DNA from: a virus | Taxonomy: Duplodnaviria; Heunggongvirae; Uroviricota; Caudoviricetes | Virus record (IMG/VR): IMGVR_UViG_2778261691_000003 | Coordinates: 1-19,783 of that record | Reading direction: 5' to 3' (one strand) | Length of the DNA stretch: 19,783 nucleotides | In this document: in pieces, positions 1-19,783 of the stretch | Layout of the letters: each line of letters starts with the position of its first letter | How positions within the stretch are numbered: the stretch's first letter is position 1 | Notes under the pieces: model-generated | Databases searched by the model: none | Told to the model about the DNA's origin: nothing | The model's input: the letters and a program-made list of their open reading frames with translations, nothing else | Program-made: the position numbers and the translations under genes

Positions 1-323
1 GGTCCAACTGAGCCCCATTTCACGGGATTTTTCGGTAATACCATTCTCCCGATTGCCCCAGCGTTCCATAATCCAGTGGATCCACTCCTCCTGCTTAGGG
101 AAGAGTAAAAACGGAATGGTCACCGGCAGGCCATAATCAATATTACGCGGGTCCGTTGTCATGCCCCAGTCGATGATGAACTGAGCCGGATTAGTTCGGT
201 AAAACTGTTTTAGTGCAGGCAATATTTCAGGATTCTGGCGAATGCGCTGTAGGCGTTCCATCCGCCATTCAAAAACCATCTGGTAATCAGGATGTTTAAA
301 ATCGAAGGGGAATGGTAACGGCA
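1..323 (-). CDS. putative terminase large subunit, N-terminal fragment (continues beyond window start)
   Basis: Minus-strand ORF starting at ATG 321-323, 3 nt after the small-terminase stop, and running off the window. My translation begins [32 protein letters not shown]. Called from gene order only (terS then terL); family not verified. Confidence 0.45.
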
Positions 324-326
324 TAC

Positions 327-881
327 TTAGCCCATTATTTTTCTATACGCCTCTGCAGCCTGCTCCGGCGTTAAGTTGGTAATTTCTGTTCTGACTGGTC
401 CTCCGTCAGCACCAGTCACTTCATTTTTGACATTGTCTTTAAACGCCTGAACAGAAACATGACGCCCGAGCAACTCAAGGTTTTTAACCTTATCAGGCCA
501 TTTGATTTTCTTCAGGAGAGCAGCACTATCTGCTGATGCCATCTCGACGACATCCATTCCTGATAGCGTTGTACGCCACACCTTAGGCCAGTCTTTAATC
601 GGCTTCAGTTCGCCATTGGCAAGCAGAATGTCAAGCACGTCCATCTGATCGATTTCAATCAGCCGTCGCAATACATAGGCAGCGTCTATACCTACCTCTT
701 CATTGCGTTCAGCCTTTAGCTCAGCAATGCGATCTGCTATGTCAGGTTTTGACAGGTTCTCGCTACCAGTGGCGCGAGCAGTTTTTTCGCTGTAACCCGC
801 CCTGATAGCTGCCTGAGTGGCGTTTAAATCTTTCAGGTACTCACGGGCAAACAGCTCTTGTTTGTCTGTGAGCTTTGCCAT
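327..881 (-). CDS. terminase small subunit (P27/Terminase_2-like)
   Basis: 184 aa ORF; N-terminus [52 protein letters not shown] matches the conserved HTH region of phage small terminase subunits as I recall them; ATG at 879-881. Confidence 0.8.
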
Positions 882-984
882 TGTTGGCTCCGTTTATCCG
901 TTAAAAGGGATATCAGTTAAGTTATCCCGTGTAGGGTATAAGCCATTATCAAAGCCACTCTATAGGGAATGGCTTTTGTAATAA

Positions 985-1365
985 CTACTGTTCGCTTAGC
1001 TTCTGCTTCAGCAAGTAACCTTCGAGCATCCAGATTTTGTTTACAGCATTTTGCCGGGCAATCTTCCGACCAATTTCTGCATCAAAGTTTTCCGGGCTTG
1101 CACAGGCGCTCTCTCCGGTGACGGTGAAGCCATTCTTCAGCACCAGTACGCAGAAAGTGAGCAACTTCAATGGTGATAAATCACGATCGCCTTCTTCTGG
1201 TTTTTCCCTGCCACAATATTCGTTGCTGGAAATGGCACCATTTCGTCCATCATAAGCAGTAAAGTAATGCTCGCTTTTAATCACGTCTTCGATGTGCTGC
1301 GGGGTGATTCGCGGTGCCGTTTGGCCTTTCTCAACGATTTCTTTTTCGATTTGCTGGTCGTTCAT
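985..1365 (-). CDS. Gp49-like phage protein (Phage_gp49_66-like family), function unknown
   Basis: 126 aa ORF with ATG at 1363-1365; sequence pattern recalled from hypothetical proteins found between lysis and packaging genes in lambdoid and Sf6-like phages. Confidence 0.55.
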   Translation of the reverse strand: MNDQQIEKEIVEKGQTAPRITPQHIEDVIKSEHYFTAYDGRNGAISSNEYCGREKPEEGDRDLSPLKLLTFCVLVLKNGFTVTGESACASPENFDAEIGRKIARQNAVNKIWMLEGYLLKQKLSEQ

Positions 1366-1595
1366 AATTATGACCCTGTGGAGTGGTTGCTTGATTAGGA
1401 TGTCTTTCCATCAGTCCGCCACCACAAAGAATCTTTTTTGCCATAAGGCTGGAGGTTCATCTTTCAGTGGCTGCCAGTGTTATTTCCCCACTTACTGGCT
1501 TGGGTTGTTTCGCTGTACTGCCGTAACTGGTTGCCCAGAATAAATCCCGGTTTCATTATCAAGCCCACCCGTAGATAGGCTTTGTAATAACATCT

Positions 1596-2120
1596 TCAAT
1601 TAATCAGCAGTTCAGGCTGTGTCACCTGCAAGATGTATTCATGCTCGACAGCCAGGACACGCTTCTCTTTCTTCCGTTCGTTCATTAACCGACTGCCGAT
1701 CGTGCCTTTCAGCTTTGAGCGTGTTTCTTTGATGGCGTAGCGGTGCTGCATTTCTTCGCCAATTGCCATGCGGCGGCTCAGTTGCTCTGCCATCCAGTTG
1801 AATGCTGCGATATAGCTCTCCTTGATTGCCGCAGCAGCTTTCCCGGTGAACCCCATCACAACCATGATCCAGCCATCTTTCGTCAGGCTGTACATCGGGC
1901 GAACCTTGCCCTGTTCATCGATATAATCAGCCGACGCAAAATTGCGTTGGCTAAACTCACGCGAGCAATCAGCCTTAACCCGCTCGATTTTCCTGAGAAC
2001 ATCACCGTGCCGCTTGCCGAAGTACTTGGCAATTTTTCTGGATGTGGTAACGACCTCTCCGTTTTTGGCTTGCACCATTTCTCGGAAGTCGAAGGCTGGA
2101 ATAACTGAATGATTATTCAT
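1596..2120 (-). CDS. rha: Rha-family phage regulatory protein (antirepressor-like)
   Basis: ORF track gives 1596..2189; I place the start at the internal ATG 2118-2120 (MNNHSVIPAFDFREMVQAKNGEVVTTSRKIAKYFGKRHGDVLRKIERV), preceded by AAGG; this N-terminal region is typical of Rha proteins. Confidence 0.8.
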   Translation of the reverse strand: MNNHSVIPAFDFREMVQAKNGEVVTTSRKIAKYFGKRHGDVLRKIERVKADCSREFSQRNFASADYIDEQGKVRPMYSLTKDGWIMVVMGFTGKAAAAIKESYIAAFNWMAEQLSRRMAIGEEMQHRYAIKETRSKLKGTIGSRLMNERKKEKRVLAVEHEYILQVTQPELLIN

Positions 2121-2267
2121 AGCGTCTTTACCTTTTAGAAAGATGAGCCTGTTCGCACAGAAAAGCCGCCCCGAGATGGTCGCCACCATATACGGCAGTT
2201 CTCAGGCTCAGCTTTCTGAAAGACTCGGGATTGTTACGCGCTGCGATGCGCGGTTTACTGCAGATAT

Positions 2268-2291
2268 AAAAAAGCCCCGCGAATGCGAGGC
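2268..2291 (-). terminator. rho-independent terminator candidate downstream of lysis cassette
   Basis: On minus strand: stem GCCUCGC, loop AUUC, stem GCGGGGC (7 bp including one G-U), followed by UUUUUU (plus 2268-2273 is AAAAAA). Confidence 0.55.
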
Positions 2292-2465
2292 TAAATCCTG
2301 GTGTTTGTAATGACTGGCTCTTATCTCAACGCAGCCCCTTACCGCGCGCCATATGCTTAACTTCAAGCATCAGCAATGAGATGTTTAATCTGGATTCACT
2401 CCAGAAGTGATCACCACCCTGTCTACAGAGCCAGATGTGAAGGATGATGAGTAAAATTATCGCTA

Positions 2466-2933
2466 TCATCGAGGGCATTGCGTCCTGATGTATTCCTGAA
2501 GCGTTCTCAGTGCTGTTTGGTCGCGGATAATTCCGTCCCGGACACCGAGAACGTTTCGTCCAGCAACTGGAGAGAGTTCGACGGTGGCATCATTGCCCAT
2601 GCCGGAGGCGCCGGAGGTTTCGGCTGAGGATGGCACAGGGCATTTTCCTTTGACGAGCACCCTGCCACCATTATCAAGCTTGCGCCGAAGAGCATCATTT
2701 TCAGCTTTCGCATCAGCTAACTCCTTCGTGTATTTAGCATCAAGTGCATCAGCATCACGCTGGCGCTGCTGCATGTCAGTAATGGTGGCAGTCGCCTGCT
2801 TCAGCTCACTGACTTTTTTATCGCGCTGCTCTTTGTAGGTAATGGCGTTATCACGGTAATGATTAACAGCCCATGACAGGCAGACGATGATGCAGATAAT
2901 CAGAGCGGAGATAATCGCGGTTACTCTGCTCAT
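2466..2933 (-). CDS. Rz: Rz i-spanin (inner-membrane spanin component)
   Basis: 155 aa; N-terminus [34 protein letters not shown] is near-identical to lambda Rz as recalled; the C-terminal half diverges. Start overlaps the R stop. Confidence 0.85.
2507..2713 (-). CDS. Rz1: Rz1 o-spanin lipoprotein, embedded in the +1 frame of Rz
   Basis: 68 aa ORF lying wholly inside Rz in another frame; [21 protein letters not shown] has a lipobox (VAGC) and is followed by a proline-rich stretch [11 protein letters not shown], as in lambda Rz1. Confidence 0.8.
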
Positions 2934-3406
2934 ACCTCAATCTCTCTGACCGTTCCGCCTGCTTCTTTAAATTTTGCAATCAGGCTGTCAACTTTATGCT
3001 CGAACTGACCATAACCAGCGCCCGGCAGTGAAGCCCATATATTGCTGCAACGATCGATAGCCTGACGGATATCACCGCGATCAATCATCGGTAAAGCGCC
3101 ACGCTCTTTAATCTGTTGCAGTGCCACAGCGTCCTGGCTTTTAGGAGAGAAGTCTTTCAGGCCAAGCTGCTTACGGTAGGCATCCCACCAACGGGAAAGA
3201 AGCTGGTAGCGCCCGGCGGCTGTTGATTTGAGTTTGGGGTTTAGCGTGACAAGTTTGCGAGGGTGATCGGAGTAATCAGTGAATAGCTCTCCGCCTACAA
3301 TGACGTCATAACCATGATTTCTGGTTTTCTGCCGTCCGTTATCAGTTCCCTCCGACCACGCCAGCATATCGAGGAACGCCTTACGTTGATTATTGATTTC
3401 CACCAT
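2930..3406 (-). CDS. R: endolysin R (lytic transglycosylase)
   Basis: 158 aa; [52 protein letters not shown] is essentially the lambda R sequence as recalled. Confidence 0.95.
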
Positions 3407-3713
3407 CTTCTACTCCGGCTTTTTTAGCAGCGAAGCGTTTGATAAGCGAACCAATCGAGTCAGTGCCGATGTAGCCGATGAACACGCTCGTTATATAAGC
3501 GAGATTACTACTTAGTCCGGCGAAGTCGAGAAGGTCACGAATGAACCAGGCGATAATGGCGCACATCGTTGCGTCGATTACTGTTTTTGTAAACGCACCG
3601 CCATTATATCTGCCGCGAAGGTACGCCATTGCAAACGCAAGGATTGCCCCGATGCCTTGTTCCTTTGCCGCGAGAATGGCGGCTAACAGGTCATGTTTTT
3701 CTGGCATCTTCAT
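3390..3713 (-). CDS. S: holin/antiholin S (dual-start S107/S105)
   Basis: 107 aa; [62 protein letters not shown] matches lambda S including the Met1-Lys2-Met3 dual start; upstream DNA ...CCCCTTATTGGGGGTAAGAC-ATG is lambda-like. Confidence 0.95.
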
Positions 3714-3838
3714 GTCTTACCCCCAATAAGGGGATTTGCTCTATTTAATTAGTAATAAGGTCGATTACTGATAGAACAAATCCAGGCTACTGTGTTTAGT
3801 AATCAGATTTGTTCGTGACCGATATGCACGGGCAAAAC

Positions 3839-3868
3839 GGCAGGAGGTTGTTAGCGCGACCTCCTGCC
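3839..3868 (-). terminator. stem-loop with short U-run on minus strand, between tRNAs and S (possible tR'-like element)
   Basis: Perfect 9-bp inverted repeat GGCAGGAGG / CCTCCTGCC with a 12-nt loop; minus-strand RNA is followed by GUUUUGCCC (only 4 U). Confidence 0.4.
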
Positions 3869-3955
3869 ACCCGCTTTCACGAAGATCATGTGTAGAAGGC
3901 CGCAGCGTAACTATCACTGATGAATTCAGGATAGCCAGTGGCTACGGCTCAGTTA

Positions 3956-4031
3956 TGGTGCTGGTTAACGGACTTGAACCGCTACCCATTCGCTTACAAG
4001 GCGACTGCTCTACCATTGGAGCTAAACCAGC
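3956..4031 (-). tRNA. tRNA-Thr (anticodon UGU), phage-encoded
   Basis: 76-nt minus-strand sequence GCTGGTT TA GCTC CAATGGTA GAGC A GTCGC CTTGTAA GCGAA TGGGT AGCGG TTCAAGT CCGTT AACCAGC A CCA. Perfect 7-bp acceptor stem, 4-bp D stem, T-loop TTCAAGT, encoded CCA; anticodon loop CUUGUAA gives UGU. Confidence 0.75.
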
Positions 4032-4036
4032 ATGTT

Positions 4037-4111
4037 TGGCGGGACAGCGTGGGCTCGAACCACGATAAGAAGGTTAACAGCCTTCCGTAATGACCTTTAT
4101 ACGACTGACCC
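4037..4111 (-). tRNA. tRNA-like gene, possibly tRNA-Asn (anticodon GUU), atypical
   Basis: 75 nt: GGGTCAG TC GTA TAAAGGTCAT TAC G GAAGG CTGTTAA CCTTC TTAT CGTGG TTCGAGC CCACG CTGTCCC G CCA. Perfect T arm and anticodon stem, but one U-U mismatch in the acceptor stem and only a 3-bp D stem; lies 5 nt upstream of the tRNA-Thr. Confidence 0.45.
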
Positions 4112-4157
4112 AAATAAAAAAAGCCACCGTTGCAACTTAAGAGTCACTAACGGCAGC
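4112..4157 (-). terminator. terminator-like hairpin plus U-tract between Q and the tRNA pair
   Basis: Minus-strand GCUGCCGUU...AACGGUGGC (9 bp with two G-U, 17-nt loop) followed by UUUUUUUAUUU; the large loop lowers confidence. Confidence 0.3.
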
Positions 4158-4174
4158 TTACCTTCTAATTATGG

Positions 4175-4693
4175 CTAAATGGATAATTGCATGTCAAGGC
4201 TTTTAACAGCAACATGCTTAACTTTCTCAACACGTTTACGCATTTTGAAAGCATTTTGCATTGGCTGGTACAAAACAAATAACGACGCTTTCAGGATGTC
4301 GTCAATTTCGTTTCTACAGGTTGCCAGTGAAGGTTTTCTACATCCCTCGCCACCACGTCCACACATCTTGCGTGGCTTTGCAGTCGCGTGATAGTAGGAT
4401 GCAATTGCTCGCTTAGATGAACCATGAGCGTAGTAGCTGAGGAGGATGCCAAAGGCTTTCTTGTCAATGTACATGACGGAATCGACGACCTGAGAAATCA
4501 ACATTCCATCATCATCATTGCACATTGGCCTTGTCATAACTCTTCCCGGCTCTACGCTCTCCATGAACTTCGCTATTACGCTGCTCATGCGCTTTTCCAG
4601 ACGACCTGAATAAACCCATGCGCCCCACAGTTCAAGCCAGCCATTCAGCCACTCATGCTGTTCTTTGGTGAGGTTTAGTTCTCTTATGCCCAC
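4175..4693 (-). CDS. Q: late-gene antiterminator Q (non-lambda type; phage-82/21-like Q family)
   Basis: 172 aa with the WLELWGAW motif recalled from the Phage_antitermQ family; sits between ninI and the lysis genes; GTG start at 4693 preceded by GGGAGAAGG; overlaps the ninI stop by 10 nt. Confidence 0.7.
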
Positions 4694-5352
4694 GCGCCTT
4701 CTCCCTGTACCTGAATCAATGTGAGATTTCCGCAGAACACTGCGCCGGTATCGATATACATCTGGTTGGCAAATTTGAGTGGTTTCACTGCTGGCGTATG
4801 ACCAAAGATGAACGTGTCCGCGCCTTTAATTTCTTTCACGATCCCGTTTTGTGAGTTGCTGATTCGTTCGCGGTTCCAGATTACCTGCTGATGATCAACT
4901 GGCTTTCCAAATTCGTATTCGTCACAAGGATAATCGGCGTGGCAGATGACATATTTTTTACCTTTGCTCACCAGTTCGATGATTAACGGAAGTTCTTCTG
5001 CTTTATGGGCAAGAGCTTTAGCCAGAATTTCTTTGTCGTAATCGAGATTAAAGAACCAGCCACCGCCATTAAGCAGCCAGTGATTAACGTTTCCACGCTC
5101 TGATAAGCCATCAATCATCATTTGCTCATGGTTTCCACGTACAGCTCTGAACCAGGGGAATGTGATTAATTCCATACATTCGACGTTCTCTGTACCGCGA
5201 TCAACCAAATCGCCAACCGAGATAAGCAGGTCTTTTTTGGTGTCGAATCCTATCGTCTCCAGTTTTTTCATCAGGTTCGTGTAGCATCCGTGCAGATCGC
5301 CAACTACCCAAATATTTCGGTATTTGCTGCCATCAATTCTTTCGTAATAGCG
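4684..5352 (-). CDS. ninI: NinI Ser/Thr protein phosphatase
   Basis: From the internal Met: [29 protein letters not shown]...GDLVDRG...GNHE, a metallophosphatase signature near-identical to lambda NinI (221 aa). The ORF-track extension 5353-5430 is treated as non-coding. Confidence 0.9.
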
Positions 5353-5539
5353 CATCTCTTTCACTCCATCCGCGATGAACCATAAGAACGTCGTTGACGA
5401 TGGCGTGCATTTTCCCGTCTTTATCATCAACGTATTTTCTGACCGTACCGCGACTACATTTCAGTCTGCGTGCTACTTCTGTCTGGTTTCCGTATGCTTC
5501 AACGAGCATGTCTGGAATGGTTTTTACTGAGAACGTCAT
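5333..5539 (-). CDS. ninH: NinH
   Basis: 68 aa, [37 protein letters not shown]..., matching lambda NinH as recalled. Confidence 0.85.
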
Positions 5540-6147
5540 GCGGCCTCACTTCTGCTATTTCGCAGGTCTTTGAGTTTCTGTTGGTACTCTGCCTTGATCG
5601 CCTTGCACTCTTCGACAGTCCAGCGATGGCGGTTATGGTTTGATTCGATTTCGTCTACTGCTTCCTGCCCGATTCGGTTAATCAGTTCGACGCGATACGG
5701 AACGAGATTTCCGCTTTTATGCTGGTTGCACACCACGCATTGCTTGTGAATATTTCGTTCATCAAATCGGAGTTGAGGTGCCGCAGCAGTTGTCCGGTAA
5801 TGCCCGGCATCCCACTGAGCAGACGTGAGCGTTCCGCACGAGATACATGGTAAGTCGCGGTCTCTTTCTCTGATGAAGGCGTTTACGGCTTGTTGGGCTT
5901 GTTTAATCCAGTAACTGCGGGGCTTTAAGGCGAGTTTTCGAATCTTAAGTTTATCTTTCTGTTTCTGCTCCTCTCGTCGCCGTTTCTTCTCTGCTGCTTT
6001 TTCCGCTTTTTCGCGTTCTTTGCTTCGTCGTTCGAGTGCTATCTTTGTTCCACACTCTGGAGAGCACCACCACTGATTAGCGAATGCAGGGTGAAACCAT
6101 TCCCGACATTCTTCGTTTTTACATCGTCTTCGCGCTGGTTTAGCCAT
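5536..6147 (-). CDS. ninG: NinG / Rap recombination-associated structure-specific endonuclease
   Basis: 203 aa, [33 protein letters not shown]..., matching lambda NinG (Rap) in sequence and length. Confidence 0.9.
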
Positions 6148-6316
6148 CGTATTCTTCCTCGTGCATCGAGCTATTCGGATCGCTCATCAGTTCTGCGCAG
6201 CAGTGCTCACACACATGAACTTCCAGCACATGCAGCTTCTGACCGCAGTTAGCGCACGTTAAAGCCCGCTCGACGCTTTCTTTCTGGTATTGAATGGATT
6301 GGGATGGGCTAAGCAT
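6140..6316 (-). CDS. ninF: NinF
   Basis: 58 aa from the internal Met: [58 protein letters not shown], matching lambda NinF; its start overlaps the stop of the upstream gene (ATGCTTAG). Confidence 0.8.
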
Positions 6317-6710
6317 GGCTTTCACCATTAAAAAGTCGCTTGTAAGCATCAATGTCTCGTTTTGCTTCACCGAGCTTTCGTCTTAATTCCATGTTTTCTG
6401 ATTCAAGCTTTTCCATGTCTTGTTGGTATCGATCGCGGTGTTCTTTCCATGCTTTTCGATACGCCTTCATGTATGTCGTTTTGGCCTTTCTCTTTGCCTG
6501 ACGAACAGCGTGATGGTTTTCTACAAACCACTCAGGGTCGTTAAATGCTGCTCTGGCGCATGTAGACAAATAATTTGCTGCCTCCCTGTTTAGCCAACAA
6601 ATACTGATAAATGGCAACTTGATAAGCACCATTTTTCGTTGAGACTCTTTCTCGCCAAACATGTGCCATTTTTTGATGCTAAGGCCAAATCCAGGTTGAA
6701 TTAAAAGCAT
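6309..6710 (-). CDS. hypothetical protein in the ninE position (133 aa, C-terminal coiled-coil)
   Basis: The ORF track's 147 aa ORF opens on GTG; I prefer ATG 6708-6710, which has GAGGAA 8 nt upstream. Not similar to lambda NinE as I recall it. Confidence 0.5.
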   Translation of the reverse strand: MLLIQPGFGLSIKKWHMFGEKESQRKMVLIKLPFISICWLNREAANYLSTCARAAFNDPEWFVENHHAVRQAKRKAKTTYMKAYRKAWKEHRDRYQQDMEKLESENMELRRKLGEAKRDIDAYKRLFNGESHA

Positions 6711-6855
6711 TGTCATTTCCTCGCACGATGTCTTAGCCACCGGATATCCCACAGGTGAGCTGTGTAATTGAAGGTTTTTACGTCAGATTCTTTTGGGATT
6801 GGCTTGGATTTATTTCTGGAGCGTTTCGTTGGAAGGTATTTGCAGTTTTCTCAGA

Positions 6856-7029
6856 TTATGTCGGTGATACTTCGTCGCTGTCTCGCCACACGTCCTCCTT
6901 TTCCTGCGGTAGTGGTAACACCCCTGTTGGTGTTCTTTCACACCGGAGACACCATCGATTCCAGTAAGGTTGATTTGGTCGGAAGCGGTTATCTTCTTTG
7001 CATTCACCGCACCGATAACATCGCATCAT
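6856..7029 (-). CDS. ninD: NinD-like small zinc-ribbon protein (57 aa)
   Basis: [57 protein letters not shown]: two CxxC pairs, length equal to lambda NinD, start overlaps the ninB stop (ATGA). Confidence 0.55.
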
Positions 7030-7466
7030 GCTGCCCGATCTCCCCATCTCGCTTTCCACTCCAGAGCCAGTCGCGCTTCGTCTGACCACTTAACGCCACG
7101 CTCTGTACCGAATGCCTGTATAAGCTCTAATAGCTCCGCAAATTCGCCTACACGCATCCTGCTGGTTGACTGGCCTATTACCACAAAGCCATTCCCGGCA
7201 AGGTTAGGAACAACGTCCTGCTGCTTTAATGCTGCGGTAAACACACACTTCCAGCTTTCTGCATCCAGCCAGCGACCATGCCATTCAACCTGACGAGAGA
7301 CGTCACCTAAGCAGGCCCATAGCTTCCTGTTTTGGTCTAAGCTGCGGTTGCGTTCCTGAATGGTTACTACGATTGGTTTGGTTGGGTCTGGAAGGATTTG
7401 CTGTACTGCGTGAATAGCGTTTTGCTGATGTGCTGGAGATCGAATTTCAAAGGTTAGTTTTTTCAT
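7026..7466 (-). CDS. ninB: NinB recombination protein
   Basis: 146 aa, [56 protein letters not shown]..., matching lambda NinB as recalled. Confidence 0.9.
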
Positions 7467-7659
7467 GACTTCCCTCTCTAACAGATTTCAGGTTATTCCA
7501 CTCCGTTACCGCACTGCGATAATTCGCGGCCGCCACAGCGGCGTGGTTAGCGCAGTAGATTTGGCACACGTTCTCCATGTCGAATATTGTCGGTGATTTT
7601 CCGCATTTACATTTTTTGGCACGCGGTGCGTCTGAACACATTCCGTTAACGGTGTCCAT
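7447..7659 (-). CDS. hypothetical Cys-rich protein (70 aa) in the ren position
   Basis: ATG at 7657-7659 preceded by GAGGGGG; contains CKCGK...CQIYCANH; overlaps the ninB start by 20 nt. Confidence 0.5.
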   Translation of the reverse strand: MDTVNGMCSDAPRAKKCKCGKSPTIFDMENVCQIYCANHAAVAAANYRSAVTEWNNLKSVREGSHEKTNL

Positions 7660-7686
7660 CAGGATCCCCCTCGTTCTTAATCCAAT

Positions 7687-7713
7687 AAAAAAGGGCTACT
7701 GTGTAAATAGCCC
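7687..7713 (-). terminator. rho-independent terminator after the helicase gene (tR2-like position)
   Basis: Minus-strand stem GGGCUA / UAGCCC (6 bp, 9-nt loop) followed by UUUUUU then AUUGG. Confidence 0.5.
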
Positions 7714-7740
7714 CTGTTATTAGCTCAGTGATGTAGATGG

Positions 7741-9117
7741 TCATACGTCAGCCCCTTGTGCATATCGTCTGCCACGCGCAGCAGGTGCATTTGATGCTGT
7801 GCAAATCTGTCTGGCTTCATCCTGGTCACATGCAACAAAGTGTCCGTTACAGAACCGCTGGTAAACCGTACCAAGTGAGCCAAAACGGTTTTTCGTCACG
7901 ATGATTTCAGCAAATGGCGCGGCGCTACTGTTCTCGTCATATACCGCTTCCCGATAGAGCATGATGATTGAGTCTGCGTCCTGCTCAATGCTTCCTGAAT
8001 CACGCAAATCTGCGTTTGTCGGGCGTTTGTTTGGTCGCTTCTCAACATCGCGCGAAAGCTGACTTAGGGAGATAACAGGCGTTTTCAGGTCTTTCGCCAT
8101 CGCCTTCAGGCTTCCTGAGATGTGAGCAATTGCGAGGTCGTTGCGGTCTGCTTTCGGCTTCTCAATCAGGCCAAGATAATCCGCCATGATGAGTGACAGG
8201 TTTGGATTTTCCTGTTTGTGCCGCTCTGCGATTGAGCGAATTTCTTCTACCGATAACCGCGAGGCATCGACTACCCATACATCCAAATCTGCAAGCTGAC
8301 TCATGCCGTTAGCAACACGCGCCCAGCCTTCGTCATCCATCGATGCAGGATTTCGCAGTACGCTAACCGACATCCTCCCGGCGTTGGCAATGCTTCGCTC
8401 TGCAATCTGCAATGCGCTCATTTCCATTGAGAAAATCAATACCCCGCGCCGGACGTCAGAACCAGGAATAACGCGGCTTGCAACGCCTTCGGCAATCTTC
8501 AGCGCCAGCTCGGTTTTCCCCATACCAGGACGAGCAGCGATTATCACCAGGTCTTCCGCGTTCATCCCTCCGGTGATGGCATCAAGTTCTTCGATTCCGG
8601 TCTTCAGGGTATCTGACTCTTCTCCGTTCCTCAGACGCCTGTCAAGCGTGTCAGTGTAGTCGGTGATGATTTCCCCTAACCGTACCGGCTTAACCTCGTC
8701 ACGGGGCTTTCTGATGGCTGAAAGACGCTTTACAAGCTCATCCATCGCCTGACTCGATGCGTCGATGGTTCCGCTCTGAATTGGTTCACGCATTTCATCC
8801 ATGATTTCCAGCACCAGACGGCGGTGATAGTTATCCGCGACCATTCCGGCATATCCCTTCAGGTTTGCGGCACTCGGGCAGTTTTTGCTGGTCATCAGGA
8901 TTGACGTGAAATGCTCCTCTCCGCACGCCTCGGCAACCATCAGCGCATCGATTAGGTTTCTGTTTCTCGCCTGCTTGCGGATAACCTCGAAGGCTTTCCG
9001 GTAGAGCGGAATTGAAAACGCTTCCGGCTCCAGCGTTGCCAGAACGTCGCTGGCGGTTGGAGTTAATCCACCAATCAGCAGGCCACCGATAACGCTCGCT
9101 TCGATATCCTGTCTCAT
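7741..9117 (-). CDS. DnaB-family replicative DNA helicase (phage-encoded, in place of lambda P)
   Basis: 458 aa with Walker [17 protein letters not shown] and DnaB-like C-terminal region; ATG overlaps the O stop (ATGA). Confidence 0.9.
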
Positions 9118-9944
9118 GCAATCCCCCTGTCTGCAAACTTCCCTTCCCGTACTCCCGTTAACGAATCTTCCCTCAGCAGGTAATCAAAATCTGCCGTCCA
9201 GCCAGTGTCGTTGTCTCCGAAGTAAAACGGCTTGGCCTGATGCACAAACGCCCTGACATACGCTCTGAAACCGTCCACGTTTGGCGTTTTCAGTTGTGGG
9301 ATGATTTTCTTCAGGCGGCGTTTGCGTTTCTCGTTGACCGCAACAGCGTGTGGCAGTCTGTCACCGACTTCGGTGTTGTAGGCGTTCAGGAAGGATTCGT
9401 AGTCGATTCGTTCTGCCTTGCGCCGTTCAGGTTTAACCTGCCCATCGCCGCCCCCGTTAGGGGGTAAGGGGGTATTTGTATTTATTGTCTTTTGTATATT
9501 GTCTTTTGTGTTTGACTGATTCGGTAAATTGCTTTTTACCGATTTGGTGAAGCTTTGTTTTACCGAATTAGTAAATGTTTTACCGAATCCGTTAACTTTC
9601 GTTTTCCACTCGGAAATGTTTGTATTCATACCAACTTGACGCCCCACCTGAATGAGAACTCCCATTCTGATAAGCTCGTTTTTGGCGGTAGAGCATTTGG
9701 TTGGTGCCATGCCAGTGAGTTCAGCGAACTGTTCGTTTCCGATCCAATCTATTTTTTTGTTGTAACCGTATGTCTTGCGCCACACAGCCATAACAATCAG
9801 TAACTGATGTAGAGTAAGCCCAGAAAGCATGGCGGCTTCTAACAGTGTGTTTGCAGTCCGAGTGTAGCCATCTTCGAGTTCTGCCACGCGATGCTCCACG
9901 ACCTCCAGTTGAGGCCTGTAATCAGCTAACTTAACGACGCCCAT
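9114..9944 (-). CDS. O: replication initiator, O-like (lambda O-type N-terminal origin-binding domain, different C-terminal domain)
   Basis: 276 aa; [46 protein letters not shown] resembles the lambda O N-terminus; AGGAG lies upstream of ATG 9942-9944; iteron DNA lies in the linker-coding part of the gene. Confidence 0.85.
9470..9600. other. replication origin inside the O gene: AT-rich repeats plus four iteron-like TTACCGAAT-type motifs
   Basis: attgtcttttgt occurs twice (9483-9494, 9498-9509) in an AT-rich block; ATTCGGTAA at 9520-9528 and the inverse TTACCGAT/TTACCGAAT at 9537, 9560 and 9580, spaced about 20 bp apart. Confidence 0.6.
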
Positions 9945-10092
9945 GTTTCACTCCTGCTTTGGCTAGTCTGTAAACACCAACAAGGCGCTCTGCGAACGCC
10001 CTGTTATTTGCTGCGGCTACCACCAATCCCTCAGGTGAATCAGGGTGTCGAATCTCTTCTTTTTCCTGGTATTTCTTACGACGTTTTGCCAT
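9931..10092 (-). CDS. small basic ORF (53 aa) between cII and O
   Basis: ATG 10090-10092 preceded by CAGGAGTAATT, which resembles the lambda O ribosome-binding site as recalled; my translation [53 protein letters not shown]; its end overlaps the real O start by 14 nt. Below the 60-aa ORF-track cutoff. Confidence 0.35.
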   Translation of the reverse strand: MAKRRKKYQEKEEIRHPDSPEGLVVAAANNRAFAERLVGVYRLAKAGVKHGRR

Positions 10093-10100
10093 AATTACTC

Positions 10101-10178
10101 CTGTGGATTGATCCAGTAATGACCTCAGAACTCCATCTGGATTTGTTCAGAACGCTCGGTTGCCGCCGGGCGTTTTTT
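10101..10178 (+). ncRNA. oop: oop-like antisense RNA overlapping the cII 3' end (coordinates approximate)
   Basis: Plus-strand terminator GCUCGG-UUGCCG-CCGGGC + UUUUUU (10154-10178) sits in DNA that reads like the lambda cII 3' end / oop terminator as recalled; the 5' end is inferred from the lambda oop length, not seen. Confidence 0.5.
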
Positions 10179-10421
10179 ATTGGTGAGTCCATCAAGCGCA
10201 TACTTAAAAGCCCTGCTAATCGGACTGATGTCTGATGCCATTCCGAAAGCACACAAGACCGAAGCAATAAATCTCCAGTCCGTTCTGCTTATCTTCGATT
10301 CATGACAGCCAATCATCTTTGCCAGACCGCGCTGGGTAAGCGTTGACAGGTTGATGAGTAAATCTGTTTCTGCGCGATCAATTTCTCGCTGTGTTGGCTT
10401 GCTGTAACTTGCTTGTGTCAT
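10125..10421 (-). CDS. cII: CII transcriptional activator (chimeric: non-lambda N-terminal part, lambda-type C-terminus)
   Basis: 98 aa; the C-terminus TNKKRPAATERSEQIQMEF is the lambda CII C-terminus, while the first ~78 residues differ from lambda. Confidence 0.8.
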   Translation of the reverse strand: MTQASYSKPTQREIDRAETDLLINLSTLTQRGLAKMIGCHESKISRTDWRFIASVLCAFGMASDISPISRAFKYALDGLTNKKRPAATERSEQIQMEF

Positions 10422-10505
10422 TTGTTAATTTTCCAATAGTGAATAGTTAGTTGAAAGGTATGCGTGGAAACGCATATGGCCTTAGTTGGTCAGATATCTT
10501 GGGGC

Positions 10506-10551
10506 TCGCTTTGTCAGCGACGTAGGACGAATGTCCATTGTGAAAAGAGCG
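10506..10551 (-). promoter_or_regulatory. nutR-like site (boxA CGCTCTTTT, boxB hairpin with UGACAAA loop)
   Basis: Minus strand reads CGCTCTTTTCACAATGGACATTCGTCCTACG-TCGCTGACAAAGCGA between cro and cII; the boxB loop matches the P22/21-type boxB recalled from memory, not lambda boxB. Confidence 0.55.
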
Positions 10552-10558
10552 GTGTTAC

Positions 10559-10768
<210 letters not shown>

Positions 10769-10783
10769 TTAGTACATGCAACC

Positions 10784-10853
10784 ATTATCACCGCTAGAGG
10801 TAAAATAGTCAACACGCACGGTGTTAGATATTTATCCCTTGCGGTGATAGATT
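10784..10853. promoter_or_regulatory. right operator region: OR1-OR2-OR3 with divergent PR (towards cro) and PRM (towards cI)
   Basis: OR1 10786-10802 (TATCACCGCTAGAGGTA), OR2 10810-10826 (CAACACGCACGGTGTTA), OR3 10832-10848 (TATCCCTTGCGGTGATA). PR -35 TTGACT and -10 GATAAT on the minus strand; PRM -35 TAGATA and -10 TAGATT on the plus strand. Confidence 0.85.
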
Positions 10854-10856
10854 TAA

Positions 10857-11573
<717 letters not shown>

Positions 11574-11760
11574 AGGCGAAGCAGCAATTGGTTTGATTTG
11601 GTATTGCTATTTTTTCTCTAAAGTTGTTGAGCATTTTTCCGGTAGATAAAAATAGACGCAAATTTACATGATTTTTTGTGCTGTATTGCTTGCTGAAAGC
11701 TAGGTTTTGCGTAAACTTCAATTACTCAAATTAGAGTAAACAACATATAGGACACCCCAC

Positions 11761-11982
11761 ATGAAAAAATCTGCAAAGCACTTTTTCAGCGCTATGGGCT
11801 CTATCCTTGACCTTTGCCCAGCAGGTAGCTACAGCGAGTATCATTCAAATGCTACAGACATCGACCTTATCAACTCAGATTGGGTTAAGGTAGGTAGTTA
11901 CGTTAGAGACGCTGTAACTGATAATGAGCAGAAAAAAATCCCAAAGAAAGCTTCAAACCGCCGCACCGAGAAATCTTGTTAA
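11761..11982 (+). CDS. hypothetical protein, ORF-A of the rex-slot cassette (likely N-terminal part of a frameshifted gene)
   Basis: 73 aa ORF with AGGA 8 nt upstream of the ATG; ends 58 nt after the start of the overlapping ORF-B; an A7 tract at 11932-11938 lies in the overlap. Confidence 0.45.
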   Translation: MKKSAKHFFSAMGSILDLCPAGSYSEYHSNATDIDLINSDWVKVGSYVRDAVTDNEQKKIPKKASNRRTEKSC

Positions 11983-12457
11983 CCAACCAACTCCGTTAGG
12001 GCGAGTTCAAGACGGTAAAACCGAACTGCTTATAAATGAGGTCGCAAAGAACCCTCAAGTTCTTGAGCGCCTCATGGACAGGCCAGATCTAGCTGGCATC
12101 ATGATGCAGGTGACTCACACTAGATCAGGGCCACTCCCAGACGCTGACGAATTAGCTAAGTACGAAAGAATATCTCCAGGATTCGCTCGCGAAATAATGG
12201 ACATGGCTAAGGCTGAGCAAAAACACAGACACGAGTATTACAAAGCAGGACAGAGGGGAGCAATTTGGCGAGATCGACTCGGACAGATCTTTGCGATGAC
12301 TTCTGTCTTTGTTTTCGCAGGAATTGCTTACAAGATGATTCAGCACGAGGCTTATGGCTGGGCTACCGGGCTTCTTGGTGCTGAGTTAGTTGCTTTAACT
12401 AGCGTGTTTATAATTGGAAGAAGAGACAAACCGAATCCAAAGCAAACTAAAAAATGA
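11924..12457 (+). CDS. membrane protein with two C-terminal TM helices (DUF2335-like motif), ORF-B of the rex-slot cassette
   Basis: 177 aa in the +1 frame relative to ORF-A, with no obvious RBS of its own; motif PLPDADELAKYERISPGFAREIMDMAKAEQKHRH followed by hydrophobic helices LGQIFAMTSVFVFAGIAY and GWATGLLGAELVALTSVFIIG. Confidence 0.55.
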   Translation: MSRKKSQRKLQTAAPRNLVNQPTPLGRVQDGKTELLINEVAKNPQVLERLMDRPDLAGIMMQVTHTRSGPLPDADELAKYERISPGFAREIMDMAKAEQKHRHEYYKAGQRGAIWRDRLGQIFAMTSVFVFAGIAYKMIQHEAYGWATGLLGAELVALTSVFIIGRRDKPNPKQTKK

Positions 12458-12460
12458 GAC

Positions 12461-12489
12461 AACCCGGCCTCAGCGCCGGGTTTTCTTTG
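12461..12489 (+). terminator. rho-independent terminator ending the cI / rex-slot transcription unit
   Basis: Stem AACCCGGC / GCCGGGTT (8 bp, 6-nt loop) followed by UUUUCUUUG. Confidence 0.7.
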
Positions 12490-12640
12490 CCGCACGTTCG
12501 CCCCAAAACACATAACCAATTGTATTTATTTGAAAATTAATAGATACAACTCACTAAACATCGCAATTCAGATCTCTCGATCACCTCCCAAGCCACACAC
12601 CCCTGCAAAAAAAATAAATCTATATAAAAAACATACAGAT

Positions 12641-12703
12641 AACCATCTGCGGTGATAAATTATCTCTGGCGGTGTTGACATAAATACCACTGGCGGTGAT
12701 ACT
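12641..12703 (+). promoter_or_regulatory. left operator region OL3-OL2-OL1 with pL promoter
   Basis: OL3 12641-12657 (AACCATCTGCGGTGATA), OL2 12661-12677 (TATCTCTGGCGGTGTTG), OL1 12685-12701 (TACCACTGGCGGTGATA); -35 TTGACA 12675-12680, -10 GATACT 12698-12703; these match lambda OL/pL, and the sequence diverges from lambda downstream. Confidence 0.85.
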
Positions 12704-12771
12704 AAACACATCAGCAGGACGCACTACTCACCAGGGCGGTGAATATACAACGATTCGAATATGAATCTACG

Positions 12772-12786
12772 GCGCTGACAAAGCGC
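12772..12786 (+). promoter_or_regulatory. nutL boxB-like hairpin (GCGC-UGACAAA-GCGC)
   Basis: GCGCTGACAAAGCGC lies ~70 nt downstream of pL; same loop as the nutR boxB here and as the P22-type boxB recalled from memory; no clear boxA found. Confidence 0.5.
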
Positions 12787-12951
12787 AATAACCAAAGTGA
12801 ACTTTGGGGTGTGGTGAAGGGTTCATGGACGGGAATATGTCGCACGTAAAGCGGCGAGGCCTGCGGGACTATTGCCGAATTGAAGTAGGCCGAAACAGGT
12901 CGAAATGGGTCTCCCACCTACCACACCACCAAAGTTCATCAGGAGGTCTAT

Positions 12952-13335
12952 ATGACACGCAGAACTCAGTTCAAAGGCAATTCACGTTCTCGTCGTCGTG
13001 AGCGTTTAAAGGCAAAGGCATTAGCTAACGGCGTACTGGCCCGCGAAGAAGCAATAAGTTCAGAAGTATTACACCGCCCTACTCTAAGCAGAGCGCAGAT
13101 TCAGGCTAAAGGTACTCACGAAACGCCTGAGCGCATAGAAGACGCTAAGCCAATTAAGTTCATGGCACAGGACGTGATCTGGCAACAGAAAGAATACAGA
13201 CGCAATCTGGAGAGAGCGGCCATTGTGTACGCGAATGAGTTTGGACATAAGCAACCAGAAACTGGTGTATGTCTTCCAAACGTAGCCATTTACTCGGCAG
13301 GATACCGGAAATCAAAACAACTGACAGCGAGGTAA
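12952..13335 (+). CDS. N: antiterminator N (P22 gp24 / phage 21 type)
   Basis: 127 aa; arginine-rich N-terminus TRRTQFKGNSRSRRRERLKAKALANG and C-terminus AIYSAGYRKSKQLTAR resemble P22 gene 24 as recalled; preceded by CAGGAGG. Confidence 0.8.
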   Translation: MTRRTQFKGNSRSRRRERLKAKALANGVLAREEAISSEVLHRPTLSRAQIQAKGTHETPERIEDAKPIKFMAQDVIWQQKEYRRNLERAAIVYANEFGHKQPETGVCLPNVAIYSAGYRKSKQLTAR

Positions 13336-13338
13336 GTG

Positions 13339-13563
13339 ATGAATCAGACATACATTCCATCATGCTTGAGAAATCTGCCAAAGCAGAAAGCAAAGCCACG
13401 CAAGCAAGCCATAAAGGACGCTAAGTCAGAGGTTATTGATCAAGCAATACAATTGCTCAGGGAGGAGTTAAGAAGTGGCAAGCTCGAAGGAATGATGATG
13501 CCCTATCAGCGCGGATATCTTTCGGCGATTAGTAAGCTGGAAGTATTGAAGAGTGAATTATGA
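13339..13563 (+). CDS. hypothetical basic, coiled-coil protein (74 aa)
   Basis: ATG 13339 with GAGG 6 nt upstream, immediately after the N stop; no recognisable family. Confidence 0.5.
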   Translation: MNQTYIPSCLRNLPKQKAKPRKQAIKDAKSEVIDQAIQLLREELRSGKLEGMMMPYQRGYLSAISKLEVLKSEL

Positions 13564-13625
13564 ACTATCTGGAATTTCCGGATGGTTCATTGTTTTGGCA
13601 GCAAACCACTTATTTTAGGTGATAT

Positions 13626-14075
13626 ATGGAAGAACAAGCAAACAAGATTCTCGTAGAACTATTGCAAAAAGCCAGTAATGGAATAGACGCGGCTGTTTCA
13701 TTTAGCCAGGCACAGATTCCTGATGTTATCCATCAGTTGCTGCTATGGAATATGGTTGACAGTCTGATTAAAACATTAATAGCCATTCTAACAATCCCAC
13801 TGGTTTTCTGGTTTATGAAGAAGCAGTGCCAAAGAGTTGAGATAGGTAAAATCGGTAATGAAGGATATTCATGGGAGAAGGGAAATCCCAAATACAGGCC
13901 GACAATGGTTTGGGATAGCAAAGGTGATATTAATCTTCTTATCATGCCATTGGTTGGAGTTTTGACTCTGTGGGGGATTTTTATTATTGGTGCAGTAACC
14001 AATATGACTTGGTTAAAAATTTGGCTGGCCCCAAAGCTTTACCTTATCGAATATGCAGCATCATTGGTTAAGTAA
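13626..14075 (+). CDS. two-TM membrane protein, candidate superinfection-exclusion protein (SieB-like)
   Basis: 149 aa; hydrophobic helices LIKTLIAILTIPLVFWF and INLLIMPLVGVLTLWGIFIIGAV; lies between N and cIII-like, where lambda and P22 carry sieB. Assignment is by topology and position only. Confidence 0.45.
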   Translation: MEEQANKILVELLQKASNGIDAAVSFSQAQIPDVIHQLLLWNMVDSLIKTLIAILTIPLVFWFMKKQCQRVEIGKIGNEGYSWEKGNPKYRPTMVWDSKGDINLLIMPLVGVLTLWGIFIIGAVTNMTWLKIWLAPKLYLIEYAASLVK

Positions 14076-14224
14076 TTTCAGGCCACATAGTCGGCCTTTA
14101 TTTTTGGCATAAACAACAGAATAAACACTGCACTGTGTATTCATTCCAACGAGTGAATACACGGAGCAATGTCGCTCGTAACTAAACAGGAGCCGACTTG
14201 TTCTGATTATTGGAAATCTTCTTT

Positions 14225-14248
14225 GCCCTCCAGTGTGAGGGCTTTTTT
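14225..14248 (+). terminator. rho-independent terminator
   Basis: Stem GCCCTC / GAGGGC (6-nt loop) followed by UUUUUU; a weaker hairpin plus U-run also lies at 14080-14106. Confidence 0.65.
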
Positions 14249-14314
14249 ATATGCATACCAATAACGCTTCACTCGAGGCGTTTTCGTTATGCAATCAAAT
14301 ATAAGGAGTTACCC

Positions 14315-14449
14315 ATGATGCACTTTCAGCTCGCGGGTAGCGGCGTCATGTCCGCTTTCTACCCGCACGAATCTGAATTATCACGCCGAGTTAAACAATT
14401 AATCAGAGCAGCAAAGAAACAACTGGAGGCGTTATGCGCAATGAAATAG
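14315..14449 (+). CDS. cIII: CIII-like small protein (FtsH inhibitor family), 44 aa
   Basis: AAGGAG 6 nt upstream of ATGATG; MMHFQLAGSGVMSAFYPHESELSRRVKQLIRAAKKQLEAL aligns with the lambda CIII pattern (AG..VAG.PSESLLERITRKLRDGWKRLIDIL) from memory. Confidence 0.55.
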   Translation: MMHFQLAGSGVMSAFYPHESELSRRVKQLIRAAKKQLEALCAMK

Positions 14450-14586
14450 CCATTAATCACCAGATGCTTCGTGCTGCACAGAACAAAGCAGTAATAGCCC
14501 GATTTATTGGTGATTCAAAAATGTGGCTTGAAGCAAATAAAGCGATGAAATCAGCTATCAACCTTCCGTGGTATCGCAGGAAATGA
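14434..14586 (+). CDS. Kil-like small protein (50 aa)
   Basis: GGAGG 5 nt upstream of ATG 14434; MRNEIAINHQMLRAAQNKAVIARFIGDSKMWLEANKAMKSAINLPWYRRK; the FIGD.KM core resembles lambda Kil as I recall it. Below the ORF-track cutoff. Confidence 0.4.
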   Translation: MRNEIAINHQMLRAAQNKAVIARFIGDSKMWLEANKAMKSAINLPWYRRK

Positions 14587-14690
14587 GTTTTACAGATAAC
14601 TGGTCAGACGAAGAATTCATTCGTCAGATGAAAGAAATGCTCAATCAGCACAAAGAACAGGAGAAAGATGATGATTCTGACTCTGAATGA
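14583..14690 (+). CDS. small acidic ORF (35 aa), translationally coupled
   Basis: Its ATG overlaps the Kil-like stop (ATGA); my translation MSFTDNWSDEEFIRQMKEMLNQHKEQEKDDDSDSE; overlaps the next gene by 23 nt; no RBS of its own. Confidence 0.25.
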   Translation: MSFTDNWSDEEFIRQMKEMLNQHKEQEKDDDSDSE

Positions 14691-14979
14691 TAAGCGTGAA
14701 ATATCGCAAATAATCGCAAGTTTTACTGATGAAGATTACGAACGAATCAACAGTGAAGTTGATCGCCTCTGCAAACGTTGCGACCCAATAAGCGAAATGC
14801 TTCGCTCATATAAACCAGATGAACACACTAAGGACGCTATCGACTGGCTGGAAGATGATGACTGTAACTATCAGGAAAAAGCCGCTGAATGGTTCTGGGA
14901 TGCAATAACCGAAAGAGTTAAGGCTGAATATGCCTTCGCAATATTCAAACGCAGACACATTTTTGGAGAAGCTGCATGA
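14668..14979 (+). CDS. hypothetical protein (103 aa) immediately upstream of recT
   Basis: AGGAG 5 nt upstream of ATG 14668; its stop overlaps the recT start (ATGA). Confidence 0.5.
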   Translation: MMILTLNDKREISQIIASFTDEDYERINSEVDRLCKRCDPISEMLRSYKPDEHTKDAIDWLEDDDCNYQEKAAEWFWDAITERVKAEYAFAIFKRRHIFGEAA

Positions 14980-15887
14980 GCAATATCGTTGAATTCGTTA
15001 AACAGCAGGAGCAGTTATTCTGCGGAGCATTGACTAAACAGACGGTGACATGGGCTAAGGAAAGCCAGTTTGCAATTCAGTATTTCCAGAAAAACGATTA
15101 CCTGGCTAAAACAGCACTGGCAAATCCAACCAGCGCACAGAACGCCATCATCAATGTTGCGGCGATCGGCATCACCTTAAACCCGGCCAGCAAACTGGCT
15201 TATCTGGTTCCGCGCGACGGCATGGTGTGCCTTGATATCAGTTATATGGGATTGCTCCATATTGCAATGGAGTCTGGTGTTATCTCATGGGGTCAGGCAA
15301 AACTTGTTCATGCTAACGATACCTATGAGTCAAACGGGCTTGATAAAGCACCAACCCATAAATACAACGCCTTCGGTGATCGTGGTGATATCGTTGGCGT
15401 TTACTGCACAGTTAAGACGCCAGCAGGTGATTATCTAACGGAAGAGATGAGTCTGGCTGAAATTGAGGCTGTAAGGAAAACAAGCAAGGCGGCCTTCAGC
15501 GATAAAGGACCATGGGTAAATCACTGGAATGAGATGGCGCGAAAGACGGTCGTAAAGCGTGCAAGCAAGTATTGGCCTAAGGCATCACGTCTTGATAGTG
15601 CTATTCACGTACTAAACGAAGAAGAAGGTGTGTGGACTGAACCAGTTATGCCGCACAAATCAGAGGAAGATATCCGCGAAGATGAACGGAAACGCCAGCA
15701 GGAAATAACGGATAAAGCACAACTTCTTTGTGATGAAATGGCTCAGGCAGAAAACATGGATGATTTGAAGCGATATTTTGCAGAAGCATATCGCCTGACA
15801 TCTGGAATGAAATTGCAGCAGAACGTACAAGCCATTTACGCAGAATGCAAAGCGAAACTGGAGGTTGCCAGTGAGCAAACTGTATGA
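14976..15887 (+). CDS. recT: RecT-family single-strand annealing recombinase
   Basis: 303 aa; GPWVNHWNEMARKTVVKRASKYWP matches the RecT motif recalled from Rac RecT (GPWVTHWEEMAKKTAIRRLFKYLP). Confidence 0.85.
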   Translation: MSNIVEFVKQQEQLFCGALTKQTVTWAKESQFAIQYFQKNDYLAKTALANPTSAQNAIINVAAIGITLNPASKLAYLVPRDGMVCLDISYMGLLHIAMESGVISWGQAKLVHANDTYESNGLDKAPTHKYNAFGDRGDIVGVYCTVKTPAGDYLTEEMSLAEIEAVRKTSKAAFSDKGPWVNHWNEMARKTVVKRASKYWPKASRLDSAIHVLNEEEGVWTEPVMPHKSEEDIREDERKRQQEITDKAQLLCDEMAQAENMDDLKRYFAEAYRLTSGMKLQQNVQAIYAECKAKLEVASEQTV

Positions 15888-16353
15888 AATTGCCAATGAA
15901 TACGCAAAGCTGATGGATTCAGATTTAGAACCAGAGATGATTGCTGACACAATAGAAGGCATGGAAGGAGAATTTACCGATAAAATAGAGCAACTTCTTG
16001 CCATTATTAAAAATGAATCTGGTTATGCTGAATGCCTCAAGGAAGAGGCAAAGTCACTAAATGAACGAGCCGCAGTAATTCAAAATAAGATTGACAACAT
16101 TATGGCGTATATAGCGTCATCGCTTGAAATGGTTGGCAAGAAAAAGATTCGAGCAGGTATTCACCAGGTAACAATCCGCAAACCGTCAGAAACTGTAGAA
16201 ATCATCGACTCAAGCGCCATTCCTCCTGAATACGTTGAGTTTGAAACGACAATTAAAGCCGACAAGTTGGCAATCAAACACCAACTAAAAGCAGGAATAA
16301 ATATCCCCGGCGCTCAACTCAAAGTTGGGAAACCTTCACTTCTTATCAAATAA
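15871..16353 (+). CDS. hypothetical protein, possibly Gp157-like (Sipho_Gp157 family)
   Basis: I call the GTG start at 15871 (GGAGG 6 nt upstream), not the ORF-track start at 15865; MSKLYEIANEYAKLMD...; overlaps the recT 3' end by 17 nt; family assignment is from memory. Confidence 0.4.
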   Translation: MSKLYEIANEYAKLMDSDLEPEMIADTIEGMEGEFTDKIEQLLAIIKNESGYAECLKEEAKSLNERAAVIQNKIDNIMAYIASSLEMVGKKKIRAGIHQVTIRKPSETVEIIDSSAIPPEYVEFETTIKADKLAIKHQLKAGINIPGAQLKVGKPSLLIK

Positions 16354-16364
16354 CGGTATCGCCT

Positions 16365-16679
16365 ATGAAAAAGACTCCATGGGAGAAATGGGAAGTCGAT
16401 TTCTTACGCGAAGTAGCGGCGACAATGCCAGTTGAAGTTATCGCTGAAAAACTGGAAAGGACTGAAAAAGCAGTAATGGCGAAAGCAACAAGGATTGGCG
16501 CTGACATTGTTAGCCGACTTCGTGGAAGACGATGGACAAGAGCCGAAGTATCACTTTTCGGTAAGTTCTCCGCAGAAGAAATAGCAATTGCAACCTGCCG
16601 CTCAATTTATTCAGTAAGAGCTATGCGATACAAGCTAAAAAAACTCGATGAAGAAAGAGCAGGCATACGAATAAATTAA
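16365..16679 (+). CDS. hypothetical protein with two tandem Myb/SANT-like repeats (possible DNA-binding)
   Basis: 104 aa; the W-x3-E-V-x2-L...IA..L.RT..AV..KA.R pattern occurs twice (residues ~6-45 and ~57-95). Confidence 0.45.
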   Translation: MKKTPWEKWEVDFLREVAATMPVEVIAEKLERTEKAVMAKATRIGADIVSRLRGRRWTRAEVSLFGKFSAEEIAIATCRSIYSVRAMRYKLKKLDEERAGIRIN

Positions 16680-16695
16680 CATGGAGTAATTAACA

Positions 16696-16977
16696 ATGAA
16701 GCTAAACATAGACCTAGGCAAATATGTTATTACCGGAACAAAACACGATCTGATTCTTAGCGAAAGAGGAATTCTCAAAGAAGGCGAGAATGCAGGGAAA
16801 GAAACACTAAGCCGTATCGGTTATTACAGCAAGTTTGAGCATCTGGTTAAAGAATTATGCAACCGTGAAATCCTGTTATCTCAGGCGCAGACACTACAGG
16901 ATATTCAGCAACATATCGAGACTTTAGGTGTGTCACTTAGCATGGCTATTGACCAGTTAGTGGAGAGTAAATCATGA
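16696..16977 (+). CDS. hypothetical protein (93 aa)
   Basis: ORF with ATG start; its stop overlaps the start of the next small ORF. Confidence 0.45.
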
Positions 16978-17138
16978 GAGGACTTGCATACAATCCCGGC
17001 ATTCTTCCGGCAGAAATGATTATTCGCCAACGCGTAAAGCCAATGCCATCGAGAGAGGAATTGCTTAAGAGAAATAGTTTCGGTTCTGTTAATGACAACA
17101 AATATCTGAATGCGATGTTGCGGAGTGGGAAGAAATGA
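16974..17138 (+). CDS. small ORF (54 aa), translationally coupled on both sides
   Basis: ATGA overlaps at both ends (16974-16977 and 17135-17138); my translation [54 protein letters not shown]. Below the ORF-track cutoff. Confidence 0.35.
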
Positions 17139-17605
17139 AACAAATGTCACTAATTGAGATGGATGGATTCCTGAAAGGTAAATGCATCCCCCGAGATTTA
17201 AAGGTTAACGAAACAAACGCTGAATATCTGGTGCGTAAGTTCGGTGAACTTGAATCAAAACTGGAAACGGCGTTGCGGGAGTGTCGTTCTGCTGGAATCA
17301 CGATTGATAACCTTGAGGCCAAGTGCGCGGCGCTGGCGGCAGAGAATGCGGGGCTGAATAAATTTATCGCACAGAGTTGCTACGTGTTTGATGGCGAGCA
17401 GGATGAAATATCTGATGCGTATATCTGCGCAACGGACGGAGGAATGCCACAAACCCCAGCCACCGATGCTTTCCTGGCTGAAGTGAGGGCACAGGGTGTG
17501 GAGATGTTCTCAGAAAAATTCGGAGGTGGCACTCCGCTATCCAATATGGTCAAAGAGGTTGCGGCTGATTTTGCGGCGAAGCTTCGCAAAGGAGGCAACC
17601 AGTGA
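17135..17605 (+). CDS. hypothetical protein (156 aa)
   Basis: ORF with ATG start; its end overlaps the next gene start. Confidence 0.5.
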
Positions 17606-18264
17606 GCAAGATTAACTATCAGGCACTACGTGATGCGGCAGAAAAGGCAACACAGGGTGAATGGGTCGCATTTATTTCGCCGGGCAAATACGGCACGTAC
17701 GCCGTACACACACCAGGTGATAATCATCACGGAGATATTGTCGACTGGCCAGGATTCGACGAACAGAAAAACGCAGAGAACAACGCTCGTTATATCGCAG
17801 CTTTCAACCCTGAAGTAGTGCAGGCGCTGCTGGATGAACGGGAAAGAAACCAGCAATACATCAAATCACGCGACCAGGAGAACGAGGAAATTGCGCTAAC
17901 GGTAGGGAAGCTGCGTGTTGAGCTGGAAGCCGCAGAGAAGCGCAACGCAAAATTACAAAGCGAGAATGCATACATCCGCAACCGGTTCAAAGAACTGGAC
18001 CTGTTAATCGGGAAAAACATTCTGGTCATGCAGGCTGCCATTATAGAATGGCAGGCAACTGGCGACGCTAAGAGCGGACTGGCATGGATTTATAACACAC
18101 TGTTTGGCCCAGGCGAATTGCCGGACGAATCTGAGAAAGATGCTCAGGCCTACTTTAATCGCAAATATGCACCGATTGACGAAAAGCTTATGGAGCTTCA
18201 CGAGTGGTTTTGGGAACAAAGTAAAGCCGAGCGCGCCGCTGGCATTCGCATCAAAGGAGAGTGA
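17602..18264 (+). CDS. hypothetical protein, possibly ead/Ea22-like (central coiled-coil)
   Basis: 220 aa; N-terminus [21 protein letters not shown] resembles the ead/Ea22-like N-terminal motif from memory; position matches the lambda ea22 region. Confidence 0.45.
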   Translation: MSKINYQALRDAAEKATQGEWVAFISPGKYGTYAVHTPGDNHHGDIVDWPGFDEQKNAENNARYIAAFNPEVVQALLDERERNQQYIKSRDQENEEIALTVGKLRVELEAAEKRNAKLQSENAYIRNRFKELDLLIGKNILVMQAAIIEWQATGDAKSGLAWIYNTLFGPGELPDESEKDAQAYFNRKYAPIDEKLMELHEWFWEQSKAERAAGIRIKGE

Positions 18265-18265
18265 T

Positions 18266-18775
18266 ATGAGCACTATCACTAAAGAACGTATCGAATTGTT
18301 CATTAAAAATCCGCTTGAAAACGGACTTACCCGTGGCGAACAAATGGAACTGGCACGGATTGCACTGGCATCGCTGGAAGCCGAACCTGTAAGCCAAACT
18401 TACAAGTTTCCAGTTAATACACCTTGCCAGGATGCGCCAGCCCATATCTGGCTGCAAACGGCTGGAGTATGGCCAGAAGATGGCGAGTTAAGCGAATTAA
18501 CGTGGTGCAGCCACAATCAGCACCATGATGACACGCTATTTGTTCGAGCTGACCTTGTGAATGGCAACTATCCGGTAACTCCGGATGGTTGGATAAGCTG
18601 TAGTGAGCGAATGCCCGCTCAAGATGATTGGATTTTAATTTATTCAAAGCACGGCGAGTATATGGCAGGACAGGTACAAGGGGAATACGTGGAGTTGAGC
18701 GACGGCACTTTATCGTGGTTAGGGAACGCCTTGTACTGGATGCCGCTACCAGAACCGCCGCAGGAGGTGAAGTGA
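18266..18775 (+). CDS. DUF551-domain phage protein
   Basis: Start placed at ATG 18266 (AAGGAG upstream) rather than the ORF-track start 18104; C-terminal DGWISCSERMPAQDDWILIY...YWMPLPEPP is typical of DUF551 as recalled. Confidence 0.6.
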   Translation: MSTITKERIELFIKNPLENGLTRGEQMELARIALASLEAEPVSQTYKFPVNTPCQDAPAHIWLQTAGVWPEDGELSELTWCSHNQHHDDTLFVRADLVNGNYPVTPDGWISCSERMPAQDDWILIYSKHGEYMAGQVQGEYVELSDGTLSWLGNALYWMPLPEPPQEVK

Positions 18776-19053
18776 TGGACTCCTTCGCGAAATATACGAT
18801 TATTGACTGGATAGCCTTCCTTCAGGTTTTGCTCATCTGGTTTTATATGGCTTACAGGAGTGGACAGTGGATTGTCAGTGTAGCCTGTAGCAAGGGATGG
18901 CGTTGGTGGAACCGAAAGAATAAAAAAGCGCTGGCCTTGGATTCGTTTTACGAAGCATTCAATCTTAACAGTCTTCAGCCTGGTTCTGTCATTGTAGTCA
19001 CCACTCAAAGCGGCATGACCATTCAGATTCATAAACCAAAAGAGGAAAAATGA
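18775..19053 (+). CDS. small membrane protein (92 aa)
   Basis: Start placed at ATG 18775 (GGAGG upstream, TGATG overlap with the previous stop); one hydrophobic helix IIDWIAFLQVLLIWFYMAY. Confidence 0.45.
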   Translation: MDSFAKYTIIDWIAFLQVLLIWFYMAYRSGQWIVSVACSKGWRWWNRKNKKALALDSFYEAFNLNSLQPGSVIVVTTQSGMTIQIHKPKEEK

Positions 19054-19139
19054 TGTGGCCTATATGTGTTAATTGCGGACGGATGTGCCTATCTGGATGG
19101 TGCCGAAAGTGCGACAAATGCACGAAGAAAAGACAATAA
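19050..19139 (+). CDS. Cys-rich micro-ORF (29 aa)
   Basis: GAGGAAAA upstream; ATG overlaps the previous stop; my translation MMWPICVNCGRMCLSGWCRKCDKCTKKRQ has 6 Cys in 29 residues. Confidence 0.3.
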   Translation: MMWPICVNCGRMCLSGWCRKCDKCTKKRQ

Positions 19140-19210
19140 CAATCCTCGCACTCGCGGGGATTTCTTTTATCTGAACTCGCTACGGCGGGTTTTGTTTTAT
19201 GGAGATGATT

Positions 19211-19510
19211 ATGGTCTGTTCAACATTCAACCCTCTAACGTTACAGAAATACCAGCCAGACCCTGAAGATTTATGCTCACTGTGTGGCGGAAATCATGGT
19301 AAAGCCGCCATGATTGAATGTAAGGACAAAATCCACATTTGCCTTAATTGCGTTGATGTCCTAGTTGATATCAAAAATGAGAGAGAAGATAAAAAGCGTA
19401 GCGAGACTGTTCGCGCCTTAGATTCATGGATGCGAGATGGGTATAGTGCTGCGCAAATTTATGACTTAGCAATATCAAAAGGCGAAATACCAGGAGTGCG
19501 CATCGAATAA
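19211..19510 (+). CDS. hypothetical zinc-finger-like protein (99 aa)
   Basis: GGAG 6 nt upstream of ATG 19211; CSLCGG...CLNC motifs. Confidence 0.45.
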   Translation: MVCSTFNPLTLQKYQPDPEDLCSLCGGNHGKAAMIECKDKIHICLNCVDVLVDIKNEREDKKRSETVRALDSWMRDGYSAAQIYDLAISKGEIPGVRIE

Positions 19511-19550
19511 GACGTAACCAATATTCGAATTGAAGAACTGAAAGAACACC

Positions 19551-19576
19551 AAGCCGCCTGATGGCGGTTTCTTTTT
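19551..19576 (+). terminator. rho-independent terminator
   Basis: Stem AAGCCGCC / GGCGGTTT (8 bp with one G-U, loop TGAT) followed by CUUUUU. Confidence 0.65.
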
Positions 19577-19591
19577 GCCTGGAGAATTAAG

Positions 19592-19783
19592 ATGACCGAT
19601 ACCAGCCTGATTCCTGAGAAAGAAGTGATGAACAAGCTCGGTGTTTCATCACGTCAGACAATCTGGAACTATACCAAACGGCACGGATTTCCGAAGCCAG
19701 TCAGAACCCACCCCAAATCATACCTTCGTGAAGCTGTTGAGGGGTGGATTCTTAACGGTGGCGTTAATCAGAAATGCTCCTGA
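19592..19783 (+). CDS. xis: excisionase / AlpA-family HTH protein
   Basis: 63 aa; EKEVMNKLGVSSRQTIWNYTKRHGFPKPV is an AlpA/Xis-type HTH; sits at the int-proximal end of the early-left operon; stop codon is the last triplet of the window. Confidence 0.65.
   Translation: MTDTSLIPEKEVMNKLGVSSRQTIWNYTKRHGFPKPVRTHPKSYLREAVEGWILNGGVNQKCS

What the first reader, a model, noticed from the sequence alone, without database searches (positions are those of the whole stretch)
943..2313. Moron-like block (Rha antirepressor and Gp49-like gene) between the lysis cassette and the terminase
Two genes unrelated to lysis or packaging (Rha-family regulator 1596-2120; Gp49-like 985-1365) sit between Rz and the small terminase subunit, each followed by its own non-coding spacer. 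A good minus-strand terminator (2268-2291) lies between Rz and rha, which would need Q-mediated read-through for late transcription to reach the terminase. Rha-family proteins are antirepressor-like regulators; a Rha gene carried in the late region is a candidate anti-immunity or inter-phage conflict function.
Basis: partly seen in the sequence, partly recalled or inferred. Interest (0 to 1): 0.45.

Follow-up and report, generated by a model that had tools for sequence, protein, structure and literature searches.

The report
Late-operon accessory slot: Rha plus anti-CBASS sponge
Between the lysis and DNA-packaging genes, this lambda-like prophage carries a swappable cargo slot that here holds a P22-type Rha regulator and a member of the recently described Acb4 family of proteins, which soak up bacterial CBASS alarm nucleotides; the layout is known, and the only real puzzle is a near-invariant non-coding stretch between the two genes.

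Summary
On the minus strand, between Rz (2466-2933) and the small terminase (327-881), lie a Rha-family gene (1596-2120), a Gp49/Sf6-gp66-family gene (985-1365) and a strong hairpin-plus-U-tract terminator (2267-2292).

- **Position of rha:** this is where rha sits in the P22 and ES18 records. The protein has no antirepressor domain.
- **Likely anti-immunity gene:** it is the Gp49-like gene. PF13876 is the Acb4 anti-CBASS sponge family. The window protein is 98% identical to Sf6 gp66, which that family's authors list, and its model matches SPO1 Acb4 (PDB 9E4W).
- **Variable slot:** 43 sampled relatives show 19 architectures in one fixed gene order. Slot 1 holds Rha, KilA-N, T5orf172, Tad2-like or nothing. 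Acb4 is present in 11 of 43.
- **Expression:** no promoter-like site faces either gene. The terminator lies upstream of rha and travels with slot-1 cargo. The rha leader has a covariation-supported fold that covers its ribosome-binding site. Expression is therefore most likely Q-dependent and late.

The "spacers" are not empty. They hold three ATTACAAA-plus-hairpin linkers and a 126-nt non-coding block of unknown function, found in 21% of complete E. coli genomes. Overall this is a new member of a known kind.

The parts
4100..4205 (-). Context: late promoter pR' (hexamers within 4168-4197), qut and tR' leader terminator. This is the start of the Q-dependent late transcript that runs leftwards through the block.
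   Evidence: Promoter scan gives TTGACA-18-CATAAT, 11 of 12 matches. The region is 98% identical to the Sf6 region annotated as a phage-21-like pR'/qut/tR'. The Q gene lies at 4175-4693 (PF06530).
2466..2933 (-). Rz i-spanin (Rz1 embedded at 2507-2713). Last lysis gene and upstream boundary of the slot.
   Evidence: PF03245 at 2e-29; phrog_13 at 5.5e-75.
2326..2478 (-). orf50: small ORF with a hydrophobic N-terminus, homologue of Sf6 gene 65. It overlaps the end of Rz by 13 nt and is optional among relatives.
   Evidence: phrog_11822 at 3.2e-37 over the full length. Annotated in Sf6, phiv205-1 and E. coli prophages. Present in 22 of 43 sampled loci. Frameshifted in L005.
2304..2311 (-). Linker copy 1: ATTACAAA junction motif, 14 nt after the orf50 stop. 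In Sf6 and WS4437A, which lack rha, the sequence after this motif continues directly into hairpin A.
   Evidence: ATTACAAA occurs 5 times in the window against 0.83 expected, with 0 of 200 shuffles reaching 5. Three copies lie on the minus strand in this slot, each just after a stop codon. Junction comparison.
2267..2292 (-). T1: intrinsic terminator (AGCCUCGC-AUUC-GCGGGGCU followed by UUUUUU) at the 5' edge of the slot-1 cassette.
   Evidence: -14.1 kcal/mol, z = -4.9. The stem is invariant and the loop variable in 8 relatives. A T1-like hairpin is found in 33 of 37 loci with slot 1 occupied and in 0 of 6 with it empty.
2121..2266 (-). Structured 5' leader shared by rha and kilA-N genes. The outer helix (2203-2226 paired with 2122-2151) covers the AAAAGG ribosome-binding region (2131-2136).
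   Evidence: The leader is shared by Rha and KilA-N loci and, in diverged form, by ES18 and HK97; P22 keeps only its 5' part. RNAalifold gives 40 pairs, 13 with changes on both sides against 3.4 ± 1.5 in shuffles (0 of 500). 92.7% of cells are paired, against 54% or less when partners are slid. Single-sequence fold z = -3.0. Coordinates.
1596..2120 (-). rha: Rha-family DNA-binding regulator (174 aa), homologue of P22 orf201 and ES18 gene 79. This is the slot-1 cargo.
   Evidence: PF09669 at 2e-28; TIGR02681 at 5.5e-33; phrog_518 at 2.6e-78. 37% identity to P22 Rha over residues 10-154.
1558..1590 (-). Linker copy 2: TTATTACAAA, then hairpin A (9-bp stem, loop UACG, a UNCG-type loop on my reading), then UUGAUAAUG. 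There is no U tract.
   Evidence: -13.5 kcal/mol, z = -4.3. Stem changes among copies keep sense-strand pairing (U-G to C-G). A variant linker in L024/L045 swaps C-G to G-C and A-U to C-G while keeping the flanks. The hairpin also occurs alone in Stx phages.
1399..1524 (-). B core: 126-nt near-invariant non-coding block of unknown function. Two ultra-conserved stretches lie at 1465-1493 and 1399-1442.
   Evidence: 94-99% identical even where the downstream Acb4 protein is only 74-75% identical, and present without that gene. Most columns of this block are at least 90% conserved in 147 unique copies. 193 phage records. 1123 of 5426 complete E. coli genomes, nothing annotated under it in most listed rows, elsewhere only the abutting rha CDS. 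Not coding. No Rfam hit.
1366..1398 (-). Segment C: the acb4-proximal leader, found when B is followed by this gene. In the single-sequence fold it pairs with the 3' part of B.
   Evidence: Discrete end points of similarity at core positions 190 and 223. Fold.
985..1365 (-). acb4 homologue (Gp49/Sf6 gp66 family, 126 aa): predicted cyclic-dinucleotide sponge acting against CBASS. This is the slot-2 cargo.
   Evidence: PF13876 at 3.4e-35. PF13876 is the Acb4 family. 98% identical to Sf6 gp66 (Q716B1) in that paper's Table S3. phmmer and profile hits to 9E4W at 0.0068 and 1.2e-4. AF2 model pLDDT 85.5. The top 13 Foldseek PDB hits are all 9E4W chains, probability 1.00, target-normalised TM 0.60-0.69.
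945..984 (-). Linker copy 3: TTATTACAAA, then a 10-bp hairpin, then UUGAUAAU, starting 2 nt after the acb4 stop.
   Evidence: -14.2 kcal/mol, z = -4.7. It shares the flanks GTTATTACAAA and GGCTT(T)GATAATG with copy 2 but has a different loop.
882..944 (-). Leader of the next gene. In Sf6 and relatives this sequence precedes the DUF2560 gene; here it abuts the small terminase start.
   Evidence: Matches to Sf6, HK620 and others run to query position 2125, which is window 876, at the terS start.
327..881 (-). Small terminase subunit (Terminase_2 type). Downstream boundary of the slot.
   Evidence: PF03592 at 8.9e-40.

Best explanation
This is the accessory-cargo slot of a phage-21/Sf6-type late operon. 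It sits between the lysis cassette and the packaging genes.

**Layout.** Cargo is arranged as cassettes in a fixed order: orf50, then slot 1 (here rha), then a non-coding block B, then slot 2 (here an acb4 homologue), then the next gene. The cassettes are joined by short ATTACAAA-plus-hairpin linkers. These are plausible sites for homologous exchange between phages.

**Transcription (inferred).** The genes are read as part of the late message from pR'. Q-modified RNA polymerase reads through terminator T1. Unmodified polymerase stops there, so the cargo downstream stays silent in the lysogen.

**Translation of rha (inferred).** It is additionally gated by a conserved leader fold that pairs with its ribosome-binding site.

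**Gene products.**
- The Rha protein is a DNA-binding regulator of the P22 orf201 type. Its real role is unknown.
- The Gp49-like protein most likely assembles into a tetramer and sequesters CBASS cyclic dinucleotides (3'3'-cGAMP and relatives). It would be made together with the virion proteins. That would stop the host's CBASS effector from aborting the infection.

**Shown here:** gene identities, Acb4 family and fold membership, variability of the slot, conservation of T1, covariation in the rha leader.

**Inferred:** Q-dependent read-through, late-only expression, nucleotide binding and the anti-CBASS effect of this particular protein, and any role of the linkers and of block B.
For: **Gene identities:**

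**Acb4 assignment:**
- PF13876 is named as the Acb4 family. Eight of eight purified homologues bound 3'3'-cGAMP, and SPO1 Acb4 let an engineered T4 escape a CBASS operon.
- Sf6 gp66, 98% identical to the window protein, is in the authors' family table.
- Sequence and profile hits to PDB 9E4W.
- The AF2 model has pLDDT 85.5. Its 13 best PDB matches are all 9E4W chains, and the next hit has E = 0.08.
- Homologues 71-73% identical are fused to Tad2 (PF11195) and Sequestin (PF21825) domains. Such fusions are how further sponges were found.

**Slot as an accessory and anti-defence site:**
- Annotated relatives carry different cargo.
- 19 architectures in 43 loci, always in the same order. Slot 1 holds Rha in 19, KilA-N in 11, both in 2, T5orf172 in 3, Tad2-like in 2, and is empty in 6. 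Acb4 is present in 11.
- Tad2-like proteins occupy slot 1 in phage Huey and in the L020 group.
- The experimentally studied accessory gene pid lies just downstream of the B block, between rha and the DUF2560 gene, in BTP1 (and, from the published coordinates, in P22).
- Acb4 genes also occur at other sites in other phages.

**Expression:**
- pR'-qut-tR' is 98% identical to that of Sf6.
- T1 is strong and conserved.
- T1 is present in 33 of 37 loci with slot 1 occupied and in 0 of 6 with it empty.
- No promoter-like site faces rha or acb4.
- The leader structure has 13 compensatory pairs, with 0 of 500 shuffles reaching that number.

**Linkers:**
Against: - No experiment bears on this particular protein. 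The text does not say whether any of the eight tested Acb4 homologues belongs to the enterobacterial clade.
- Three ligand-contact positions of SPO1 Acb4 differ here (E49 to T81, Y57 to A89, T70 to I102). The ligand range cannot be read off, and loss of binding cannot be excluded.
- The structural match is moderate (query-normalised TM 0.46-0.48, rmsd 4-6 Å), partly because of a 30-residue N-terminal extension and an insert.
- Promoter absence rests on a consensus scan only. Weak promoters exist in this region of P22: the pid promoter has an eroded -10 box.
- The leader covariation rests on 8 sequences, and the structure was derived from the same alignment.
- Late timing for an anti-CBASS protein is plausible but untested.
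Confidence: 0.72

Rival explanations
1. One reading: Rha is an antirepressor-like, anti-immunity or inter-phage-conflict protein, carried as an independently regulated moron. It might, for example, induce or interfere with heteroimmune prophages.
For: - Several PHROG families that match the Rha domain are labelled anti-repressor.
- The slot is variable and also holds P22_AR_N antirepressor-type and KilA-N proteins in relatives.
- Literature describes phi80 and P22 Rha as blocking phage growth in IHF-defective hosts, so the protein does interfere with phage development in some settings.
Against: - Only the N-terminal Phage_pRha DNA-binding domain is detected. No ANT/KilAC-type domain is present.
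- No promoter-like site lies upstream.
- A terminator and an RBS-sequestering leader precede the gene. That points to tight, late-only expression rather than expression from the prophage.
- P22 and ES18 carry rha at the same position.
- The literature search found no report of antirepressor activity for this type of Rha.
Confidence: 0.12
2. The Gp49-like protein of this enterobacterial clade is not a CBASS sponge. [quoted passage not shown] That could be binding another nucleotide signal or RNA.
For: - Three of the SPO1 ligand-contact residues are replaced.
- The protein has an extra N-terminal helix region and a variable insert (residues 40-65) that SPO1 Acb4 lacks.
- The Acb4 authors note extensions in some homologues that may add functions, and note the structural kinship to dsRNA-binding domains.
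Against: - All eight homologues tested by those authors bound 3'3'-cGAMP, including ones from Gram-negative hosts.
- The ENF(D/N)xEIGR segment and the F80, F94 and I98 equivalents are kept and are invariant or nearly so in the clade.
- Close homologues are fused to Tad2 or Sequestin sponge domains.
- A Tad2-like gene sits in the neighbouring slot in relatives.
Confidence: 0.15
3. The conserved non-coding pieces (linkers and block B) have no function of their own. They would be homology patches kept uniform by frequent recombination among lambdoid phages, that is, the 'boundary sequences' of the modular-exchange model.
For: - Similarity starts and stops at discrete points at the edges of these pieces.
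- Cargo on either side is exchanged freely.
- The element is confined to enterobacterial phages that recombine often.
- Variation in B is too low to test a fold, and the fold z-scores are modest.
- The boundary-sequence model is established in the literature.
Against: - In the same set of copies, the adjacent 83 nt (hairpin A plus linker) has 33 polymorphic sites. The 108 nt of B have 6, and all 6 fall in positions predicted unpaired.
- Within B, substitutions cluster in two short stretches and leave 29-nt and 44-nt runs almost untouched.
- The hairpins keep sense-strand pairing through G-U and compensatory changes.
- Recombination alone does not explain why B always keeps one orientation and one position.
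Confidence: 0.4

Closest known systems
Bacillus phage SPO1 Acb4 (anti-CBASS 4; PDB 9E4W) and the PF13876 family, including Sf6 gp66 and N4 gp49
   Same: - Same Pfam family, well above the cut-off.
- Predicted fold matches 9E4W and nothing else convincingly.
- The conserved ENF..EIGR segment and three hydrophobic ligand contacts are kept.
- 98% identical to Sf6 gp66, which is listed in the family table.
- Phage-borne, small, single-domain.
   Different: - 126 aa against 96, with an N-terminal extension and a variable insert.
- Only about 24% identity to SPO1 Acb4.
- Three ligand-contact residues differ.
- Binding, tetramer formation and CBASS escape are untested for this clade.
- It sits in a temperate phage's late operon rather than in a virulent Bacillus phage.
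P22 rha (orf201) / ES18 gene 79 / phi80 rha
   Same: - Same family (PF09669, TIGR02681).
- Same position directly after the Rz/Rz1 genes.
- Same upstream terminator hairpin (GCCTCGC...GCGGGGC followed by a T run).
- 37% identity to P22 Rha over nearly the full length.
   Different: - 174 aa against 201.
- Sequence is diverged.
- P22's leader is shorter.
- The Rha phenotype (growth block in IHF-deficient hosts) has not been tested for this allele.
P22 pid locus and other late-region 'morons' of lambdoid phages
   Same: An accessory gene inserted between the lysis and packaging genes of P22-like phages, present in some relatives and absent in others.
   Different: - pid is on the opposite strand and has its own weak promoter, a long 5' UTR and its own downstream terminator (PMC8835761).
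- rha and acb4 here are co-oriented with the late operon.
- They show no promoter-like site.
- They have a terminator upstream rather than downstream.
Boundary sequences of lambdoid phages (modular-exchange model; the Sf6 record annotates 'bsq' features)
   Same: Short sequences conserved at module junctions, lying exactly at gene boundaries, with different cargo on either side.
   Different: - The linkers here are structured: ATTACAAA, then a stable hairpin, then TGATAATG.
- They occur three times in one slot.
- They keep RNA-type pairing on the late strand, which suggests a transcript-level role as well.
- I could not check whether these particular linkers were among those originally described.

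Membership tests
Acb4 anti-CBASS sponge (PF13876, Phage_gp49_66) | Matches the family profile above the curated cut-off | tested here: met
   120.8 bits against a gathering score of 27, E = 3.4e-35, full profile length 1-82.
Acb4 anti-CBASS sponge (PF13876, Phage_gp49_66) | Fold of the solved founding member (SPO1 Acb4, 9E4W): helices flanking a three-stranded sheet, with a long C-terminal helix | tested here: met
   AF2 model pLDDT 85.5, pTM 0.75. The top 13 Foldseek PDB hits are all 9E4W chains, probability 1.00, target-normalised TM 0.60-0.69, about 100 aligned columns; the next hit has E = 0.08. The profile hit to 9e4w_A has E = 1.2e-4.
Acb4 anti-CBASS sponge (PF13876, Phage_gp49_66) | Conservation of the ligand-contact residues of SPO1 Acb4 (K36, F48, E49, V56, Y57, F62, N63, I66, T70, K81) | tested here: inconclusive
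   From the phmmer alignment: F48 to F80, F62 to F94 and I66 to I98 are kept. N63 to D95 involves a backbone contact in SPO1. V56 to C88. E49 to T81, Y57 to A89 and T70 to I102 differ. K36 and K81 fall outside or at the edge of the aligned stretch.
Acb4 anti-CBASS sponge (PF13876, Phage_gp49_66) | Homotetramer with four inter-subunit pockets | not testable with these tools
   Only a monomer could be predicted. The authors report that all eight modelled homologues form tetramers.
Acb4 anti-CBASS sponge (PF13876, Phage_gp49_66) | Binds 3'3'-cGAMP or other CBASS signals and rescues phage from CBASS | not testable with these tools
   Needs biochemistry and plaque assays. Literature: eight of eight homologues bound 3'3'-cGAMP.
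Rha family (PF09669 / TIGR02681), P22 orf201 type | Phage_pRha domain above the curated cut-offs | tested here: met
   99.3 bits against 29.9; 113.3 bits against 45.95.
Rha family (PF09669 / TIGR02681), P22 orf201 type | Located in the late operon just after the Rz/Rz1 genes | tested here: met
   Same order in the P22, ES18, BTP1 and phiv205-1 records.
Rha family (PF09669 / TIGR02681), P22 orf201 type | Rha phenotype: inhibits phage growth in IHF-deficient hosts | not testable with these tools
   Known for phi80 and P22 from the literature as cited in PMC4936722.
Phage antirepressor (Ant-type) | Antirepressor C-terminal (ANT/KilAC) or P22_AR-type domain | tested here: not met
   No such Pfam or NCBIfam domain at E ≤ 0.01. 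Only Phage_pRha is found. A P22_AR_N protein does occur within the ±2.5-kb flank of the B block in a few relatives.
Moron (insertion with its own promoter and terminator, expressed from the prophage) | Present in some relatives and absent from others at the same site | tested here: met
Moron (insertion with its own promoter and terminator, expressed from the prophage) | Own promoter upstream of the gene | tested here: not met
   No sigma-70-like site faces rha or acb4 in 850-2500 at strict or relaxed thresholds. The only minus-strand hit (2140-2112) ends inside rha. This is a consensus scan only; weak promoters are not excluded.
Moron (insertion with its own promoter and terminator, expressed from the prophage) | Own terminator downstream of the gene | tested here: not met
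   T1 lies upstream of rha. The hairpins after rha and acb4 have no U tract.
Moron (insertion with its own promoter and terminator, expressed from the prophage) | Expressed in the lysogen | not testable with these tools
   Needs RNA-seq or reporter fusions.
Intrinsic (Rho-independent) terminator | G+C-rich hairpin followed directly by a U tract on the transcribed strand | tested here: met
   8-bp stem with 6 G-C pairs, 4-nt loop, UUUUUU; -14.1 kcal/mol. Stem conserved in 8 relatives. Termination itself is not testable here.

The most novel reading that the evidence does not exclude
The 126-nt block B (1399-1524), with its flanking hairpin linkers, is an undescribed functional RNA element of enterobacterial lambdoid late operons. 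It could be a stable RNA processed out of the late message, or a cis-acting leader that controls whichever cargo gene follows it.

- It is near-invariant and non-coding.
- It is always in one orientation and one position.
- It is present in about a fifth of complete E. coli genomes and in P22, HK97, HK022, Sf6, ES18 and ST64T.
- It is absent from Rfam, and nothing is annotated under it in most of the records listed.

Together with Acb4 and Tad2-like cargo in the adjoining slots, it would mark an organised anti-defence cassette array in the late operon.
Probability: 0.3. Interest if true: 0.6.

Novelty: new member of a known kind. Interest (0 to 1): 0.42.

Why it matters
- **Annotation.** It puts a likely function on a gene that RefSeq still calls "Gp49 family protein" in E. 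coli, Shigella and Salmonella prophages. That function is an anti-CBASS nucleotide sponge.
- **Anti-defence hot spot.** In these phages the stretch between the lysis and packaging genes is a cassette site where anti-defence cargo collects. Acb4 sits in one slot here, and Tad2-like proteins sit in the neighbouring slot in relatives. This is useful for finding further counter-defence genes by position.
- **Correcting the Rha reading.** A late-region Rha is not a sign of something unusual.
- **Testable leads.** There are three: a covariation-supported leader that masks the rha/kilA-N ribosome-binding site; a terminator that travels with slot-1 cargo; and a widespread, unannotated, near-invariant non-coding block.

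Tried and rejected
- **Rfam.** A scan of the whole window at gathering thresholds found only the two tRNAs. A permissive scan of 800-2600 gave one chance-level hit (AbsR28, E = 0.92) over the terminator.
- **Coding potential of block B.**
  - The sense ORF 'MAKKIL...' loses its start codon or is frameshifted in many copies. The 118-aa ST64T orf-118 is a read-through into the DUF2560 gene.
  - No frame on either strand shows an excess of synonymous or third-position changes.
  - Stop-creating changes occur in five of the six frames.
  - 13 of 147 unique copies carry indels.
  - The 83-aa plus-strand ORF 1292-1543 has no Pfam or PHROG match.
  - An antisense 19-codon hydrophobic ORF behind an AGGAGG was considered and dropped for the same reasons.
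- **B as a base-pairing RNA.** No complementarity longer than 11 nt to the rest of the window, which is chance level.
- **B or hairpin A as a promoter.** The spacing between the TTACAA and GATAAT motifs is 21-25 nt and varies between copies (my reading of the sequences).
- **Structure of B.** RNA fold z-scores are only -2.4 (sense) and -1.75 (antisense). Variation is too low for a covariation test.
- **Divergent copies of B.** nhmmer found none in the 26 fetched loci that lack the element.
- **Species-representative genome scan.** Only 8 hits: E. coli, Shimwellia, and MAG contigs assigned to unrelated phyla, which are probably mis-binned.
- **PADLOC and NCBIfam for the Gp49-like protein and orf50.** Nothing.
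- **Literature.**
  - No demonstrated antirepressor role was found for this type of Rha.
  - No description of block B was found. The ε34 and phage L papers do not discuss it.
  - The BTP1 transcriptome paper lists eight unnamed ncRNAs, but their positions are only in a figure.
- **pid terminator.** It was considered as an explanation for B and rejected. It lies next to the pid ORF, well away from B.


Full report
**1. What is there**

The window is part of a lambdoid, P22/Sf6-like prophage whose late genes lie on the minus strand. In order they are:
- Q antiterminator, 4175-4693 (PF06530)
- tRNA-Asn and tRNA-Thr, 3956-4111
- holin, 3390-3713
- endolysin, 2930-3406
- Rz, 2466-2933, with Rz1 embedded
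- the block in question
- small terminase, 327-881 (Terminase_2)

A promoter-like site matching 11 of 12 consensus positions lies at 4197-4168. The 106 nt around it are 98% identical to the stretch that the Sf6 record annotates as a phage-21-type late promoter, qut site and tR'.

- The Rha gene (1596-2120) scores far above the Pfam and NCBIfam cut-offs.
- The Gp49-like gene (985-1365) scores 120.8 bits against a cut-off of 27 for PF13876.
- The terminator (stem 2273-2292, U tract 2267-2272) folds at -14.1 kcal/mol with z = -4.9.

It overlaps the end of Rz and matches phrog_11822 over its full length. It corresponds to Sf6 gene 65.

**2. Is the block variable?**

Yes. No phage record and no complete E. 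coli genome holds more than 80% of the 2.7-3 kb around the block in one piece. Yet 5092 of 5426 genomes match parts of it.

Annotated relatives show different cargo between Rz and the terminase:

| Relative | Cargo between Rz and terminase |
|---|---|
| S163-2 | Rha |
| WS4437A-1 | gene 65-like, Gp49 |
| E308 | KilA-N, Gp49, HNH |
| E89 | KilA-N, a hypothetical gene |
| Rb-23 | Rha, then three opposite-strand genes (one LPO_1073-family) and a pseudogene |
| Sf6 | genes 65, 66, 67, 68 |
| HK97 | KilA-N, hypothetical gene, HNH |
| P22 / BTP1 | Rha, ORF25 or pid, DUF2560 |

I also took a sample chosen without regard to either gene: 43 viral contigs that contain the conserved block B with 2.5 kb on each side.
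- They show 19 architectures, always in the same order.
- Slot 1 holds Rha in 19, KilA-N in 11, both in 2, a T5orf172 protein in 3, a Tad2-like protein in 2, and nothing in 6.
- The Gp49-like gene is present in 11.

**3. The Gp49-like gene is an Acb4 homologue**

A full-text search for PF13876 found two preprints that equate this Pfam family with Acb4, the anti-CBASS 4 sponge. Chang et al. (bioRxiv 10.1101/2024.12.30.630793) report the following:
- SPO1 Acb4 is a 96-residue protein that forms a tetramer and binds four molecules of 3'3'-cGAMP.
- It lets an engineered T4 escape a CBASS operon.
- All eight purified homologues bound 3'3'-cGAMP.
- Homologues from phages of Gram-negative hosts also bound 3'3'-cAA but not cGG.

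Evidence that the window protein belongs to this family:
- Their Table S3 lists Sf6 gp66 (Q716B1). It differs from the window protein at 2 of 126 positions.
- The window protein hits PDB 9E4W directly (E = 0.0068) and as a 37-sequence profile (E = 1.2e-4).
- An AlphaFold2 model (pLDDT 85.5) finds 9E4W chains as its 13 best PDB matches. Probability is 1.00 and target-normalised TM is 0.60-0.69. The next hit has E = 0.08.
- Homologues 71-73% identical occur fused to Tad2 and Sequestin sponge domains. That is the same kind of fusion the second preprint used to discover new sponges.

Family and fold membership are therefore met. Ligand contacts are only partly kept: F48, F62 and I66 equivalents are retained, while E49, Y57 and T70 are replaced. 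The ligand range of this clade is open, and binding itself is inferred.

The gene is mobile in its own right. In other phages it sits between Q and the holin, or beside the portal and terminase genes.

**4. Rha**

The window Rha is 37% identical to P22 Rha across nearly its whole length. It occupies the same place as P22 rha, ES18 gene 79 and BTP1 rha.

The literature, as cited in PMC4936722, calls rha (orf201) a late-operon gene of P22 whose product blocks phage growth in IHF-deficient hosts. A Rha gene in the late region is therefore usual, not an oddity.

No antirepressor-type domain is detectable. The literature search turned up no demonstrated antirepressor role for this type. Its true function remains unknown.

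The same slot holds KilA-N, T5orf172 and Tad2-like proteins in relatives; a P22_AR_N-type protein also occurs nearby in a few loci, in a position I did not check. That is compatible with a conflict-related role but does not show one.

**5. How the block is probably expressed**

Neither a strict nor a relaxed sigma-70 scan finds a promoter-like site facing rha or the acb4 homologue.

The terminator T1 lies upstream of rha.
- Its stem is invariant and its loop varies in eight relatives, including P22, ES18 and HK97.
- A T1-like hairpin is present in 33 of 37 sampled loci with slot 1 occupied and in none of 6 with it empty.
- It persists when the cargo is Tad2-like.

T1 therefore looks like the 5' edge of slot-1 cassettes.

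The roughly 150 nt between T1 and the start codon are shared by rha and kilA-N genes.
- They fold into a long hairpin whose outer helix (2203-2226 with 2122-2151) covers the AAAAGG ribosome-binding region.
- Across eight sequences, 13 of 40 pairs show changes on both sides, against 3.4 ± 1.5 in shuffles (0 of 500).
- 92.7% of cells are paired, against at most 54% when the partners are slid.
- The sample is small and the structure came from the same alignment, so this is supportive rather than conclusive.

My reading is that only Q-modified polymerase reaches the cargo, and that Rha translation is further gated. This is inference from lambdoid late-operon biology plus the anatomy above.

**6. 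The 'spacers'**

*Linkers.* Three copies of ATTACAAA lie on the minus strand, each just after a stop codon: orf50, rha and acb4. The window has 5 copies against 0.83 expected. Each is followed by a stable hairpin of -13.5 to -14.2 kcal/mol.
- Copies 2 and 3 share the flanks GTTATTACAAA and GGCTT(T)GATAATG but have different loops.
- Another variant, in L024 and L045, keeps the flanks while swapping C-G to G-C and A-U to C-G in the stem.
- Where rha is absent (Sf6, WS4437A), the sequence after the first ATTACAAA runs straight into hairpin A.

These behave like the boundary sequences of the modular-exchange model. Pairing is preserved on the late strand, so a transcript-level role such as a processing or stability signal is also possible.

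*Block B.* Between hairpin A and the acb4 leader lies block B (1399-1524).

Conservation and distribution:
- It is 94-99% identical in relatives whose Acb4 protein is only 74-75% identical.
- It occurs without that gene.
- In 147 unique copies, most columns of this block are at least 90% conserved.
- The adjoining 83 nt have 33 polymorphic sites, against 6 in the 108 nt of B.
- It is in 193 phage records, including P22, HK97, HK022, Sf6, ST64T, ES18 and CUS-3.
- It is in 1123 of 5426 complete E. coli genomes, with nothing annotated under it in most listed rows and only the abutting rha CDS in the others.
- It always lies after slot 1 and before slot 2.

What it is not:
- It does not look coding.
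- It has no Rfam match.
- It has no promoter-like site.
- It has no target-like complementarity elsewhere in the window.

I could not establish its function. It is the one really unexplained feature here.

**7. Comparison with what is known, and verdict**

The layout is the known one of P22-like and HK97-like phages.
- rha is a member of the P22 orf201 family.
- The Gp49-like gene is a member of the Acb4 family, whose Pfam name derives from its Sf6 homologue, gene 66.
- The region is already known to hold accessory loci such as pid.
- The classical moron definition is met only for variability, not for own promoter or own downstream terminator.

What this analysis adds:
- The functional reading of the Gp49-like gene.
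- The observation that anti-defence cargo (Acb4, Tad2-like) collects in adjoining slots.
- The cassette linkers.
- The terminator that travels with slot-1 cargo.
- The rha/kilA-N leader fold.
- Block B.

I rate the finding as a new member of a known kind, of moderate interest. The residual novelty is concentrated in the non-coding block.

Noticed in passing
window 1399-1524 (minus strand): 126-nt near-invariant non-coding block ('B'). It is found in 193 phage records (P22, HK97, HK022, Sf6, ES18 and others) and in 21% of complete E. coli genomes. Nothing is annotated under it in most listed records, and it has no Rfam match. Its function is unknown.
   Followed up: partly
window 2326-2478 (minus strand): Unreported 50-codon ORF with a hydrophobic N-terminus, overlapping the end of Rz by 13 nt. 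It is a homologue of Sf6 gene 65 (phrog_11822), is present in about half of relatives, and is frameshifted in one.
   Followed up: partly
window 2121-2266 (minus strand): The 5' leader is shared by rha and kilA-N genes. Its covariation-supported long hairpin covers the ribosome-binding site. It may be a translational control element.
   Followed up: yes
window 2304-2311, 1581-1588, 975-982 (minus strand), with the adjoining hairpins: Three copies of an ATTACAAA-plus-hairpin linker, each just after a stop codon. They mark the cassette junctions, and stem pairing is kept across variants.
   Followed up: yes
L004 2227-2727 (phage Huey); L020 group, ORF at about 1618-2097 of the extracted region: In close relatives the slot that holds rha here holds a Tad2-like (PF11195, anti-Thoeris) protein. 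It lies next to the same B block and an Acb4 homologue.
   Followed up: partly
proteins P0091 and P0099 (homologues): Homologues 71-73% identical to the window Acb4 protein are fused to Tad2 (PF11195) or Sequestin (PF21825) domains.
   Followed up: no
window 1558-1590; phage records H121-H130: The first 35 nt of the linker (hairpin A) also occur on their own, 94-100% identical, in Stx2 phages and in mEp043/mEp213-type phages.
   Followed up: no
window 3956-4111 (minus strand): tRNA-Asn(GUU) and tRNA-Thr(UGU) lie directly after the late promoter leader, as in Sf6 and phage 21.
   Followed up: no
window 1-3000: This exact combination of modules (orf50, Rha, B, Acb4, then a Terminase_2-type small terminase with no DUF2560 gene) was not found as one piece in any phage record or complete E. 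coli genome. The closest is E. coli E423, where rha is frameshifted.
   Followed up: partly
L005 1770-3535: In E. coli Rb-23 the slot carries three opposite-strand genes, including an LPO_1073/Vpar_1526-family protein with no Pfam match. This looks like a different kind of cargo.
   Followed up: no

Follow-up and report, generated by a model that had tools for sequence, protein, structure and literature searches.

A conserved RNA hairpin family at accessory-gene cassettes of lambdoid late operons: candidate intercistronic RNase III-type sites

The DNA analysed here (the window, i.e. the whole stretch of 19,783 nt) is part of a lambdoid, P22/Sf6-like prophage. Its late operon is encoded on the minus strand, where the genes for holin (3713-3390), endolysin (3406-2930), and Rz (2933-2466) are followed by a rha-like gene (1596-2120; PHROG 518, Rha-like regulator, E 4e-78), by an accessory cassette with a gene of the Phage_gp49_66 family (985-1365; Pfam PF13876, E 3.4e-35), and by terS (327-881; Pfam Terminase_2, E 8.9e-40), which encodes the small terminase subunit and is the first structural gene; the coordinates of the last three genes are those of the ORF list. 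Some part of the stretch 850-1700 is matched by 221 phage records, and its nearest sequenced relatives are found in Sf6 (98% identity), phage Huey, IME10, and others.

Two repeats of about 40 bases, for which an earlier note had given the places, are both present in this stretch. Read on the minus strand, copy 1 is GTTATTACAAAAGCCATTCCCTATAGAGTGGCTTTGATAATGGC (985 to 942) and copy 2 is GTTATTACAAAGCCTATCTACGGGTGGGCTTGATAATGA (1591 to 1553). The first base of copy 1 is the G of the TAG stop codon of the gp49_66-family gene (987-985), and the first base of copy 2 lies 4 nt past the TGA stop codon of rha (1598-1596). The hairpins formed by the repeats start 0-5 nt past these two stop codons, which bears out the claim that the repeats adjoin the ends of minus-strand genes. 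The start of terS is found 59 nt 3' of copy 1. The pair was missed by ungapped repeat finding in the window, because the copies differ by indels. A search with the shared 14-mer GTTATTACAAAGCC, allowing up to two mismatches, gave three matches versus 0.15 expected, a number equalled by none of 200 shuffles. Together with about 80 further copies in other phages, this shuffle test supports the claim that the two repeats are related beyond chance.

Each repeat folds into a hairpin, a property that had gone unnoticed in the earlier note. The type 1 hairpin formed by copy 1 (minus strand 941-986) has a folding energy of -20.6 kcal/mol (z -4.9) and the type 2 hairpin formed by copy 2 (minus strand 1553-1590) one of -17.3 kcal/mol (z -3.9). 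The folds of the plus strand are clearly weaker (-15.8 and -7.7 kcal/mol for copies 1 and 2, respectively), because several of the pairs are G-U. In copy 1, the lower stem AGUUAUUA/UAAUGGCU, which takes in the AG of the UAG stop codon, is followed by an internal loop of CA opposite GA, the upper stem AAAGCCAUUC/GAGUGGCUUU, and the terminal loop CCUAUA. Copy 2 consists of the lower stem UUAUUA/UAAUGA, again a CA/GA internal loop, the upper stem AAGCCUAUC/GGUGGGCUU, and the terminal loop UACG. With the covariance model R1, run with filters off over the 19.8 kb window, exactly two sites were found, namely copy 1 with 59.6 bits and copy 2 with 61.4 bits, both on the minus strand and thus in the sense of the late operon, while the rest did not exceed noise. 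Both window copies belong to the training set of this model, and independent support comes from the further copies in other phages.

Two further parts of the minus strand adjoin the hairpins. A conserved non-coding spacer of about 155 nt (1399-1552) lies 3' of copy 2 and was aligned by eye in 18 distinct versions. Between copy 1 and the start of terS, sequence and fold indicate a second hairpin, GGGAUAACUUAACUGAUAUCCC followed by UUUU (903-928), which is part of a conserved downstream flank of type 1 that is present in about 30 collected copies. In a search of the window against Rfam, the gathering score was reached by two tRNAs alone; the best E-value in the stretch 850-1700 was 2.9, and no matching family was found. 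A non-significant match to Proteo-phage-1 was also seen at 1469-1504.

Both repeats belong to a widespread, conserved family of RNA hairpins. Further members were gathered by a pattern scan of viral contigs and subsequently with model R1, which was built from 37 distinct copies, and together these searches yielded about 80 copies in about 58 viral contigs. The family has a lower stem (N)CAUUA/UAAUG(N), a 2x2 internal loop with CA opposite GA, an upper stem of 9-10 bp that begins AAG...CUU, and a terminal loop of 4-6 nt. The helix comprises 16-20 pairs in total, and the arm spacing varies between 35 and 39 nt among the copies. Since ATTACAAA and TTGATAATG were part of the seed pattern, the conservation of these bases in the seed alignment is partly by construction. 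Nevertheless, model R1 still recovered lower-stem variants such as ATTGCAGAGG...CTCGACAATG, ATCACAAAAG, ATTCCAAAG, and TATTACAAAG...GATAATA, some of them with compensating changes. The CA/GA loop and the pairs next to it show strong conservation, in contrast to a freely varying upper stem with compensated variants such as AAGGGUAUC/GAUGCCCUU, AAGCGUCCU/GGGCGCUU, AAGGCCACC/GGUGGCCUU, and AAGCCUCU/GGAGGGGCUU.

In a MAFFT alignment that was not fitted to the structure, 96% of the cells assigned to pairs are paired, and 9 of 16 pairs show double (compensatory) changes. These values were not reached in any of 500 shuffles, and pairing drops to 28-48% when the partners are slid by one to three columns. 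The version of copy 1 in HK022 and P22, GGUUAUUGCAGAGGCCAUUCAAUGAGUGGUCUCGACAAUGGC, illustrates this, as it differs from the window copy by paired changes in the lower stem (A-U to G-C) and in the upper stem (AAAG/CUUU to GAGG/UCUC). U-G pairs, which become C-A mismatches on the other strand, occupy 78 of 591 cells (about 13%), and because its upper stem is rich in such pairs, the family folds only on the mRNA strand. Covariation, variable arm spacing, and the 13% of G-U pairs thus argue for a single-stranded RNA structure of the sense strand and not for a site in duplex DNA.

The earlier note had proposed a motif search at gene boundaries of related prophages, and there the motif does recur widely next to unrelated genes. 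A BLAST search with 42 nt of copy 2 alone matched 179 phage records, including HK97, HK022, HK620, ES18, Sf6-like phages, and Stx2 phages. Homologs of both copies are present in Sf6 and in HK022, and one copy was detected in P22 (BK000583, 40304-40355). No copy was found in lambda between 44 and 48.5 kb or in the K-12 prophages DLP12 and Qin, so that published RNase III maps of K-12 do not apply to the element. Lambdoid phages of E. coli, Salmonella, and Shigella carry the copies in an interval bounded by the lysis genes on one side and by the gene for the small terminase subunit or a DUF2560 gene on the other. In this interval, the genes 5' of the copies are rha, gp49_66, the gene for a phrog_875 protein, the small gene that follows Rz, and further genes. 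In the window, both copies separate genes of the late operon, as is typical of an intercistronic site in a polycistronic phage transcript.

Copies are also found after structural genes. In the contigs L019 and L073 and in Morganellaceae prophages in genomes of Morganella, Proteus, and Xenorhabdus, a copy is located directly 3' of the major tail protein gene. In the Pectobacterium phage Gaspode, a member of the genus Phimunavirus (Autographiviridae, T7 supergroup), a copy that scores 47.4 bits with model R1 (E 6e-10) lies directly 3' of the major head protein gene and 5' of the ribosome-binding site of a tail gene. The element matches 37 Pectobacterium phage records, and among the matches listed all are T7-supergroup phages of the Phimunavirus type. 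A pattern scan of genome contigs gave at least about 10 real copies in Enterobacterales, most of the listed matches being due to chance. Across the collection, 52 of 84 copies start no more than 10 nt past the stop codon of an ORF on the same strand, and in about 35 of these 52 the first paired base immediately follows the stop codon. At a threshold of E 1e-5, the proteins encoded upstream form 21 mutually unrelated clusters. The ribosome-binding site of the next gene follows just 3' of the hairpin in several contexts.

The suggestion that the repeats are module-boundary sequences is supported by the at least 21 unrelated upstream gene families, by an edge of homology with Sf6, and by hybrid copies. 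Homology between Sf6 and the window stops at base 1591, which is the 5' edge of copy 2. One and the same hairpin type is joined to differing upstream genes and to several differing downstream flanks. In contigs L012 and L101, rha is followed by the type 2 hairpin and then by the downstream flank of type 1 (GGCUUAUACCC...), and in L007 the same combination follows a phrog_875 gene. The hybrids in L007 and L012 look like the expected product of a crossover between the two window copies within the shared UUGAUAAUG, by which the spacer and the gp49 cassette would have been lost. The spacer of about 155 nt ends in GGAAAGACATC, and at least four alternative continuations occur after this motif: HK022 and P22 go straight on to the following hairpin, the window and Sf6 have the gp49 cassette, and other phages carry one of at least two further genes. 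In HK022 and P22, these flanks enclose no gp49_66 cassette. A short conserved sequence is thus found where homology between phages starts or stops, and the sequence comparisons suggest that the hairpins mark points at which phages have exchanged accessory cassettes. Homology breakpoints, when plotted as a histogram, also peak at the edges of both copies; the histogram is biased and cannot count as an independent argument, since presence of the element was the basis on which the loci had been selected.

Among the collected cases, the type 1 hairpin comes after the gp49_66 gene in 9 of 9, and the type 2 hairpin comes after the rha gene in 8. As each gene family keeps its own hairpin type, the hairpins appear to travel as the 3' ends of cassettes. 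The idea that the window contains a duplicated site was not confirmed; the two copies did not arise by local duplication, because each type recurs elsewhere with its own partner gene.

Two other readings of the element were considered and rejected. Copy 2 overlaps a 35-aa ORF and the record of P22 places an 'orf25' over its copy, but a coding function is opposed by the lack of conservation of the small ORFs, by the loss of the ATG in HK022, and by differing reading frames. A packaging site does not fit, as the element occurs in cos phages (HK022, HK97) as well as in pac phages (P22, Sf6) and, moreover, is found 3' of capsid and tail genes.

When the early intergenic regions of T7 were folded, hairpins with strikingly similar upper stems were obtained. 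The cleavage coordinates used for T7 were 890, 1468, 3138, 5887, 13892, and 36856, as reportedly given by Dunn and Studier in 1983. These coordinates are supported by the record of T3, in which the homologous hairpins R0.3, R0.5, R1, R1.1, and R1.3 are annotated as 'RNase III recognition site', and the RNase III sites of T7 and T3 align with each other. The arms of T7 R0.3, AAGGGUAUC...GGUGCCCUU, are identical to those of the L019 and L073 copies at 18 of 18 positions over both arms. T7 R1 (AGGUCAUCUGCGGGUGGCCU), which the stem-loop of window copy 2 also resembles, shares 18 of 20 positions with copy 2 of HK022 (AGCUCAUCUGCGGGUGGGCU), the remaining two being the partners of a single pair that is flipped from G-C to C-G. 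T7 R1.1, AAGGUCAUUC-GCAA-GAGUGGCCUU, agrees with the upper stem-loop of window copy 1, with its loop CCUAUA, at 8 of 10 positions per arm. Near-identity of the upper stems also extends to CAUCUGCGGGUG and CAUUC...GAGUG, and the type AAGGUC...GUGGCCUU, which is common to T7-group sites, is present in the family.

The likeness also comprises the general design, as the T7/T3 sites (R0.3, R0.5, R1, R1.1, R1.3, R4.7, R18.5) are likewise hairpins of the sense strand that lie between the cistrons of a polycistronic phage transcript. In both groups, the irregular hairpin folds on the mRNA-sense strand and is built from a lower stem, an internal loop, and about 10 bp of upper stem. However, the lambdoid family has its own conserved lower stem, CAUUA/UAAUG, and its loop is a symmetric 2x2 CA/GA loop nearly throughout, whereas the loop of T7 sites such as R1.1 and R0.5 is larger and asymmetric (CUC opposite UAUGA), a form by which cutting is restricted to one strand. 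Furthermore, in contrast to the T7/T3 sites, the lambdoid copies reside in late operons of temperate phages and adjoin stop codons, and their cleavage is putative.

Model R1, which was built from lambdoid copies only and contains no T7 or T3 sites, was also applied to these phages. In the whole T7 genome, ranks 1 to 5 were taken by R1, R1.1, the TE terminator, R18.5, and R0.3, with R0.5 at rank 7. In a search of the first 8 kb of T3 together with stretches of P22 and lambda, the top three T3 hits were the annotated RNase III sites R1.3, R0.5, and R1.1. The E-values of the T7 and T3 hits are weak (0.02-4.6), and the hits cover the upper stem and nothing more. As the hairpin of the T7 TE terminator also scores, part of the signal reflects general hairpin likeness. 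The argument for the likeness lies in the coincidence with known sites, since ten sites cover an estimated <1% of the searched sequence. When 21 distinct lambdoid arm pairs were compared with T7, allowing up to 3 mismatches in 18 nt, 13 positions were found, whereas 30 dinucleotide shuffles gave about 3.6 on average and never more than 9; 8 of the 13 positions are on RNase III sites and one is on TE. The reciprocal model R2, built from 12 T7/T3 sites, placed the two elements at ranks 1, 3, and 4 of six hits in the window (E 0.3-3.9), the top hit being the plus strand of copy 1, a result that lends weak support to the likeness.

Recognition by RNase III appears to be the most likely function of the hairpins, a view held with moderate confidence by analogy with T7. 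It is favored because of the likeness to T7/T3 sites in sequence and structure and because of the helix of 16-20 pairs. The same structural and positional evidence would also fit a hairpin that acts independently of RNase III as a passive 3' decay barrier, as a pause site, or as a weak termination signal, thereby stabilizing the upstream cistron or setting the ratio of upstream to downstream products without specific recognition by an endonuclease. Placement after major head and tail genes is compatible with differential stabilization of abundant products, and the T7 TE terminator hairpin resembles the family. However, the stems of the copies continue into GAUAAUGG and GAUAAUGA without a U-run, so the combination of a G+C-rich hairpin and a U-run is not found, and a terminator scan called neither copy. 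Moreover, a decay barrier needs neither an invariant CA/GA loop, nor the CAUUA/UAAUG stem, nor sequence likeness to RNase III sites, and this explanation is regarded as unlikely. An RNA operator, whose internal loop and lower stem would be read by an RNA-binding protein of phage or host that controls translation or stability of adjacent genes, would account for the conservation of exactly these parts next to a freely varying upper stem, as well as for the hairpins just upstream of ribosome-binding sites. Nevertheless, it is rather improbable, as no candidate protein co-occurs with the element among its unrelated neighboring genes, and a phage-encoded binder is opposed by an occurrence that spans lambdoid phages, T7-supergroup phages, and Morganellaceae prophages. 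With phages this diverse and neighboring genes unrelated, a host factor is likelier than a phage protein, and RNase III is such a factor.

Two further explanations place the function in DNA. The mosaic flanks and hybrid copies could also result from an element without any role at the RNA level, either a boundary sequence for recombination or a small REP- or MITE-like mobile palindrome. GTAG or GTAA precedes many copies and TTAC occurs within the element, motifs that presumably recall the targets of REP/RAYT and IS200/IS605 elements. However, in the 52 of 84 copies that have an adjoining upstream ORF, the hairpin is sense to this gene and GTAG or GTAA comprises its stop codon, and the numerous G-U pairs restrict the fold to one strand; for these reasons, a mobile hairpin of the REP/RAYT or IS200/IS605 type was rejected as the main reading. 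In addition, no transposase gene was seen among the flanking ORFs examined, and compensatory changes maintain a pairing that homology-driven recombination does not require, which makes an element acting in DNA alone very improbable. The earlier note had raised a duplicated promoter or operator as one possibility, which would correspond to a sigma-70 promoter with GATAAT as -10 or to an operator in DNA that is bound by Rha or a host factor. As a -10 hexamer, GATAAT is reasonable, and a gene lies downstream of each copy. A sigma-70 promoter scan of 941-986 and 1553-1590 gave no call on either strand, however, and no -35 element is present at 16-18 bp from GATAAT at either copy. GATAAT itself is the 3' arm of the lower stem and is changed to GACAAT in HK022 and P22 together with its pairing partner. 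Varying arm spacing, covariation of the inner stem, and the presence of the element both where rha is missing and in phages that use an RNA polymerase of their own argue further against this proposal, which is regarded as exceedingly improbable.

The preferred reading, considered plausible and also held with medium confidence, is that the hairpins are intercistronic processing or stabilizer sites of the RNase III type, which would travel with cassettes and serve as recombination joints. The transcript of the late operon would form the hairpin right after the stop codon of the upstream cistron, and host RNase III would recognize it as in T7. A host factor is also indicated because the element spans phages with unrelated gene sets and different RNA polymerases. 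Cleavage is predicted in or beside the CA/GA internal loop and near GAU|AAUG. This position, at a distance of about 13 nt from the terminal loop on its 3' side, is inferred from T7 R1.1, which is cut 13 nt 3' of its loop; on the 5' side, a cut may fall at CAUUA|CA. The upstream message would thereby keep a protective 3' hairpin and the downstream message would be set free, so that expression of a horizontally acquired gene would be uncoupled from that of its neighbors. Stabilization of the upstream message by the retained hairpin would fit the placement after major head and tail genes. Lambda late RNA is reportedly processed by RNase III near its 5' end, as described by Daniels et al. in 1988. 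Between the predicted cuts lie two A-U pairs, whereas a G-C pair is usual at this place in RNase III double-cleavage sites in vivo (PMC6212723). The A-U pairs may point to cleavage of a single strand as in T7, to weak cleavage, or to binding without cleavage.

In the proposed recombination role, the hairpin would move as the 3' end of a gene cassette, and the invariant lower stem and loop would provide 9-15 nt of identity between otherwise unrelated DNA, without the need for a special enzyme. Crossovers would fall at the hairpins because these invariant sequences supply short identity, and the gp49-like and similar cassettes would consequently be gained and lost exactly at the elements. A joint reading, in which lambdoid and T7-supergroup phages share one family of RNase III sites that act as natural 'insulator parts' of cassettes and as preferred crossover points, is tentative and on the whole somewhat doubtful. 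T7 R1.1 and R0.5 serve as insulators in synthetic constructs (PMC3643576).

With respect to recombination, the closest conceptual parallel is provided by the PeSLs of T4-type phages, which combine an early promoter and a stem-loop terminator and flank variable ORFs (PMC2839356). Both PeSLs and the element described here are short, conserved stem-loops that flank variable ORFs and serve as crossover points for the shuffling of cassettes (PMC2839356, PMC4122927). Unlike PeSLs, which consist of promoter plus terminator and occur in early hyperplastic regions, the element has no detectable promoter or terminator part, and there is no sequence relationship between the two. The cassettes of the window also resemble morons in being accessory genes between lysis and packaging genes with a hairpin at the 3' end. 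As defined by Juhala et al. in 2000, a moron of HK97 or HK022 is said to be a gene flanked by its own promoter and an intrinsic terminator. In contrast to this, the hairpins in the window lack a U-run and a terminator call, and no promoter was found for the cassettes. The boundary sequences of lambdoid phages (bsq in the annotations of Sf6 and HK620) are likewise short and conserved at mosaic gene joints. To our knowledge, they are not defined by a conserved RNA structure. The Sf6 record annotates bsq features, but its two hairpin copies are not among them, and the sole bsq in the Sf6 stretch examined is bsq7, which lies inside Rz.

The element is not described in the record annotations of P22, Sf6, HK022, HK97, and HK620 or in Rfam, and the hairpins could thus be described as a new RNA family. 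Searches of the searchable full-text literature by topic and by literal sequence yielded no description either. The element is therefore presented as a candidate intercistronic hairpin of the RNase III type in phages that has so far not been annotated, with putative membership in the family of T7 sites. Provided that RNase III sites are indeed formed by the hairpins, processing between accessory and structural genes would take place in the late transcripts of P22-, Sf6-, HK97-, and Stx-type phages. This would provide a mechanism for context-independent expression of newly acquired accessory genes and for the positions of mosaic joints between lysis and packaging genes, and it would link regulatory RNA elements of virulent T7-like and temperate lambdoid phages. 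If the hairpins act as insulators, a single RNA element would explain both the autonomous expression of accessory genes and the positions of mosaic joints in lambdoid late operons. Double cleavage could release the 155-nt spacer as a discrete small RNA if a copy directly adjoins it on either side; this arrangement is found in HK022 and apparently in P22, in which the downstream copy alone was detected.

Downstream of copy 2, the hairpin that follows the rha gene, the minus strand carries a non-coding spacer of ~155 nt (1399-1552), which is near-invariant in sequence in the 18 phage versions compared. The spacer ends in the motif GGAAAGACATC, beyond which at least four different continuations are found among the phages. 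In HK022, two hairpins directly flank the spacer, one on each side, and in P22 the downstream hairpin was detected and a second, upstream one was not. The spacer is therefore a candidate discrete RNA that could be released from the transcript. Within the spacer, Rfam gave a single, non-significant match, Proteo-phage-1 at 1469-1504 (E 2.9). A further sign of plasticity in the interval between lysis and packaging genes is an HNH homing endonuclease gene inserted in phage phiv205-1 (L003, 824-1264), with a DUF2560 gene on one side and the large terminase gene on the other.

Pectobacterium phage Gaspode has an early-region intergenic hairpin, AAGGCAUCUGCGGGUGCCUU (2649-2668; 15.7 bits, E 0.11). 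This hairpin comprises just an upper stem and has the CAUCUGCGGGUG core in common with the RNase III processing site R1 of T7 and with copy 2 of HK022. The hairpin of the early terminator TE, GGCUCACCUUCGGGUGGGCC, located at 7561-7582 in T7 and 7647-7666 in T3, is akin both to the upper stems of RNase III sites and to lambdoid variants such as AAGCUCACCUGCUGGUGGGCUU. In view of this two-sided similarity, these phages may have terminator hairpins and processing hairpins of common origin.

A strong intrinsic-terminator-like hairpin of eight pairs, six of them G-C, followed by UUUUU, is located on the minus strand at 2273-2292 within the late operon, between the small post-Rz ORF and rha. In other phages (L016, L057, L114, L120), the same terminator directly adjoins a type 1 hairpin, and a near-complementary copy of it is present in the window at 19144-19173. 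The stretch separating copy 1 from the start of terS holds a second minus-strand hairpin, GGGAUAACUUAACUGAUAUCCC (903-928), with UUUU directly after it; this hairpin is part of the conserved flank found downstream of type 1 copies. Other downstream flanks, those of L021, L096, L099, and L110, likewise contain GGGATAA/TTATCCC-like motifs.

The inverted pair containing TATCACCGC...GGCGGTGATA (10786-10815 and 12672-12701) resembles lambda operators and is probably part of the OL and OR regions on either side of the immunity genes. Two minus-strand tRNA genes (3959-4031 and 4040-4111) are located upstream of the holin gene, within the leader region of the late operon.

Follow-up and report, generated by a model that had tools for sequence, protein, structure and literature searches.

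The two tandem tRNA genes between the late antiterminator gene Q and the holin gene S in the DNA analysed here (the window, 19,783 nucleotides of a virus of the Caudoviricetes) are, as judged from sequence, an already known phage 21-type late-leader tRNA cassette. The best explanation for this cassette, to which we give a probability of about 0.72, is that its tRNAs are Q-dependent, nuclease-resistant substitutes for host tRNAs. According to the proposed mechanism, the late promoter pR' would fire constitutively and yield a leader of ~50 nt that is halted at the terminator tR'. With Q present, RNA polymerase would pass tR' and transcribe the two tRNAs first, RNase P and 3' processing would free them, and S, R, Rz and the virion genes would follow on the same transcript. 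The phage tRNAs would then stand in for host tRNAs destroyed by abortive-infection Toprim tRNases, and with these replacements the ACA-rich late genes would stay translatable. The function of the tRNA-Thr has been demonstrated experimentally by others in 2025-2026, and the module had been annotated before in several records, which the first-pass annotation of this DNA missed.

Layout of the late regulatory region

On the late strand, the elements are arranged in the order Q with pR', a 50-nt leader with tR', tRNA-Asn, tRNA-Thr, an 87-nt spacer, a second hairpin and S. The cassette itself measures 156 bp (Asn, 5 nt, Thr) and starts directly after the U-run of tR'. The features in window coordinates are:

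3390-3713, minus strand: gene for a lambda-type holin/antiholin S with dual start MKM..., placed ahead of all other protein genes in the late operon (Pfam PF05106 Phage_holin_3_1, 105 bits)
3839-3868, minus strand: lambda-type late-leader hairpin with a 10-bp GC-rich stem, then GUUUUG (folding)
3869-3955, minus strand: spacer, 87 nt (alignments with lambda, Sf6, HK446 and tRNA-less Q21 loci)
3956-4031, minus strand: tRNA-Thr(UGU), 76 nt, CCA encoded (ARAGORN, tgt; Rfam RF00005)
4037-4111, minus strand: tRNA-Asn(GUU), 75 nt, CCA encoded, discriminator G73 (ARAGORN, gtt; Rfam RF00005)
4112-4161, minus strand: late leader, 50 nt (the 'aRNA' of phage 21), with the tR' hairpin, overlapping the annotated qut region (fold and phage 21/Sf6 annotation)
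4168-4197, minus strand: predicted late promoter pR', TTGACA (4197-4192), 18-nt spacing, CATAAT (4173-4168) (11/12 in a consensus scan)
4175-4693, minus strand: gene for a Q21-family late antiterminator, 172 aa (Pfam PF06530 Phage_antitermQ, 90 bits)

The proposal of two tandem late-strand tRNA genes, made at first from the letters alone, is borne out by ARAGORN and Rfam, which call both of them, far above threshold. ARAGORN reports two tRNAs in the 19.8-kb window and no others. Against the Rfam model RF00005, for which the gathering score of 29 served as cut-off, tRNA-Thr scores 61.5 bits (E 2.7e-12) and tRNA-Asn 53.0 bits (E 5.8e-10), and each has the cloverleaf and 7-nt anticodon loop of the family. 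The Rfam alignment also confirms the details first given for tRNA-Asn, namely a U-U mismatch in the acceptor stem (U4·U69) and a D stem reduced to 3 bp by U13·U22. The gap of 5 nt to tRNA-Thr agrees with the called coordinates. Position 9 of tRNA-Asn is C9, and its cloverleaf is weak in minimum-free-energy folding (z = -1.1). The tRNA-Thr had been called canonical, which holds for the tRNA call as such but overlooks C14, read off the sequence where A14 is usual, and a G27·A43 mismatch atop the anticodon stem, found in the Rfam alignment, and hence a functionally important shortened anticodon stem. The anticodon arm reads G27 U28 C29 G30 C31 / G39 C40 G41 A42 A43, with U28-A42 paired.

The identity elements of E. 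coli AsnRS are the anticodon G34-U35-U36 and the discriminator G73, and those of ThrRS are G1-C72, C2-G71 and the anticodon bases G35-U36. The phage tRNA-Asn appears to carry the former set (loop CUGUUAA; 3' end CUGUCCC-G-CCA), and tRNA-Thr the latter (GCUGGUU...AACCAGC-A-CCA, anticodon UGU), and each is thus a predicted substrate of its cognate synthetase. Over all 76 nt, tRNA-Thr is identical in sequence to tRNA-Thr21 of phage 21 and the tRNA-Thr of HK446, and tRNA-Asn is 1 nt off the copies in phage 21, HK446 and Sf6.

The flanking genes are a non-lambda Q and a lambda-type S, as had been stated: Q belongs to the Q21 family and shares 83% identity with that of phage 21, and S is a holin of the lambda S family. 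In the Sf6 record (AF547987), gene 59 is annotated as resembling phage 21 Q, and the place homologous to S is annotated as S107/S105. The earlier suggestion that pR' lies at or inside the 3' end of Q is matched by a promoter-like TTGACA-18-CATAAT at 4197-4168, which sits within the 3' end of the Q open reading frame and spans its stop codon. The homologous site is labelled P R' in the Sf6 record, and a 'pQ promoter' is annotated at the aligned place in the phage 21 record.

Hairpins had been noted on both sides of the tRNA pair, and both fold far better than shuffled sequences. The upstream hairpin (stem 4159-4121, -20.2 kcal/mol, z = -5.4, as good in 0/200 shuffles) has 17 predicted bp with one bulge followed by U7 at 4122-4116, which is the form of an intrinsic (rho-independent) terminator, and the distance from the U-run to tRNA-Asn is 3-5 nt. 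From TAAGCTGCC onward it shows no differences from the phage 21 sequence. The misc_RNA 'aRNA' of phage 21 (AJ237660, 4652-4701) maps to window positions 4161-4112 and ends one base ahead of G1 of tRNA-Asn, and the Sf6 record labels the same hairpin tR', overlapping qut. A PF06530 Q, a promoter-like site and a leader hairpin together constitute a Q21-family antitermination module, on which the action of Q is predicted.

The downstream hairpin folds at -22.5 kcal/mol (z = -3.9, as good in 0/200 shuffles), and its tail, G-UUUU-G, holds 4 U only. Neither hairpin was called by a simple terminator scan, owing to the limits of its pattern, and folding was used in its place. Homology to lambda starts right at the 3' edge of tRNA-Thr (AACTGAGCCGTAGCC...), and the downstream hairpin, at a distance of ~126-155 nt upstream of S, is identical to the lambda sequence. 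Most copies of the cassette keep it; one stem pair is polymorphic, and in rare cases the loop is inverted. The element is a candidate for a second terminator-like structure or for the 3' end of a small RNA, with LPR2 of lambda as the candidate RNA. Two other assignments were rejected: the 6S terminator, on comparison with lambda, and PreS/LPR1, which belongs to the early-left operon. A literature search found no report of additional late-leader terminators in lambda.

A portable cassette under constraint

The assignment to the phage 21 type is based on a 176-nt alignment to AJ237660 with 99.4% identity and on a shared junction, at which TTTTTTTATTT is followed by GGGTCAG. Over a 551-bp region, identity is 97-99% in Sf6, BTP1, HF4s, Bas106 and many Salmonella P22-like phages (97.8% in Sf6). 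The Sf6 annotation (AF547987, Casjens et al.) lists the Q21-like gene, pR', qut, tR', tRNA-Asn, tRNA-Thr ('similar to phage 21') and S107/S105 in this order, and the cassette had also been annotated in the records of BTP1, SfI and phage 21. Among complete E. coli genomes, the region is matched at least in part in 978/5426 (~18%) and is present for the most part in 259; in E. coli genomes, both tRNAs are annotated by PGAP. The cassette is present as well in phages of Salmonella, Shigella, Shimwellia and Klebsiella. The window as a whole is a mosaic, its best matches covering 56% in complete E. coli genomes and 44% in phages.

The late regulatory region of phage 21 resembles that of the window in the order of its parts, the leader hairpin, the identical tRNA-Thr and a tRNA-Asn 1 nt apart. 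The two differ in Q, which in the window is 83% identical with a C-terminus that is 10 aa longer and overlaps pR', and also in the promoter spacer and the -10 region, in which the window represents the Sf6 gene-59 variant.

In a set of 131 cassette copies drawn from IMG/VR and other loci, 112 have Asn-Thr, 7 have Asn only and 1 has Asn-Thr-Gly, and in 9 of the 131 the order is Asn, a Thr left uncalled by ARAGORN, and Gly(UCC). The element upstream is a 21-type tR' in ~105 copies, a lambda-type tR' in ~20 and another terminator in a few, and the insertion junction almost always consists of a T-run, ATT and GGGTCAG. Among 32 Q21-family loci of other species, tRNAs occur in a few only, and in two loci whose Q is 98% identical the slot of the cassette is taken by lambda-like filler. 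In HK446, the same two tRNAs come after a Q, pR', 6S leader and tR' of the lambda type, in contrast to the 21-type leader of the window. Because the upstream terminators vary, near-identical Q loci can be free of tRNAs and the HK446 copy sits behind a leader of another type, the cassette is, by these comparisons, a discrete, optional and portable unit.

Its two genes are strongly constrained. In 85 distinct copies, nucleotide diversity is 0.0125 for Thr and 0.10 for the adjacent spacer, and it is lowest in the region for Asn, at 0.008, a value slightly deflated by the search pattern, which fixed 18 nucleotides of this gene. Recurrent polymorphisms of tRNA-Asn are located in loops. In tRNA-Thr, compensatory changes convert G5-C68 to U5-A68 (five copies) and A49-U65 to G49-C65, and several single changes are compatible with G·U pairing. 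A more distant comparison is provided by a Klebsiella phage, whose Asn homologue has compensated changes at three pairs (A6-U67 to G6-C67, G7-C66 to A7-U66 and A28-U42 to C28-G42) and keeps both U4·U69 and U13·U22. The Thr homologue of this phage has two compensated acceptor pairs, and its entire anticodon arm is the same, G27·A43 included.

It had been left open whether the second tRNA was a pseudogene or a deliberately unusual tRNA. As a decaying pseudogene, tRNA-Asn would merely have been carried along beside a functional tRNA-Thr, and its U4·U69 mismatch, 3-bp D stem, C9 and weak predicted cloverleaf could be taken in this way, as could the fact that it is unannotated in the HK446 records and was overlooked in the preprint on the OLD nuclease discussed below. 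Against decay stand its score with the Rfam tRNA model together with the encoded GUU anticodon, G73 and CCA, its low diversity with loop-located polymorphisms, the Klebsiella homologue, which keeps both mismatches despite compensatory changes at three pairs, and its retention in Asn-Gly cassettes in which the Thr gene has been replaced. Given this conservation and covariation, we judge tRNA-Asn not to be a pseudogene, which we consider very improbable, and we favour a predicted functional, conserved and unusual tRNA; of the two options first offered, the second one stands.

Nuclease resistance and codon usage

The effector of classic P2-lambda interference is the P2 OLD nuclease, which causes cell death by cutting the anticodon arm out of host tRNA-Thr(UGU) (Govande et al. 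2025, PMC12445682). The sites of cleavage are paired CNG motifs (nt 28-30 and nt 40-42), and phage tRNA-Thr(UGU), including tRNA-Thr21 of phage 21, rescue cells by replacing the host tRNA (PMC12445682). For resistance, the CNG motif must be altered and the 27:43 pair lost as well, and the protective tRNA-Thr21 has C28U/G42A and a shorter stem (PMC12445682). The two strands of the anticodon stem are ACUGA/UCAGU in the host tRNA and GUCGC/GCGAA in the window tRNA-Thr, in which nt 28-30 are UCG and nt 40-42 are CGA. The window tRNA-Thr thus has both resistance features, C28U/G42A (giving U28-A42) and G27·A43, and by its sequence is of the OLD-resistant type, the protection having been shown by others for an identical tRNA.

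A second study reported that the tRNA-Thr(UGU) of HK446 restores plating of the OLD-sensitive phages HK97, HK542 and Bas34, whereas E. coli ThrU fails to do so (bioRxiv 10.64898/2026.07.10.737580). A single Thr(UGU) tRNA rescued neither lambda nor recB cells suffering from OLD toxicity, and HK446 additionally needs an anti-OLD protein; the authors of the preprint doubt that its tRNA is primarily anti-OLD (10.64898/2026.07.10.737580). In both OLD-rescue studies (PMC12445682; 10.64898/2026.07.10.737580) the tRNA-Thr was expressed from a plasmid, whereas the identical tRNA of the window lies in its native late leader.

Plain codon supplementation would account for the pair with no nuclease involved, the phage simply providing more of the low-abundance tRNA-Thr(UGU) and of tRNA-Asn for its late genes. 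The codon-usage comparison recommended earlier gives 16.6 ACA per 1000 codons in the late genes of Sf6 (29% of Thr codons) and 10-13 in the open reading frames of the window, as against 5.2 per 1000 (9.8% of Thr codons) in a host sample of 34 E. coli K-12 genes. This enrichment of ACA in the phage genes (~3-fold) speaks for supplementation, as do a modest enrichment of Asn codons (47.6 per 1000 in the phage and 37.6 in the host) and the place of the tRNAs at the head of the late operon, which suits bulk synthesis of virion proteins. However, the Asn codons show no rare-codon bias, and GGA (15.5 per 1000 in the phage and 5.7 in the host) and other rare codons are equally enriched with no matching tRNA in this cassette. 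Moreover, over-expression of host tRNA-ThrU protects nothing whereas the phage version does, and the anticodon arm of tRNA-Thr has exactly the two changes that confer OLD resistance and is invariant while the acceptor stems covary. The ACA enrichment itself fits both readings equally well. Nuclease resistance is favoured because over-expressed host ThrU fails to rescue and the resistance-conferring anticodon arm is invariant, and supplementation as the whole explanation appears unlikely. The two functions are not exclusive and can coexist; high use of ACA would also make the loss of ThrU harmful to the phage.

The role of tRNA-Asn can be considered in the light of a second defence. AriB of the PARIS system cuts host Lys(UUU) and Thr(UGU) as prime targets and Asn(GUU) as a secondary one, at U36AAUC↓A/C41, and full rescue from PARIS takes all three tRNAs in their T5 versions (Belukhina et al. 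2025, PMC12409363). Escape from B185 PARIS needs tRNA-Lys(UUU) (PMC12409363), which the cassette lacks. The tRNAs with which T5 counters PARIS and those of the window have the isoacceptors Thr(UGU) and Asn(GUU) in common, and the Thr of both has G39 and a GUYGC 5' strand of the anticodon stem; in contrast, their overall sequences are only distantly related, and the T5 set has Lys(UUU) and the window none. On either side of the AriB cut, at positions 39 and 41, both window tRNAs are unlike their host counterparts, although the motif alone does not decide cleavage (PMC12409363). Host Asn(GUU) was also among the slower P2 OLD substrates probed. By isoacceptor, the cassette covers the tRNA that OLD attacks foremost and two of the three that PARIS attacks. 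By analogy, we infer that the phage tRNA-Asn may have a counter-defence role and may affect PARIS.

Hence, we tentatively raise the possibility that the Asn-Thr pair is a co-selected two-tRNA counter-defence cassette directed against the ATPase-Toprim tRNases of P2/P4-type elements. If so, U4·U69, U13·U22 and the loss of both CNG motifs in tRNA-Asn would represent nuclease evasion and not decay. The Klebsiella Asn homologue regains a paired CNG motif (GCAGG/CCUGC), and the loss of CNG in tRNA-Asn is therefore not universally conserved. The published work on OLD tested Thr alone and overlooked Asn, and HK446 was described as a single-tRNA phage.

Expression and significance

From their position, we infer that the tRNAs would be made first when Q antiterminates the late transcript. 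The earlier idea that they sit on the short constitutive pR' transcript did not survive: tR' intervenes, and the annotated 50-nt aRNA ends before tRNA-Asn. As tR' lies between pR' and the tRNAs, their expression in a lysogen would need read-through of tR'. In one version of events, such read-through would be stopped at 3868-3839 to give a small tRNA-only transcript in the prophage, from which the host would benefit through protection from a tRNase, its own or co-resident, or through complementation of a tRNA disrupted at attB. We know of no cassette phage that integrates into thrU or asn genes, which counts against this account. The precise bracketing of the tRNAs by two hairpins agrees with a tRNA-only transcript, as does lambda LPR2, a small RNA of the late operon that is faint in lysogens, whereas the 4-U tail of the downstream hairpin and the end of the annotated short transcript ahead of the tRNAs disagree with it.

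Two other phage systems bear on lysogen expression. Owen et al. 2020 (PMC7067206) place the start of the BTP1 lytic operon right behind the tRNAs and report five BTP1 genes with TPM>100 in cultures of the lysogen, 'excluding the two tRNA genes'. This wording hints that the BTP1 tRNAs were detected, at TPM above 100, without deliberate induction, from which leaky or constitutive expression could follow; the tRNA rows are absent from the supplement of that study, and with them the expression values. The BTP1 evidence is weak, spontaneous induction being high in this phage and standard RNA-seq being poor for tRNAs and not quantitative. In the Stx phages 933W and Sakai, the tRNAs ileZ-argN-argO likewise follow pR' and tR' and precede the lysis genes, located between tR' and stx, and the short pR' transcript likewise stops at tR' ahead of them (PMC7547250). 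These phages differ from the window in their Q and leader (the 258-nt StxS) and in their tRNAs, which serve Ile and Arg codons that are rare. A separate promoter has been reported between tR' and the Stx-phage tRNAs (PMC7547250), which would lend support to expression in lysogens, whereas in the window 3-5 nt separate the U-run from tRNA-Asn. A separate tRNA promoter of the Stx type was considered for the window and rejected, the 50-nt leader offering no room for one and the scan finding no promoter-like site there. Taken together, a prophage-expressed tRNA transcript of benefit to the host appears decidedly improbable, and Q-dependent expression with the late genes is preferred.

For annotation, the upstream hairpin can be labelled tR' and the tRNAs, by position, putative Q-dependent late-leader products. 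With late expression and nuclease resistance combined, the cassette would be a natural case of a temperate phage that uses a minimal tRNA set to counter tRNA-cutting abortive-infection systems, among which the mechanism of P2-lambda interference was resolved only in 2025. New ground is limited to the partner tRNA-Asn, which lies outside the scope of the experimental papers. If the two-tRNA reading holds, a trickle of read-through at tR' would pre-load lysogens with resistant tRNAs while the lysis genes stay silent, and if tRNA-Asn too is nuclease-resistant, the pair would be the smallest known multi-target anti-tRNase cassette.

Alternative forms of the tRNA cassette

The two tRNAs of the window cassette are also found in HK446, for which neither the GenBank nor the RefSeq record annotates a tRNA at these positions, and which, according to the 2026 preprint on OLD, the phage-P2 tRNase that cuts host tRNA-Thr(UGU) at paired CNG motifs, 'encodes a single' Thr(UGU) (bioRxiv 10.64898/2026.07.10.737580). 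Two further arrangements occur in other loci, listed here after the HK446 copy:

L039 (HK446, JQ086372) 1211-1285 and 1291-1366: cassette tRNAs
L013 (E. albertii) 3161-3311: alternative allele, in the order Asn, Thr(UGU), glyT-like tRNA-Gly(UCC)
L161 (phage JLK-2012) 991-1144: the same alternative allele in the same order
L163 (Klebsiella phage ST101-KPC2phi6.1) 901-1220: expanded four-tRNA cassette, Asn-Phe(GAA)-Thr-Arg(UCU)

The Thr of the Asn-Thr-Gly allele combines phage sequence in its 5' part with a host thrU-like anticodon arm and 3' part; its anticodon stem has 3 bp only (ACUGA/UCAUC), and it receives no ARAGORN call and an Rfam score of 47 bits. The same preprint also counts Gly(UCC) among the targets of OLD (bioRxiv 10.64898/2026.07.10.737580). 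The four-tRNA cassette lies downstream of a different antiterminator, and its Asn has regained a paired CNG motif (GCAGG/CCUGC). The second cassette tRNA of the Salmonella phage ST64T (L162, about 991-1062) appears degenerate, with a poorly paired anticodon arm (CCUUC CUAAGAA GGGAG) and no ARAGORN call. A14 is nearly universal in tRNAs; the window tRNA-Thr has C14 (window 4018), U14 occurs in six natural tRNA-Thr variants, and the oddity at this position is kept in the Klebsiella homologue.

Sequences around and in place of the tRNAs

In the hairpin downstream of tRNA-Thr (window 3839-3868) and its homologues, one stem position varies as G-C, U-A or a mismatch, the loop is inverted in two copies (GTTAGCGC vs GCGCTAAC), and non-homologous sequence replaces the whole structure in 25 of 104 cassettes. 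This hairpin could form the 3' end of lambda LPR2, an Hfq-bound late-operon sRNA of ~63 nt, whose coordinates were not found in the text of the paper describing it (bioRxiv 10.1101/2024.10.31.621285). Downstream of the cassette of the E. albertii prophage, a near-threshold Rfam match to the sRNA STnc100 was observed (L013 3653-3834; 45.9 bits vs a gathering score of 47).

Where Q21 loci lack tRNAs, the sequence filling the cassette slot contains the T-arm-like stretch GCCGGTTCGATTCCGGC (L008 3227-3285; lambda, L003, about 44.8-44.95 kb) and gives a weak tmRNA/tRNA-clan match (20 bits, E 1e-4). The T-arm-like stretch may be what is left of a tRNA that the lambda-type late leader formerly carried.

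Recombination module and possible OLD triggering

The prophage also carries a recombination module:

Window 14976-15887 and 15865-16353, plus strand: RecT-like protein and Mu Gam-like end-protection protein

Because RecBCD antagonists are known OLD triggers, this module suggests that the window prophage might itself trigger OLD.

Follow-up and report, generated by a model that had tools for sequence, protein, structure and literature searches.

A conserved 53-codon gene of the HK97 gp53 family overlaps the replication initiator start in a lambdoid prophage and accompanies helicase-encoding modules

In the 19,783-nucleotide stretch of prophage DNA analysed here (the window), a 53-codon open reading frame (ORF) lies between cII and the gene for the replication initiator and is, judged by its mode of evolution, a genuine protein-coding gene under purifying selection. 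By gene order it opens, as first cistron, the replication module of a lambdoid prophage of the HK97/Sf6 type, and by sequence match it is already known as a member of the HK97 gp53 family and not a new find. Our best explanation, to which we give a probability of roughly 55%, is that its product is made together with the initiator and acts as an accessory factor of helicase-encoding replication modules, a role read from gene linkage.

The small ORF occupies positions 10092-9931 of the minus strand, with its ATG at 10092-10090 and its stop codon TAA at 9933-9931. On the same strand the cII stop codon (TGA, 10127-10125) is followed by GAGGTCATTACTGGATCAATCCACAGGAGTAATT-ATG up to the small ORF, and a Shine-Dalgarno (SD) motif AGGAG is found at 10098..10102; in lambda the same ribosome-binding site (RBS) serves O. 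The encoded peptide is basic, with 14 lysine or arginine residues against 6 aspartate or glutamate residues. The initiator begins at ATG 9944-9942, its frame being +1 to that of the small ORF; its own AGGAG, six nucleotides upstream (9951..9955, minus strand), sits in the small-ORF codons for A-G-V. Initiator start and small-ORF stop fall within a 14-nt dual-coding overlap, ATGGGCGTCGTTAA (9931..9944, minus strand). A preliminary description made from the letters of the window had reported the sequence joining the cII stop to the ATG, as well as a 53-codon basic ORF overlapping the O start (ATG 9942-9944, own AGGAG); its letters are exact on the minus strand, and coordinates, SD motif, overlap and basic character are all confirmed. 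It had further stated that this ATG context is the O start in lambda, which is true on the lambda record, where the ATG lies at 38686.

The initiator gene (9114..9944, minus strand) encodes a Phage_rep_O N-domain and is of the HK97 gp54/P22 gp18 type, and the neighbouring gene (7741..9117, minus strand) encodes a DnaB-like replicative helicase of the HK97 gp55/P22 gp12 type. On the other side lie the gene for a cII-family activator with an HK97-like body and a lambda-identical 3' end (10125..10421, minus strand), cro (10759-10559, minus strand) and a lambda-like cI (10860-11573, plus strand). The prophage is a mosaic, in which lambda-type cI and cro are joined to the HK97-like cII body, the lambda-identical cII 3' end and oop, and an HK97-type replication module. 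Two neighbouring genes, for tRNA-Thr(TGT) and tRNA-Asn(GTT), occupy 3956-4111 on the minus strand, downstream of replication and nin genes. The gene order cII - small ORF - O - DnaB is common to the window, HK97, Sf6 and Stx2 phage 1717.

All 53 residues of the small ORF (hereafter also type A) align with positions 1-53 of the PHROG 1331 profile (E 4.3e-37), and the ORF is 98% identical to HK97 gp53, Sf6 gene 42, ES18 gp58 and epsilon34 gp49 and to ORFs of several Stx phages. Family membership is indicated by this match together with the position overlapping the initiator and the coding-type evolution described below. These four relatives and the window are alike in position, RBS, 14-nt overlap and DnaB-type module, and they differ in that residue 2 is Ala instead of Thr in the window (the codon NCA being kept) and that the window prophage has lambda immunity; nothing else material sets them apart. 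Ninety-seven phage records hold the ORF, almost always labelled 'hypothetical protein', which is also the PGAP label in the E. coli records listed, and the function label of PHROG 1331 is 'unknown function'. Most copies are 95-99% identical, and the commonest sequence was found on more than 1,000 contigs. A 231-nt block with the small ORF was present in 1,073 of 5,426 complete E. coli genomes (561 at a coverage of at least 80%). The ORF represents a long-standing conserved small protein of well-studied phages (HK97, Sf6, ES18, several Stx), and a tenth or more of the complete E. coli genomes carry its block.

The family is narrow and confined to Enterobacterales prophages. When 1.84 billion representative proteins were searched with a profile, just 24 relatives were recovered, all of 29-84 amino acids, with none fused to a larger protein and none distant, and homology supplies no clue to a function. 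Neither Pfam nor NCBIfam gave a match to the small ORF, and a sequence profile search of the PDB returned nothing meaningful (best E-value 6). Hayes et al. 2012 have already described the layout cII-oop-"orf"-O-P, in which the orf, by their account, is a homologue either of P22 orf48 or of HK97 gp53; lambda 'is naturally missing' it. In the searchable literature we found no expression or function experiments on the HK97 gp53 family or on DUF2740, the Pfam family of the P22 protein; the 'orf48' of the Silas accessory-gene screen proved unrelated, its numbering being internal to that study. Two loci carry an enterobacterial lambdoid prophage under a non-enterobacterial label, one in a metagenome-assembled genome labelled Bacillota bacterium (L003, 98% identical to the window ORF) and the other in Chryseobacterium sp. 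18061 (L005); contamination or mis-binning is the likely source of these taxon labels.

The length of the ORF is not in itself beyond chance, because the ORF list of the window contains many spurious frames of similar size; conservation across relatives is what takes it beyond chance. The preliminary description had proposed conservation of the frame in related prophages as a check, and the outcome favours a real gene, with the frame intact in 97 of 97 protein-anchored loci and in 43 of 44 DNA-anchored copies among the IMG/VR matches listed. In the sole disrupted copy seen (IMG/VR locus L200), the A5 run GGAAAAAG, ~30 nt from the beginning of type A, has lost one nucleotide, which could be a sequencing error or a real prophage frameshift. 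Two further loci are decaying replication modules in which the small ORF is still intact: in Symbiopectobacterium (L016) the initiator is frameshifted, and in an IMG/VR locus (L037) the helicase is deleted and the initiator runs into a Q-like gene.

For the analysis of selection we used a divergence set of 14-15 loci with 60-98% amino-acid identity, taken from species-representative genomes of different enterobacterial species and drawn from Edwardsiella, Trabulsiella, Yokenella, Citrobacter, Chimaeribacter, Enterobacter, Serratia, Symbiopectobacterium and other genera. All of these diverged loci possess a 52-55 codon ORF with an SD motif, and every indel is a multiple of three. The selection test was confined to codons 9-44 (36 codons), which are free of known cis signals. 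Across 15 diverged loci this core displayed a pS of 0.66 and a pN of 0.14, corresponding to a pN/pS of 0.21; variation was seen at 36 of 36 third positions and 11 of 36 second positions, and there were no in-frame stops. When the core was read in the two shifted sense frames, pN/pS rose to 1.5 and 2.8 with 22 and 35 stops, respectively, and the antisense frames contained 9-25 stops. The comparison of diverged loci thus indicates that codons 9-44 are constrained at the protein level. Invariant residues include L23, A27, F33, A34 and R36. In an AF2 model based on a 32-sequence alignment, residues 1-20 were predicted to be disordered and charged and residues 21-49 to form a long kinked helix, at moderate confidence (mean pLDDT 68), and a Foldseek search of the model against the PDB gave 0 hits.

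These values bear on a reading in which there is no gene at all, and in which the conservation is due to cis elements (pO, the 5' end of oop and the translation-initiation region of the initiator) combined with recent horizontal spread of the boundary sequence described below. Real cis signals do lie at the two ends of the ORF, overlapping it, and the 95-99% identity of most copies would fit recent spread. However, the central 36 codons, free of any known signal, are nevertheless 3-periodic, stop-free and constrained at the pN/pS given above in loci whose upstream contexts are unrelated, and indels always preserve the frame. This reading is effectively refuted and we consider it exceedingly improbable. 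The small ORF is a compact case of 162 nt used in three ways: codons 1 to ~9 correspond to the antisense pO promoter region, codons 9-44 to the protein core, and codons 46-53 hold the SD motif and start codon of the downstream initiator.

The antisense signals lie on the plus strand. An extended -10 element of pO, TGcCATAAT (10087..10095), includes in its CAT the complement of the small-ORF ATG, and a weak -35 element, CTGGTA, falls at small-ORF codons 7-9 with a spacer of 18. A putative oop-like antisense RNA (10103..10180, its start placed by homology to lambda oop) would overlap the cII 3' end, inside which an oop-type terminator hairpin (10149-10176) is followed by a T6 run. By sequence this is a lambda-type oop/pO unit, with the -10 over the start codon and a predicted RNA of ~77 nt ending at a rho-independent terminator in the cII 3' end. 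The preliminary description had placed the oop promoter opposite the small ORF, and the extended -10 and the oop-type terminator bear it out. A sigma-70-like site was found at the same place in 15 of 15 diverged loci (mean score 8.9 against a background of 5.4, the loci being related and the P-values accordingly optimistic), and a terminator-like hairpin upstream in 11 of 15, compared with 8% of background windows (again for related loci). A scan of the whole window at Rfam gathering thresholds returned only two tRNAs and no match to the oop family. An OOP-like non-coding RNA has been detected at this position by RNA-seq in the P22-like prophage BTP1 (PMC7067206).

Comparison with the lambda record shows how closely the two junctions agree. 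From the cII 3' end to ATGnCAAA the window and lambda are identical but for four substitutions, and the -10, the oop terminator, the RBS and the ATG are alike. In lambda, however, O itself starts at this ATG (MTNTAKILNF...), the small ORF is missing and the P loader serves as partner, whereas in the window the ATG opens the small ORF. The -35 region of pO also differs from that of lambda because it falls inside the small ORF in the window; for comparison, a lambda/P22 hybrid studied by Hayes et al. 2012 carries the lambda -10 together with the P22 -35.

A 33-bp lambdoid boundary sequence, ACTGGATCAATCCACAGGAGTAATTATGGCAAA (10085..10117), combines the 5' end of oop with the -10 of pO, the RBS and the start codon. 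Hayes et al. 2012 defined ACTGGATCaATCcACAGGAGTaATTATGaCAAA as a conserved sequence of 33 bp that consists of the pO promoter and the 5' end of oop, citing it as 'sequence 5' of Clark 2001, and the Sf6 record marks the stretch as bsq5. The boundary sequence forms the left edge of a mosaic cassette of ~204 nt (9914..10117, minus strand) that comprises the boundary, the small ORF and the first 10-11 initiator codons. The window, HK97 and Sf6 carry near-identical versions of the cassette between divergent flanks, and on the right the cassette ends within the initiator gene, at codon 10-11. The initiators behind type A always share a 10-residue start, with the variants M[GSA]V[VA][KRN]L[ASE]DY[RQ], of which D-Y-R/Q is kept through synonymous changes in the diverged loci. 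Their bodies fall into three classes, HK97/P22-gp18-like, Sf6-gp43-like and lambda-O-like; the last is 92% identical to lambda O residues 19-157 (139 amino acids) and differs in the first 16 residues and the whole C-domain. As judged from this pattern of identity, the small ORF and the first 10 initiator codons move as one recombinational cassette, which shows that a mosaic joint can fall within the initiator gene, at codon 10-11. The insertion at a mosaic junction suggested in the preliminary description stands as regards the junction, with the boundary sequence on the left and initiator codon ~10-11 on the right; it does not stand as a new insertion, the ORF being a long-annotated HK97 gp53 family member.

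The slot behind the boundary sequence has alternative occupants. In P22, P6, HK620 and Stx2-86 it is filled by a 48-amino-acid ORF (type B), known as P22 orf48, HK022 gp53 or HK620 hkaW and catalogued as Pfam DUF2740 (PF10872), PHROG 1913 and Swiss-Prot YO48_BPP22. P22 orf48 matches PF10872 at 2e-28, and the small ORF of the window has no match to this profile and does not belong to DUF2740. Homology of the two types was considered and rejected, with an hhalign probability of 0.1% against P22 orf48. P22 orf48 nevertheless resembles the small ORF of the window in being small, basic and initiator-overlapping, in using the same slot, boundary and RBS, and in occurring in helicase modules only. 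The two differ in that P22 orf48 has an 8-nt overlap and precedes initiators starting MSNL or MSNIS, whereas the small ORF has the 14-nt overlap and its own 10-residue initiator start. The 48-amino-acid DUF2740 ORF is labelled 'tail protein' in RefSeq and in PHROG 1913 (positions 1371-1517 in both L099 and L100; HK620 and Stx2-86), which is almost certainly a mis-annotation because the ORF sits in an early replication operon.

Among the IMG/VR matches listed, a 214-amino-acid gene with a T5orf172/MUG113 domain takes the same slot behind the boundary sequence in three loci (L143, L180 and L206). In L143 it overlaps an O-like start and is followed by genes for a DnaC-like (IstB_IS21) loader and a Ren-like protein. 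Since this gene can fill it, the slot also behaves as an accessory-gene hotspot. In the Stx1a phage Stx1_EH1992 an unrelated 77-amino-acid ORF (PHROG 1153; L101, 451-684) has a 14-nt overlap with a different initiator start. The overlap of a small ORF with an initiator start seems to be a design that recurs.

The stop/start overlap of type A is invariant in all 15 diverged loci, which suggests joint production of the small protein and the initiator. The same invariance could be claimed for a pure translational-coupling leader, in which translation of the ORF delivers ribosomes to the initiator start and the peptide has no function. Such a leader would also account for the strong lambda-O RBS that drives the small ORF, and for the recurrence of the overlap design with unrelated ORFs (8 nt in type B, 14 nt in Stx1_EH1992). 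It does not account for the conserved residues of a sequence whose synonymous sites are close to saturation (core pN/pS 0.21), and the initiator has a good SD of its own at optimal spacing, whose motif (GGAG, GGGG or GGAGG) is kept in 15 of 15 diverged loci. We detected no conserved RNA structure over the initiator SD (alifold -1.6 kcal/mol, single-sequence z-score 0.03), and coupling by SD masking is therefore rejected. With its own AGGAG and no masking structure the junction does not have the make-up of a translationally coupled leader, and some reinitiation by proximity could occur. A leader peptide for O, which the preliminary description had offered, is thus not supported as a sole role, in view of purifying selection and of the lack of a conserved RNA structure that would make O dependent; as a complete explanation we regard it as very unlikely. 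Fusion of gp53 to the initiator by frameshifting was rejected as well, the initiator frame having a TGA two codons upstream of its ATG.

The preferred reading, a small protein that assists helicase-encoding modules, draws on the identity of the genes behind the slot. We scanned IMG/VR by boundary DNA alone, because a protein-based bias was to be avoided, and examined 119 loci among the matches listed. Type A was present in 44 loci, of which 37 were classifiable; 34 of these encode a DnaB-like helicase of two classes, three a 626-amino-acid Toprim + DnaB_C primase-helicase and none lambda P. For type B the corresponding figures were 29 loci and 24 classifiable, with 14 DnaB-like helicases, 10 Toprim-helicases and no lambda P. 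Where the initiator itself begins at the boundary ATG (MTNTAKILNF..., ~43 loci), ~33 loci encode lambda P and two a DnaC-like IstB_IS21 loader, and none a helicase. The three loci with the T5orf172 gene have O and a DnaC-like loader, read through in L143. Types A and B taken together were thus accompanied by a phage-encoded SF4 helicase in 61 of 61 classifiable loci among the IMG/VR matches listed, an association that could in part be linkage within a ~1-kb module, as the loci are not phylogenetically independent. Neither type was found with lambda P or a DnaC-like loader among these matches. One apparent exception, L193 ('window-like O with lambda P'), turned out to have a truncated lambda O.

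Recombinants joining type A to lambda O-P should form easily, because one initiator behind type A has a 139-residue stretch that is 92% identical to lambda O. There were none among the IMG/VR matches listed, and their absence suggests selection, with linkage and shared ancestry as possible partial contributors. Both types combine freely with every class of helicase and of initiator, which argues against tight co-adaptation with any single partner. The helicase-only pattern shared by both types makes a role as a small accessory factor of helicase-encoding modules most likely.

The small regulator proposed in the preliminary description is a possible reading. A different assignment of this sort would see in the ORF an accessory or regulatory small protein apart from the mechanics of replication, for example a modulator that acts alongside CII and oop in the lysis-lysogeny decision, or a factor for host takeover or anti-defence carried in a recombination hotspot beside the boundary sequence. 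That the slot accepts interchangeable, non-homologous occupants (type A, type B and the T5orf172 gene) would suit such a factor, as would its free reassortment and its place next to cII, oop and a known mosaic boundary. Against this, the small ORF was found solely fused by overlap to an initiator start, and the division between helicase-encoding and loader-encoding modules was strict among the IMG/VR matches listed. The ORF is moreover linked to the initiator and not to cII, because the upstream genes differ widely. We therefore judge a regulatory role of this kind to be rather unlikely, though less so than the leader.

For the accessory factor of helicase-encoding modules that we favour, the following course of events may be envisaged. 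The small ORF would be translated from the pR transcript through the conserved RBS that serves O in lambda, to give a 53-residue basic protein with, according to the AF2 prediction, a disordered, charged N-terminus and one long helix. This protein could assist in bringing the phage helicase to the initiator-origin complex or in loading it there, possibly by way of the conserved 10-residue tail of the initiator; alternatively, it may keep host DnaB/DnaC out. As a more specific and tentative extension, HK97-gp53-type and P22-orf48-type proteins might possibly be analogous, non-homologous cofactors dedicated to SF4 helicases, serving either as mini loaders or recruiters that work with the initiator tail or as DnaB/DnaC antagonists. 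If this is true, they would take the place that belongs to lambda P or to DnaC-like loaders where a phage borrows the helicase of its host. To our knowledge, it is not well explained how phages of the P22/HK97 type, which have no loader of the lambda P/DnaC type, load a DnaB-like helicase of their own. The split between helicase-encoding and loader-encoding modules makes the small ORF and P22 orf48 specific and cheap genetic targets for this question.

The N-terminus of lambda O contains the ClpX-recognition motif TNTAKI, which the G-V-V-K-L stretch of the window initiator resembles. By this analogy the 10-residue start might be a degron or a partner-binding tail. The same 10-residue start (9914-9944, minus strand) shows conservation of its protein sequence and travels with the small ORF over three otherwise unrelated initiator N-terminal regions (L002, L134, L163 and L186).

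Follow-up and report, generated by a model that had tools for sequence, protein, structure and literature searches.

The window analysed here, a stretch of 19,783 nucleotides from an IMG/VR virus record, represents, in reverse orientation, a lambdoid phage or prophage early region. The gene order is cI, cro, nutR, cII, orf53, O-like, DnaB-like. The cI gene (10860-11573, plus strand) combines Peptidase_S24 and HTH_3 domains and is of the lambda type by DNA identity, and cro (10559-10759, minus strand) matches Pfam Cro. This lambda-type cI-cro block, 97-100% identical to lambda, terminates at boxA near 10547. The nutR boxA, CGCTCTTT (10544-10551, minus strand), is its left-hand junction with an HK97-type segment holding nutR, tR1 and the cII leader (10422-10551, minus strand). 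Beyond cII (10125-10421, minus strand) are a 53-residue orf53-like gene (9931-10092, minus strand; phrog_1331), which is the first gene of an HK97-type replication module, an O-like gene (9114-9944, minus strand; Phage_rep_O) and a DnaB-like helicase gene (7741-9117, minus strand), the counterpart of HK97 gp55, which is annotated as "similar to DnaB". A Q-like gene occupies 4175-4693 on the minus strand and an N-like gene occupies 12952-13335 on the plus strand.

Directly downstream of the Q-like gene, genes for tRNA-Thr(tgt) and tRNA-Asn(gtt) span 3956-4111 on the minus strand. On the other side of the window, lambda identity ends around the cI stop codon, at 11569, and between 11574 and 12950 rexA and rexB are replaced by two other ORFs. 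One encodes 73 residues (11761-11982; phrog_26284) and the other a predicted membrane protein of 177 residues (11924-12457; phrog_3996, category "moron"); HK97 has other genes, gp48 and gp49, at this position. The boxB element TCGCTGACAAAGCGA, at about 10505-10519 on the minus strand, and the N gene are both of the HK97 type, and the N gene of HK97 occupies the matching place in the HK97 record. Since cI and cro are of the lambda type while boxB and N are of the HK97 type, immunity and N/nut specificity come from different sources.

A preliminary description of this DNA had placed cII at 10125-10421, and its coordinates, strand and translation were correct by the ORF list, which has an ATG-initiated ORF there on the minus strand with a product of 98 residues. 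The Pfam family PF05269 (Phage_CII) aligned to residues 1-92 of the product over profile positions 1-91 of 91 with a score of 123 bits, where the curated cut-off is 21.3 bits. In a PDB sequence search the sole match was lambda CII (1xwr, 1zpq, 8igr; E = 3.7e-10). The identical 98-residue protein is listed at NCBI as "CII family transcriptional regulator", from 139 contigs. Searched on its own, cII matches phages 21, HK022, HK97 and HK629 as well as many Stx phages, and it has matches in 1884 of 5426 complete E. coli genomes.

The location of the gene also fits the family, being after cro, nutR and tR1 and ahead of the replication genes, with its 5' end overlapped by a pRE on the opposite strand. 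Within the helix-turn-helix, A34, G38, S42, I44, S45, R46 and D48 are invariant among the window protein, lambda, 21, HK629, HK97, HK022 and P22 C1. Four of these, S42, I44, S45 and R46, are the SxISR recognition-helix residues, unchanged in lambda, P22 C1 and the 21/HK97-type proteins. Every CII-family feature that sequence can address was present in the window protein, which by homology is a full-length member of Phage_CII and a predicted CII-family transcriptional activator.

The preliminary description had regarded this gene as a chimera with a junction inside it, and the nucleotide comparison with lambda bore this out. Codons 79-98, the stop codon and the 15 nt beyond form a patch (10187-10110, minus strand) that is identical to lambda 38591-38668 at 78 of 78 positions and takes in most of oop. 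The rest of cII was lambda-identical at 99 of 243 aligned columns (41%). When we searched for the optimal two-segment split of cII, it fell at window 10187, lambda 38591, which is the first base of codon 79; downstream of it 63 of 63 columns were lambda-identical versus 99 of 243 upstream (Fisher p = 5e-21). A 60-column sliding window gave lambda identities of 25-57% across the cII body, 97% in the tail and 27-52% inside the next gene. This is a sharp breakpoint at the boundary of codons 78 and 79, and uniform divergence along the gene was not seen. At the protein level, BLASTP against lambda CII returned 39 identities in 88 positions, 20 of them in the tail and 19 in the body. The last 20 residues, LTNKKRPAATERSEQIQMEF, are residues 78-97 of lambda CII, so that the lambda-like C-terminus is one residue longer than had been claimed. 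A low-confidence AlphaFold2 single-sequence model of the protein (pLDDT 53.5) has a helix at residues 65-80 that terminates close to the joint, which is only suggestive of the joint being the end of helix 4.

To place each part of the locus among its relatives, we scored identities to the window segment by segment in a nine-way alignment. In the nutR-tR1-pRE leader (10422-10546), HK97 was identical at 125 of 125 positions and lambda at 29%. The cII body (codons 1-78; 10188-10421, minus strand), which includes the helix-turn-helix, was identical at 221-230 of 234 positions in seven 21/HK97-type phages, with the highest value reached by HK97, phage 21, HK022 and PDP110P1. The tail/oop patch (10110-10187), fully identical to lambda, was matched at 77 of 78 positions in PDP110P1, 76 of 78 in HK629 and 72 of 81 in phage 21, and at just 59 of 78 (76%) in HK97, HK022 and VT2-Sakai. 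In the next 20 bases (10090-10109) the HK97-type phages agreed with the window at all 20 positions and lambda at 17. Where the next gene begins (10040-10089), HK97 was 96% identical and lambda 27%. A 901-base stretch around cII was 97.2% identical to HK97 as a whole. Roughly 500 bp around cII thus hold four joints and five segments with differing nearest relatives, and within an HK97-like backbone the lambda-type tail forms an island of 80 bp. The joints sit at functional linkers, namely the nutR boxA, the boundary of cII body and tail, and a 33-bp block that holds pO signals and a ribosome-binding site.

These affinities qualify the earlier view that the cII body belongs to another lineage. 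Its low identity to lambda is real, but a foreign N-terminal domain it is not, since the whole protein matches Phage_CII; nor is the body foreign in a wider sense, being a widespread allele of the 21/HK97/HK022 type, to which the cII bodies of phages 21, HK97, HK022 and Stx phages are 94-98% identical.

The equivalent of the oop antisense RNA is 77 nt long (10103-10179, plus strand), co-linear with lambda 38675-38599 and identical to it at 75 of 77 positions. Its overlap with cII (10125-10179) takes in the final 55 nt of that gene, among them the stop codon. Its predicted fold has two hairpins (-28.4 kcal/mol, z = -3.7). A terminator scan and folding both located the intrinsic terminator tO at 10149-10181 on the plus strand, where a G+C-rich hairpin of 12 pairs is followed by TTTTTTATT, in agreement with the earlier report of a lambda-like oop terminator overlapping cII. 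An Rfam search of the whole window found the two tRNAs as its sole matches and none at oop.

The lambda patch has its right-hand junction in the 33-bp block (10085-10117, minus strand; ACTGGATCaATCcACAGGAGTaATTATGrCAAA), recognised by alignment and from the work of Hayes et al. (PMC3349717), who place it at pO and the 5' end of oop and describe it as conserved across lambdoid phages. It contains the oop 5' end, the pO -10 element, and the ribosome-binding site and ATG of the next gene. Three of its positions vary, and at each of them the base in the window is that of the HK97 type. For this reason the downstream ribosome-binding site, which had been called lambda-like, cannot be regarded as specifically so; it lies within a pan-lambdoid block and has HK97-type variants. 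The pO -10 element CATAAT (10090-10095, plus strand) is conserved. The -35 region, TGGTAT, is off consensus at a spacing of 17 bp and lies inside the HK97-type orf53, whose 5' end is 96% identical to HK97 gp53. A hybrid pO of an analogous kind occurs in a lambda/P22 hybrid (PMC3349717). A consensus promoter scan reported pR alone and called neither pO nor pRE, which for pRE is expected because that promoter is activator-dependent. We therefore base the promoter assignments on co-linearity with lambda.

The claim that oop control of this gene is of the lambda type was supported in part. The target sequence overlapped by oop is lambda-type, and plasmid-expressed OOP is known to act on the cII of imm21 (PMC3349717), but the promoter has an HK97-type -35 region. 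With a lambda-type oop behind such a -35 region, the level of oop expression may differ from that in lambda, and oop output could be different as a result.

The lambda-type end of the protein was also compared with what is described for the lambda degradation signal. All of the last 16 residues, KRPAATERSEQIQMEF, are identical to those of lambda (16/16). [quoted passage not shown] The same paper describes CII1-87 as active and CII1-77 as inactive. By these endpoints, the lambda-type piece (residues 79-98) would span about 10 residues needed for activity together with the degradation tail. According to a second-hand statement in PMC2995052, lambda CII does not need its disordered C-terminus to bind DNA. 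The lambda-type degradation tag that had been proposed for this protein is therefore present as far as its residues are concerned, and it would be predicted to work as in lambda.

A pattern search found the repeat TTGCTGTAACTTGC (TTGC-TGTAAC-TTGC) within cII codons 4-8, on the strand directed towards cI (10399-10412, plus strand). A candidate -10 element, the TAnnnT hexamer TAATTT, follows at 10426-10431, 13 nt past the repeat. In lambda pRE, TTGCGTTTGTTTGC is likewise followed after 13 nt by AAGTAT, and both the position in the gene and the TTGC-N6-TTGC-N13 geometry match those of the window. The records of phage 21, HK629 and VT2-Sakai annotate the corresponding pRE site as a CII binding site, and wherever a sampled locus had a 21-type body (227 of 227), TTGC-N6-TTG(C/T) was found at pRE. 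We also located a paQ-like candidate for a CII-dependent antisense promoter, TTGCGTGGCTTTGC, antisense inside the Q-like gene (4368-4381, plus strand), with TAGGAT 13 nt later. It lies about 310 nt into the Q-like gene; for paQ of lambda the distance into Q is 287 nt. This site and its flanks were present in 19 IMG/VR loci, with cII bodies of either the lambda or the 21 type.

The preliminary description had expected the non-lambda body to confer a non-lambda DNA-binding specificity. That expectation is unsupported, given a pRE repeat with lambda geometry, a paQ-like site and an invariant SxISR. We infer that the window CII would recognise the same half-sites as lambda CII does at pRE, and we advise against reading a new DNA-binding specificity into the gene.

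A second copy of the 14-mer TTGCGTGGCTTTGC was seen at 13390-13403 on the minus strand, inside a 75-residue ORF (13336-13563, plus strand). It is antisense to this ORF, which is just downstream of N, and is directed back towards N. The TTGC...TTGC of this copy is retained in 13 of 14 homologous loci, with GGGGCT or TGGGCT as the six intervening bases, a conservation that tells little because these loci are about 98% identical overall. The copy could be an additional CII site or a product of chance.

HK97 is the nearest relative in overall backbone. It has a lambda-type cI and cro, the same nutR-pRE leader and a nearly identical cII (gp52) body, and shares gp53, the O-like gene and the DnaB-like gene with the window. 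It differs in the other tail/oop allele, ITKKKSPAATEDFKQIDMQF. HK629 (JQ182735, AFM76531.1) resembles the window in the full arrangement of a 21/HK97-type body, a lambda-type tail and an HK97 gp53-like next ORF. Its cII protein and its downstream ORF are each 96% identical to those of the window, with cII substitutions that include E13D, I14V and A86E. Its record labels the oop stretch "lambda oop RNA with 2bp mismatch" and also marks a lambda-cII-type binding site. HK629 differs in having a P22-like cro and c2 immunity and another nutR (44% identity in the nutR segment).

In phage 21 (AJ237660, OL657228), whose cII recurs in lambda imm21 and DE3, the body is likewise followed by a tail and oop of the lambda type. 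An oop RNA is annotated in the AJ237660 record, as is a "border lambda immunity" within cII, and the phage 21 record gives the CII site at pRE as "ttgynnnnnnttgy". Its tail (cII at 1529-1828 of our locus L005) differs from that of the window by a 3-nt insertion and local changes, with PVCKTERS in place of PAATERS, and downstream it has lambda-type O and P and no HK97-type module. Lambda itself shares the family, gene position, pRE geometry, last 20 residues and nearly all of oop; it differs in the cII body, in its nutR, and in having O next instead of orf53 and a gp18-like gene. P22 C1 is a CII-family activator with a pRE site, TTGCGAGTGCTTGT, followed by oop-like signals, and it precedes a replication module (orf48/18/12) like that seen in the window. 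Its body belongs to the lambda-like lineage (SQISRWK..IPK..LLAVLEWGV) and is 25% identical to that of the window, and its tail represents a third allele, unrelated to the others.

The joint between body and tail is not peculiar to this genome. A 28-mer across it, joining 21-type body to lambda tail, occurred in at least 119 IMG/VR contigs, and the exact junction is also present in phages 21, HK629 and PDP110P1. The alternative joint, in which the same body is followed by an HK97-type tail, occurred in at least 120 contigs, and lambda's own joint in 78. A single 21-type body therefore bears two tail alleles, lambda-type or HK97-type. Each allele was seen with lambda-type O, HK97-type orf53 or HK022/P22-type orf48 downstream, and with lambda or non-lambda cro upstream. 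The particular combination of lambda tail and orf53 accounted for 9 of 116 sampled loci with the window-type joint. The body/tail joint is thus old and common to phages 21, HK629 and many prophages, and Hayes et al. had described the cII of phage 21 and lambda-imm21 as diverging from lambda to the left of oop (PMC3349717). The patchwork is an already known, widespread allele, annotated in phages and E. coli prophages.

Taken together, these comparisons point to a functional cII of the 21/HK97 class that carries the lambda allele of the last 20 codons with its overlapping oop, a mosaic produced by lambdoid recombination; we give this reading a probability of about 0.93. The lambda-type tail most likely reached the window genome by ordinary homologous exchange, with one crossover in the near-identical cII body and the other in the 33-bp block just past the stop codon. 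Because crossovers in these two shared sequences suffice, no illegitimate event is needed. By homology with lambda, CII would bind the TTGC-N6-TTGC repeat at pRE and switch on cI, and would probably act at the paQ-like site inside Q too. The lambda-identical tail would direct the protein to FtsH and rapid turnover, while antisense oop RNA would pair with the final 55 nt of the cII message.

It is very improbable that no recombination was involved and that the gene diverged by descent with its tail held in place by a triple constraint, on the protein, on oop and its terminator, and on the antisense target. Tails are in general better conserved than bodies (76% versus 41% between the HK97 type and the lambda type), and this one does overlap oop and the oop terminator. 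However, constraint cannot yield 78 identical positions of 78 beside a body at 41% with an edge sharp to one codon. A near-identical body bearing two tail alleles, each with several downstream modules, is reassortment rather than rate variation, and this two-allele pattern largely refutes an explanation by constraint alone.

We also give little credence to the idea that an illegitimate crossover between the window genome and a lambda-like phage made the joint de novo. In its favour, the patch is flanked by sequence closest to HK97, which itself bears the other tail allele. Against this, the same junction 28-mer recurs across independent contigs and isolated phages, whose cro, N-terminal codons and replication modules differ from those of the window so that their descent from it is implausible, and homologous crossovers in the shared body and the 33-bp block are enough. 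An assembly or sequencing artefact joining reads of two prophages is a conceivable hazard in E. coli genomes, where it is common for several lambdoid prophages to share near-identical segments (the stretch is matched at up to six places per genome), but it is extremely unlikely here because the arrangement is also found in the isolated, fully sequenced phages HK629 and 21 and in many complete genomes, and the cII reading frame is intact.

The finding has little import beyond annotation, although it is a clean textbook case of lambdoid mosaicism. We recommend annotating the gene as a phage 21/HK97-class CII-family activator whose tail and oop are lambda-type.

On the sequence evidence, the cII-tail/oop segment has been reassorted. 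Four alleles of it could be distinguished: lambda-type, a phage 21 variant, HK97-type and P22-type. We consider it rather doubtful that this segment of about 80 bp is a free-standing exchangeable cassette that tunes the frequency of lysogenisation. Were that so, the alleles would set differing CII half-lives and antisense control, and a swap of the segment could tune lysogenisation while leaving DNA-binding body, immunity module and replicon as they are.

Two further observations concern the sampled loci with the window-type joint. About one-third of them carry the phage 21 tail variant (PVCKTERS). In 52 of the 116 loci (IMG/VR L010-L128), the 33-bp pO/oop-5' block is missing after the cII stop codon, and the sequence there begins, for example, with CAACATCCAACGAGG. 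These 52 loci, from which the usual oop start and promoter are apparently absent, keep the oop terminator and the overlap with cII.

What the first reader, a model, noticed from the sequence alone, without database searches (positions are those of the whole stretch)
11574..12489. The rexAB slot between cI and OL/pL holds a different cassette encoding a two-TM membrane protein
cI (10860-11573) and OL1-3/pL (12641-12703) are lambda-type, so the segment between them is the position where lambda carries rexA-rexB, its abortive-infection exclusion system. Here that ~0.9 kb contains no RexA- or RexB-like ORF. Instead there is a 187-bp AT-rich spacer, then ORF-A (73 aa) and ORF-B (177 aa) on the cI strand, closed by a strong terminator (12461-12489). 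ORF-B has the motif PLPDADELAKYERISPGFAREIMDMAKAEQKHRH followed by two hydrophobic helices, which I associate (from memory, unverified) with the uncharacterised DUF2335 membrane-protein family. A lysogen-expressed membrane protein in this slot is a plausible candidate for an exclusion or abortive-infection determinant. That is inference, not shown by the sequence.
Basis: partly seen in the sequence, partly recalled or inferred. Interest (0 to 1): 0.75.

Follow-up and report, generated by a model that had tools for sequence, protein, structure and literature searches.

The report
Two-gene membrane cassette replacing lambda rexAB
In this lambda-immunity prophage the rexA-rexB exclusion genes are replaced by a mobile two-gene cassette, a small soluble protein plus a DUF2335 membrane protein, that recurs in temperate phages of three bacterial phyla and is a good but untested candidate for a new toxin-antitoxin-like phage-exclusion module.

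Summary
The window carries lambda cI (235/237 identical), lambda Timm, OL1-3 and pL. The 889 bp between the cI stop codon and Timm replace rexA-rexB. ORF-B (177 aa) is a genuine Pfam DUF2335 protein (E 1.4e-17) with a C-terminal two-helix membrane hairpin, predicted N-in/C-in.

New here: ORF-A (73 aa, not annotated in RefSeq) is a real gene under purifying selection. It is the conserved upstream partner of DUF2335 genes. An ORF-A-like ORF abuts or overlaps the DUF2335 start in every clade sampled:
- 16/16 close viral loci;
- 20/22 distant viral loci;
- phages of Klebsiella, Staphylococcus and Arthrobacter.

The two proteins are fused in three Xenorhabdus species and in one metagenomic protein. 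The ORF-A-like domain is also found fused to a Panacea antitoxin domain.

The cassette behaves as a classic moron. It has a conserved sigma-70-like promoter and a terminator, and it hops between accessory slots: after at least 7 repressor types, in tail regions, between Q and lysis genes, and next to integrases.

It is not a frameshifted pseudogene and has no homology to RexA or RexB.

My best reading (about 0.45) is a toxin-antitoxin-like or abortive-infection pair: membrane effector plus cytoplasmic regulator, functionally analogous to RexAB. Function is inferred, not shown.

The parts
10860..11573 (+). cI repressor (lambda immunity); left flank of the slot
   Evidence: 235/237 aa identical to lambda cI; Pfam HTH_3 + Peptidase_S24. 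Identity to lambda DNA ends at the last codon/stop.
11574..11760 (+). AT-rich leader of the cassette (GC 0.348). No + strand terminator was detected here, so pRM/pRE transcripts should read through.
   Evidence: Composition. No + strand terminator between cI and ORF-A in the scan. >=99% conserved in 21 E. coli genomes.
11672..11677 (+). T6 run, T7 in some E. coli copies. This is the only indel in the 916/917-nt copies and it lies outside coding sequence.
   Evidence: Alignment with NZ_CP063487.
11690..11717 (+). Conserved sigma-70-like promoter of the cassette: -35 TTGCTG (11690-11695), 16-nt spacer, -10 TAAACT (11712-11717)
   Evidence: Conserved as CTTGCTG...GCGTAAACT in loci whose proteins are only 48-90% identical, while flanking bases diverge. 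Tail-slot copies carry TATAAT instead. It falls below the scan threshold (3/6 in the -35), so promoter function is inferred.
11749..11752 (+). Shine-Dalgarno AGGA of ORF-A, 8 nt before the ATG
   Evidence: AGGA/GAGGA at the same distance in all 10 diverged loci.
11761..11982 (+). ORF-A, 73 aa: small soluble two-helix protein with motifs GSILDxxPxxxY and DWxxVG; partner of DUF2335; not annotated in RefSeq
   Evidence: 23 homologues of 73-74 aa down to 58% identity. phrog_26284, E 1.5e-39. No Pfam hit. Codon-position variability 0.34/0.21/0.54. No hydrophobic segment. AF2 helices 3-17 and 31-59.
11924..11982 (+). 59-nt overlap of ORF-A (tail) and ORF-B (start, +1 frame). It contains an A7 run at 11932-11938.
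   Evidence: The ORF-B ATG lies exactly 163 nt after the ORF-A ATG in 9 of the 10 loci; in L003 the script picked a TTG 9 nt upstream, and the annotated ATG gives 163. The overlap is weakly constrained in both frames. The A-run is not conserved beyond close relatives.
11924..12457 (+). ORF-B, 177 aa: DUF2335-family inner-membrane protein (WP_000087627.1)
   Evidence: Pfam PF10097, E 1.4e-17. phrog_3996 'membrane protein, moron' category, E 9e-43. Codon-position variability 0.29/0.19/0.60. The exact sequence occurs on 905 contigs.
12137..12286 (+). DUF2335 core (residues 72-121: PLPDADELAKYERISPGFAREIMDMAKAEQKHRH...), predicted cytoplasmic
   Evidence: Pfam match coordinates. Invariant P70, P72, Y80 and I91 across 44 homologues; G69, L71, P85 and R102 conserved in >=90%.
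12284..12418 (+). Membrane hairpin: TM1 residues 121-139, 7-residue loop QHEAYGW, TM2 residues 147-165. The K/R-rich flanks predict N-in/C-in topology.
   Evidence: Kyte-Doolittle 19-residue maxima of 1.52 and 1.78; 6 K/R in the 20 residues before TM1, 6 K/R in the 12-residue tail, none in the loop. AF2 pLDDT ~90.
12461..12489 (+). Timm, lambda's immunity-region terminator; right flank of the slot
   Evidence: Stem 12461-12482 plus T-run; dG -18.4. Identical to lambda. Annotated as Timm in EF120460/EF120459.
12641..12703 (+). OL3-OL1 and pL, identical to lambda
   Evidence: Alignment with lambda; pL hexamers TTGACA/GATACT at 12675-12703.
12952..13335 (+). N antiterminator (127 aa, non-lambda allele)
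   Evidence: Pfam N_peptide, E 3e-15. Identity to lambda ends just after pL.

Best explanation
Window 11572-12460 is a self-contained, horizontally mobile two-gene moron that has replaced rexA-rexB exactly between the cI stop codon and Timm.

Expression. It should be transcribed in the lysogen in two ways: by read-through from pRM, since no terminator follows cI, and from its own conserved sigma-70-like promoter (TTGCTG-16-TAAACT). ORF-A has a strong Shine-Dalgarno. ORF-B starts 163 nt later in the +1 frame without a well-spaced Shine-Dalgarno, so ORF-A is probably made in excess (inferred).

Products. ORF-B is a DUF2335 inner-membrane protein. About 115 residues, including the conserved SGPLP...Y...PG...EQxHR core, face the cytoplasm, followed by a tight N-in/C-in helical hairpin. 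ORF-A is a small soluble two-helix protein from an unnamed family that is the obligate upstream partner of DUF2335 genes across phyla.

Proposed mechanism (inferred). The pair is a toxin-antitoxin-like or abortive-infection module. ORF-B is a membrane-acting effector, causing depolarisation or permeabilisation after oligomerisation. ORF-A binds its cytoplasmic domain and holds it inactive, or acts as the sensor, until a superinfecting phage perturbs the complex. It would be a non-homologous functional analogue of the RexA/RexB pair it replaces.
For: Shown:
- Precise replacement at the lambda junctions.
- Both genes are under purifying selection, with invariant geometry in 10 loci at 48-100% identity.
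- An ORF-A homologue is present in 16/16 IMG/VR loci of the ORF-B clade.
- In 20 of 22 further distant viral loci, the best ORF-A-HMM hit among 2084 six-frame ORFs is the ORF abutting the DUF2335 start (E 1e-26 to 0.09).
- The same holds in Klebsiella phages RAH1 and BUCT711, Staphylococcus phage E72, Arthrobacter phage Gusanita, an S. saprophyticus island, a Rahnella prophage and a common E. coli prophage paralogue.
- Natural fusions of the two proteins occur in three Xenorhabdus species (146-aa ORF hitting both HMMs) and in the metagenomic protein P0136.
- The ORF-A-like domain is fused to a Panacea/SocA antitoxin domain in P0120 (Pfam E 1.3e-21). It may also be fused to a HicB-like domain in L036, but that match is weak.
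- Panacea antitoxins are experimentally known to neutralise small membrane-depolarising toxins with a charged N-terminus and C-terminal TM helices (Kurata et al. 2022, PMC8832971).
- Mobility between accessory slots: downstream of at least 7 different HTH+S24 repressors, after tail genes (L024-26), between Q and the lysis genes, between lysin and integrase, and at the accessory end of a PICI-like island.
- The promoter is conserved and a terminator is present.
- The slot is an established home of Abi/TA cargo: rexAB, bstA and HicAB.
- N-in/C-in topology leaves almost nothing in the periplasm, which favours a cytoplasm-triggered effector.
Against: - There are no functional data for any DUF2335 protein in the searchable literature.
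- There is no hit to PADLOC defence models, and no structural or sequence relative of known function.
- AlphaFold2 models are only moderate (pLDDT 64 and 66), and no complex could be modelled.
- Expression in the lysogen, membrane insertion, toxicity and ORF-A/ORF-B binding are all inferred.
- Stable natural fusions are not typical of labile-antitoxin type II systems, although fused toxin-antitoxin proteins are known.
- The Panacea fusion is a single protein whose genomic neighbour could not be retrieved.
- A Dickeya zeae study lists a DUF2335 gene among virulence-related loci (PMC8809351), which hints at a role outside phage defence.
Confidence: 0.45

Rival explanations
1. Superinfection exclusion at the inner membrane (Sie-type, not abortive). 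ORF-B, with ORF-A as a cofactor, sits in the inner membrane and blocks genome entry of incoming phages by interfering with inner-membrane entry components. This would resemble HK97 gp15, P22 SieA or T4 Imm. The cell survives.
For: - It is a lysogen-type accessory membrane protein found in moron slots, including tail-region slots like that of HK97 gp15 (L024-26).
- PHROGs places it in the 'moron/auxiliary' category as a membrane protein.
- A single prophage membrane protein is known to exclude DNA injection in mycobacteriophage Charlie (cited in PMC6426606).
Against: - The predicted periplasmic exposure is only a 7-residue loop. The conserved part is cytoplasmic.
- An obligate soluble partner, and fusions of that partner's domain to antitoxin domains, are not features of known Sie proteins.
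- There is no homology to any known Sie family.
Confidence: 0.17
2. A plain addiction or stabilisation toxin-antitoxin pair that favours retention of the prophage or island and has no phage-sensing role.
For: - The architecture is two genes, with a small upstream gene overlapping a membrane protein.
- The partner's domain is associated with a Panacea antitoxin domain.
- HicAB occupies the same slot in other lambda-immunity phages.
- The module persists in a cryptic cI/cro remnant in Xenorhabdus.
Against: - Its distribution is overwhelmingly on temperate phages and satellite-like islands, in hot spots that typically hold anti-phage cargo.
- Covalently fused forms cannot work by differential stability of two proteins.
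Confidence: 0.1
3. A lysogenic-conversion or host-physiology factor unrelated to phages, such as envelope or stress adaptation or virulence modulation. Alternatively, a function in the phage's own cycle.
For: - A DUF2335 gene is listed among the Dickeya zeae MS2 genes newly reported as encoding pathogenicity-related factors, tested by maceration assays on potato slices (PMC8809351).
- Moron slots also carry virulence and fitness genes.
- There is no match to any defence model.
Against: - A host-specific physiological role is hard to reconcile with the same two-gene unit occurring in phages of Enterobacterales, Staphylococcus and Arthrobacter.
- The Dickeya gene was not shown to be an orthologue, and no mechanism is given.
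Confidence: 0.13
4. A decayed or frameshifted single gene (ORF-A and ORF-B once formed one reading frame), or ORF-A is a chance ORF.
For: - The ORFs overlap, with an A7 run in the overlap.
- RefSeq annotates only ORF-B.
- Fused versions exist elsewhere.
Against: - The ORF-A length (67-74 aa), its Shine-Dalgarno, the 163-nt offset and the +1 frame are conserved down to 48% identity.
- Three-periodic substitution patterns appear in each gene's own frame.
- The A-run is absent in L019, L020, L024, L027 and L003.
- The only indel in E. coli copies is non-coding.
- ORF-A matches a PHROG family at E 1.5e-39.
Confidence: 0.03

Closest known systems
Lambda RexA/RexB (abortive-infection exclusion system)
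   Same: It occupies the identical genomic slot between cI and Timm, on the cI strand, and is presumably co-transcribed with cI. It is two genes: one soluble cytoplasmic protein and one inner-membrane protein. It is lysogen-side cargo.
   Different: There is no sequence or profile similarity (hhalign prob 1.7% and 0.2%). ORF-A is 73 aa against 279 aa for RexA. ORF-B has 2 TM helices and a large cytoplasmic domain, against 4 TM helices in the 144-aa RexB. The genes overlap, and the cassette has its own promoter upstream of both genes. Function is untested.
Pfam PF10097 / DUF2335 'predicted membrane protein' (PHROG 3996)
   Same: ORF-B is a bona fide member: 63.8 bits against a cutoff of 25, the same core motif and a C-terminal TM hairpin.
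   Different: The family has no known function. Its obligate small upstream partner (PHROGs 26284, 10654 and 27385, all 'unknown') is not part of any family description I could find, and is often left unannotated (RefSeq E. coli; GenBank records of phages RAH1 and BUCT711).
PanA-PanT (Panacea) toxin-antitoxin pairs with membrane-depolarising toxins (Kurata et al. 2022, PMC8832971)
   Same: Both are bicistronic, with an upstream neutraliser and a downstream small protein that has a charged N-terminal part and C-terminal TM helices. One relative of ORF-A (P0120) carries a Panacea domain fused to the ORF-A-like domain.
   Different: The window's ORF-A has no Panacea domain. DUF2335 is not mentioned in that paper or in its held supplements. 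Toxicity of ORF-B is untested.
Gordonia phage CarolAnn gp43/gp44 and mycobacteriophage Sbash gp30/gp31 (PMC6426606)
   Same: These are prophage-expressed two-gene defences made of a membrane protein and a cytoplasmic protein. They sit next to, and are co-expressed with, the repressor (CarolAnn) or use their own promoter (Sbash). They are interpreted as RexAB-like.
   Different: Those systems are distant RexA homologues (DUF4747) with 4-TM partners. There is no relation to ORF-A or ORF-B.
Other cargo of the cI-N hotspot: BstA (BTP1), and HicAB plus others in lambda-immunity phages (Degnan et al. 2007; Owen et al. 2021)
   Same: The same hotspot, with the same flanking joints at the cI 3' end and Timm.
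   Different: The proteins are unrelated. None of the phage records in the INPHARED collection carries this cassette at the DNA level.

Membership tests
Pfam DUF2335 (PF10097) | Profile-HMM score above the curated gathering threshold | tested here: met
   63.8 bits against a cutoff of 25, E 1.4e-17, full-length match 1-50/50 of the model.
Pfam DUF2335 (PF10097) | Predicted membrane protein: hydrophobic helices C-terminal to the conserved core | tested here: met
   Two hydrophobic segments, 121-139 and 147-165. AF2 helices with pLDDT ~90. Conserved across 44 homologues.
Lambda RexAB | Homology of the soluble component to RexA | tested here: not met
   hhalign prob 0.2%; no Pfam hit for ORF-A.
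Lambda RexAB | Homology of the membrane component to RexB (4 TM helices) | tested here: not met
   hhalign prob 1.7%; only 2 TM helices.
Lambda RexAB | Location between cI and Timm, co-oriented with cI | tested here: met
   Junctions at the cI stop codon and at Timm.
Lambda RexAB | Abortive exclusion of superinfecting phage with loss of membrane potential | not testable with these tools
   Needs plaque and membrane-potential assays.
Moron (Hendrix-type accessory transcription unit) | Insertion between genes that are adjacent or conserved in related phages | tested here: met
   Same flanks as lambda, with different cargo. The same cassette lies behind at least 7 repressor types and in tail, Q-lysis and integrase slots.
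Moron (Hendrix-type accessory transcription unit) | Own promoter and terminator | tested here: inconclusive
   The terminator is clear. The promoter-like TTGCTG-16-TAAACT is conserved across diverged loci, but it is below the consensus-scan threshold and has not been tested experimentally.
Moron (Hendrix-type accessory transcription unit) | Expression from the repressed prophage | not testable with these tools
   Inferred from pRM read-through (no terminator after cI) and from the promoter.
Type II toxin-antitoxin / TA-like Abi module | Conserved bicistronic pair with a small upstream partner and tightly coupled genes | tested here: met
Type II toxin-antitoxin / TA-like Abi module | Physical or functional link between the two products | tested here: inconclusive
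   Rosetta-stone fusions in Xenorhabdus and in P0136 argue for it. No binding data or complex model exists.
Type II toxin-antitoxin / TA-like Abi module | Toxicity of one component, neutralised by the other | not testable with these tools
   Needs expression experiments.
Type II toxin-antitoxin / TA-like Abi module | Match to a known toxin, antitoxin or defence model | tested here: not met
   No PADLOC hit. No TA Pfam/NCBIfam hit for the window's proteins. The only indirect link is the Panacea-fused relative P0120.
PanA (Panacea) antitoxins | Presence of the SocA_Panacea/DUF4065 domain | tested here: not met
   ORF-A has no Pfam hit. The domain is present only in the distant relative P0120.

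The most novel reading that the evidence does not exclude
The small ORF-A-like protein plus DUF2335 is a previously unrecognised, cross-phylum family of phage-, satellite- and island-borne two-component membrane abortive-infection or toxin-antitoxin systems. It would be a non-homologous replacement for RexAB. The ORF-A-like domain would be a new regulator or antitoxin domain that can also be covalently fused to its effector, or recruited by Panacea-type antitoxins.
Probability: 0.35. Interest if true: 0.72.

Novelty: new variant of a known kind. Interest (0 to 1): 0.6.

Why it matters
DUF2335 is a widespread family of unknown function. The exact ORF-B sequence alone occurs on 905 public contigs, and a paralogue is indexed in more than 2,000 blocks of the assembly collection (its cluster stands for 1,000 or more contigs). 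The family reaches Firmicutes and Actinobacteria phages.

The conserved, mostly unannotated partner, the natural fusions and the links to antitoxin domains turn a 'hypothetical membrane protein' into a defined two-gene unit with a testable mechanism. That unit sits in the very slot of the oldest known abortive-infection system.

If it excludes phages, it adds a compact (0.75 kb) defence family, and a natural experiment: the same immunity region carrying rexAB or this cassette. That allows comparison of how prophages protect their hosts.

It also flags a systematic annotation gap, because the overlapping small first gene is missed by PGAP.

Tried and rejected
1. **Frameshifted or split gene, or programmed frameshift.** Rejected. 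Geometry and both frames are conserved, the A7 run is not conserved, and the only indel is in the spacer.

2. **Hidden RexA/RexB homology.** Rejected by hhalign.

3. **Known defence system.** PADLOC gave no hit. NCBIfam gave nothing meaningful.

4. **Structural homology.** Foldseek against the PDB with the ORF-B model gave a best E of 5.6. Profile searches of PDB sequences with ORF-A-like and DUF2335 alignments found nothing. The AF2 models have only moderate confidence.

5. **'DUF2335 phospholipase' in T6SS papers**. This does not fit a 177-aa helical membrane protein. It is almost certainly a slip for DUF2235/Tle1 (my knowledge), so I set it aside.

6. **Conserved 5'-UTR hairpin or operator after the -10 (11724-11737).** RNAalifold gives -0.48 kcal/mol with no covariation. 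Not supported.

7. **Rfam on 10400-13400.** No match.

8. **Retrieving the genomic neighbour of the Panacea-fused relative P0120.** It is not in IMG/VR. The genome scan found only a stand-alone cyanobacterial relative with no detectable DUF2335 next to it.

9. **tblastn of ORF-A against the phage collection.** No match, although PHROGs holds the family.

10. **Searches that failed or returned nothing.**
   - The literature search for WP_000087627 found nothing.
   - Degnan et al. 2007 is not held.
   - Two related-loci runs failed because the alignments were too diverse.

11. **Holin reading.** A 2-TM N-in/C-in topology resembles class II holins. I dismissed this because there is no holin family hit, the cytoplasmic domain is large and conserved, and the gene is not in lysis cassettes.
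Full report
**1. What is in the window**

The region is a lambda immunity region drawn in the opposite orientation to the standard lambda map.
- cro is at 10559-10759 (- strand), and cII at 10125-10421 (- strand).
- cI is at 10860-11573 (+ strand) and is 235/237 aa identical to lambda cI.
- Aligned with lambda, identity runs to the last codon of cI. It is then lost for 889 bp, where lambda has about 1.4 kb of rexA-rexB.
- Identity resumes at 12461 with the Timm hairpin and continues through OL3-OL1 and pL. It ends just after the pL -10.
- The GenBank records of Degnan et al. (EF120460, EF120459) annotate the same hairpin as Timm. They show other cargo in the same interval: hicAB plus a hypothetical gene in mEp234, and a 301-aa gene in CL707.
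The spacer is AT-rich (GC 0.348 against 0.467) and the terminator is strong (dG -18.4).

**2. ORF-B**

- The recollection of DUF2335 is right: PF10097, E 1.4e-17, well above the gathering threshold, matching residues 72-121.
- PHROGs files it under phrog_3996, 'membrane protein', in the moron/auxiliary category.
- There is no hit in PADLOC, NCBIfam or PDB sequences, and no significant Foldseek match.
- Hydropathy gives two hydrophobic segments, 121-139 and 147-165. They are separated by a 7-residue loop without K/R and flanked by K/R-rich stretches. The positive-inside rule therefore predicts N-in/C-in, with about 115 residues in the cytoplasm.
- AlphaFold2 with a 44-sequence alignment gives an all-helical model. 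Residues 1-32 are disordered, and a long helix (87-140) runs from the DUF2335 core straight into TM1. TM2 is 144-167, with pLDDT ~90 in the hairpin and 64 overall.

**3. ORF-A is a real gene, and the unit is two genes**

- RefSeq annotates only ORF-B.
- ORF-A has 23 homologues of 73-74 aa, down to 58% identity, on the same contigs as ORF-B homologues. It matches phrog_26284 at E 1.5e-39.
- In ten loci whose proteins are 48-100% identical, the layout is invariant:
  - AGGA/GAGGA lies 6-9 nt before the ORF-A ATG.
  - The ORF-B ATG lies exactly 163 nt later, in the +1 frame.
  - The overlap is 41-62 nt.
- Substitution patterns are three-periodic in each gene's own frame: ORF-A 0.34/0.21/0.54 and ORF-B 0.29/0.19/0.60. 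In the overlap the pattern is flat.
- The single-base length difference among E. coli copies is a T6/T7 run in the spacer. The A7 run in the overlap is not conserved.
- The locus is therefore neither a pseudogene nor a frameshifted single gene.

**4. The pair is conserved far beyond Enterobacterales**

I built an HMM from the ORF-A family and searched six-frame ORFs of loci that carry distant DUF2335 genes (26-34% identical to ORF-B).

- After its own family, the HMM's best hits were exactly the ORFs abutting or overlapping each DUF2335 start. These were:
  - Klebsiella phage RAH1 (an unannotated 65-aa ORF, E 2.8e-10);
  - Klebsiella phage BUCT711;
  - Staphylococcus phage E72 gp31;
  - Arthrobacter phage Gusanita gp36;
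  - a very common E. coli prophage paralogue.
- One iteration raised these to E 1e-11 to 2e-3 and added three more contexts: a metagenomic island, a Rahnella prophage and an S. saprophyticus island.
- All 16 IMG/VR loci of the ORF-B clade have the partner.
- In a second IMG/VR scan with the DUF2335 core, 20 of 22 distant loci with upstream DNA have it as the top hit in the locus.
- Shared motifs are GS(I/V)(L/M)D(I/L)xPxxxY and (S/G)DWxxVGxx(L/I)xxA.
- The partner has no Pfam family. It is split over three 'unknown' PHROGs: 26284, 10654 and 27385.
- A profile search of 1.84 billion representatives finds 78 clusters, nearly all of 60-88 aa.
- AlphaFold2 predicts two helices and a disordered tail.

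**5. Links between the two proteins, and to antitoxins**

- In Xenorhabdus indica, X. lircayensis and X. budapestensis, a single 146-aa ORF starts with the first ORF-A motif and continues directly into the DUF2335 core and hairpin. It hits both HMMs, and in X. indica (L079) it lies next to a cI/cro remnant.
- The metagenomic protein P0136 joins a complete ORF-A-like domain to the start of a DUF2335 domain.
- P0120 joins a SocA/Panacea antitoxin domain (E 1.3e-21) to a C-terminal ORF-A-like domain.
- The partner in locus L036 has an N-terminal extension with a weak (non-significant, E 0.16) PHD_like antitoxin match that looks HicB-like to me. It sits beside an SMC/AAA ATPase gene.
- Panacea antitoxins are experimentally shown to neutralise small membrane-depolarising toxins with a charged N-terminus and C-terminal TM helices (PMC8832971).
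- DUF2335 itself is not mentioned there or in the held supplements.

**6. The cassette behaves as a moron**

- In E. coli it is rare: 21 of 5426 complete genomes, all at 99% identity or more and all intact.
- It lies behind different repressors. Only strain PD7 has the window's arrangement of lambda cI, cassette and N.
- Across loci it follows at least 7 sequence types of HTH+S24 repressor. It is also found:
  - after tail genes (L024-26);
  - between Q and the lysis genes (Rahnella);
  - between lysin and integrase (Staphylococcus phage E72);
  - beside integrases (Gusanita);
  - between the tailspike and other late genes in Uetakevirus-type prophages;
  - at the accessory end of a PICI-like island.
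- The flanks of 13 further viral loci are ordinary phage genes.
- The leader carries a conserved TTGCTG-16-TAAACT (11690-11717) in repressor-slot copies, and a TATAAT in tail-slot copies.
- No terminator separates it from cI. Both pRM read-through and its own promoter should therefore express it in the lysogen. This is inferred.

**7. Mechanism**

Shown:
- It is a conserved, mobile, two-gene unit.
- One product is predicted soluble (no hydrophobic segment). The other is a predicted N-in/C-in membrane hairpin with a conserved cytoplasmic domain.
- Natural fusions of the two exist.
- The partner domain is associated with an antitoxin domain.
- The cassette resides in hotspots that hold Abi/TA cargo. 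The cI-N hotspot is described by Owen et al. 2021, citing Degnan et al. 2007. Two-gene analogues made of a membrane protein and a cytoplasmic protein are known in CarolAnn and Sbash.

Inferred:
- ORF-B is a membrane-acting effector.
- ORF-A binds and restrains it, or senses for it.
- Infection by another phage releases it.
- The lack of a well-spaced Shine-Dalgarno for ORF-B suggests an excess of ORF-A.

I give this reading 0.45. The rivals are:
- Sie-type entry block, 0.17;
- pure addiction module, 0.10;
- a non-phage conversion function, 0.13 (a Dickeya DUF2335 gene is listed among virulence-related loci);
- artefact or pseudogene, 0.03.

**8. Novelty**

- The slot, the moron concept and two-component membrane Abi/TA systems are all known.
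- DUF2335 is a known but uncharacterised family.
- I could not find the following described anywhere in the searchable literature: the obligate partner family, its cross-phylum linkage to DUF2335, the fusions, and its occurrence as a rexAB replacement.
- I therefore rate it a new variant of a known kind, with interest 0.6. It is a well-defined, cheaply testable candidate, not a demonstrated system.

Noticed in passing
window 11574-12460 slot; loci L028, L029, L030, L032, L033: Other lambda-immunity E. coli prophages and phages carry different small cassettes between cI and Timm. These are: overlapping 88-aa + 216-aa hypotheticals (the commonest), DUF6932 + a 310-aa protein, YoaK + HicA/HicB + a hypothetical, and a single 301-aa gene (CL707). 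Most are two-gene units of unknown function and are worth screening together.
   Followed up: partly
L001 6188-6409, L002, L031; L004 3784-3981; L007 3727-4062: The small partner gene is missing from the annotations I checked: the three RefSeq/PGAP E. coli genomes viewed, and the GenBank records of Klebsiella phages RAH1 and BUCT711. This looks like a systematic miss of an overlapping small ORF.
   Followed up: yes
L079 3001-3441 (also L080, L081): In three Xenorhabdus species the first ORF-A motif and DUF2335 are one 146-aa protein. In L079, the locus examined, it sits immediately downstream of a lambda-like cro, opposite a cI-like repressor. Non-phage genes follow, so this looks like a cryptic remnant that kept only the immunity switch and this gene.
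   Followed up: partly
P0120 (238 aa); L078 2983-3219: A Panacea (SocA) antitoxin domain is fused to an ORF-A-like C-terminal domain. A near-identical stand-alone ORF-A-like gene occurs in a cyanobacterial MAG, with no detectable DUF2335 downstream. The ORF-A-like domain may therefore also pair with other partners.
   Followed up: partly
L036 661-4378: A DUF2335 gene is preceded by a 139-aa partner whose N-terminal extension gives a weak PHD_like antitoxin match (E 0.16; it looks HicB-like to me), followed by the ORF-A-like domain. It lies directly after a 693-aa SMC_N/AAA_15/AAA_23 ATPase and a 175-aa ORF, which may be a defence-island context.
   Followed up: no
L076 (contig JAJXBQ010000280.1, labelled Segatella copri MAG): A 3.5-kb contig binned as Segatella copri carries the cassette at 100% amino-acid identity to the E. 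coli version. It is probably a mis-binned enterobacterial prophage fragment.
   Followed up: no
window 11672-11677: There is a T6/T7 length polymorphism 13 nt upstream of the putative -35 among otherwise >=99% identical E. coli copies. It could modulate promoter context.
   Followed up: no
window 11724-11737 and equivalents in L019, L020, L027: Each lineage has a short inverted repeat right after the putative -10 (ACTCAAATTAGAGT here; TCAAC...GTTGA in others). RNAalifold does not support a conserved hairpin. An operator is possible but untested.
   Followed up: partly
window 12704-13335: Identity to lambda ends just after the pL -10. The N gene (127 aa) is a non-lambda allele, so a further mosaic joint lies between pL and nutL/N. 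The flanking modules are mosaic: O + DnaB-type helicase on the left, and RecT, Gp157 and Ead/Ea22 on the right.
   Followed up: partly
literature: Two T6SS papers list a 'DUF2335 phospholipase' toxin domain, which does not fit this family and is probably a slip for DUF2235. A Dickeya zeae study lists a DUF2335 gene among loci affecting maceration. That is the only phenotype-linked mention I found.
   Followed up: partly

Follow-up and report, generated by a model that had tools for sequence, protein, structure and literature searches.

A conserved long-range helix in the N leader of an HK97-like lambdoid phage, probably a counterpart of the lambda RNase III hairpin

Two distant, complementary stretches lie between the boxB hairpin and the N gene of a lambdoid phage. 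This led us to ask whether they pair in the RNA and whether the resulting helix is of the kind through which RNase III controls N in lambda. The window (by which we mean the whole 19,783-nt stretch analyzed) is a lambdoid phage early-left region, with the leftward operon shown on the + strand. HK97 is the closest relative of the wider region. By BLAST, the leader itself is at least 99% identical to HK97, HK106, mEp234, 933W (EDL933-Stx), and dozens of Stx1 and Stx2 phages. The region also contains a lambda-like cI gene (10860-11573, with Peptidase_S24 and HTH domains) and a gene (11924-12457) whose product is a DUF2335 membrane protein. Behind the DUF2335 gene, a GC-rich stem-loop with a T-run (12461-12482) resembles the Timm terminator; its position corresponds to that of the "Timm" terminator annotated in CL707.

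The promoter scan placed pL on the + strand at 12675-12703, with TTGACA beginning at 12675, a spacer of 17 nt, and GATACT ending at 12703. The OL operators and pL of the window are identical in sequence to those of lambda. From this identity we infer that transcription starts at about A12710, and from there the leader is 242 nt long. The nutL region (12720-12786, + strand) corresponds to what is labeled "nutL" in the record of a 933W-like phage, GQ499365, with 99.6% identity over this stretch. It contains a small hairpin (12728-12742), which lambda has too, a dyad, GATTCGAATATGAATC (12752-12767), and boxB, and these hairpins are present in the minimum free energy (MFE) fold. The boxB hairpin, GCGCTGACAAAGCGC (also written GCGCUGACAAAGCGC), occupies 12772-12786 on the + strand. 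It is of the P22/H-19B type, identical in sequence to the boxB of P22 nutL and of H-19B, folds into a 5-bp stem with a 5-nt loop, and is the presumed N-binding site. The N gene (12952-13335, + strand, from the ORF list) encodes a 127-amino-acid antiterminator of the H-19B/933W/HK97 type. Its product matches the Pfam family N_peptide (PF25694, E = 3e-15), and HK97 and Stx phage records give it the name N. The Shine-Dalgarno sequence of N, AGGAGG (12941-12946, + strand), ends 5 nt before the start codon. Thus, the order on the pL transcript is hairpin 12728-12742, dyad, boxB, long helix, and N Shine-Dalgarno sequence. The elements of the lambda N leader come in exactly this order.

The 5' arm of the long helix lies at 12797-12816 and includes a boxC-like sequence, GGTGTGGTG; the 3' arm lies at 12915-12939, and both are on the + strand. 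The helix consists of 11 bp, one bulged A (A12928), and 8 bp. In the lower part, TGAACTTTGG (12798-12807) is perfectly complementary to CCAAAGTTCA (12929-12938), and G12797-U12939 is a possible extra wobble pair at the base. Above the bulge, GGTGTGGT (12808-12815) pairs with ACCACACC (12920-12927). The top can be extended by AGG/CCU or GTG/CAC above an internal loop, which brings the total to about 22 bp. With 11 bp, the bulged A, 8 bp, and 3 further pairs, the helix has about two turns (at least 20 bp), a size suited to RNase III. It encloses about 104 nt. The initial annotation had described an inverted repeat here with a perfect 10-bp core, and we confirmed both. Its estimate of about 7 further pairs with a small bulge becomes 8 bp beyond the single bulged A. 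It was also right that the helix ends just before the N ribosome-binding site, but the site CAGGAGG lies at 12940-12946 rather than at 12941-12947, and the gap, given as 3 nt, is really 1 to 2 nt between the last paired base and AGGAGG.

For 12711-12970 as well as for 12790-12945, the MFE structure and the centroid structure contained the helix. The two segments had folding z scores of -3.57 and -3.99, respectively, and none of 200 dinucleotide shuffles folded as well. We also scored every pair of a 20-nt and a 25-nt segment at the spacing of the helix, on both strands of the whole 19.8-kb window. The helix ranked first, at -31.2 kcal/mol against a mean of -7.1 kcal/mol (standard deviation, 3.3). 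No terminator was reported at the helix by the terminator scan, and UCAUCAGGAGG comes after the 3' arm; a GC-rich stem with a U-run is absent, and the reading as an intrinsic terminator or attenuator was rejected. An Rfam scan of 12400-13100 at E ≤ 10 returned only noise, with no family covering the element.

We then compared the arms across related leaders. Two exact-pattern scans of viral contigs, for two types of 3' arm and Shine-Dalgarno sequence, gave 239 loci and about 120 distinct leaders. The closing helix was in the MFE fold of all 16 representative leader types, including those of lambda, P22, H-19B, and phi80, and its design was the same throughout: about 11 bp, then a single bulged base, A or G, in the 3' strand, and 7 to 10 bp. 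To count pairs, we aligned 69 distinct arm pairs without gaps, taking them from lambda, P22, H-19B, phi80, and the viral contigs. The CTTTGG/CCAAAG core served as the anchor of this alignment, which partly accounts for the core being invariant; where a leader had several CTTTGG-like motifs, the best-pairing one was taken as the 5' anchor. Among the 69 arm pairs, 92.8% of cells were paired, compared with 36 to 42% when the 3' partner was slid and 75.8% when it was shuffled. Cells changed on both sides numbered 182, against 25 to 59 in slid and 49 ± 5.5 in shuffled alignments, and the covariation score was 0.467, against at most 0.115 and 0.161 ± 0.009, respectively. None of 500 shuffles reached the observed value of either measure.

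Double-sided changes occurred at 12 of the 19 helix pairs in these 69 arm pairs. The basal pairs covaried with the type of flank; pair 10:50, for example, was GC in 41 cases, AU in 17, and GU in 11. The upper stem was wholly different between cassettes yet always complementary, as in GGUGUGGU/ACCACACC, GAUGCGAUG/CAUCGCAUC, GGUGAAUGCAG/CUGUAUUCACC, GAAAGCG/CGCUUUC, GAUUGGAUG/CAUCCAAUC, and ACUGGCG/CGCCAGU. The leaders of lambda, P22, H-19B, phi80, and PA2, which were obtained independently of the search pattern, have the same helix design. A single negative case was HK022, which has put RNA and Nun in place of N and nut: no CTTTGG/CCAAAG motif was found upstream of nun (leader L258, reverse strand, approximately 2180-2540). 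These data show strong selection for the structure of the helix across many lambdoid phages. Folding energy against shuffled controls and conservation or covariation of the arms in related phages were the two checks by which the initial annotation had proposed to refute the structure. The leader folds far better than its shuffles, and the arms are conserved with abundant compensatory change. At the level of sequence, both results support the likeness to the RNase III-processed N-leader structure of lambda that the annotation had pointed out.

How close is this likeness? Lambda and the window share 12 identical nucleotides in the 5' arm (CTTTGGGGTGTG) and 13 in the 3' arm (CACACCACCAAAG), centered on the bulge; the full arms are GGCTTTGGGGTGTGTG and CACACACCACCAAAGCT in lambda and AACTTTGGGGTGTGGTG and CCACACCACCAAAGTT in the window. 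Because of these 12 and 13 identical arm bases, the window helix is, as judged from sequence, homologous to the lambda N-leader hairpin and not a mere analogy. The two hold the same position on the pL transcript, after nutL and before the N ribosome site. They have the same basal stem (CUUUGG/CCAAAG), the same bulged A, and the same upper stem (GGUGUG/CACACC). The distance from helix to AUG is also similar (-13/-14 in the window and -15 in lambda), as is the predicted effect on the accessibility of the ribosome footprint. The surroundings differ. The window has a P22/H-19B-type boxB and no obvious lambda boxA, its N belongs to another family, and its interior, about 98 nt with four hairpins, is unrelated to that of lambda. 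At the base of the helix, UGAA/UUCA is fully paired in the window, whereas in lambda an AA/AA internal loop comes after GG/CU. Thus, the phrase "non-lambda leader" in the initial annotation does not hold for the helix arms, pL, or the first leader hairpin, all of which are lambda-like; the leader is a mosaic. Lambda is a validated RNase III substrate, whereas the window leader is known here from its sequence.

P22 has a hairpin of the same design between nutL and the Shine-Dalgarno sequence of gene 24, in which UUUGG-ACUGGCG pairs with CGCCAGU-A-CCAAA around a bulged A. Its upper-stem and basal sequences are its own, and its helix ends about 12 nt further from the Shine-Dalgarno sequence. Franklin (1985, J Mol Biol 181:75) is said to have noted N-leader hairpins of conserved "form" in P22 (gene 24) and phage 21. 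The rrn operons have a comparable arrangement, a nut-like element (boxB/boxA) followed by a GU-rich, boxC-like strand that pairs far downstream to make an RNase III site. The rrn stem, however, surrounds the 16S rRNA (about 1.5 kb) and functions in the maturation of ribosomes, not in translation control; the antitermination complex has been proposed to deliver its 5' strand to the partner (PMC8632103). The early RNase III sites of T7 (R1.1 and others) and lambda sib and cIII are likewise phage mRNA hairpins at which host RNase III alters the expression or stability of neighboring genes (PMC8708148, PMC9032294). Those hairpins are local and have internal loops that direct the enzyme to cut one strand, whereas the window helix is long range, closes a multibranch interior, and is coupled to a nut site. 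The helix was marked in no paper of the literature searched and is not annotated in the records of HK97, HK106, 933W-like phages, or Stx phages.

We conclude, with a probability of about 0.8, that the helix is the HK97/933W/Stx-phage version of the RNase III-sensitive N-leader hairpin and homologous to that of lambda. The lambda hairpin is reportedly cut at +88/89 and +197/198. On the lambda sequence these positions fall between UUUGG and GGUG and between ACC and AAAG, with the geometry of a 2-nt 3' overhang, as RNase III typically leaves. The corresponding cuts in the window are predicted to lie between G12807 and G12808 and between C12930 and A12931. Cleavage and its effect on N translation in the window would follow by homology with lambda, where N mRNA is positively regulated by RNase III (PMC9032294, PMC8708148, and PMC5725501 taken together, citing Kameyama 1991 and Wilson 1997/2002) and where N with Nus factors at NutL represses N translation across a leader that measures about 200 nt and is called "highly structured" (PMC5725501; also PMC9032294).

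We asked how far the helix would hinder ribosomes directly. Opening the footprint from -20 to +15 was calculated to cost 17.7 kcal/mol in the full leader and 10.7 kcal/mol in an RNA starting at 12931; the lambda values were 11.8 kcal/mol for the full leader and 6.8 kcal/mol for the processed RNA. The Shine-Dalgarno sequence and the AUG are themselves unpaired when the helix is formed, and opening them costs 5.0 kcal/mol in the full leader and 6.0 kcal/mol in the processed RNA. Thus, any direct structural block of initiation would be steric and modest.

The lambda precedent suggests the following sequence of events. During transcription, the 5' arm would first be held in a small local hairpin, and once the 3' arm was transcribed the long helix would form. 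It would bring NUTL, which lies about 10 nt before the 5' arm, close to the Shine-Dalgarno sequence, which lies about 2 nt after the 3' arm, and would occupy the upstream part of the ribosome footprint. Through this juxtaposition and coverage, N translation would be low and repressible by the N-Nus complex at NUTL. RNase III would then cut both strands beside the bulge, and the cut would separate NUTL from the N message, leaving an N mRNA with a 21-nt leader that would be better translated. Since cutting would raise N translation, the supply of N would track the RNase III activity of the host. N proteins of the H-19B type have a reduced need for Nus factors, and for this reason NUTL-dependent autorepression might differ from that in lambda.

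The local hairpin in this proposal is CCAAAG-UGAA-CUUUGG (12792-12807, + strand; -5.3 to -6.4 kcal/mol), in which CCAAAG (12792-12797) pairs with CUUUGG (12802-12807) across a UGAA loop. It takes up the first six bases of the 5' arm and so competes with the basal helix. Its 3' end coincides exactly with the predicted RNase III cut after G12807. An equivalent hairpin was predicted in most of 36 distinct 5' contexts, with the compatible variants CAAAGC/GCUUUG in lambda, CCAAAC/GUUUGG in P22 (a compensatory change), and CCAAAGCA/UGUUUUGG in a phi80-type module. Such a hairpin may act as a folding gate that keeps the 5' arm sequestered before the 3' arm has been transcribed, and once the predicted cut has been made it may serve as a 3' cap that shields the nut fragment from exonucleases.

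The leader is a mosaic, and the junctions of homology among the BLAST relatives fall inside the helix. H-19B shares nutL and the 5' arm with the window up to 12811, then has an unrelated interior, and resumes at CCAAAGTTCA. In the other direction, phi80, PA2, CL707, and 683R2 share only the cassette and the helix core, from 12802 or 12805 to 12934, and have other flanks; those of CL707 and 683R2 are lambda nutL and lambda N. By clustering, the interiors fell into at least 26 unrelated families of 51 to 217 nt, all within the same helix, and many of the families were found with both lambda-type and H-19B-type nutL/N flanks. The cassette loci in viral contigs run from L014 to L254 (for example, L097, L117, L107, L131, L135, L147, and L138). 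The cassette of the window (12817-12914, + strand) has four predicted hairpins and is common to HK97, 933W, CL707, phi80, and PA2. The RNAalifold consensus of 18 variants kept all four hairpins inside the closing helix. Within the inner helix 12858-12863/12896-12901, compared among the variants of HK97, phi80, PA2, and others, pair 12862:12897 changed from UA to CG in 5 of the 18 sequences, and pair 12861:12898 changed from CG to UA in 1 of them. Because of these compensatory changes, the interior fold itself seems to be under selection, on thin evidence. In the phi80 N leader (L005/L255), the same cassette is 90% identical and sits in another basal helix, with an extra hairpin before the Shine-Dalgarno sequence. 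PA2-like Stx2a phages (L006) have no annotated N gene after the module.

Some of the interiors in other leaders resemble tRNAs. In the window, the interior had no tRNA match in the Rfam scan, and ARAGORN called nothing in the leader; its only calls were an adjacent tRNA-Thr(tgt) and tRNA-Asn(gtt) pair at 3956-4111 on the - strand. At its default settings, ARAGORN also called nothing in 13 related loci, and when introns were allowed it called three cassette types. Two cassette types exceeded the 29-bit gathering threshold of the Rfam tRNA model. One is represented by L064 (1552-1678, - strand; 39.6 bits) and L114 (8658-8784, - strand; 39.4 bits) and the other by L175 (370-450, - strand; 34.8 bits). 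They have acceptor, D, and T arms, and L064 and L114 carry a 70-nt insert in place of the anticodon arm. The acceptor stem of these tRNA-like cassettes is at the same time the upper stem of the leader helix. The conserved A-CCA after this stem would suggest a tRNA 3' end, but the register of the tRNA body relative to the bulge-CCA differs among the cassettes, which weakens that reading; therefore, we do not interpret A-CCA as the end of a tRNA. The majority of cassette types do not resemble tRNAs. The L090/L138/L227 type and a second module in L033 contain a T-arm-like hairpin, GGTTCGAnTCC, that scores below the tRNA threshold.

Modules of the same design (CUUUGG, stem, interior, stem, A or G, CCAAAG) recur two or three times in some early-left operons, downstream of N and each directly upstream of the ribosome site of an ORF. 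On the reverse complement of the respective loci, they lie at approximately 9886, 10625, and 10910 in L125, 836 and 1621 in L033, 4429 and 5690 in L114, and 2821 and 4009 in L064. Equivalents of the local hairpin are also found in the secondary modules. The second module of L033 precedes a gene for an 80-amino-acid protein with an N-like C terminus.

Could the arms be explained without an RNase III-sensitive RNA helix? Gapless inverted repeats of 12 to 22 nt are not rare in the window, where 8 pairs lie within 250 nt of each other, and this one might have been a chance match. However, chance is effectively refuted by the rank of this duplex as the first in the window (z of about -7), by shuffles none of which was as good, and by the covariation. 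It is also very improbable that the arms are conserved as DNA, either as recombination linkers or as the terminal inverted repeats of a mobile cassette, with RNA pairing incidental. The breakpoints do lie at the CTTTGG/CCAAAG core (12802-12805 and 12934 for phi80, PA2, and CL707; 12811 for H-19B), and the single site has received at least 26 unrelated interiors between lambda-type or H-19B-type flanks. However, conservation of a linker predicts nothing like upper stems that are specific to each cassette and stay complementary through 182 double-sided changes, and the covariation of the basal pairs with flank type also speaks against it. The DNA and RNA views are compatible, since selection for the helix would create the linker.

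Two further readings accept the RNA structure and give it another role. In one, the helix is purely structural, bridging NUTL to the ribosome site or blocking a standby region, and RNase III leaves it uncut. That it abuts the Shine-Dalgarno sequence and adds about 7 kcal/mol to the opening of the footprint would suit such a role. We consider this unlikely, given that the central 12 to 13 nt of each arm are identical to those of a validated RNase III substrate and that about two turns with the same single bulge have been kept in all types. The other reading, slightly less likely again, has the helix-closed module chiefly encode a stable small RNA, tRNA-like or with some other function, that is released by RNase P, RNase III, or both, with control of N as a secondary matter. 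The two cassette types above the tRNA threshold, the three ARAGORN calls with introns, the conserved fold of the window-type interior with some compensatory pairs, and the similar modules before other genes all favor it, as does the cleavage by E. coli RNase P of the precursor of phi80-induced M3 RNA (PMC5499578, PMC11143913). It is opposed by the window interior, which has neither an Rfam match at E ≤ 10 nor an ARAGORN call, by the tRNA bodies that are out of register with the bulge-CCA, and by the majority of cassette types that are not tRNA-like. M3 RNA is a hairpin-type RNase P substrate that has, like the modules, a stem followed by R-CCA on a phage early transcript, whereas in the window helix the CCA is base paired. 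The phi80 record JX871397 carries no M3 RNA annotation, and M3 RNA was not linked to the phi80 copy of the module. The anti-sRNAs AgvB and AsxR of EHEC prophages were rejected as a counterpart; they map near PR' and not in the N leader.

The RNase III-sensitive hairpin remains our preferred reading, and the exchange of interiors may add a second layer to it. We hold tentatively, and regard as more probably wrong than right, the suggestion that the N-leader helix is a docking frame for exchangeable structured-RNA cassettes, in which the modules would be general processing "punctuation" that releases stable, functional small RNAs and the local hairpin would protect the nut fragment. On this view, the varied interiors, some of them clearly tRNA derived, would share one frame that recurs in the early-left operon of some phages, in each case shortly before a gene and often behind a small CCAAAG hairpin.

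The probable switch in the N leader is of a conserved and well-understood kind: the mechanism is known from lambda, and what is new is an uncharacterized member of the HK97/933W type. By homology, the lambda paradigm would extend to the H-19B/933W family of N proteins, for which precise cut sites can now be predicted. N is the first product of the lytic program, and its level gates all delayed-early expression. Since this leader is found in HK97 and Stx phages, an RNase III-dependent gate on N, if true, would couple prophage development to host physiology, and in EHEC it would also affect Shiga toxin output. Few natural series of covariation in a phage mRNA helix are as clear as this set of leaders, which also shows that junctions of mosaic recombination sit inside an RNA structural element. 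The less usual parts, namely, the exchange of cassettes, the tRNA-like interiors, the tandem modules, and the hairpin at the cut site, might repay more work.

Finally, we asked whether the interior might be coding. Short ORFs overlap it at 12739-12849 and 12804-13001 on the + strand and at 12711-12917 and 12823-12939 on the - strand. We rejected them because they overlap a site that is occupied by 26 unrelated cassettes of variable length. In PV340546.1 (PhiR5_2) and PQ600366.1 (phiXuzhou21-Stx2a), a "hypothetical protein" is annotated under the match to the N leader. Because the cassettes are so variable, this is probably a spurious gene call over structured RNA.

Follow-up and report, generated by a model that had tools for sequence, protein, structure and literature searches.

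How does a RecT annealing protein serve a recombination cassette in which no partner exonuclease is recognisable? The question is raised by a 19,783-nt caudoviricete sequence (IMGVR_UViG_2778261691_000003, positions 1 to 19,783), analysed over its whole length and referred to here as the window. The locus is the early-left operon of a lambdoid prophage and carries a nuclease-free RecT recombination cassette. The window covers the pL operon in full, with N at 12952 and xis from 19592 to the window end, and thus contains the complete recombination region. Its relevant genes, with the Pfam and PHROG matches that identify them, are arranged as follows.

14434..14586, plus strand: kil (PF06301 Lambda_Kil, 1.7e-20; phrog_2055, 1.2e-35)
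14583..14690, plus strand: 35-aa acidic mini-ORF (phrog_17766, 7.5e-16; phrog_2123, 7e-12)
14668..14979, plus strand: fam103, a 103-aa acidic all-helical protein of the phrog_3486 family (phrog_3486, 3.7e-59)
14976..15887, plus strand: RecT single-strand annealing protein (PF03837, 2.7e-32; phrog_148, 1e-92)
15871..16353, plus strand: Sipho_Gp157 protein, 160 aa (PF05565, 1.6e-37; phrog_253, 2.6e-53)
16365..16679, plus strand: 104-aa HTH/Myb-like protein (phrog_323, 2.8e-20)

The kil gene, encoding a host septation inhibitor, delimits the Rec module on its upstream side, which is also the case in lambda and P22. The 35-aa mini-ORF, present in 67 of 81 close loci, overlaps kil at the stop codon (ATGA) and, at its other end, the beginning of the 103-aa gene; its identification as P22 Arf was ruled out, Arf being a phrog_2445 protein and BLASTP against Arf giving negative or trivial results. 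A first-pass annotation of the sequence had proposed that RecT is translationally coupled to the upstream 103-aa frame, and this is confirmed by a stop/start overlap at 14976-14979, where the fam103 TGA (14977-14979) and the RecT ATG (14976-14978) share an ATGA that is preceded by GGAGA 6 nt upstream. The same annotation had a 161-aa protein overlapping the RecT end; the overlap exists and measures 17 nt, while the protein most likely has 160 aa, because the GTG at 15871 carries a GGAGG 6 nt upstream and the full-length homologs listed are also 160 aa long. RecT scores 112 bits in its Pfam family, where the cut-off is 24, over residues 31-217, and the downstream protein, previously described as possibly Gp157-like, is indeed a member of Sipho_Gp157, matching profile positions 1-162 of 162. 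Close homologs of the latter are named 'siphovirus Gp157 family protein' by NCBI.

Gp157 follows RecT directly in 81/81 close loci, and the 104-aa ORF follows Gp157 in 66 of the 81. The 104-aa protein shares phrog_323 (2.8e-20) with P22 Abc1 (1.3e-23) and Mu gp9 (5.2e-29), is negative in pairwise BLASTP against Abc1, and is probably an accessory member of the module. The trio of fam103, RecT and Gp157 is found in 76 of the 81 close viral loci and in 264-302 of 5,426 complete E. coli genomes (about 5%), a recurrence which argues that the arrangement is not due to chance.

None of the window ORFs of at least 50 aa matches the lambda-Exo/YqaJ, RecE/DUF3799 or other exonuclease families in Pfam or PHROGs. 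The initial impression that no lambda-Exo or RecE-type exonuclease is recognisable in the window is thereby upheld, also for the flanking and nearby frames in which such homology would have spoken against it. Moreover, no YqaJ/lambda-Exo or RecE (PD-(D/E)XK) exonuclease gene occurs within +/-3.5 kb in any of the 81 close loci, and no exonuclease of these families is annotated anywhere in the genome of the near-identical phage HK140; the suggestion that the missing enzyme is an unassigned ORF or is encoded beyond the window is thus not supported by the window ORFs or by the HK140 annotation. The module accordingly lies outside the two-component recombinases built from an SSAP and a 5'-3' exonuclease (lambda Red, RecET).

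An arrangement of this kind, earlier presumed to be unrecognised so far, is in fact on record. The module is 97-98% identical at the nucleotide level to those of Kapi1, HK140, mEpX1 and Gally, and the HK140 module is described by Zheng, Casjens, Davidson, Amundsen & Smith 2025, Genome Res (PMC12315714), who give it a RecT-type annealing protein, SAP-4 in their naming, together with a 'MuGam' partner, no nuclease and no SSB. According to that paper, a nuclease is absent from 84 of 246 lambdoid Rec modules, and a 'P22' functional class, with anti-RecBCD and SAP functions and without nuclease, comprises 46 phages. The present locus agrees with this account in having a SAP-4 RecT followed by Gp157/'MuGam', in lacking a nuclease and in falling into the 'P22' class. 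RecT without an exonuclease of its own is a common and already catalogued type of temperate-phage cassette. The two descriptions differ in that, in the main text of the HK140 account, neither the 103-aa gene nor the 35-aa ORF nor the Abc1-like 104-aa gene figures among the members of the module, and Gp157 is treated as the anti-RecBCD function only, whereas the present data place Gp157 in the exonuclease slot beside a separate Gam-slot protein. What is new beyond the published account is the exclusion between Gp157 and YqaJ together with the switching of RecT tails, the family of fam103 proteins heading the cassettes, and the mutual exclusion of fam103, Gam and GamL. A headful-packaging requirement was also considered as an explanation of the module and was rejected, because HK140 carries the module on an HK97/HK022-like virion gene set.

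Comparison of 188 unique RecT sequences, a phylogenetically clustered sample, reveals that Gp157 and the YqaJ exonuclease exclude each other from the slot following RecT. Gp157 holds the position of the YqaJ/lambda-Exo-type nuclease in this RecT lineage. The C-terminal tail of RecT switches type with the downstream partner, independently of the annealing core. Specifically, the RecT of this locus bears a type G tail (about residues 235-303), and type G tails in this sample are paired 64 times with Gp157 and 0 times with YqaJ, while type X tails are paired 97 times with YqaJ and 0 times with Gp157; in a further 20 type X cases a 206-aa ORF is inserted ahead of YqaJ, as seen in the loci inspected. 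The cores of G-type and X-type RecTs are up to 80% identical, whereas X-type cores diverge among themselves down to 54%. The pairing of tail and partner shows 0 exceptions in 161 unique RecTs, and the upstream slot meanwhile shuffles freely against the same cores. The tail physically adjoins the downstream gene, so that linkage alone could explain part of this covariation.

The best explanation overall, to which a probability of roughly 60% is assigned, is that the locus encodes a complete and functional HK140-type Rec module in which Gp157 is an end-binder partnered with RecT and fam103 acts on the host. RecT, which is translationally coupled on both sides, would serve as the single-strand annealing protein and work with no phage exonuclease. 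Gp157 would form a dimer on double-stranded DNA ends through a coiled-coil and a beta domain, in a Mu Gam/Ku-like manner, and would dock on the RecT tail, by analogy with lambda Exo on the C-terminal domain of Beta. In this position it may cap and protect the ends and recruit RecT, with single strands presumably supplied by the host, either through a nuclease/helicase or through replication. The fam103 protein would act on the host rather than on a particular phage partner, most likely by inhibiting or re-programming RecBCD. One point that weighs against this explanation is the source of end resection if RecBCD is fully blocked, as in Dewey, which carries a true Gam.

The alternative that survives best, although we consider it unlikely, is that Gp157 serves only as the RecBCD antagonist of the module, protecting ends with no functional tie to RecT. 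Its exclusion with YqaJ and its association with the RecT tail would then be side effects of linkage and common descent, which is conceivable in that the tail directly adjoins the downstream gene, so that a single crossover in the conserved core would move both. An antagonist role is also in keeping with the PHROG label of Gp157 (phrog_253, 'Mu Gam-like end protection') and with its listing as the anti-RecBCD function of HK140 by Zheng et al. (PMC12315714), who assign the MuGam type through psiBLAST, HMMs and AlphaFold 3. The Ku-like assignment of Gp157 rests on that label and that classification, since hhalign and Foldseek did not confirm it. Gp157 and Mu Gam fall into separate PHROGs (253 and 491); hhalign, run against the single Mu Gam sequence and then with 26-sequence profiles on both sides, gives a match that is co-linear over the C-terminal domain at E = 0.05-0.09, significant in neither comparison, with 15 of 200 shuffles scoring as high. 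The AF2 monomer model consists of a 68-residue helix and a C-terminal beta domain (pLDDT 79, pTM only 0.39), and a Foldseek search of the PDB with it returned no match below E = 0.4, neither 2P2U nor Ku being among the results; by sequence, no relative of solved structure was found below E = 0.01.

Distribution argues against restricting Gp157 to RecBCD antagonism. Gp157 co-occurs with an authentic lambda Gam in Dewey (PF06064, 1.5e-50) and with GamL in HK639, and is therefore not a mere substitute for either. In 62 of 64 unique cases the Gam slot in front of it is filled as well, by fam103, GamL or lambda Gam, which would amount to systematic redundancy, a situation that Zheng et al. describe as rare (3 phages). 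Additionally, a linkage by-product has to contend with a tail/partner pairing that is kept throughout the 161 RecTs despite the shuffling of the upstream slot.

The preferred explanation also assigns a host-directed role to fam103, for which no Pfam match exists and for which exhaustive HMMER searches yield 54 relatives, mostly of about 100 aa. Members of this family are always the first gene of a recombination cassette, which consists of RecT with Gp157, of RecT with YqaJ (ENT47670, Midgardsormr38, P0165, P0174) or of a RecE-like nuclease (SEN22, P0185). The gene occupies the slot between kil and the annealing-protein gene that is held by lambda Gam in Dewey and by GamL in HK639, and across 188 unique loci this upstream slot contains fam103 74 times, GamL 57 times and lambda Gam 28 times, with no co-occurrence. 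The proteins are similar in size, pI (4.64 for fam103, 4.69 for lambda Gam) and net charge (-9.2 and -9.3), and residues 53-77 of fam103 give a co-linear local profile match to Gam 57-81 with 44% identity over 25 columns. This match scores 21.6 at a probability of 14%, against 11 +/- 2 for shuffles, 0 of 400 of which reach the score, in a column-shuffling test that overstates significance for helical proteins.

Other comparisons of fam103 with known inhibitors are negative. The Pfam Gam HMM (PF06064) matches 0 of 36 fam103 members at E <= 10, other Pfam hits being scattered noise; no homology to GamL is detected, hhalign against P22 Abc2 (PF11043) stays below 1% probability, BLASTP gives no similarity to P22 Abc1 or Abc2 (E = 0.9-3), and none to P22 Arf is seen. 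The HHpred-style comparison with anti-RecBCD families suggested at the outset thus yields a weak local Gam match and nothing for GamL or Abc2. The accompanying proposal that the two flanking proteins may be Gam/Abc-like nuclease inhibitors is at present the best way to read them: the Gam slot of one and the PHROG/MuGam label of the other agree with it. Neither flank matches Abc1 or Abc2 by BLASTP. Sequence searches for relatives of solved structure find none below E = 0.01. The AF2 prediction is all-helical (pLDDT 77), with only one of five models confident, and Foldseek with that model retrieved no Gam structure (2UUZ, 5MBV) from the PDB and only uncharacterised proteins from BFVD.

Chi sites offer a further indication, in that phages with fam103 as their sole candidate inhibitor have 0/0 sites (ENT47670 and Midgardsormr38; n = 3 with SEN22, whose 0/0 is given in Table 1 of PMC12315714), a pattern which that paper ties to anti-RecBCD phages. 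The window itself contains 0 Chi sites against 0.47 expected, which is consistent and does not discriminate. HK140 has 4 Chi sites, and these were counted against the Chi argument. On this evidence, fam103 would most likely inhibit or modulate a host nuclease such as RecBCD.

It is rather unlikely, in our estimate, that fam103 is instead a recombination accessory acting on phage proteins or DNA in the manner of P22 Arf or Abc1, perhaps as a loader, a chaperone or a stoichiometry factor of the protein encoded first in the cassette, and not an inhibitor of a host nuclease. An accessory of this type would fit the finding that in 72 of 74 unique loci the fam103 stop overlaps the start codon that follows, which favours equimolar co-expression, as well as the conserved C-terminus (E-A/V-A), the lack of a significant match of fam103 to known RecBCD inhibitor families and the precedent of P22, whose Rec module, as noted in PMC12315714, holds small accessory proteins of unknown mechanism. 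Coupling is nevertheless common to both readings, because a -1 overlap with RecT is found for lambda Gam too. Furthermore, the downstream partner of fam103 varies between two RecT subtypes only 22% identical and a RecE-like nuclease, which argues against a specific protein-protein partner, and in their common slot fam103 is never found together with Gam or GamL.

A more specific version of the preferred explanation, which we hold to be doubtful as a whole, envisages a three-part, nuclease-free system for capturing ends. Here fam103 would either inhibit RecBCD, as a type of inhibitor unrecognised so far, or re-program it in the manner of Abc2, so that the host enzyme becomes the resection nuclease, and Gp157 would be a Ku-like end-binding protein that took over from the exonuclease as RecT's dedicated partner and docks on the partner-specific tail. 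If this were true, SEN22 and perhaps Edno5, ENT47670 and Midgardsormr38 would possess an anti-RecBCD protein although they are listed as lacking one, and the 'MuGam' genes of SAP-4 modules would have been mis-filed under anti-RecBCD function.

It appears quite improbable that Gp157, or another unassigned ORF of the operon, is an unrecognised exonuclease. The position of Gp157 is identical to that of YqaJ, with the RecT stop overlapped likewise, and several pL ORFs have no assigned function; against this, no ORF matches a nuclease family in Pfam or PHROGs, the Gp157 model of one long helix and a small beta domain has no nuclease-like structural match, and, according to PMC12315714, the nuclease-less modules of P22 and HK620 have been shown by experiment to function. 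Most improbable of all is a decaying remnant rendered non-functional by loss of its exonuclease, given that the same module is carried by the plaque-forming Kapi1, HK140, mEpX1, Gally and Louie and by about 5% of complete E. coli genomes, that all reading frames are intact with overlaps conserved, and that the trio is kept down to 40% fam103 identity (P0162).

For phage biology, fam103 is of interest as a putative new group of Gam-slot proteins that antagonise host nucleases, carried by about 5% of complete E. coli genomes and also by phages now scored as having no anti-RecBCD function. An inhibitor role, if true, would sharpen the rule that connects Chi sites with RecBCD inhibition and would be relevant to defence systems that sense such inhibition. 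For recombineering design, a RecT tail acting as a swappable, partner-specific adaptor for Gp157 or YqaJ would be directly useful, and a RecT of this lineage may depend for efficient dsDNA recombineering on its own Gp157 and fam103, and not on an exonuclease from elsewhere.

Among known systems, the locus resembles lambda Red (gam-bet-exo) in its operon position after cIII and kil and in its three slots with overlapping junctions, occupied by a small acidic protein, an annealing protein and a partner gene; the fam103-RecT-YqaJ order of ENT47670 and Midgardsormr38 is a direct positional copy of gam-bet-exo. It differs in that the third slot here holds Gp157 and not a 5'-3' exonuclease, the first holds fam103, which has no Gam HMM match, and the annealing protein is of the RecT type and not of the Beta type. 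P22 encodes no nuclease and instead modifies host RecBCD through Abc2. Its region (kil-arf-erf-abc1-abc2) shares with the present one the absence of a nuclease, the presence of small accessory proteins and the phrog_323 membership of Abc1 and the 104-aa ORF, but uses Erf in place of RecT and has no Gp157.

Mu Gam is a Ku-like dimer that binds dsDNA ends. Gp157 is comparable to it in size (160 and 174 aa) and in having a long N-terminal helix followed by a beta-rich C-terminal domain; these domains align weakly, co-linearly and with shared motifs, below significance, and each gene adjoins a phrog_323 gene. Mu Gam nevertheless belongs to another Pfam and PHROG family and is not paired with an annealing protein. 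In Firmicutes phages, Gam, Sipho_Gp157, DUF1351 and DUF2483 genes lie beside erf and sak4 and, being interchangeable, have been read as functionally analogous (Steczkiewicz et al. 2021, PMC8093625). Homologs of Gp157 and Mu Gam are thus found there, as here, among small genes beside annealing-protein genes. There, however, the small genes stand upstream of Erf or of Sak4 plus SSB, whereas here Gp157 stands downstream of RecT, alternates with an exonuclease and coexists with a Gam-slot gene.

The window, 19.8 kb long, comes from a temperate lambdoid E. coli phage or prophage and covers its early region, with the recombination genes in the leftward operon.

Features of the early region (coordinates, strand, description)
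Minus strand: rightward operon with cro, cII, O, DnaB-like helicase, NinB, NinG, Q, lysis genes, Rha and the small terminase subunit
Plus strand: complete leftward operon with N, cIII, kil, the RecT region, Ead/Ea22, DUF551, DUF4752 and an AlpA-type excisionase at the window end
10860–11573, plus: cI
12952–13335, plus: P22-type N, start of the leftward operon
14583–14690, plus: 35-aa acidic ORF (phrog_17766), overlapping the end of kil on one side and the beginning of the 103-aa gene on the other
14668–14979, plus: 103-aa ORF, its TGA stop overlapping the RecT ATG (ATGA, 14976–14979)
14976–15887, plus: RecT (PF03837, 2.7e-32; phrog_148, 1e-92)
15871 (probable GTG start)–16353, plus: Gp157 ORF (PF05565, Sipho_Gp157, 1.6e-37)
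16365–16679, plus: 104-aa ORF following Gp157 (phrog_323)

The RecT start carries a Shine-Dalgarno motif, GGAGA, 6 nt 5′ to it. The Gp157 ORF, which overlaps RecT by 17 nt, most likely starts at the GTG, yielding 160 aa, because GGAGG lies 6 nt upstream and every full-length homolog listed has 160 aa. The first-pass annotation had placed all three ORFs and their overlapping junctions correctly, and the downstream protein that it called possibly Gp157-like matches PF05565 along the full profile. Scanning of every nuclease-sized ORF on both strands of the window against Pfam and/or PHROGs gave 0 matches to Exo/YqaJ, RecE/DUF3799 or other exonuclease families, in line with what had been noted from the sequence. 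NinB (Orf) and NinG (Rap), both typical of nin regions, are accessory recombination proteins rather than resection nucleases. The immunity region (10559–13335) appears mosaic by eye, combining lambda-like cI and cro with an N resembling P22 gp24; Pfam support there is limited to an N-peptide match, and an ORF of 73 aa together with a DUF2335 membrane protein (11761–12457) takes the place of lambda rexA/rexB.

Over 2.3 kb around RecT, phages Kapi1, HK140, mEpX1, Gally and Louie share 97–98% identity with the window, and the module occurs in 264–302 of 5,426 complete E. coli genomes, where the trio is annotated 'hypothetical protein | recombinase RecT | siphovirus Gp157 family protein'. The HK140 genome annotation likewise lists no Exo, RecE or YqaJ. 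For 325 lambdoid phages, HK140 being named among them, the 'Rec modules' have been classified by Zheng, Casjens, Davidson, Amundsen and Smith (Genome Res 2025; PMC12315714); a nuclease gene is absent from 84 of 246 modules, and the nuclease-less, anti-RecBCD-positive 'P22' functional class comprises 46 phages. RecT without an exonuclease is therefore real, but common and previously described. Two modest leads are new here: the placing of the 103-aa family in the Gam slot, and a rule linking the RecT tail to its partner.

The 103-aa protein belongs to phrog_3486, a PHROG without functional annotation. A word-indexed search with it returned only 27 clusters, nearly all from E. coli, while exhaustive HMMER searching with the family (fam103) profile recovered 54 relatives, mostly of ~100 aa and down to ~25% identity. 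Its members are acidic, with a median pI of 4.64 and a net charge of about −9, and a fully helical structure is predicted; neither sequence nor fold comparison found a relative in the PDB, and BFVD yielded uncharacterised proteins only. The fam103 gene always stands at the head of a recombination cassette; 72 of 74 unique loci have its stop codon overlapping the start of the following gene.

Cassettes headed by fam103
RecT with Gp157: the window; relative P0162 (40% identity)
RecT with YqaJ, a lambda-Exo-type exonuclease: phages ENT47670 and Midgardsormr38; relatives P0165 and P0174
RecE-like PD-(D/E)XK nuclease: phage SEN22; relative P0185

The RecT of the P0165 and P0174 cassettes is just 22% identical to that of the window. 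In SEN22 (L003, 3086–4784), a 103-aa gene of 95% identity directly precedes the RecE-like nuclease. The fam103 profile also matches very long proteins, P0168 (3663 aa), P0190 (2283 aa), P0184 (908 aa) and P0177 (538 aa), with 5–13 repeated partial matches each; either a similar composition in repeat proteins or a genuinely repeated domain may account for this.

Neighbours of ~245 RecT loci from viral contigs were classified with HMMs built for the analysis, slot and tail counts being based on 188 unique RecT sequences. The Gam slot, between kil and RecT, is occupied by fam103 in 74, GamL in 57 and lambda Gam in 28; the three never co-occur, and each is found with both Gp157 and YqaJ. Where all three are absent, other small ORFs overlap the RecT start (L197, 3298–3504; L206, 3253–3504), namely an acidic-looking 68-aa ORF and an 83-aa ORF with a Gam-resembling N-terminus, neither with a PHROG match; the slot may thus hold further unrecognised families.

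Lambda Gam and GamL are established RecBCD inhibitors. Because fam103 alternates with these two and the identity of its phage partner varies, the simplest reading is that it too is an antagonist directed at the host, and we consider it a candidate RecBCD inhibitor or modulator with a probability of roughly one in two. Family comparison of the 103-aa protein, suggested by the first-pass annotation, was divided: the best-conserved fam103 motif is co-linear with the C-terminal part of Gam (HTKDAIDWLEDDDCNYQEKAAEWFW versus ASKNAISKAFDDDVEFQERAAEFIR, 44% identity), scoring 21.6 against 11 ± 2 in column shuffles and reached by 0 of 400, but the Gam HMM matched 0 of 36 members and the protein has no Pfam match. 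The fam103 model, of moderate confidence only, gave no Gam fold match. The main rival, that fam103 is a phage-directed, Arf/Abc1-like accessory, gains from these missing matches and loses from the changing partner. Chi sites number 0 on both strands of ENT47670 and Midgardsormr38, where fam103 is the only candidate inhibitor, and SEN22 is given 0/0 sites and no anti-RecBCD protein by Zheng et al. (PMC12315714), against ~1.6 per genome expected from base composition in a fam103-only sample of three genomes. Motif likeness and Chi absence agree, more weakly, with the inhibitor reading. Edno5 is also cited by Zheng et al. as lacking an anti-RecBCD protein (PMC12315714); its 104-aa uncharacterised protein (BFVD A0A3G3BYC6) ranks among the top two structural matches of the fam103 model (TM 0.50). 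The window (1–19783) contains 0 Chi sites, and HK140 (L336) has four on one strand (2143, 13519, 15106, 16201), each of them among the late structural genes and distant from the Rec module, as the mosaic shuffling described by Zheng et al. would lead one to expect.

RecT is followed by Gp157 or by YqaJ, with no co-occurrence among the 188 sequences, and alignment separates the final ~70 RecT residues into two unrelated types. Type G tails accompany Gp157 in 64 and YqaJ in 0 unique RecTs, and type X tails accompany YqaJ in 97 and Gp157 in 0, with another 20 scored 'none', in a pairing to which linkage contributes, since the tail adjoins the partner gene, and among phylogenetically clustered loci. 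In the 'none' cases inspected, YqaJ follows an inserted 206-aa ORF; these ~20 loci were apparently scored as having no downstream gene because the insertion breaks the RecT/YqaJ overlap. The inserted Cys/His-rich ORF (4415–5035 in L218 and L222; 4425–5045 in L206) looks like an HNH-type homing endonuclease. Moreover, tail type is independent of the annealing core: the cores of L092 and L197, one G and one X, are 80% identical, and X-type cores fall to 54% among themselves. This pattern fits Gp157 as a RecT partner in the exonuclease's place, putatively docking on a dedicated C-terminal tail. That Gp157 merely supplies a redundant RecBCD block, as its PHROGs label (phrog_253, 'Mu Gam-like end protection') might suggest, fits less well; it occurs with authentic lambda Gam in Dewey (PF06064, 1.5e-50) and with GamL in HK639, and 62 of the 64 unique cases have some Gam-slot protein as well. 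The earlier proposal of flanking nuclease antagonists or partners is thus plausible from slot alternation and tail pairing, but its other part, an exonuclease hidden among unassigned ORFs or outside the window, is not supported, given the negative scan and a leftward operon complete from N to excisionase, which places the recombination region entirely within the window.

Zheng et al. (PMC12315714) class the Gp157 protein as MuGam-type by psiBLAST, HMMs and AlphaFold 3. Mu Gam itself belongs to another PHROG (491). Profile–profile alignment of the two is co-linear over the C-terminal domains, with the motifs R-PS--V-I-D, K-AI and G...G in common, and is weak (E = 0.05–0.09, equalled by 15 of 200 column shuffles). 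The AF2 model of Gp157 (pLDDT 79, pTM 0.39) predicts a helix of 68 residues leading into a small beta domain, compatible with the leucine zipper plus core of Mu Gam; Foldseek with this model returned neither 2P2U nor Ku. A Ku-like end binder is the likeliest description of Gp157, as a mode of action, not as established family membership.

The gene after Gp157 is the 104-aa ORF in 66 of 81 close loci. This ORF, directly after Gp157 in the window, has phrog_323 ('D5-like regulator') in common with P22 Abc1 (L005, 7971–8255) and Mu gp9 (L012, 5482–5781), the latter directly preceding Mu gam. The label 'Abc1-like' given by the Gally annotators thus has profile-level support, BLASTP against P22 Abc1 being negative. 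An Abc1-like gene adjoining a Gam-like gene recurs in Mu gp9–gam and in Gp157–104-aa ORF. The 35-aa ORF, which also matches phrog_2123, oddly labelled 'recombinase', is present between kil and fam103, joining the two, in 67 of 81 close loci, and it is not P22 Arf. At more distant fam103 loci its place is taken by another ORF, of 37–40 aa (phrog_2180; L095, 2888–3004; L006, 345–458; L009, 152–274).

The genes present, their order and coupling, the alternations in each slot and the covariation of RecT tail and partner are observed, and from them a course of events can be proposed. After injection or in late replication, fam103 would neutralise or re-programme RecBCD, and Gp157 dimers would cap double-strand ends while holding RecT by the type G tail. 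Single strands, exposed by host functions or by replication, would be annealed by RecT, circularising or concatemerising the phage DNA; Dewey-type phages have a true Gam besides Gp157. In lambda Red, the C-terminal domain of Beta was reportedly found by Caldwell et al. in 2019 to bind Exo, and the proposed docking of Gp157 on the RecT tail would resemble this interaction.
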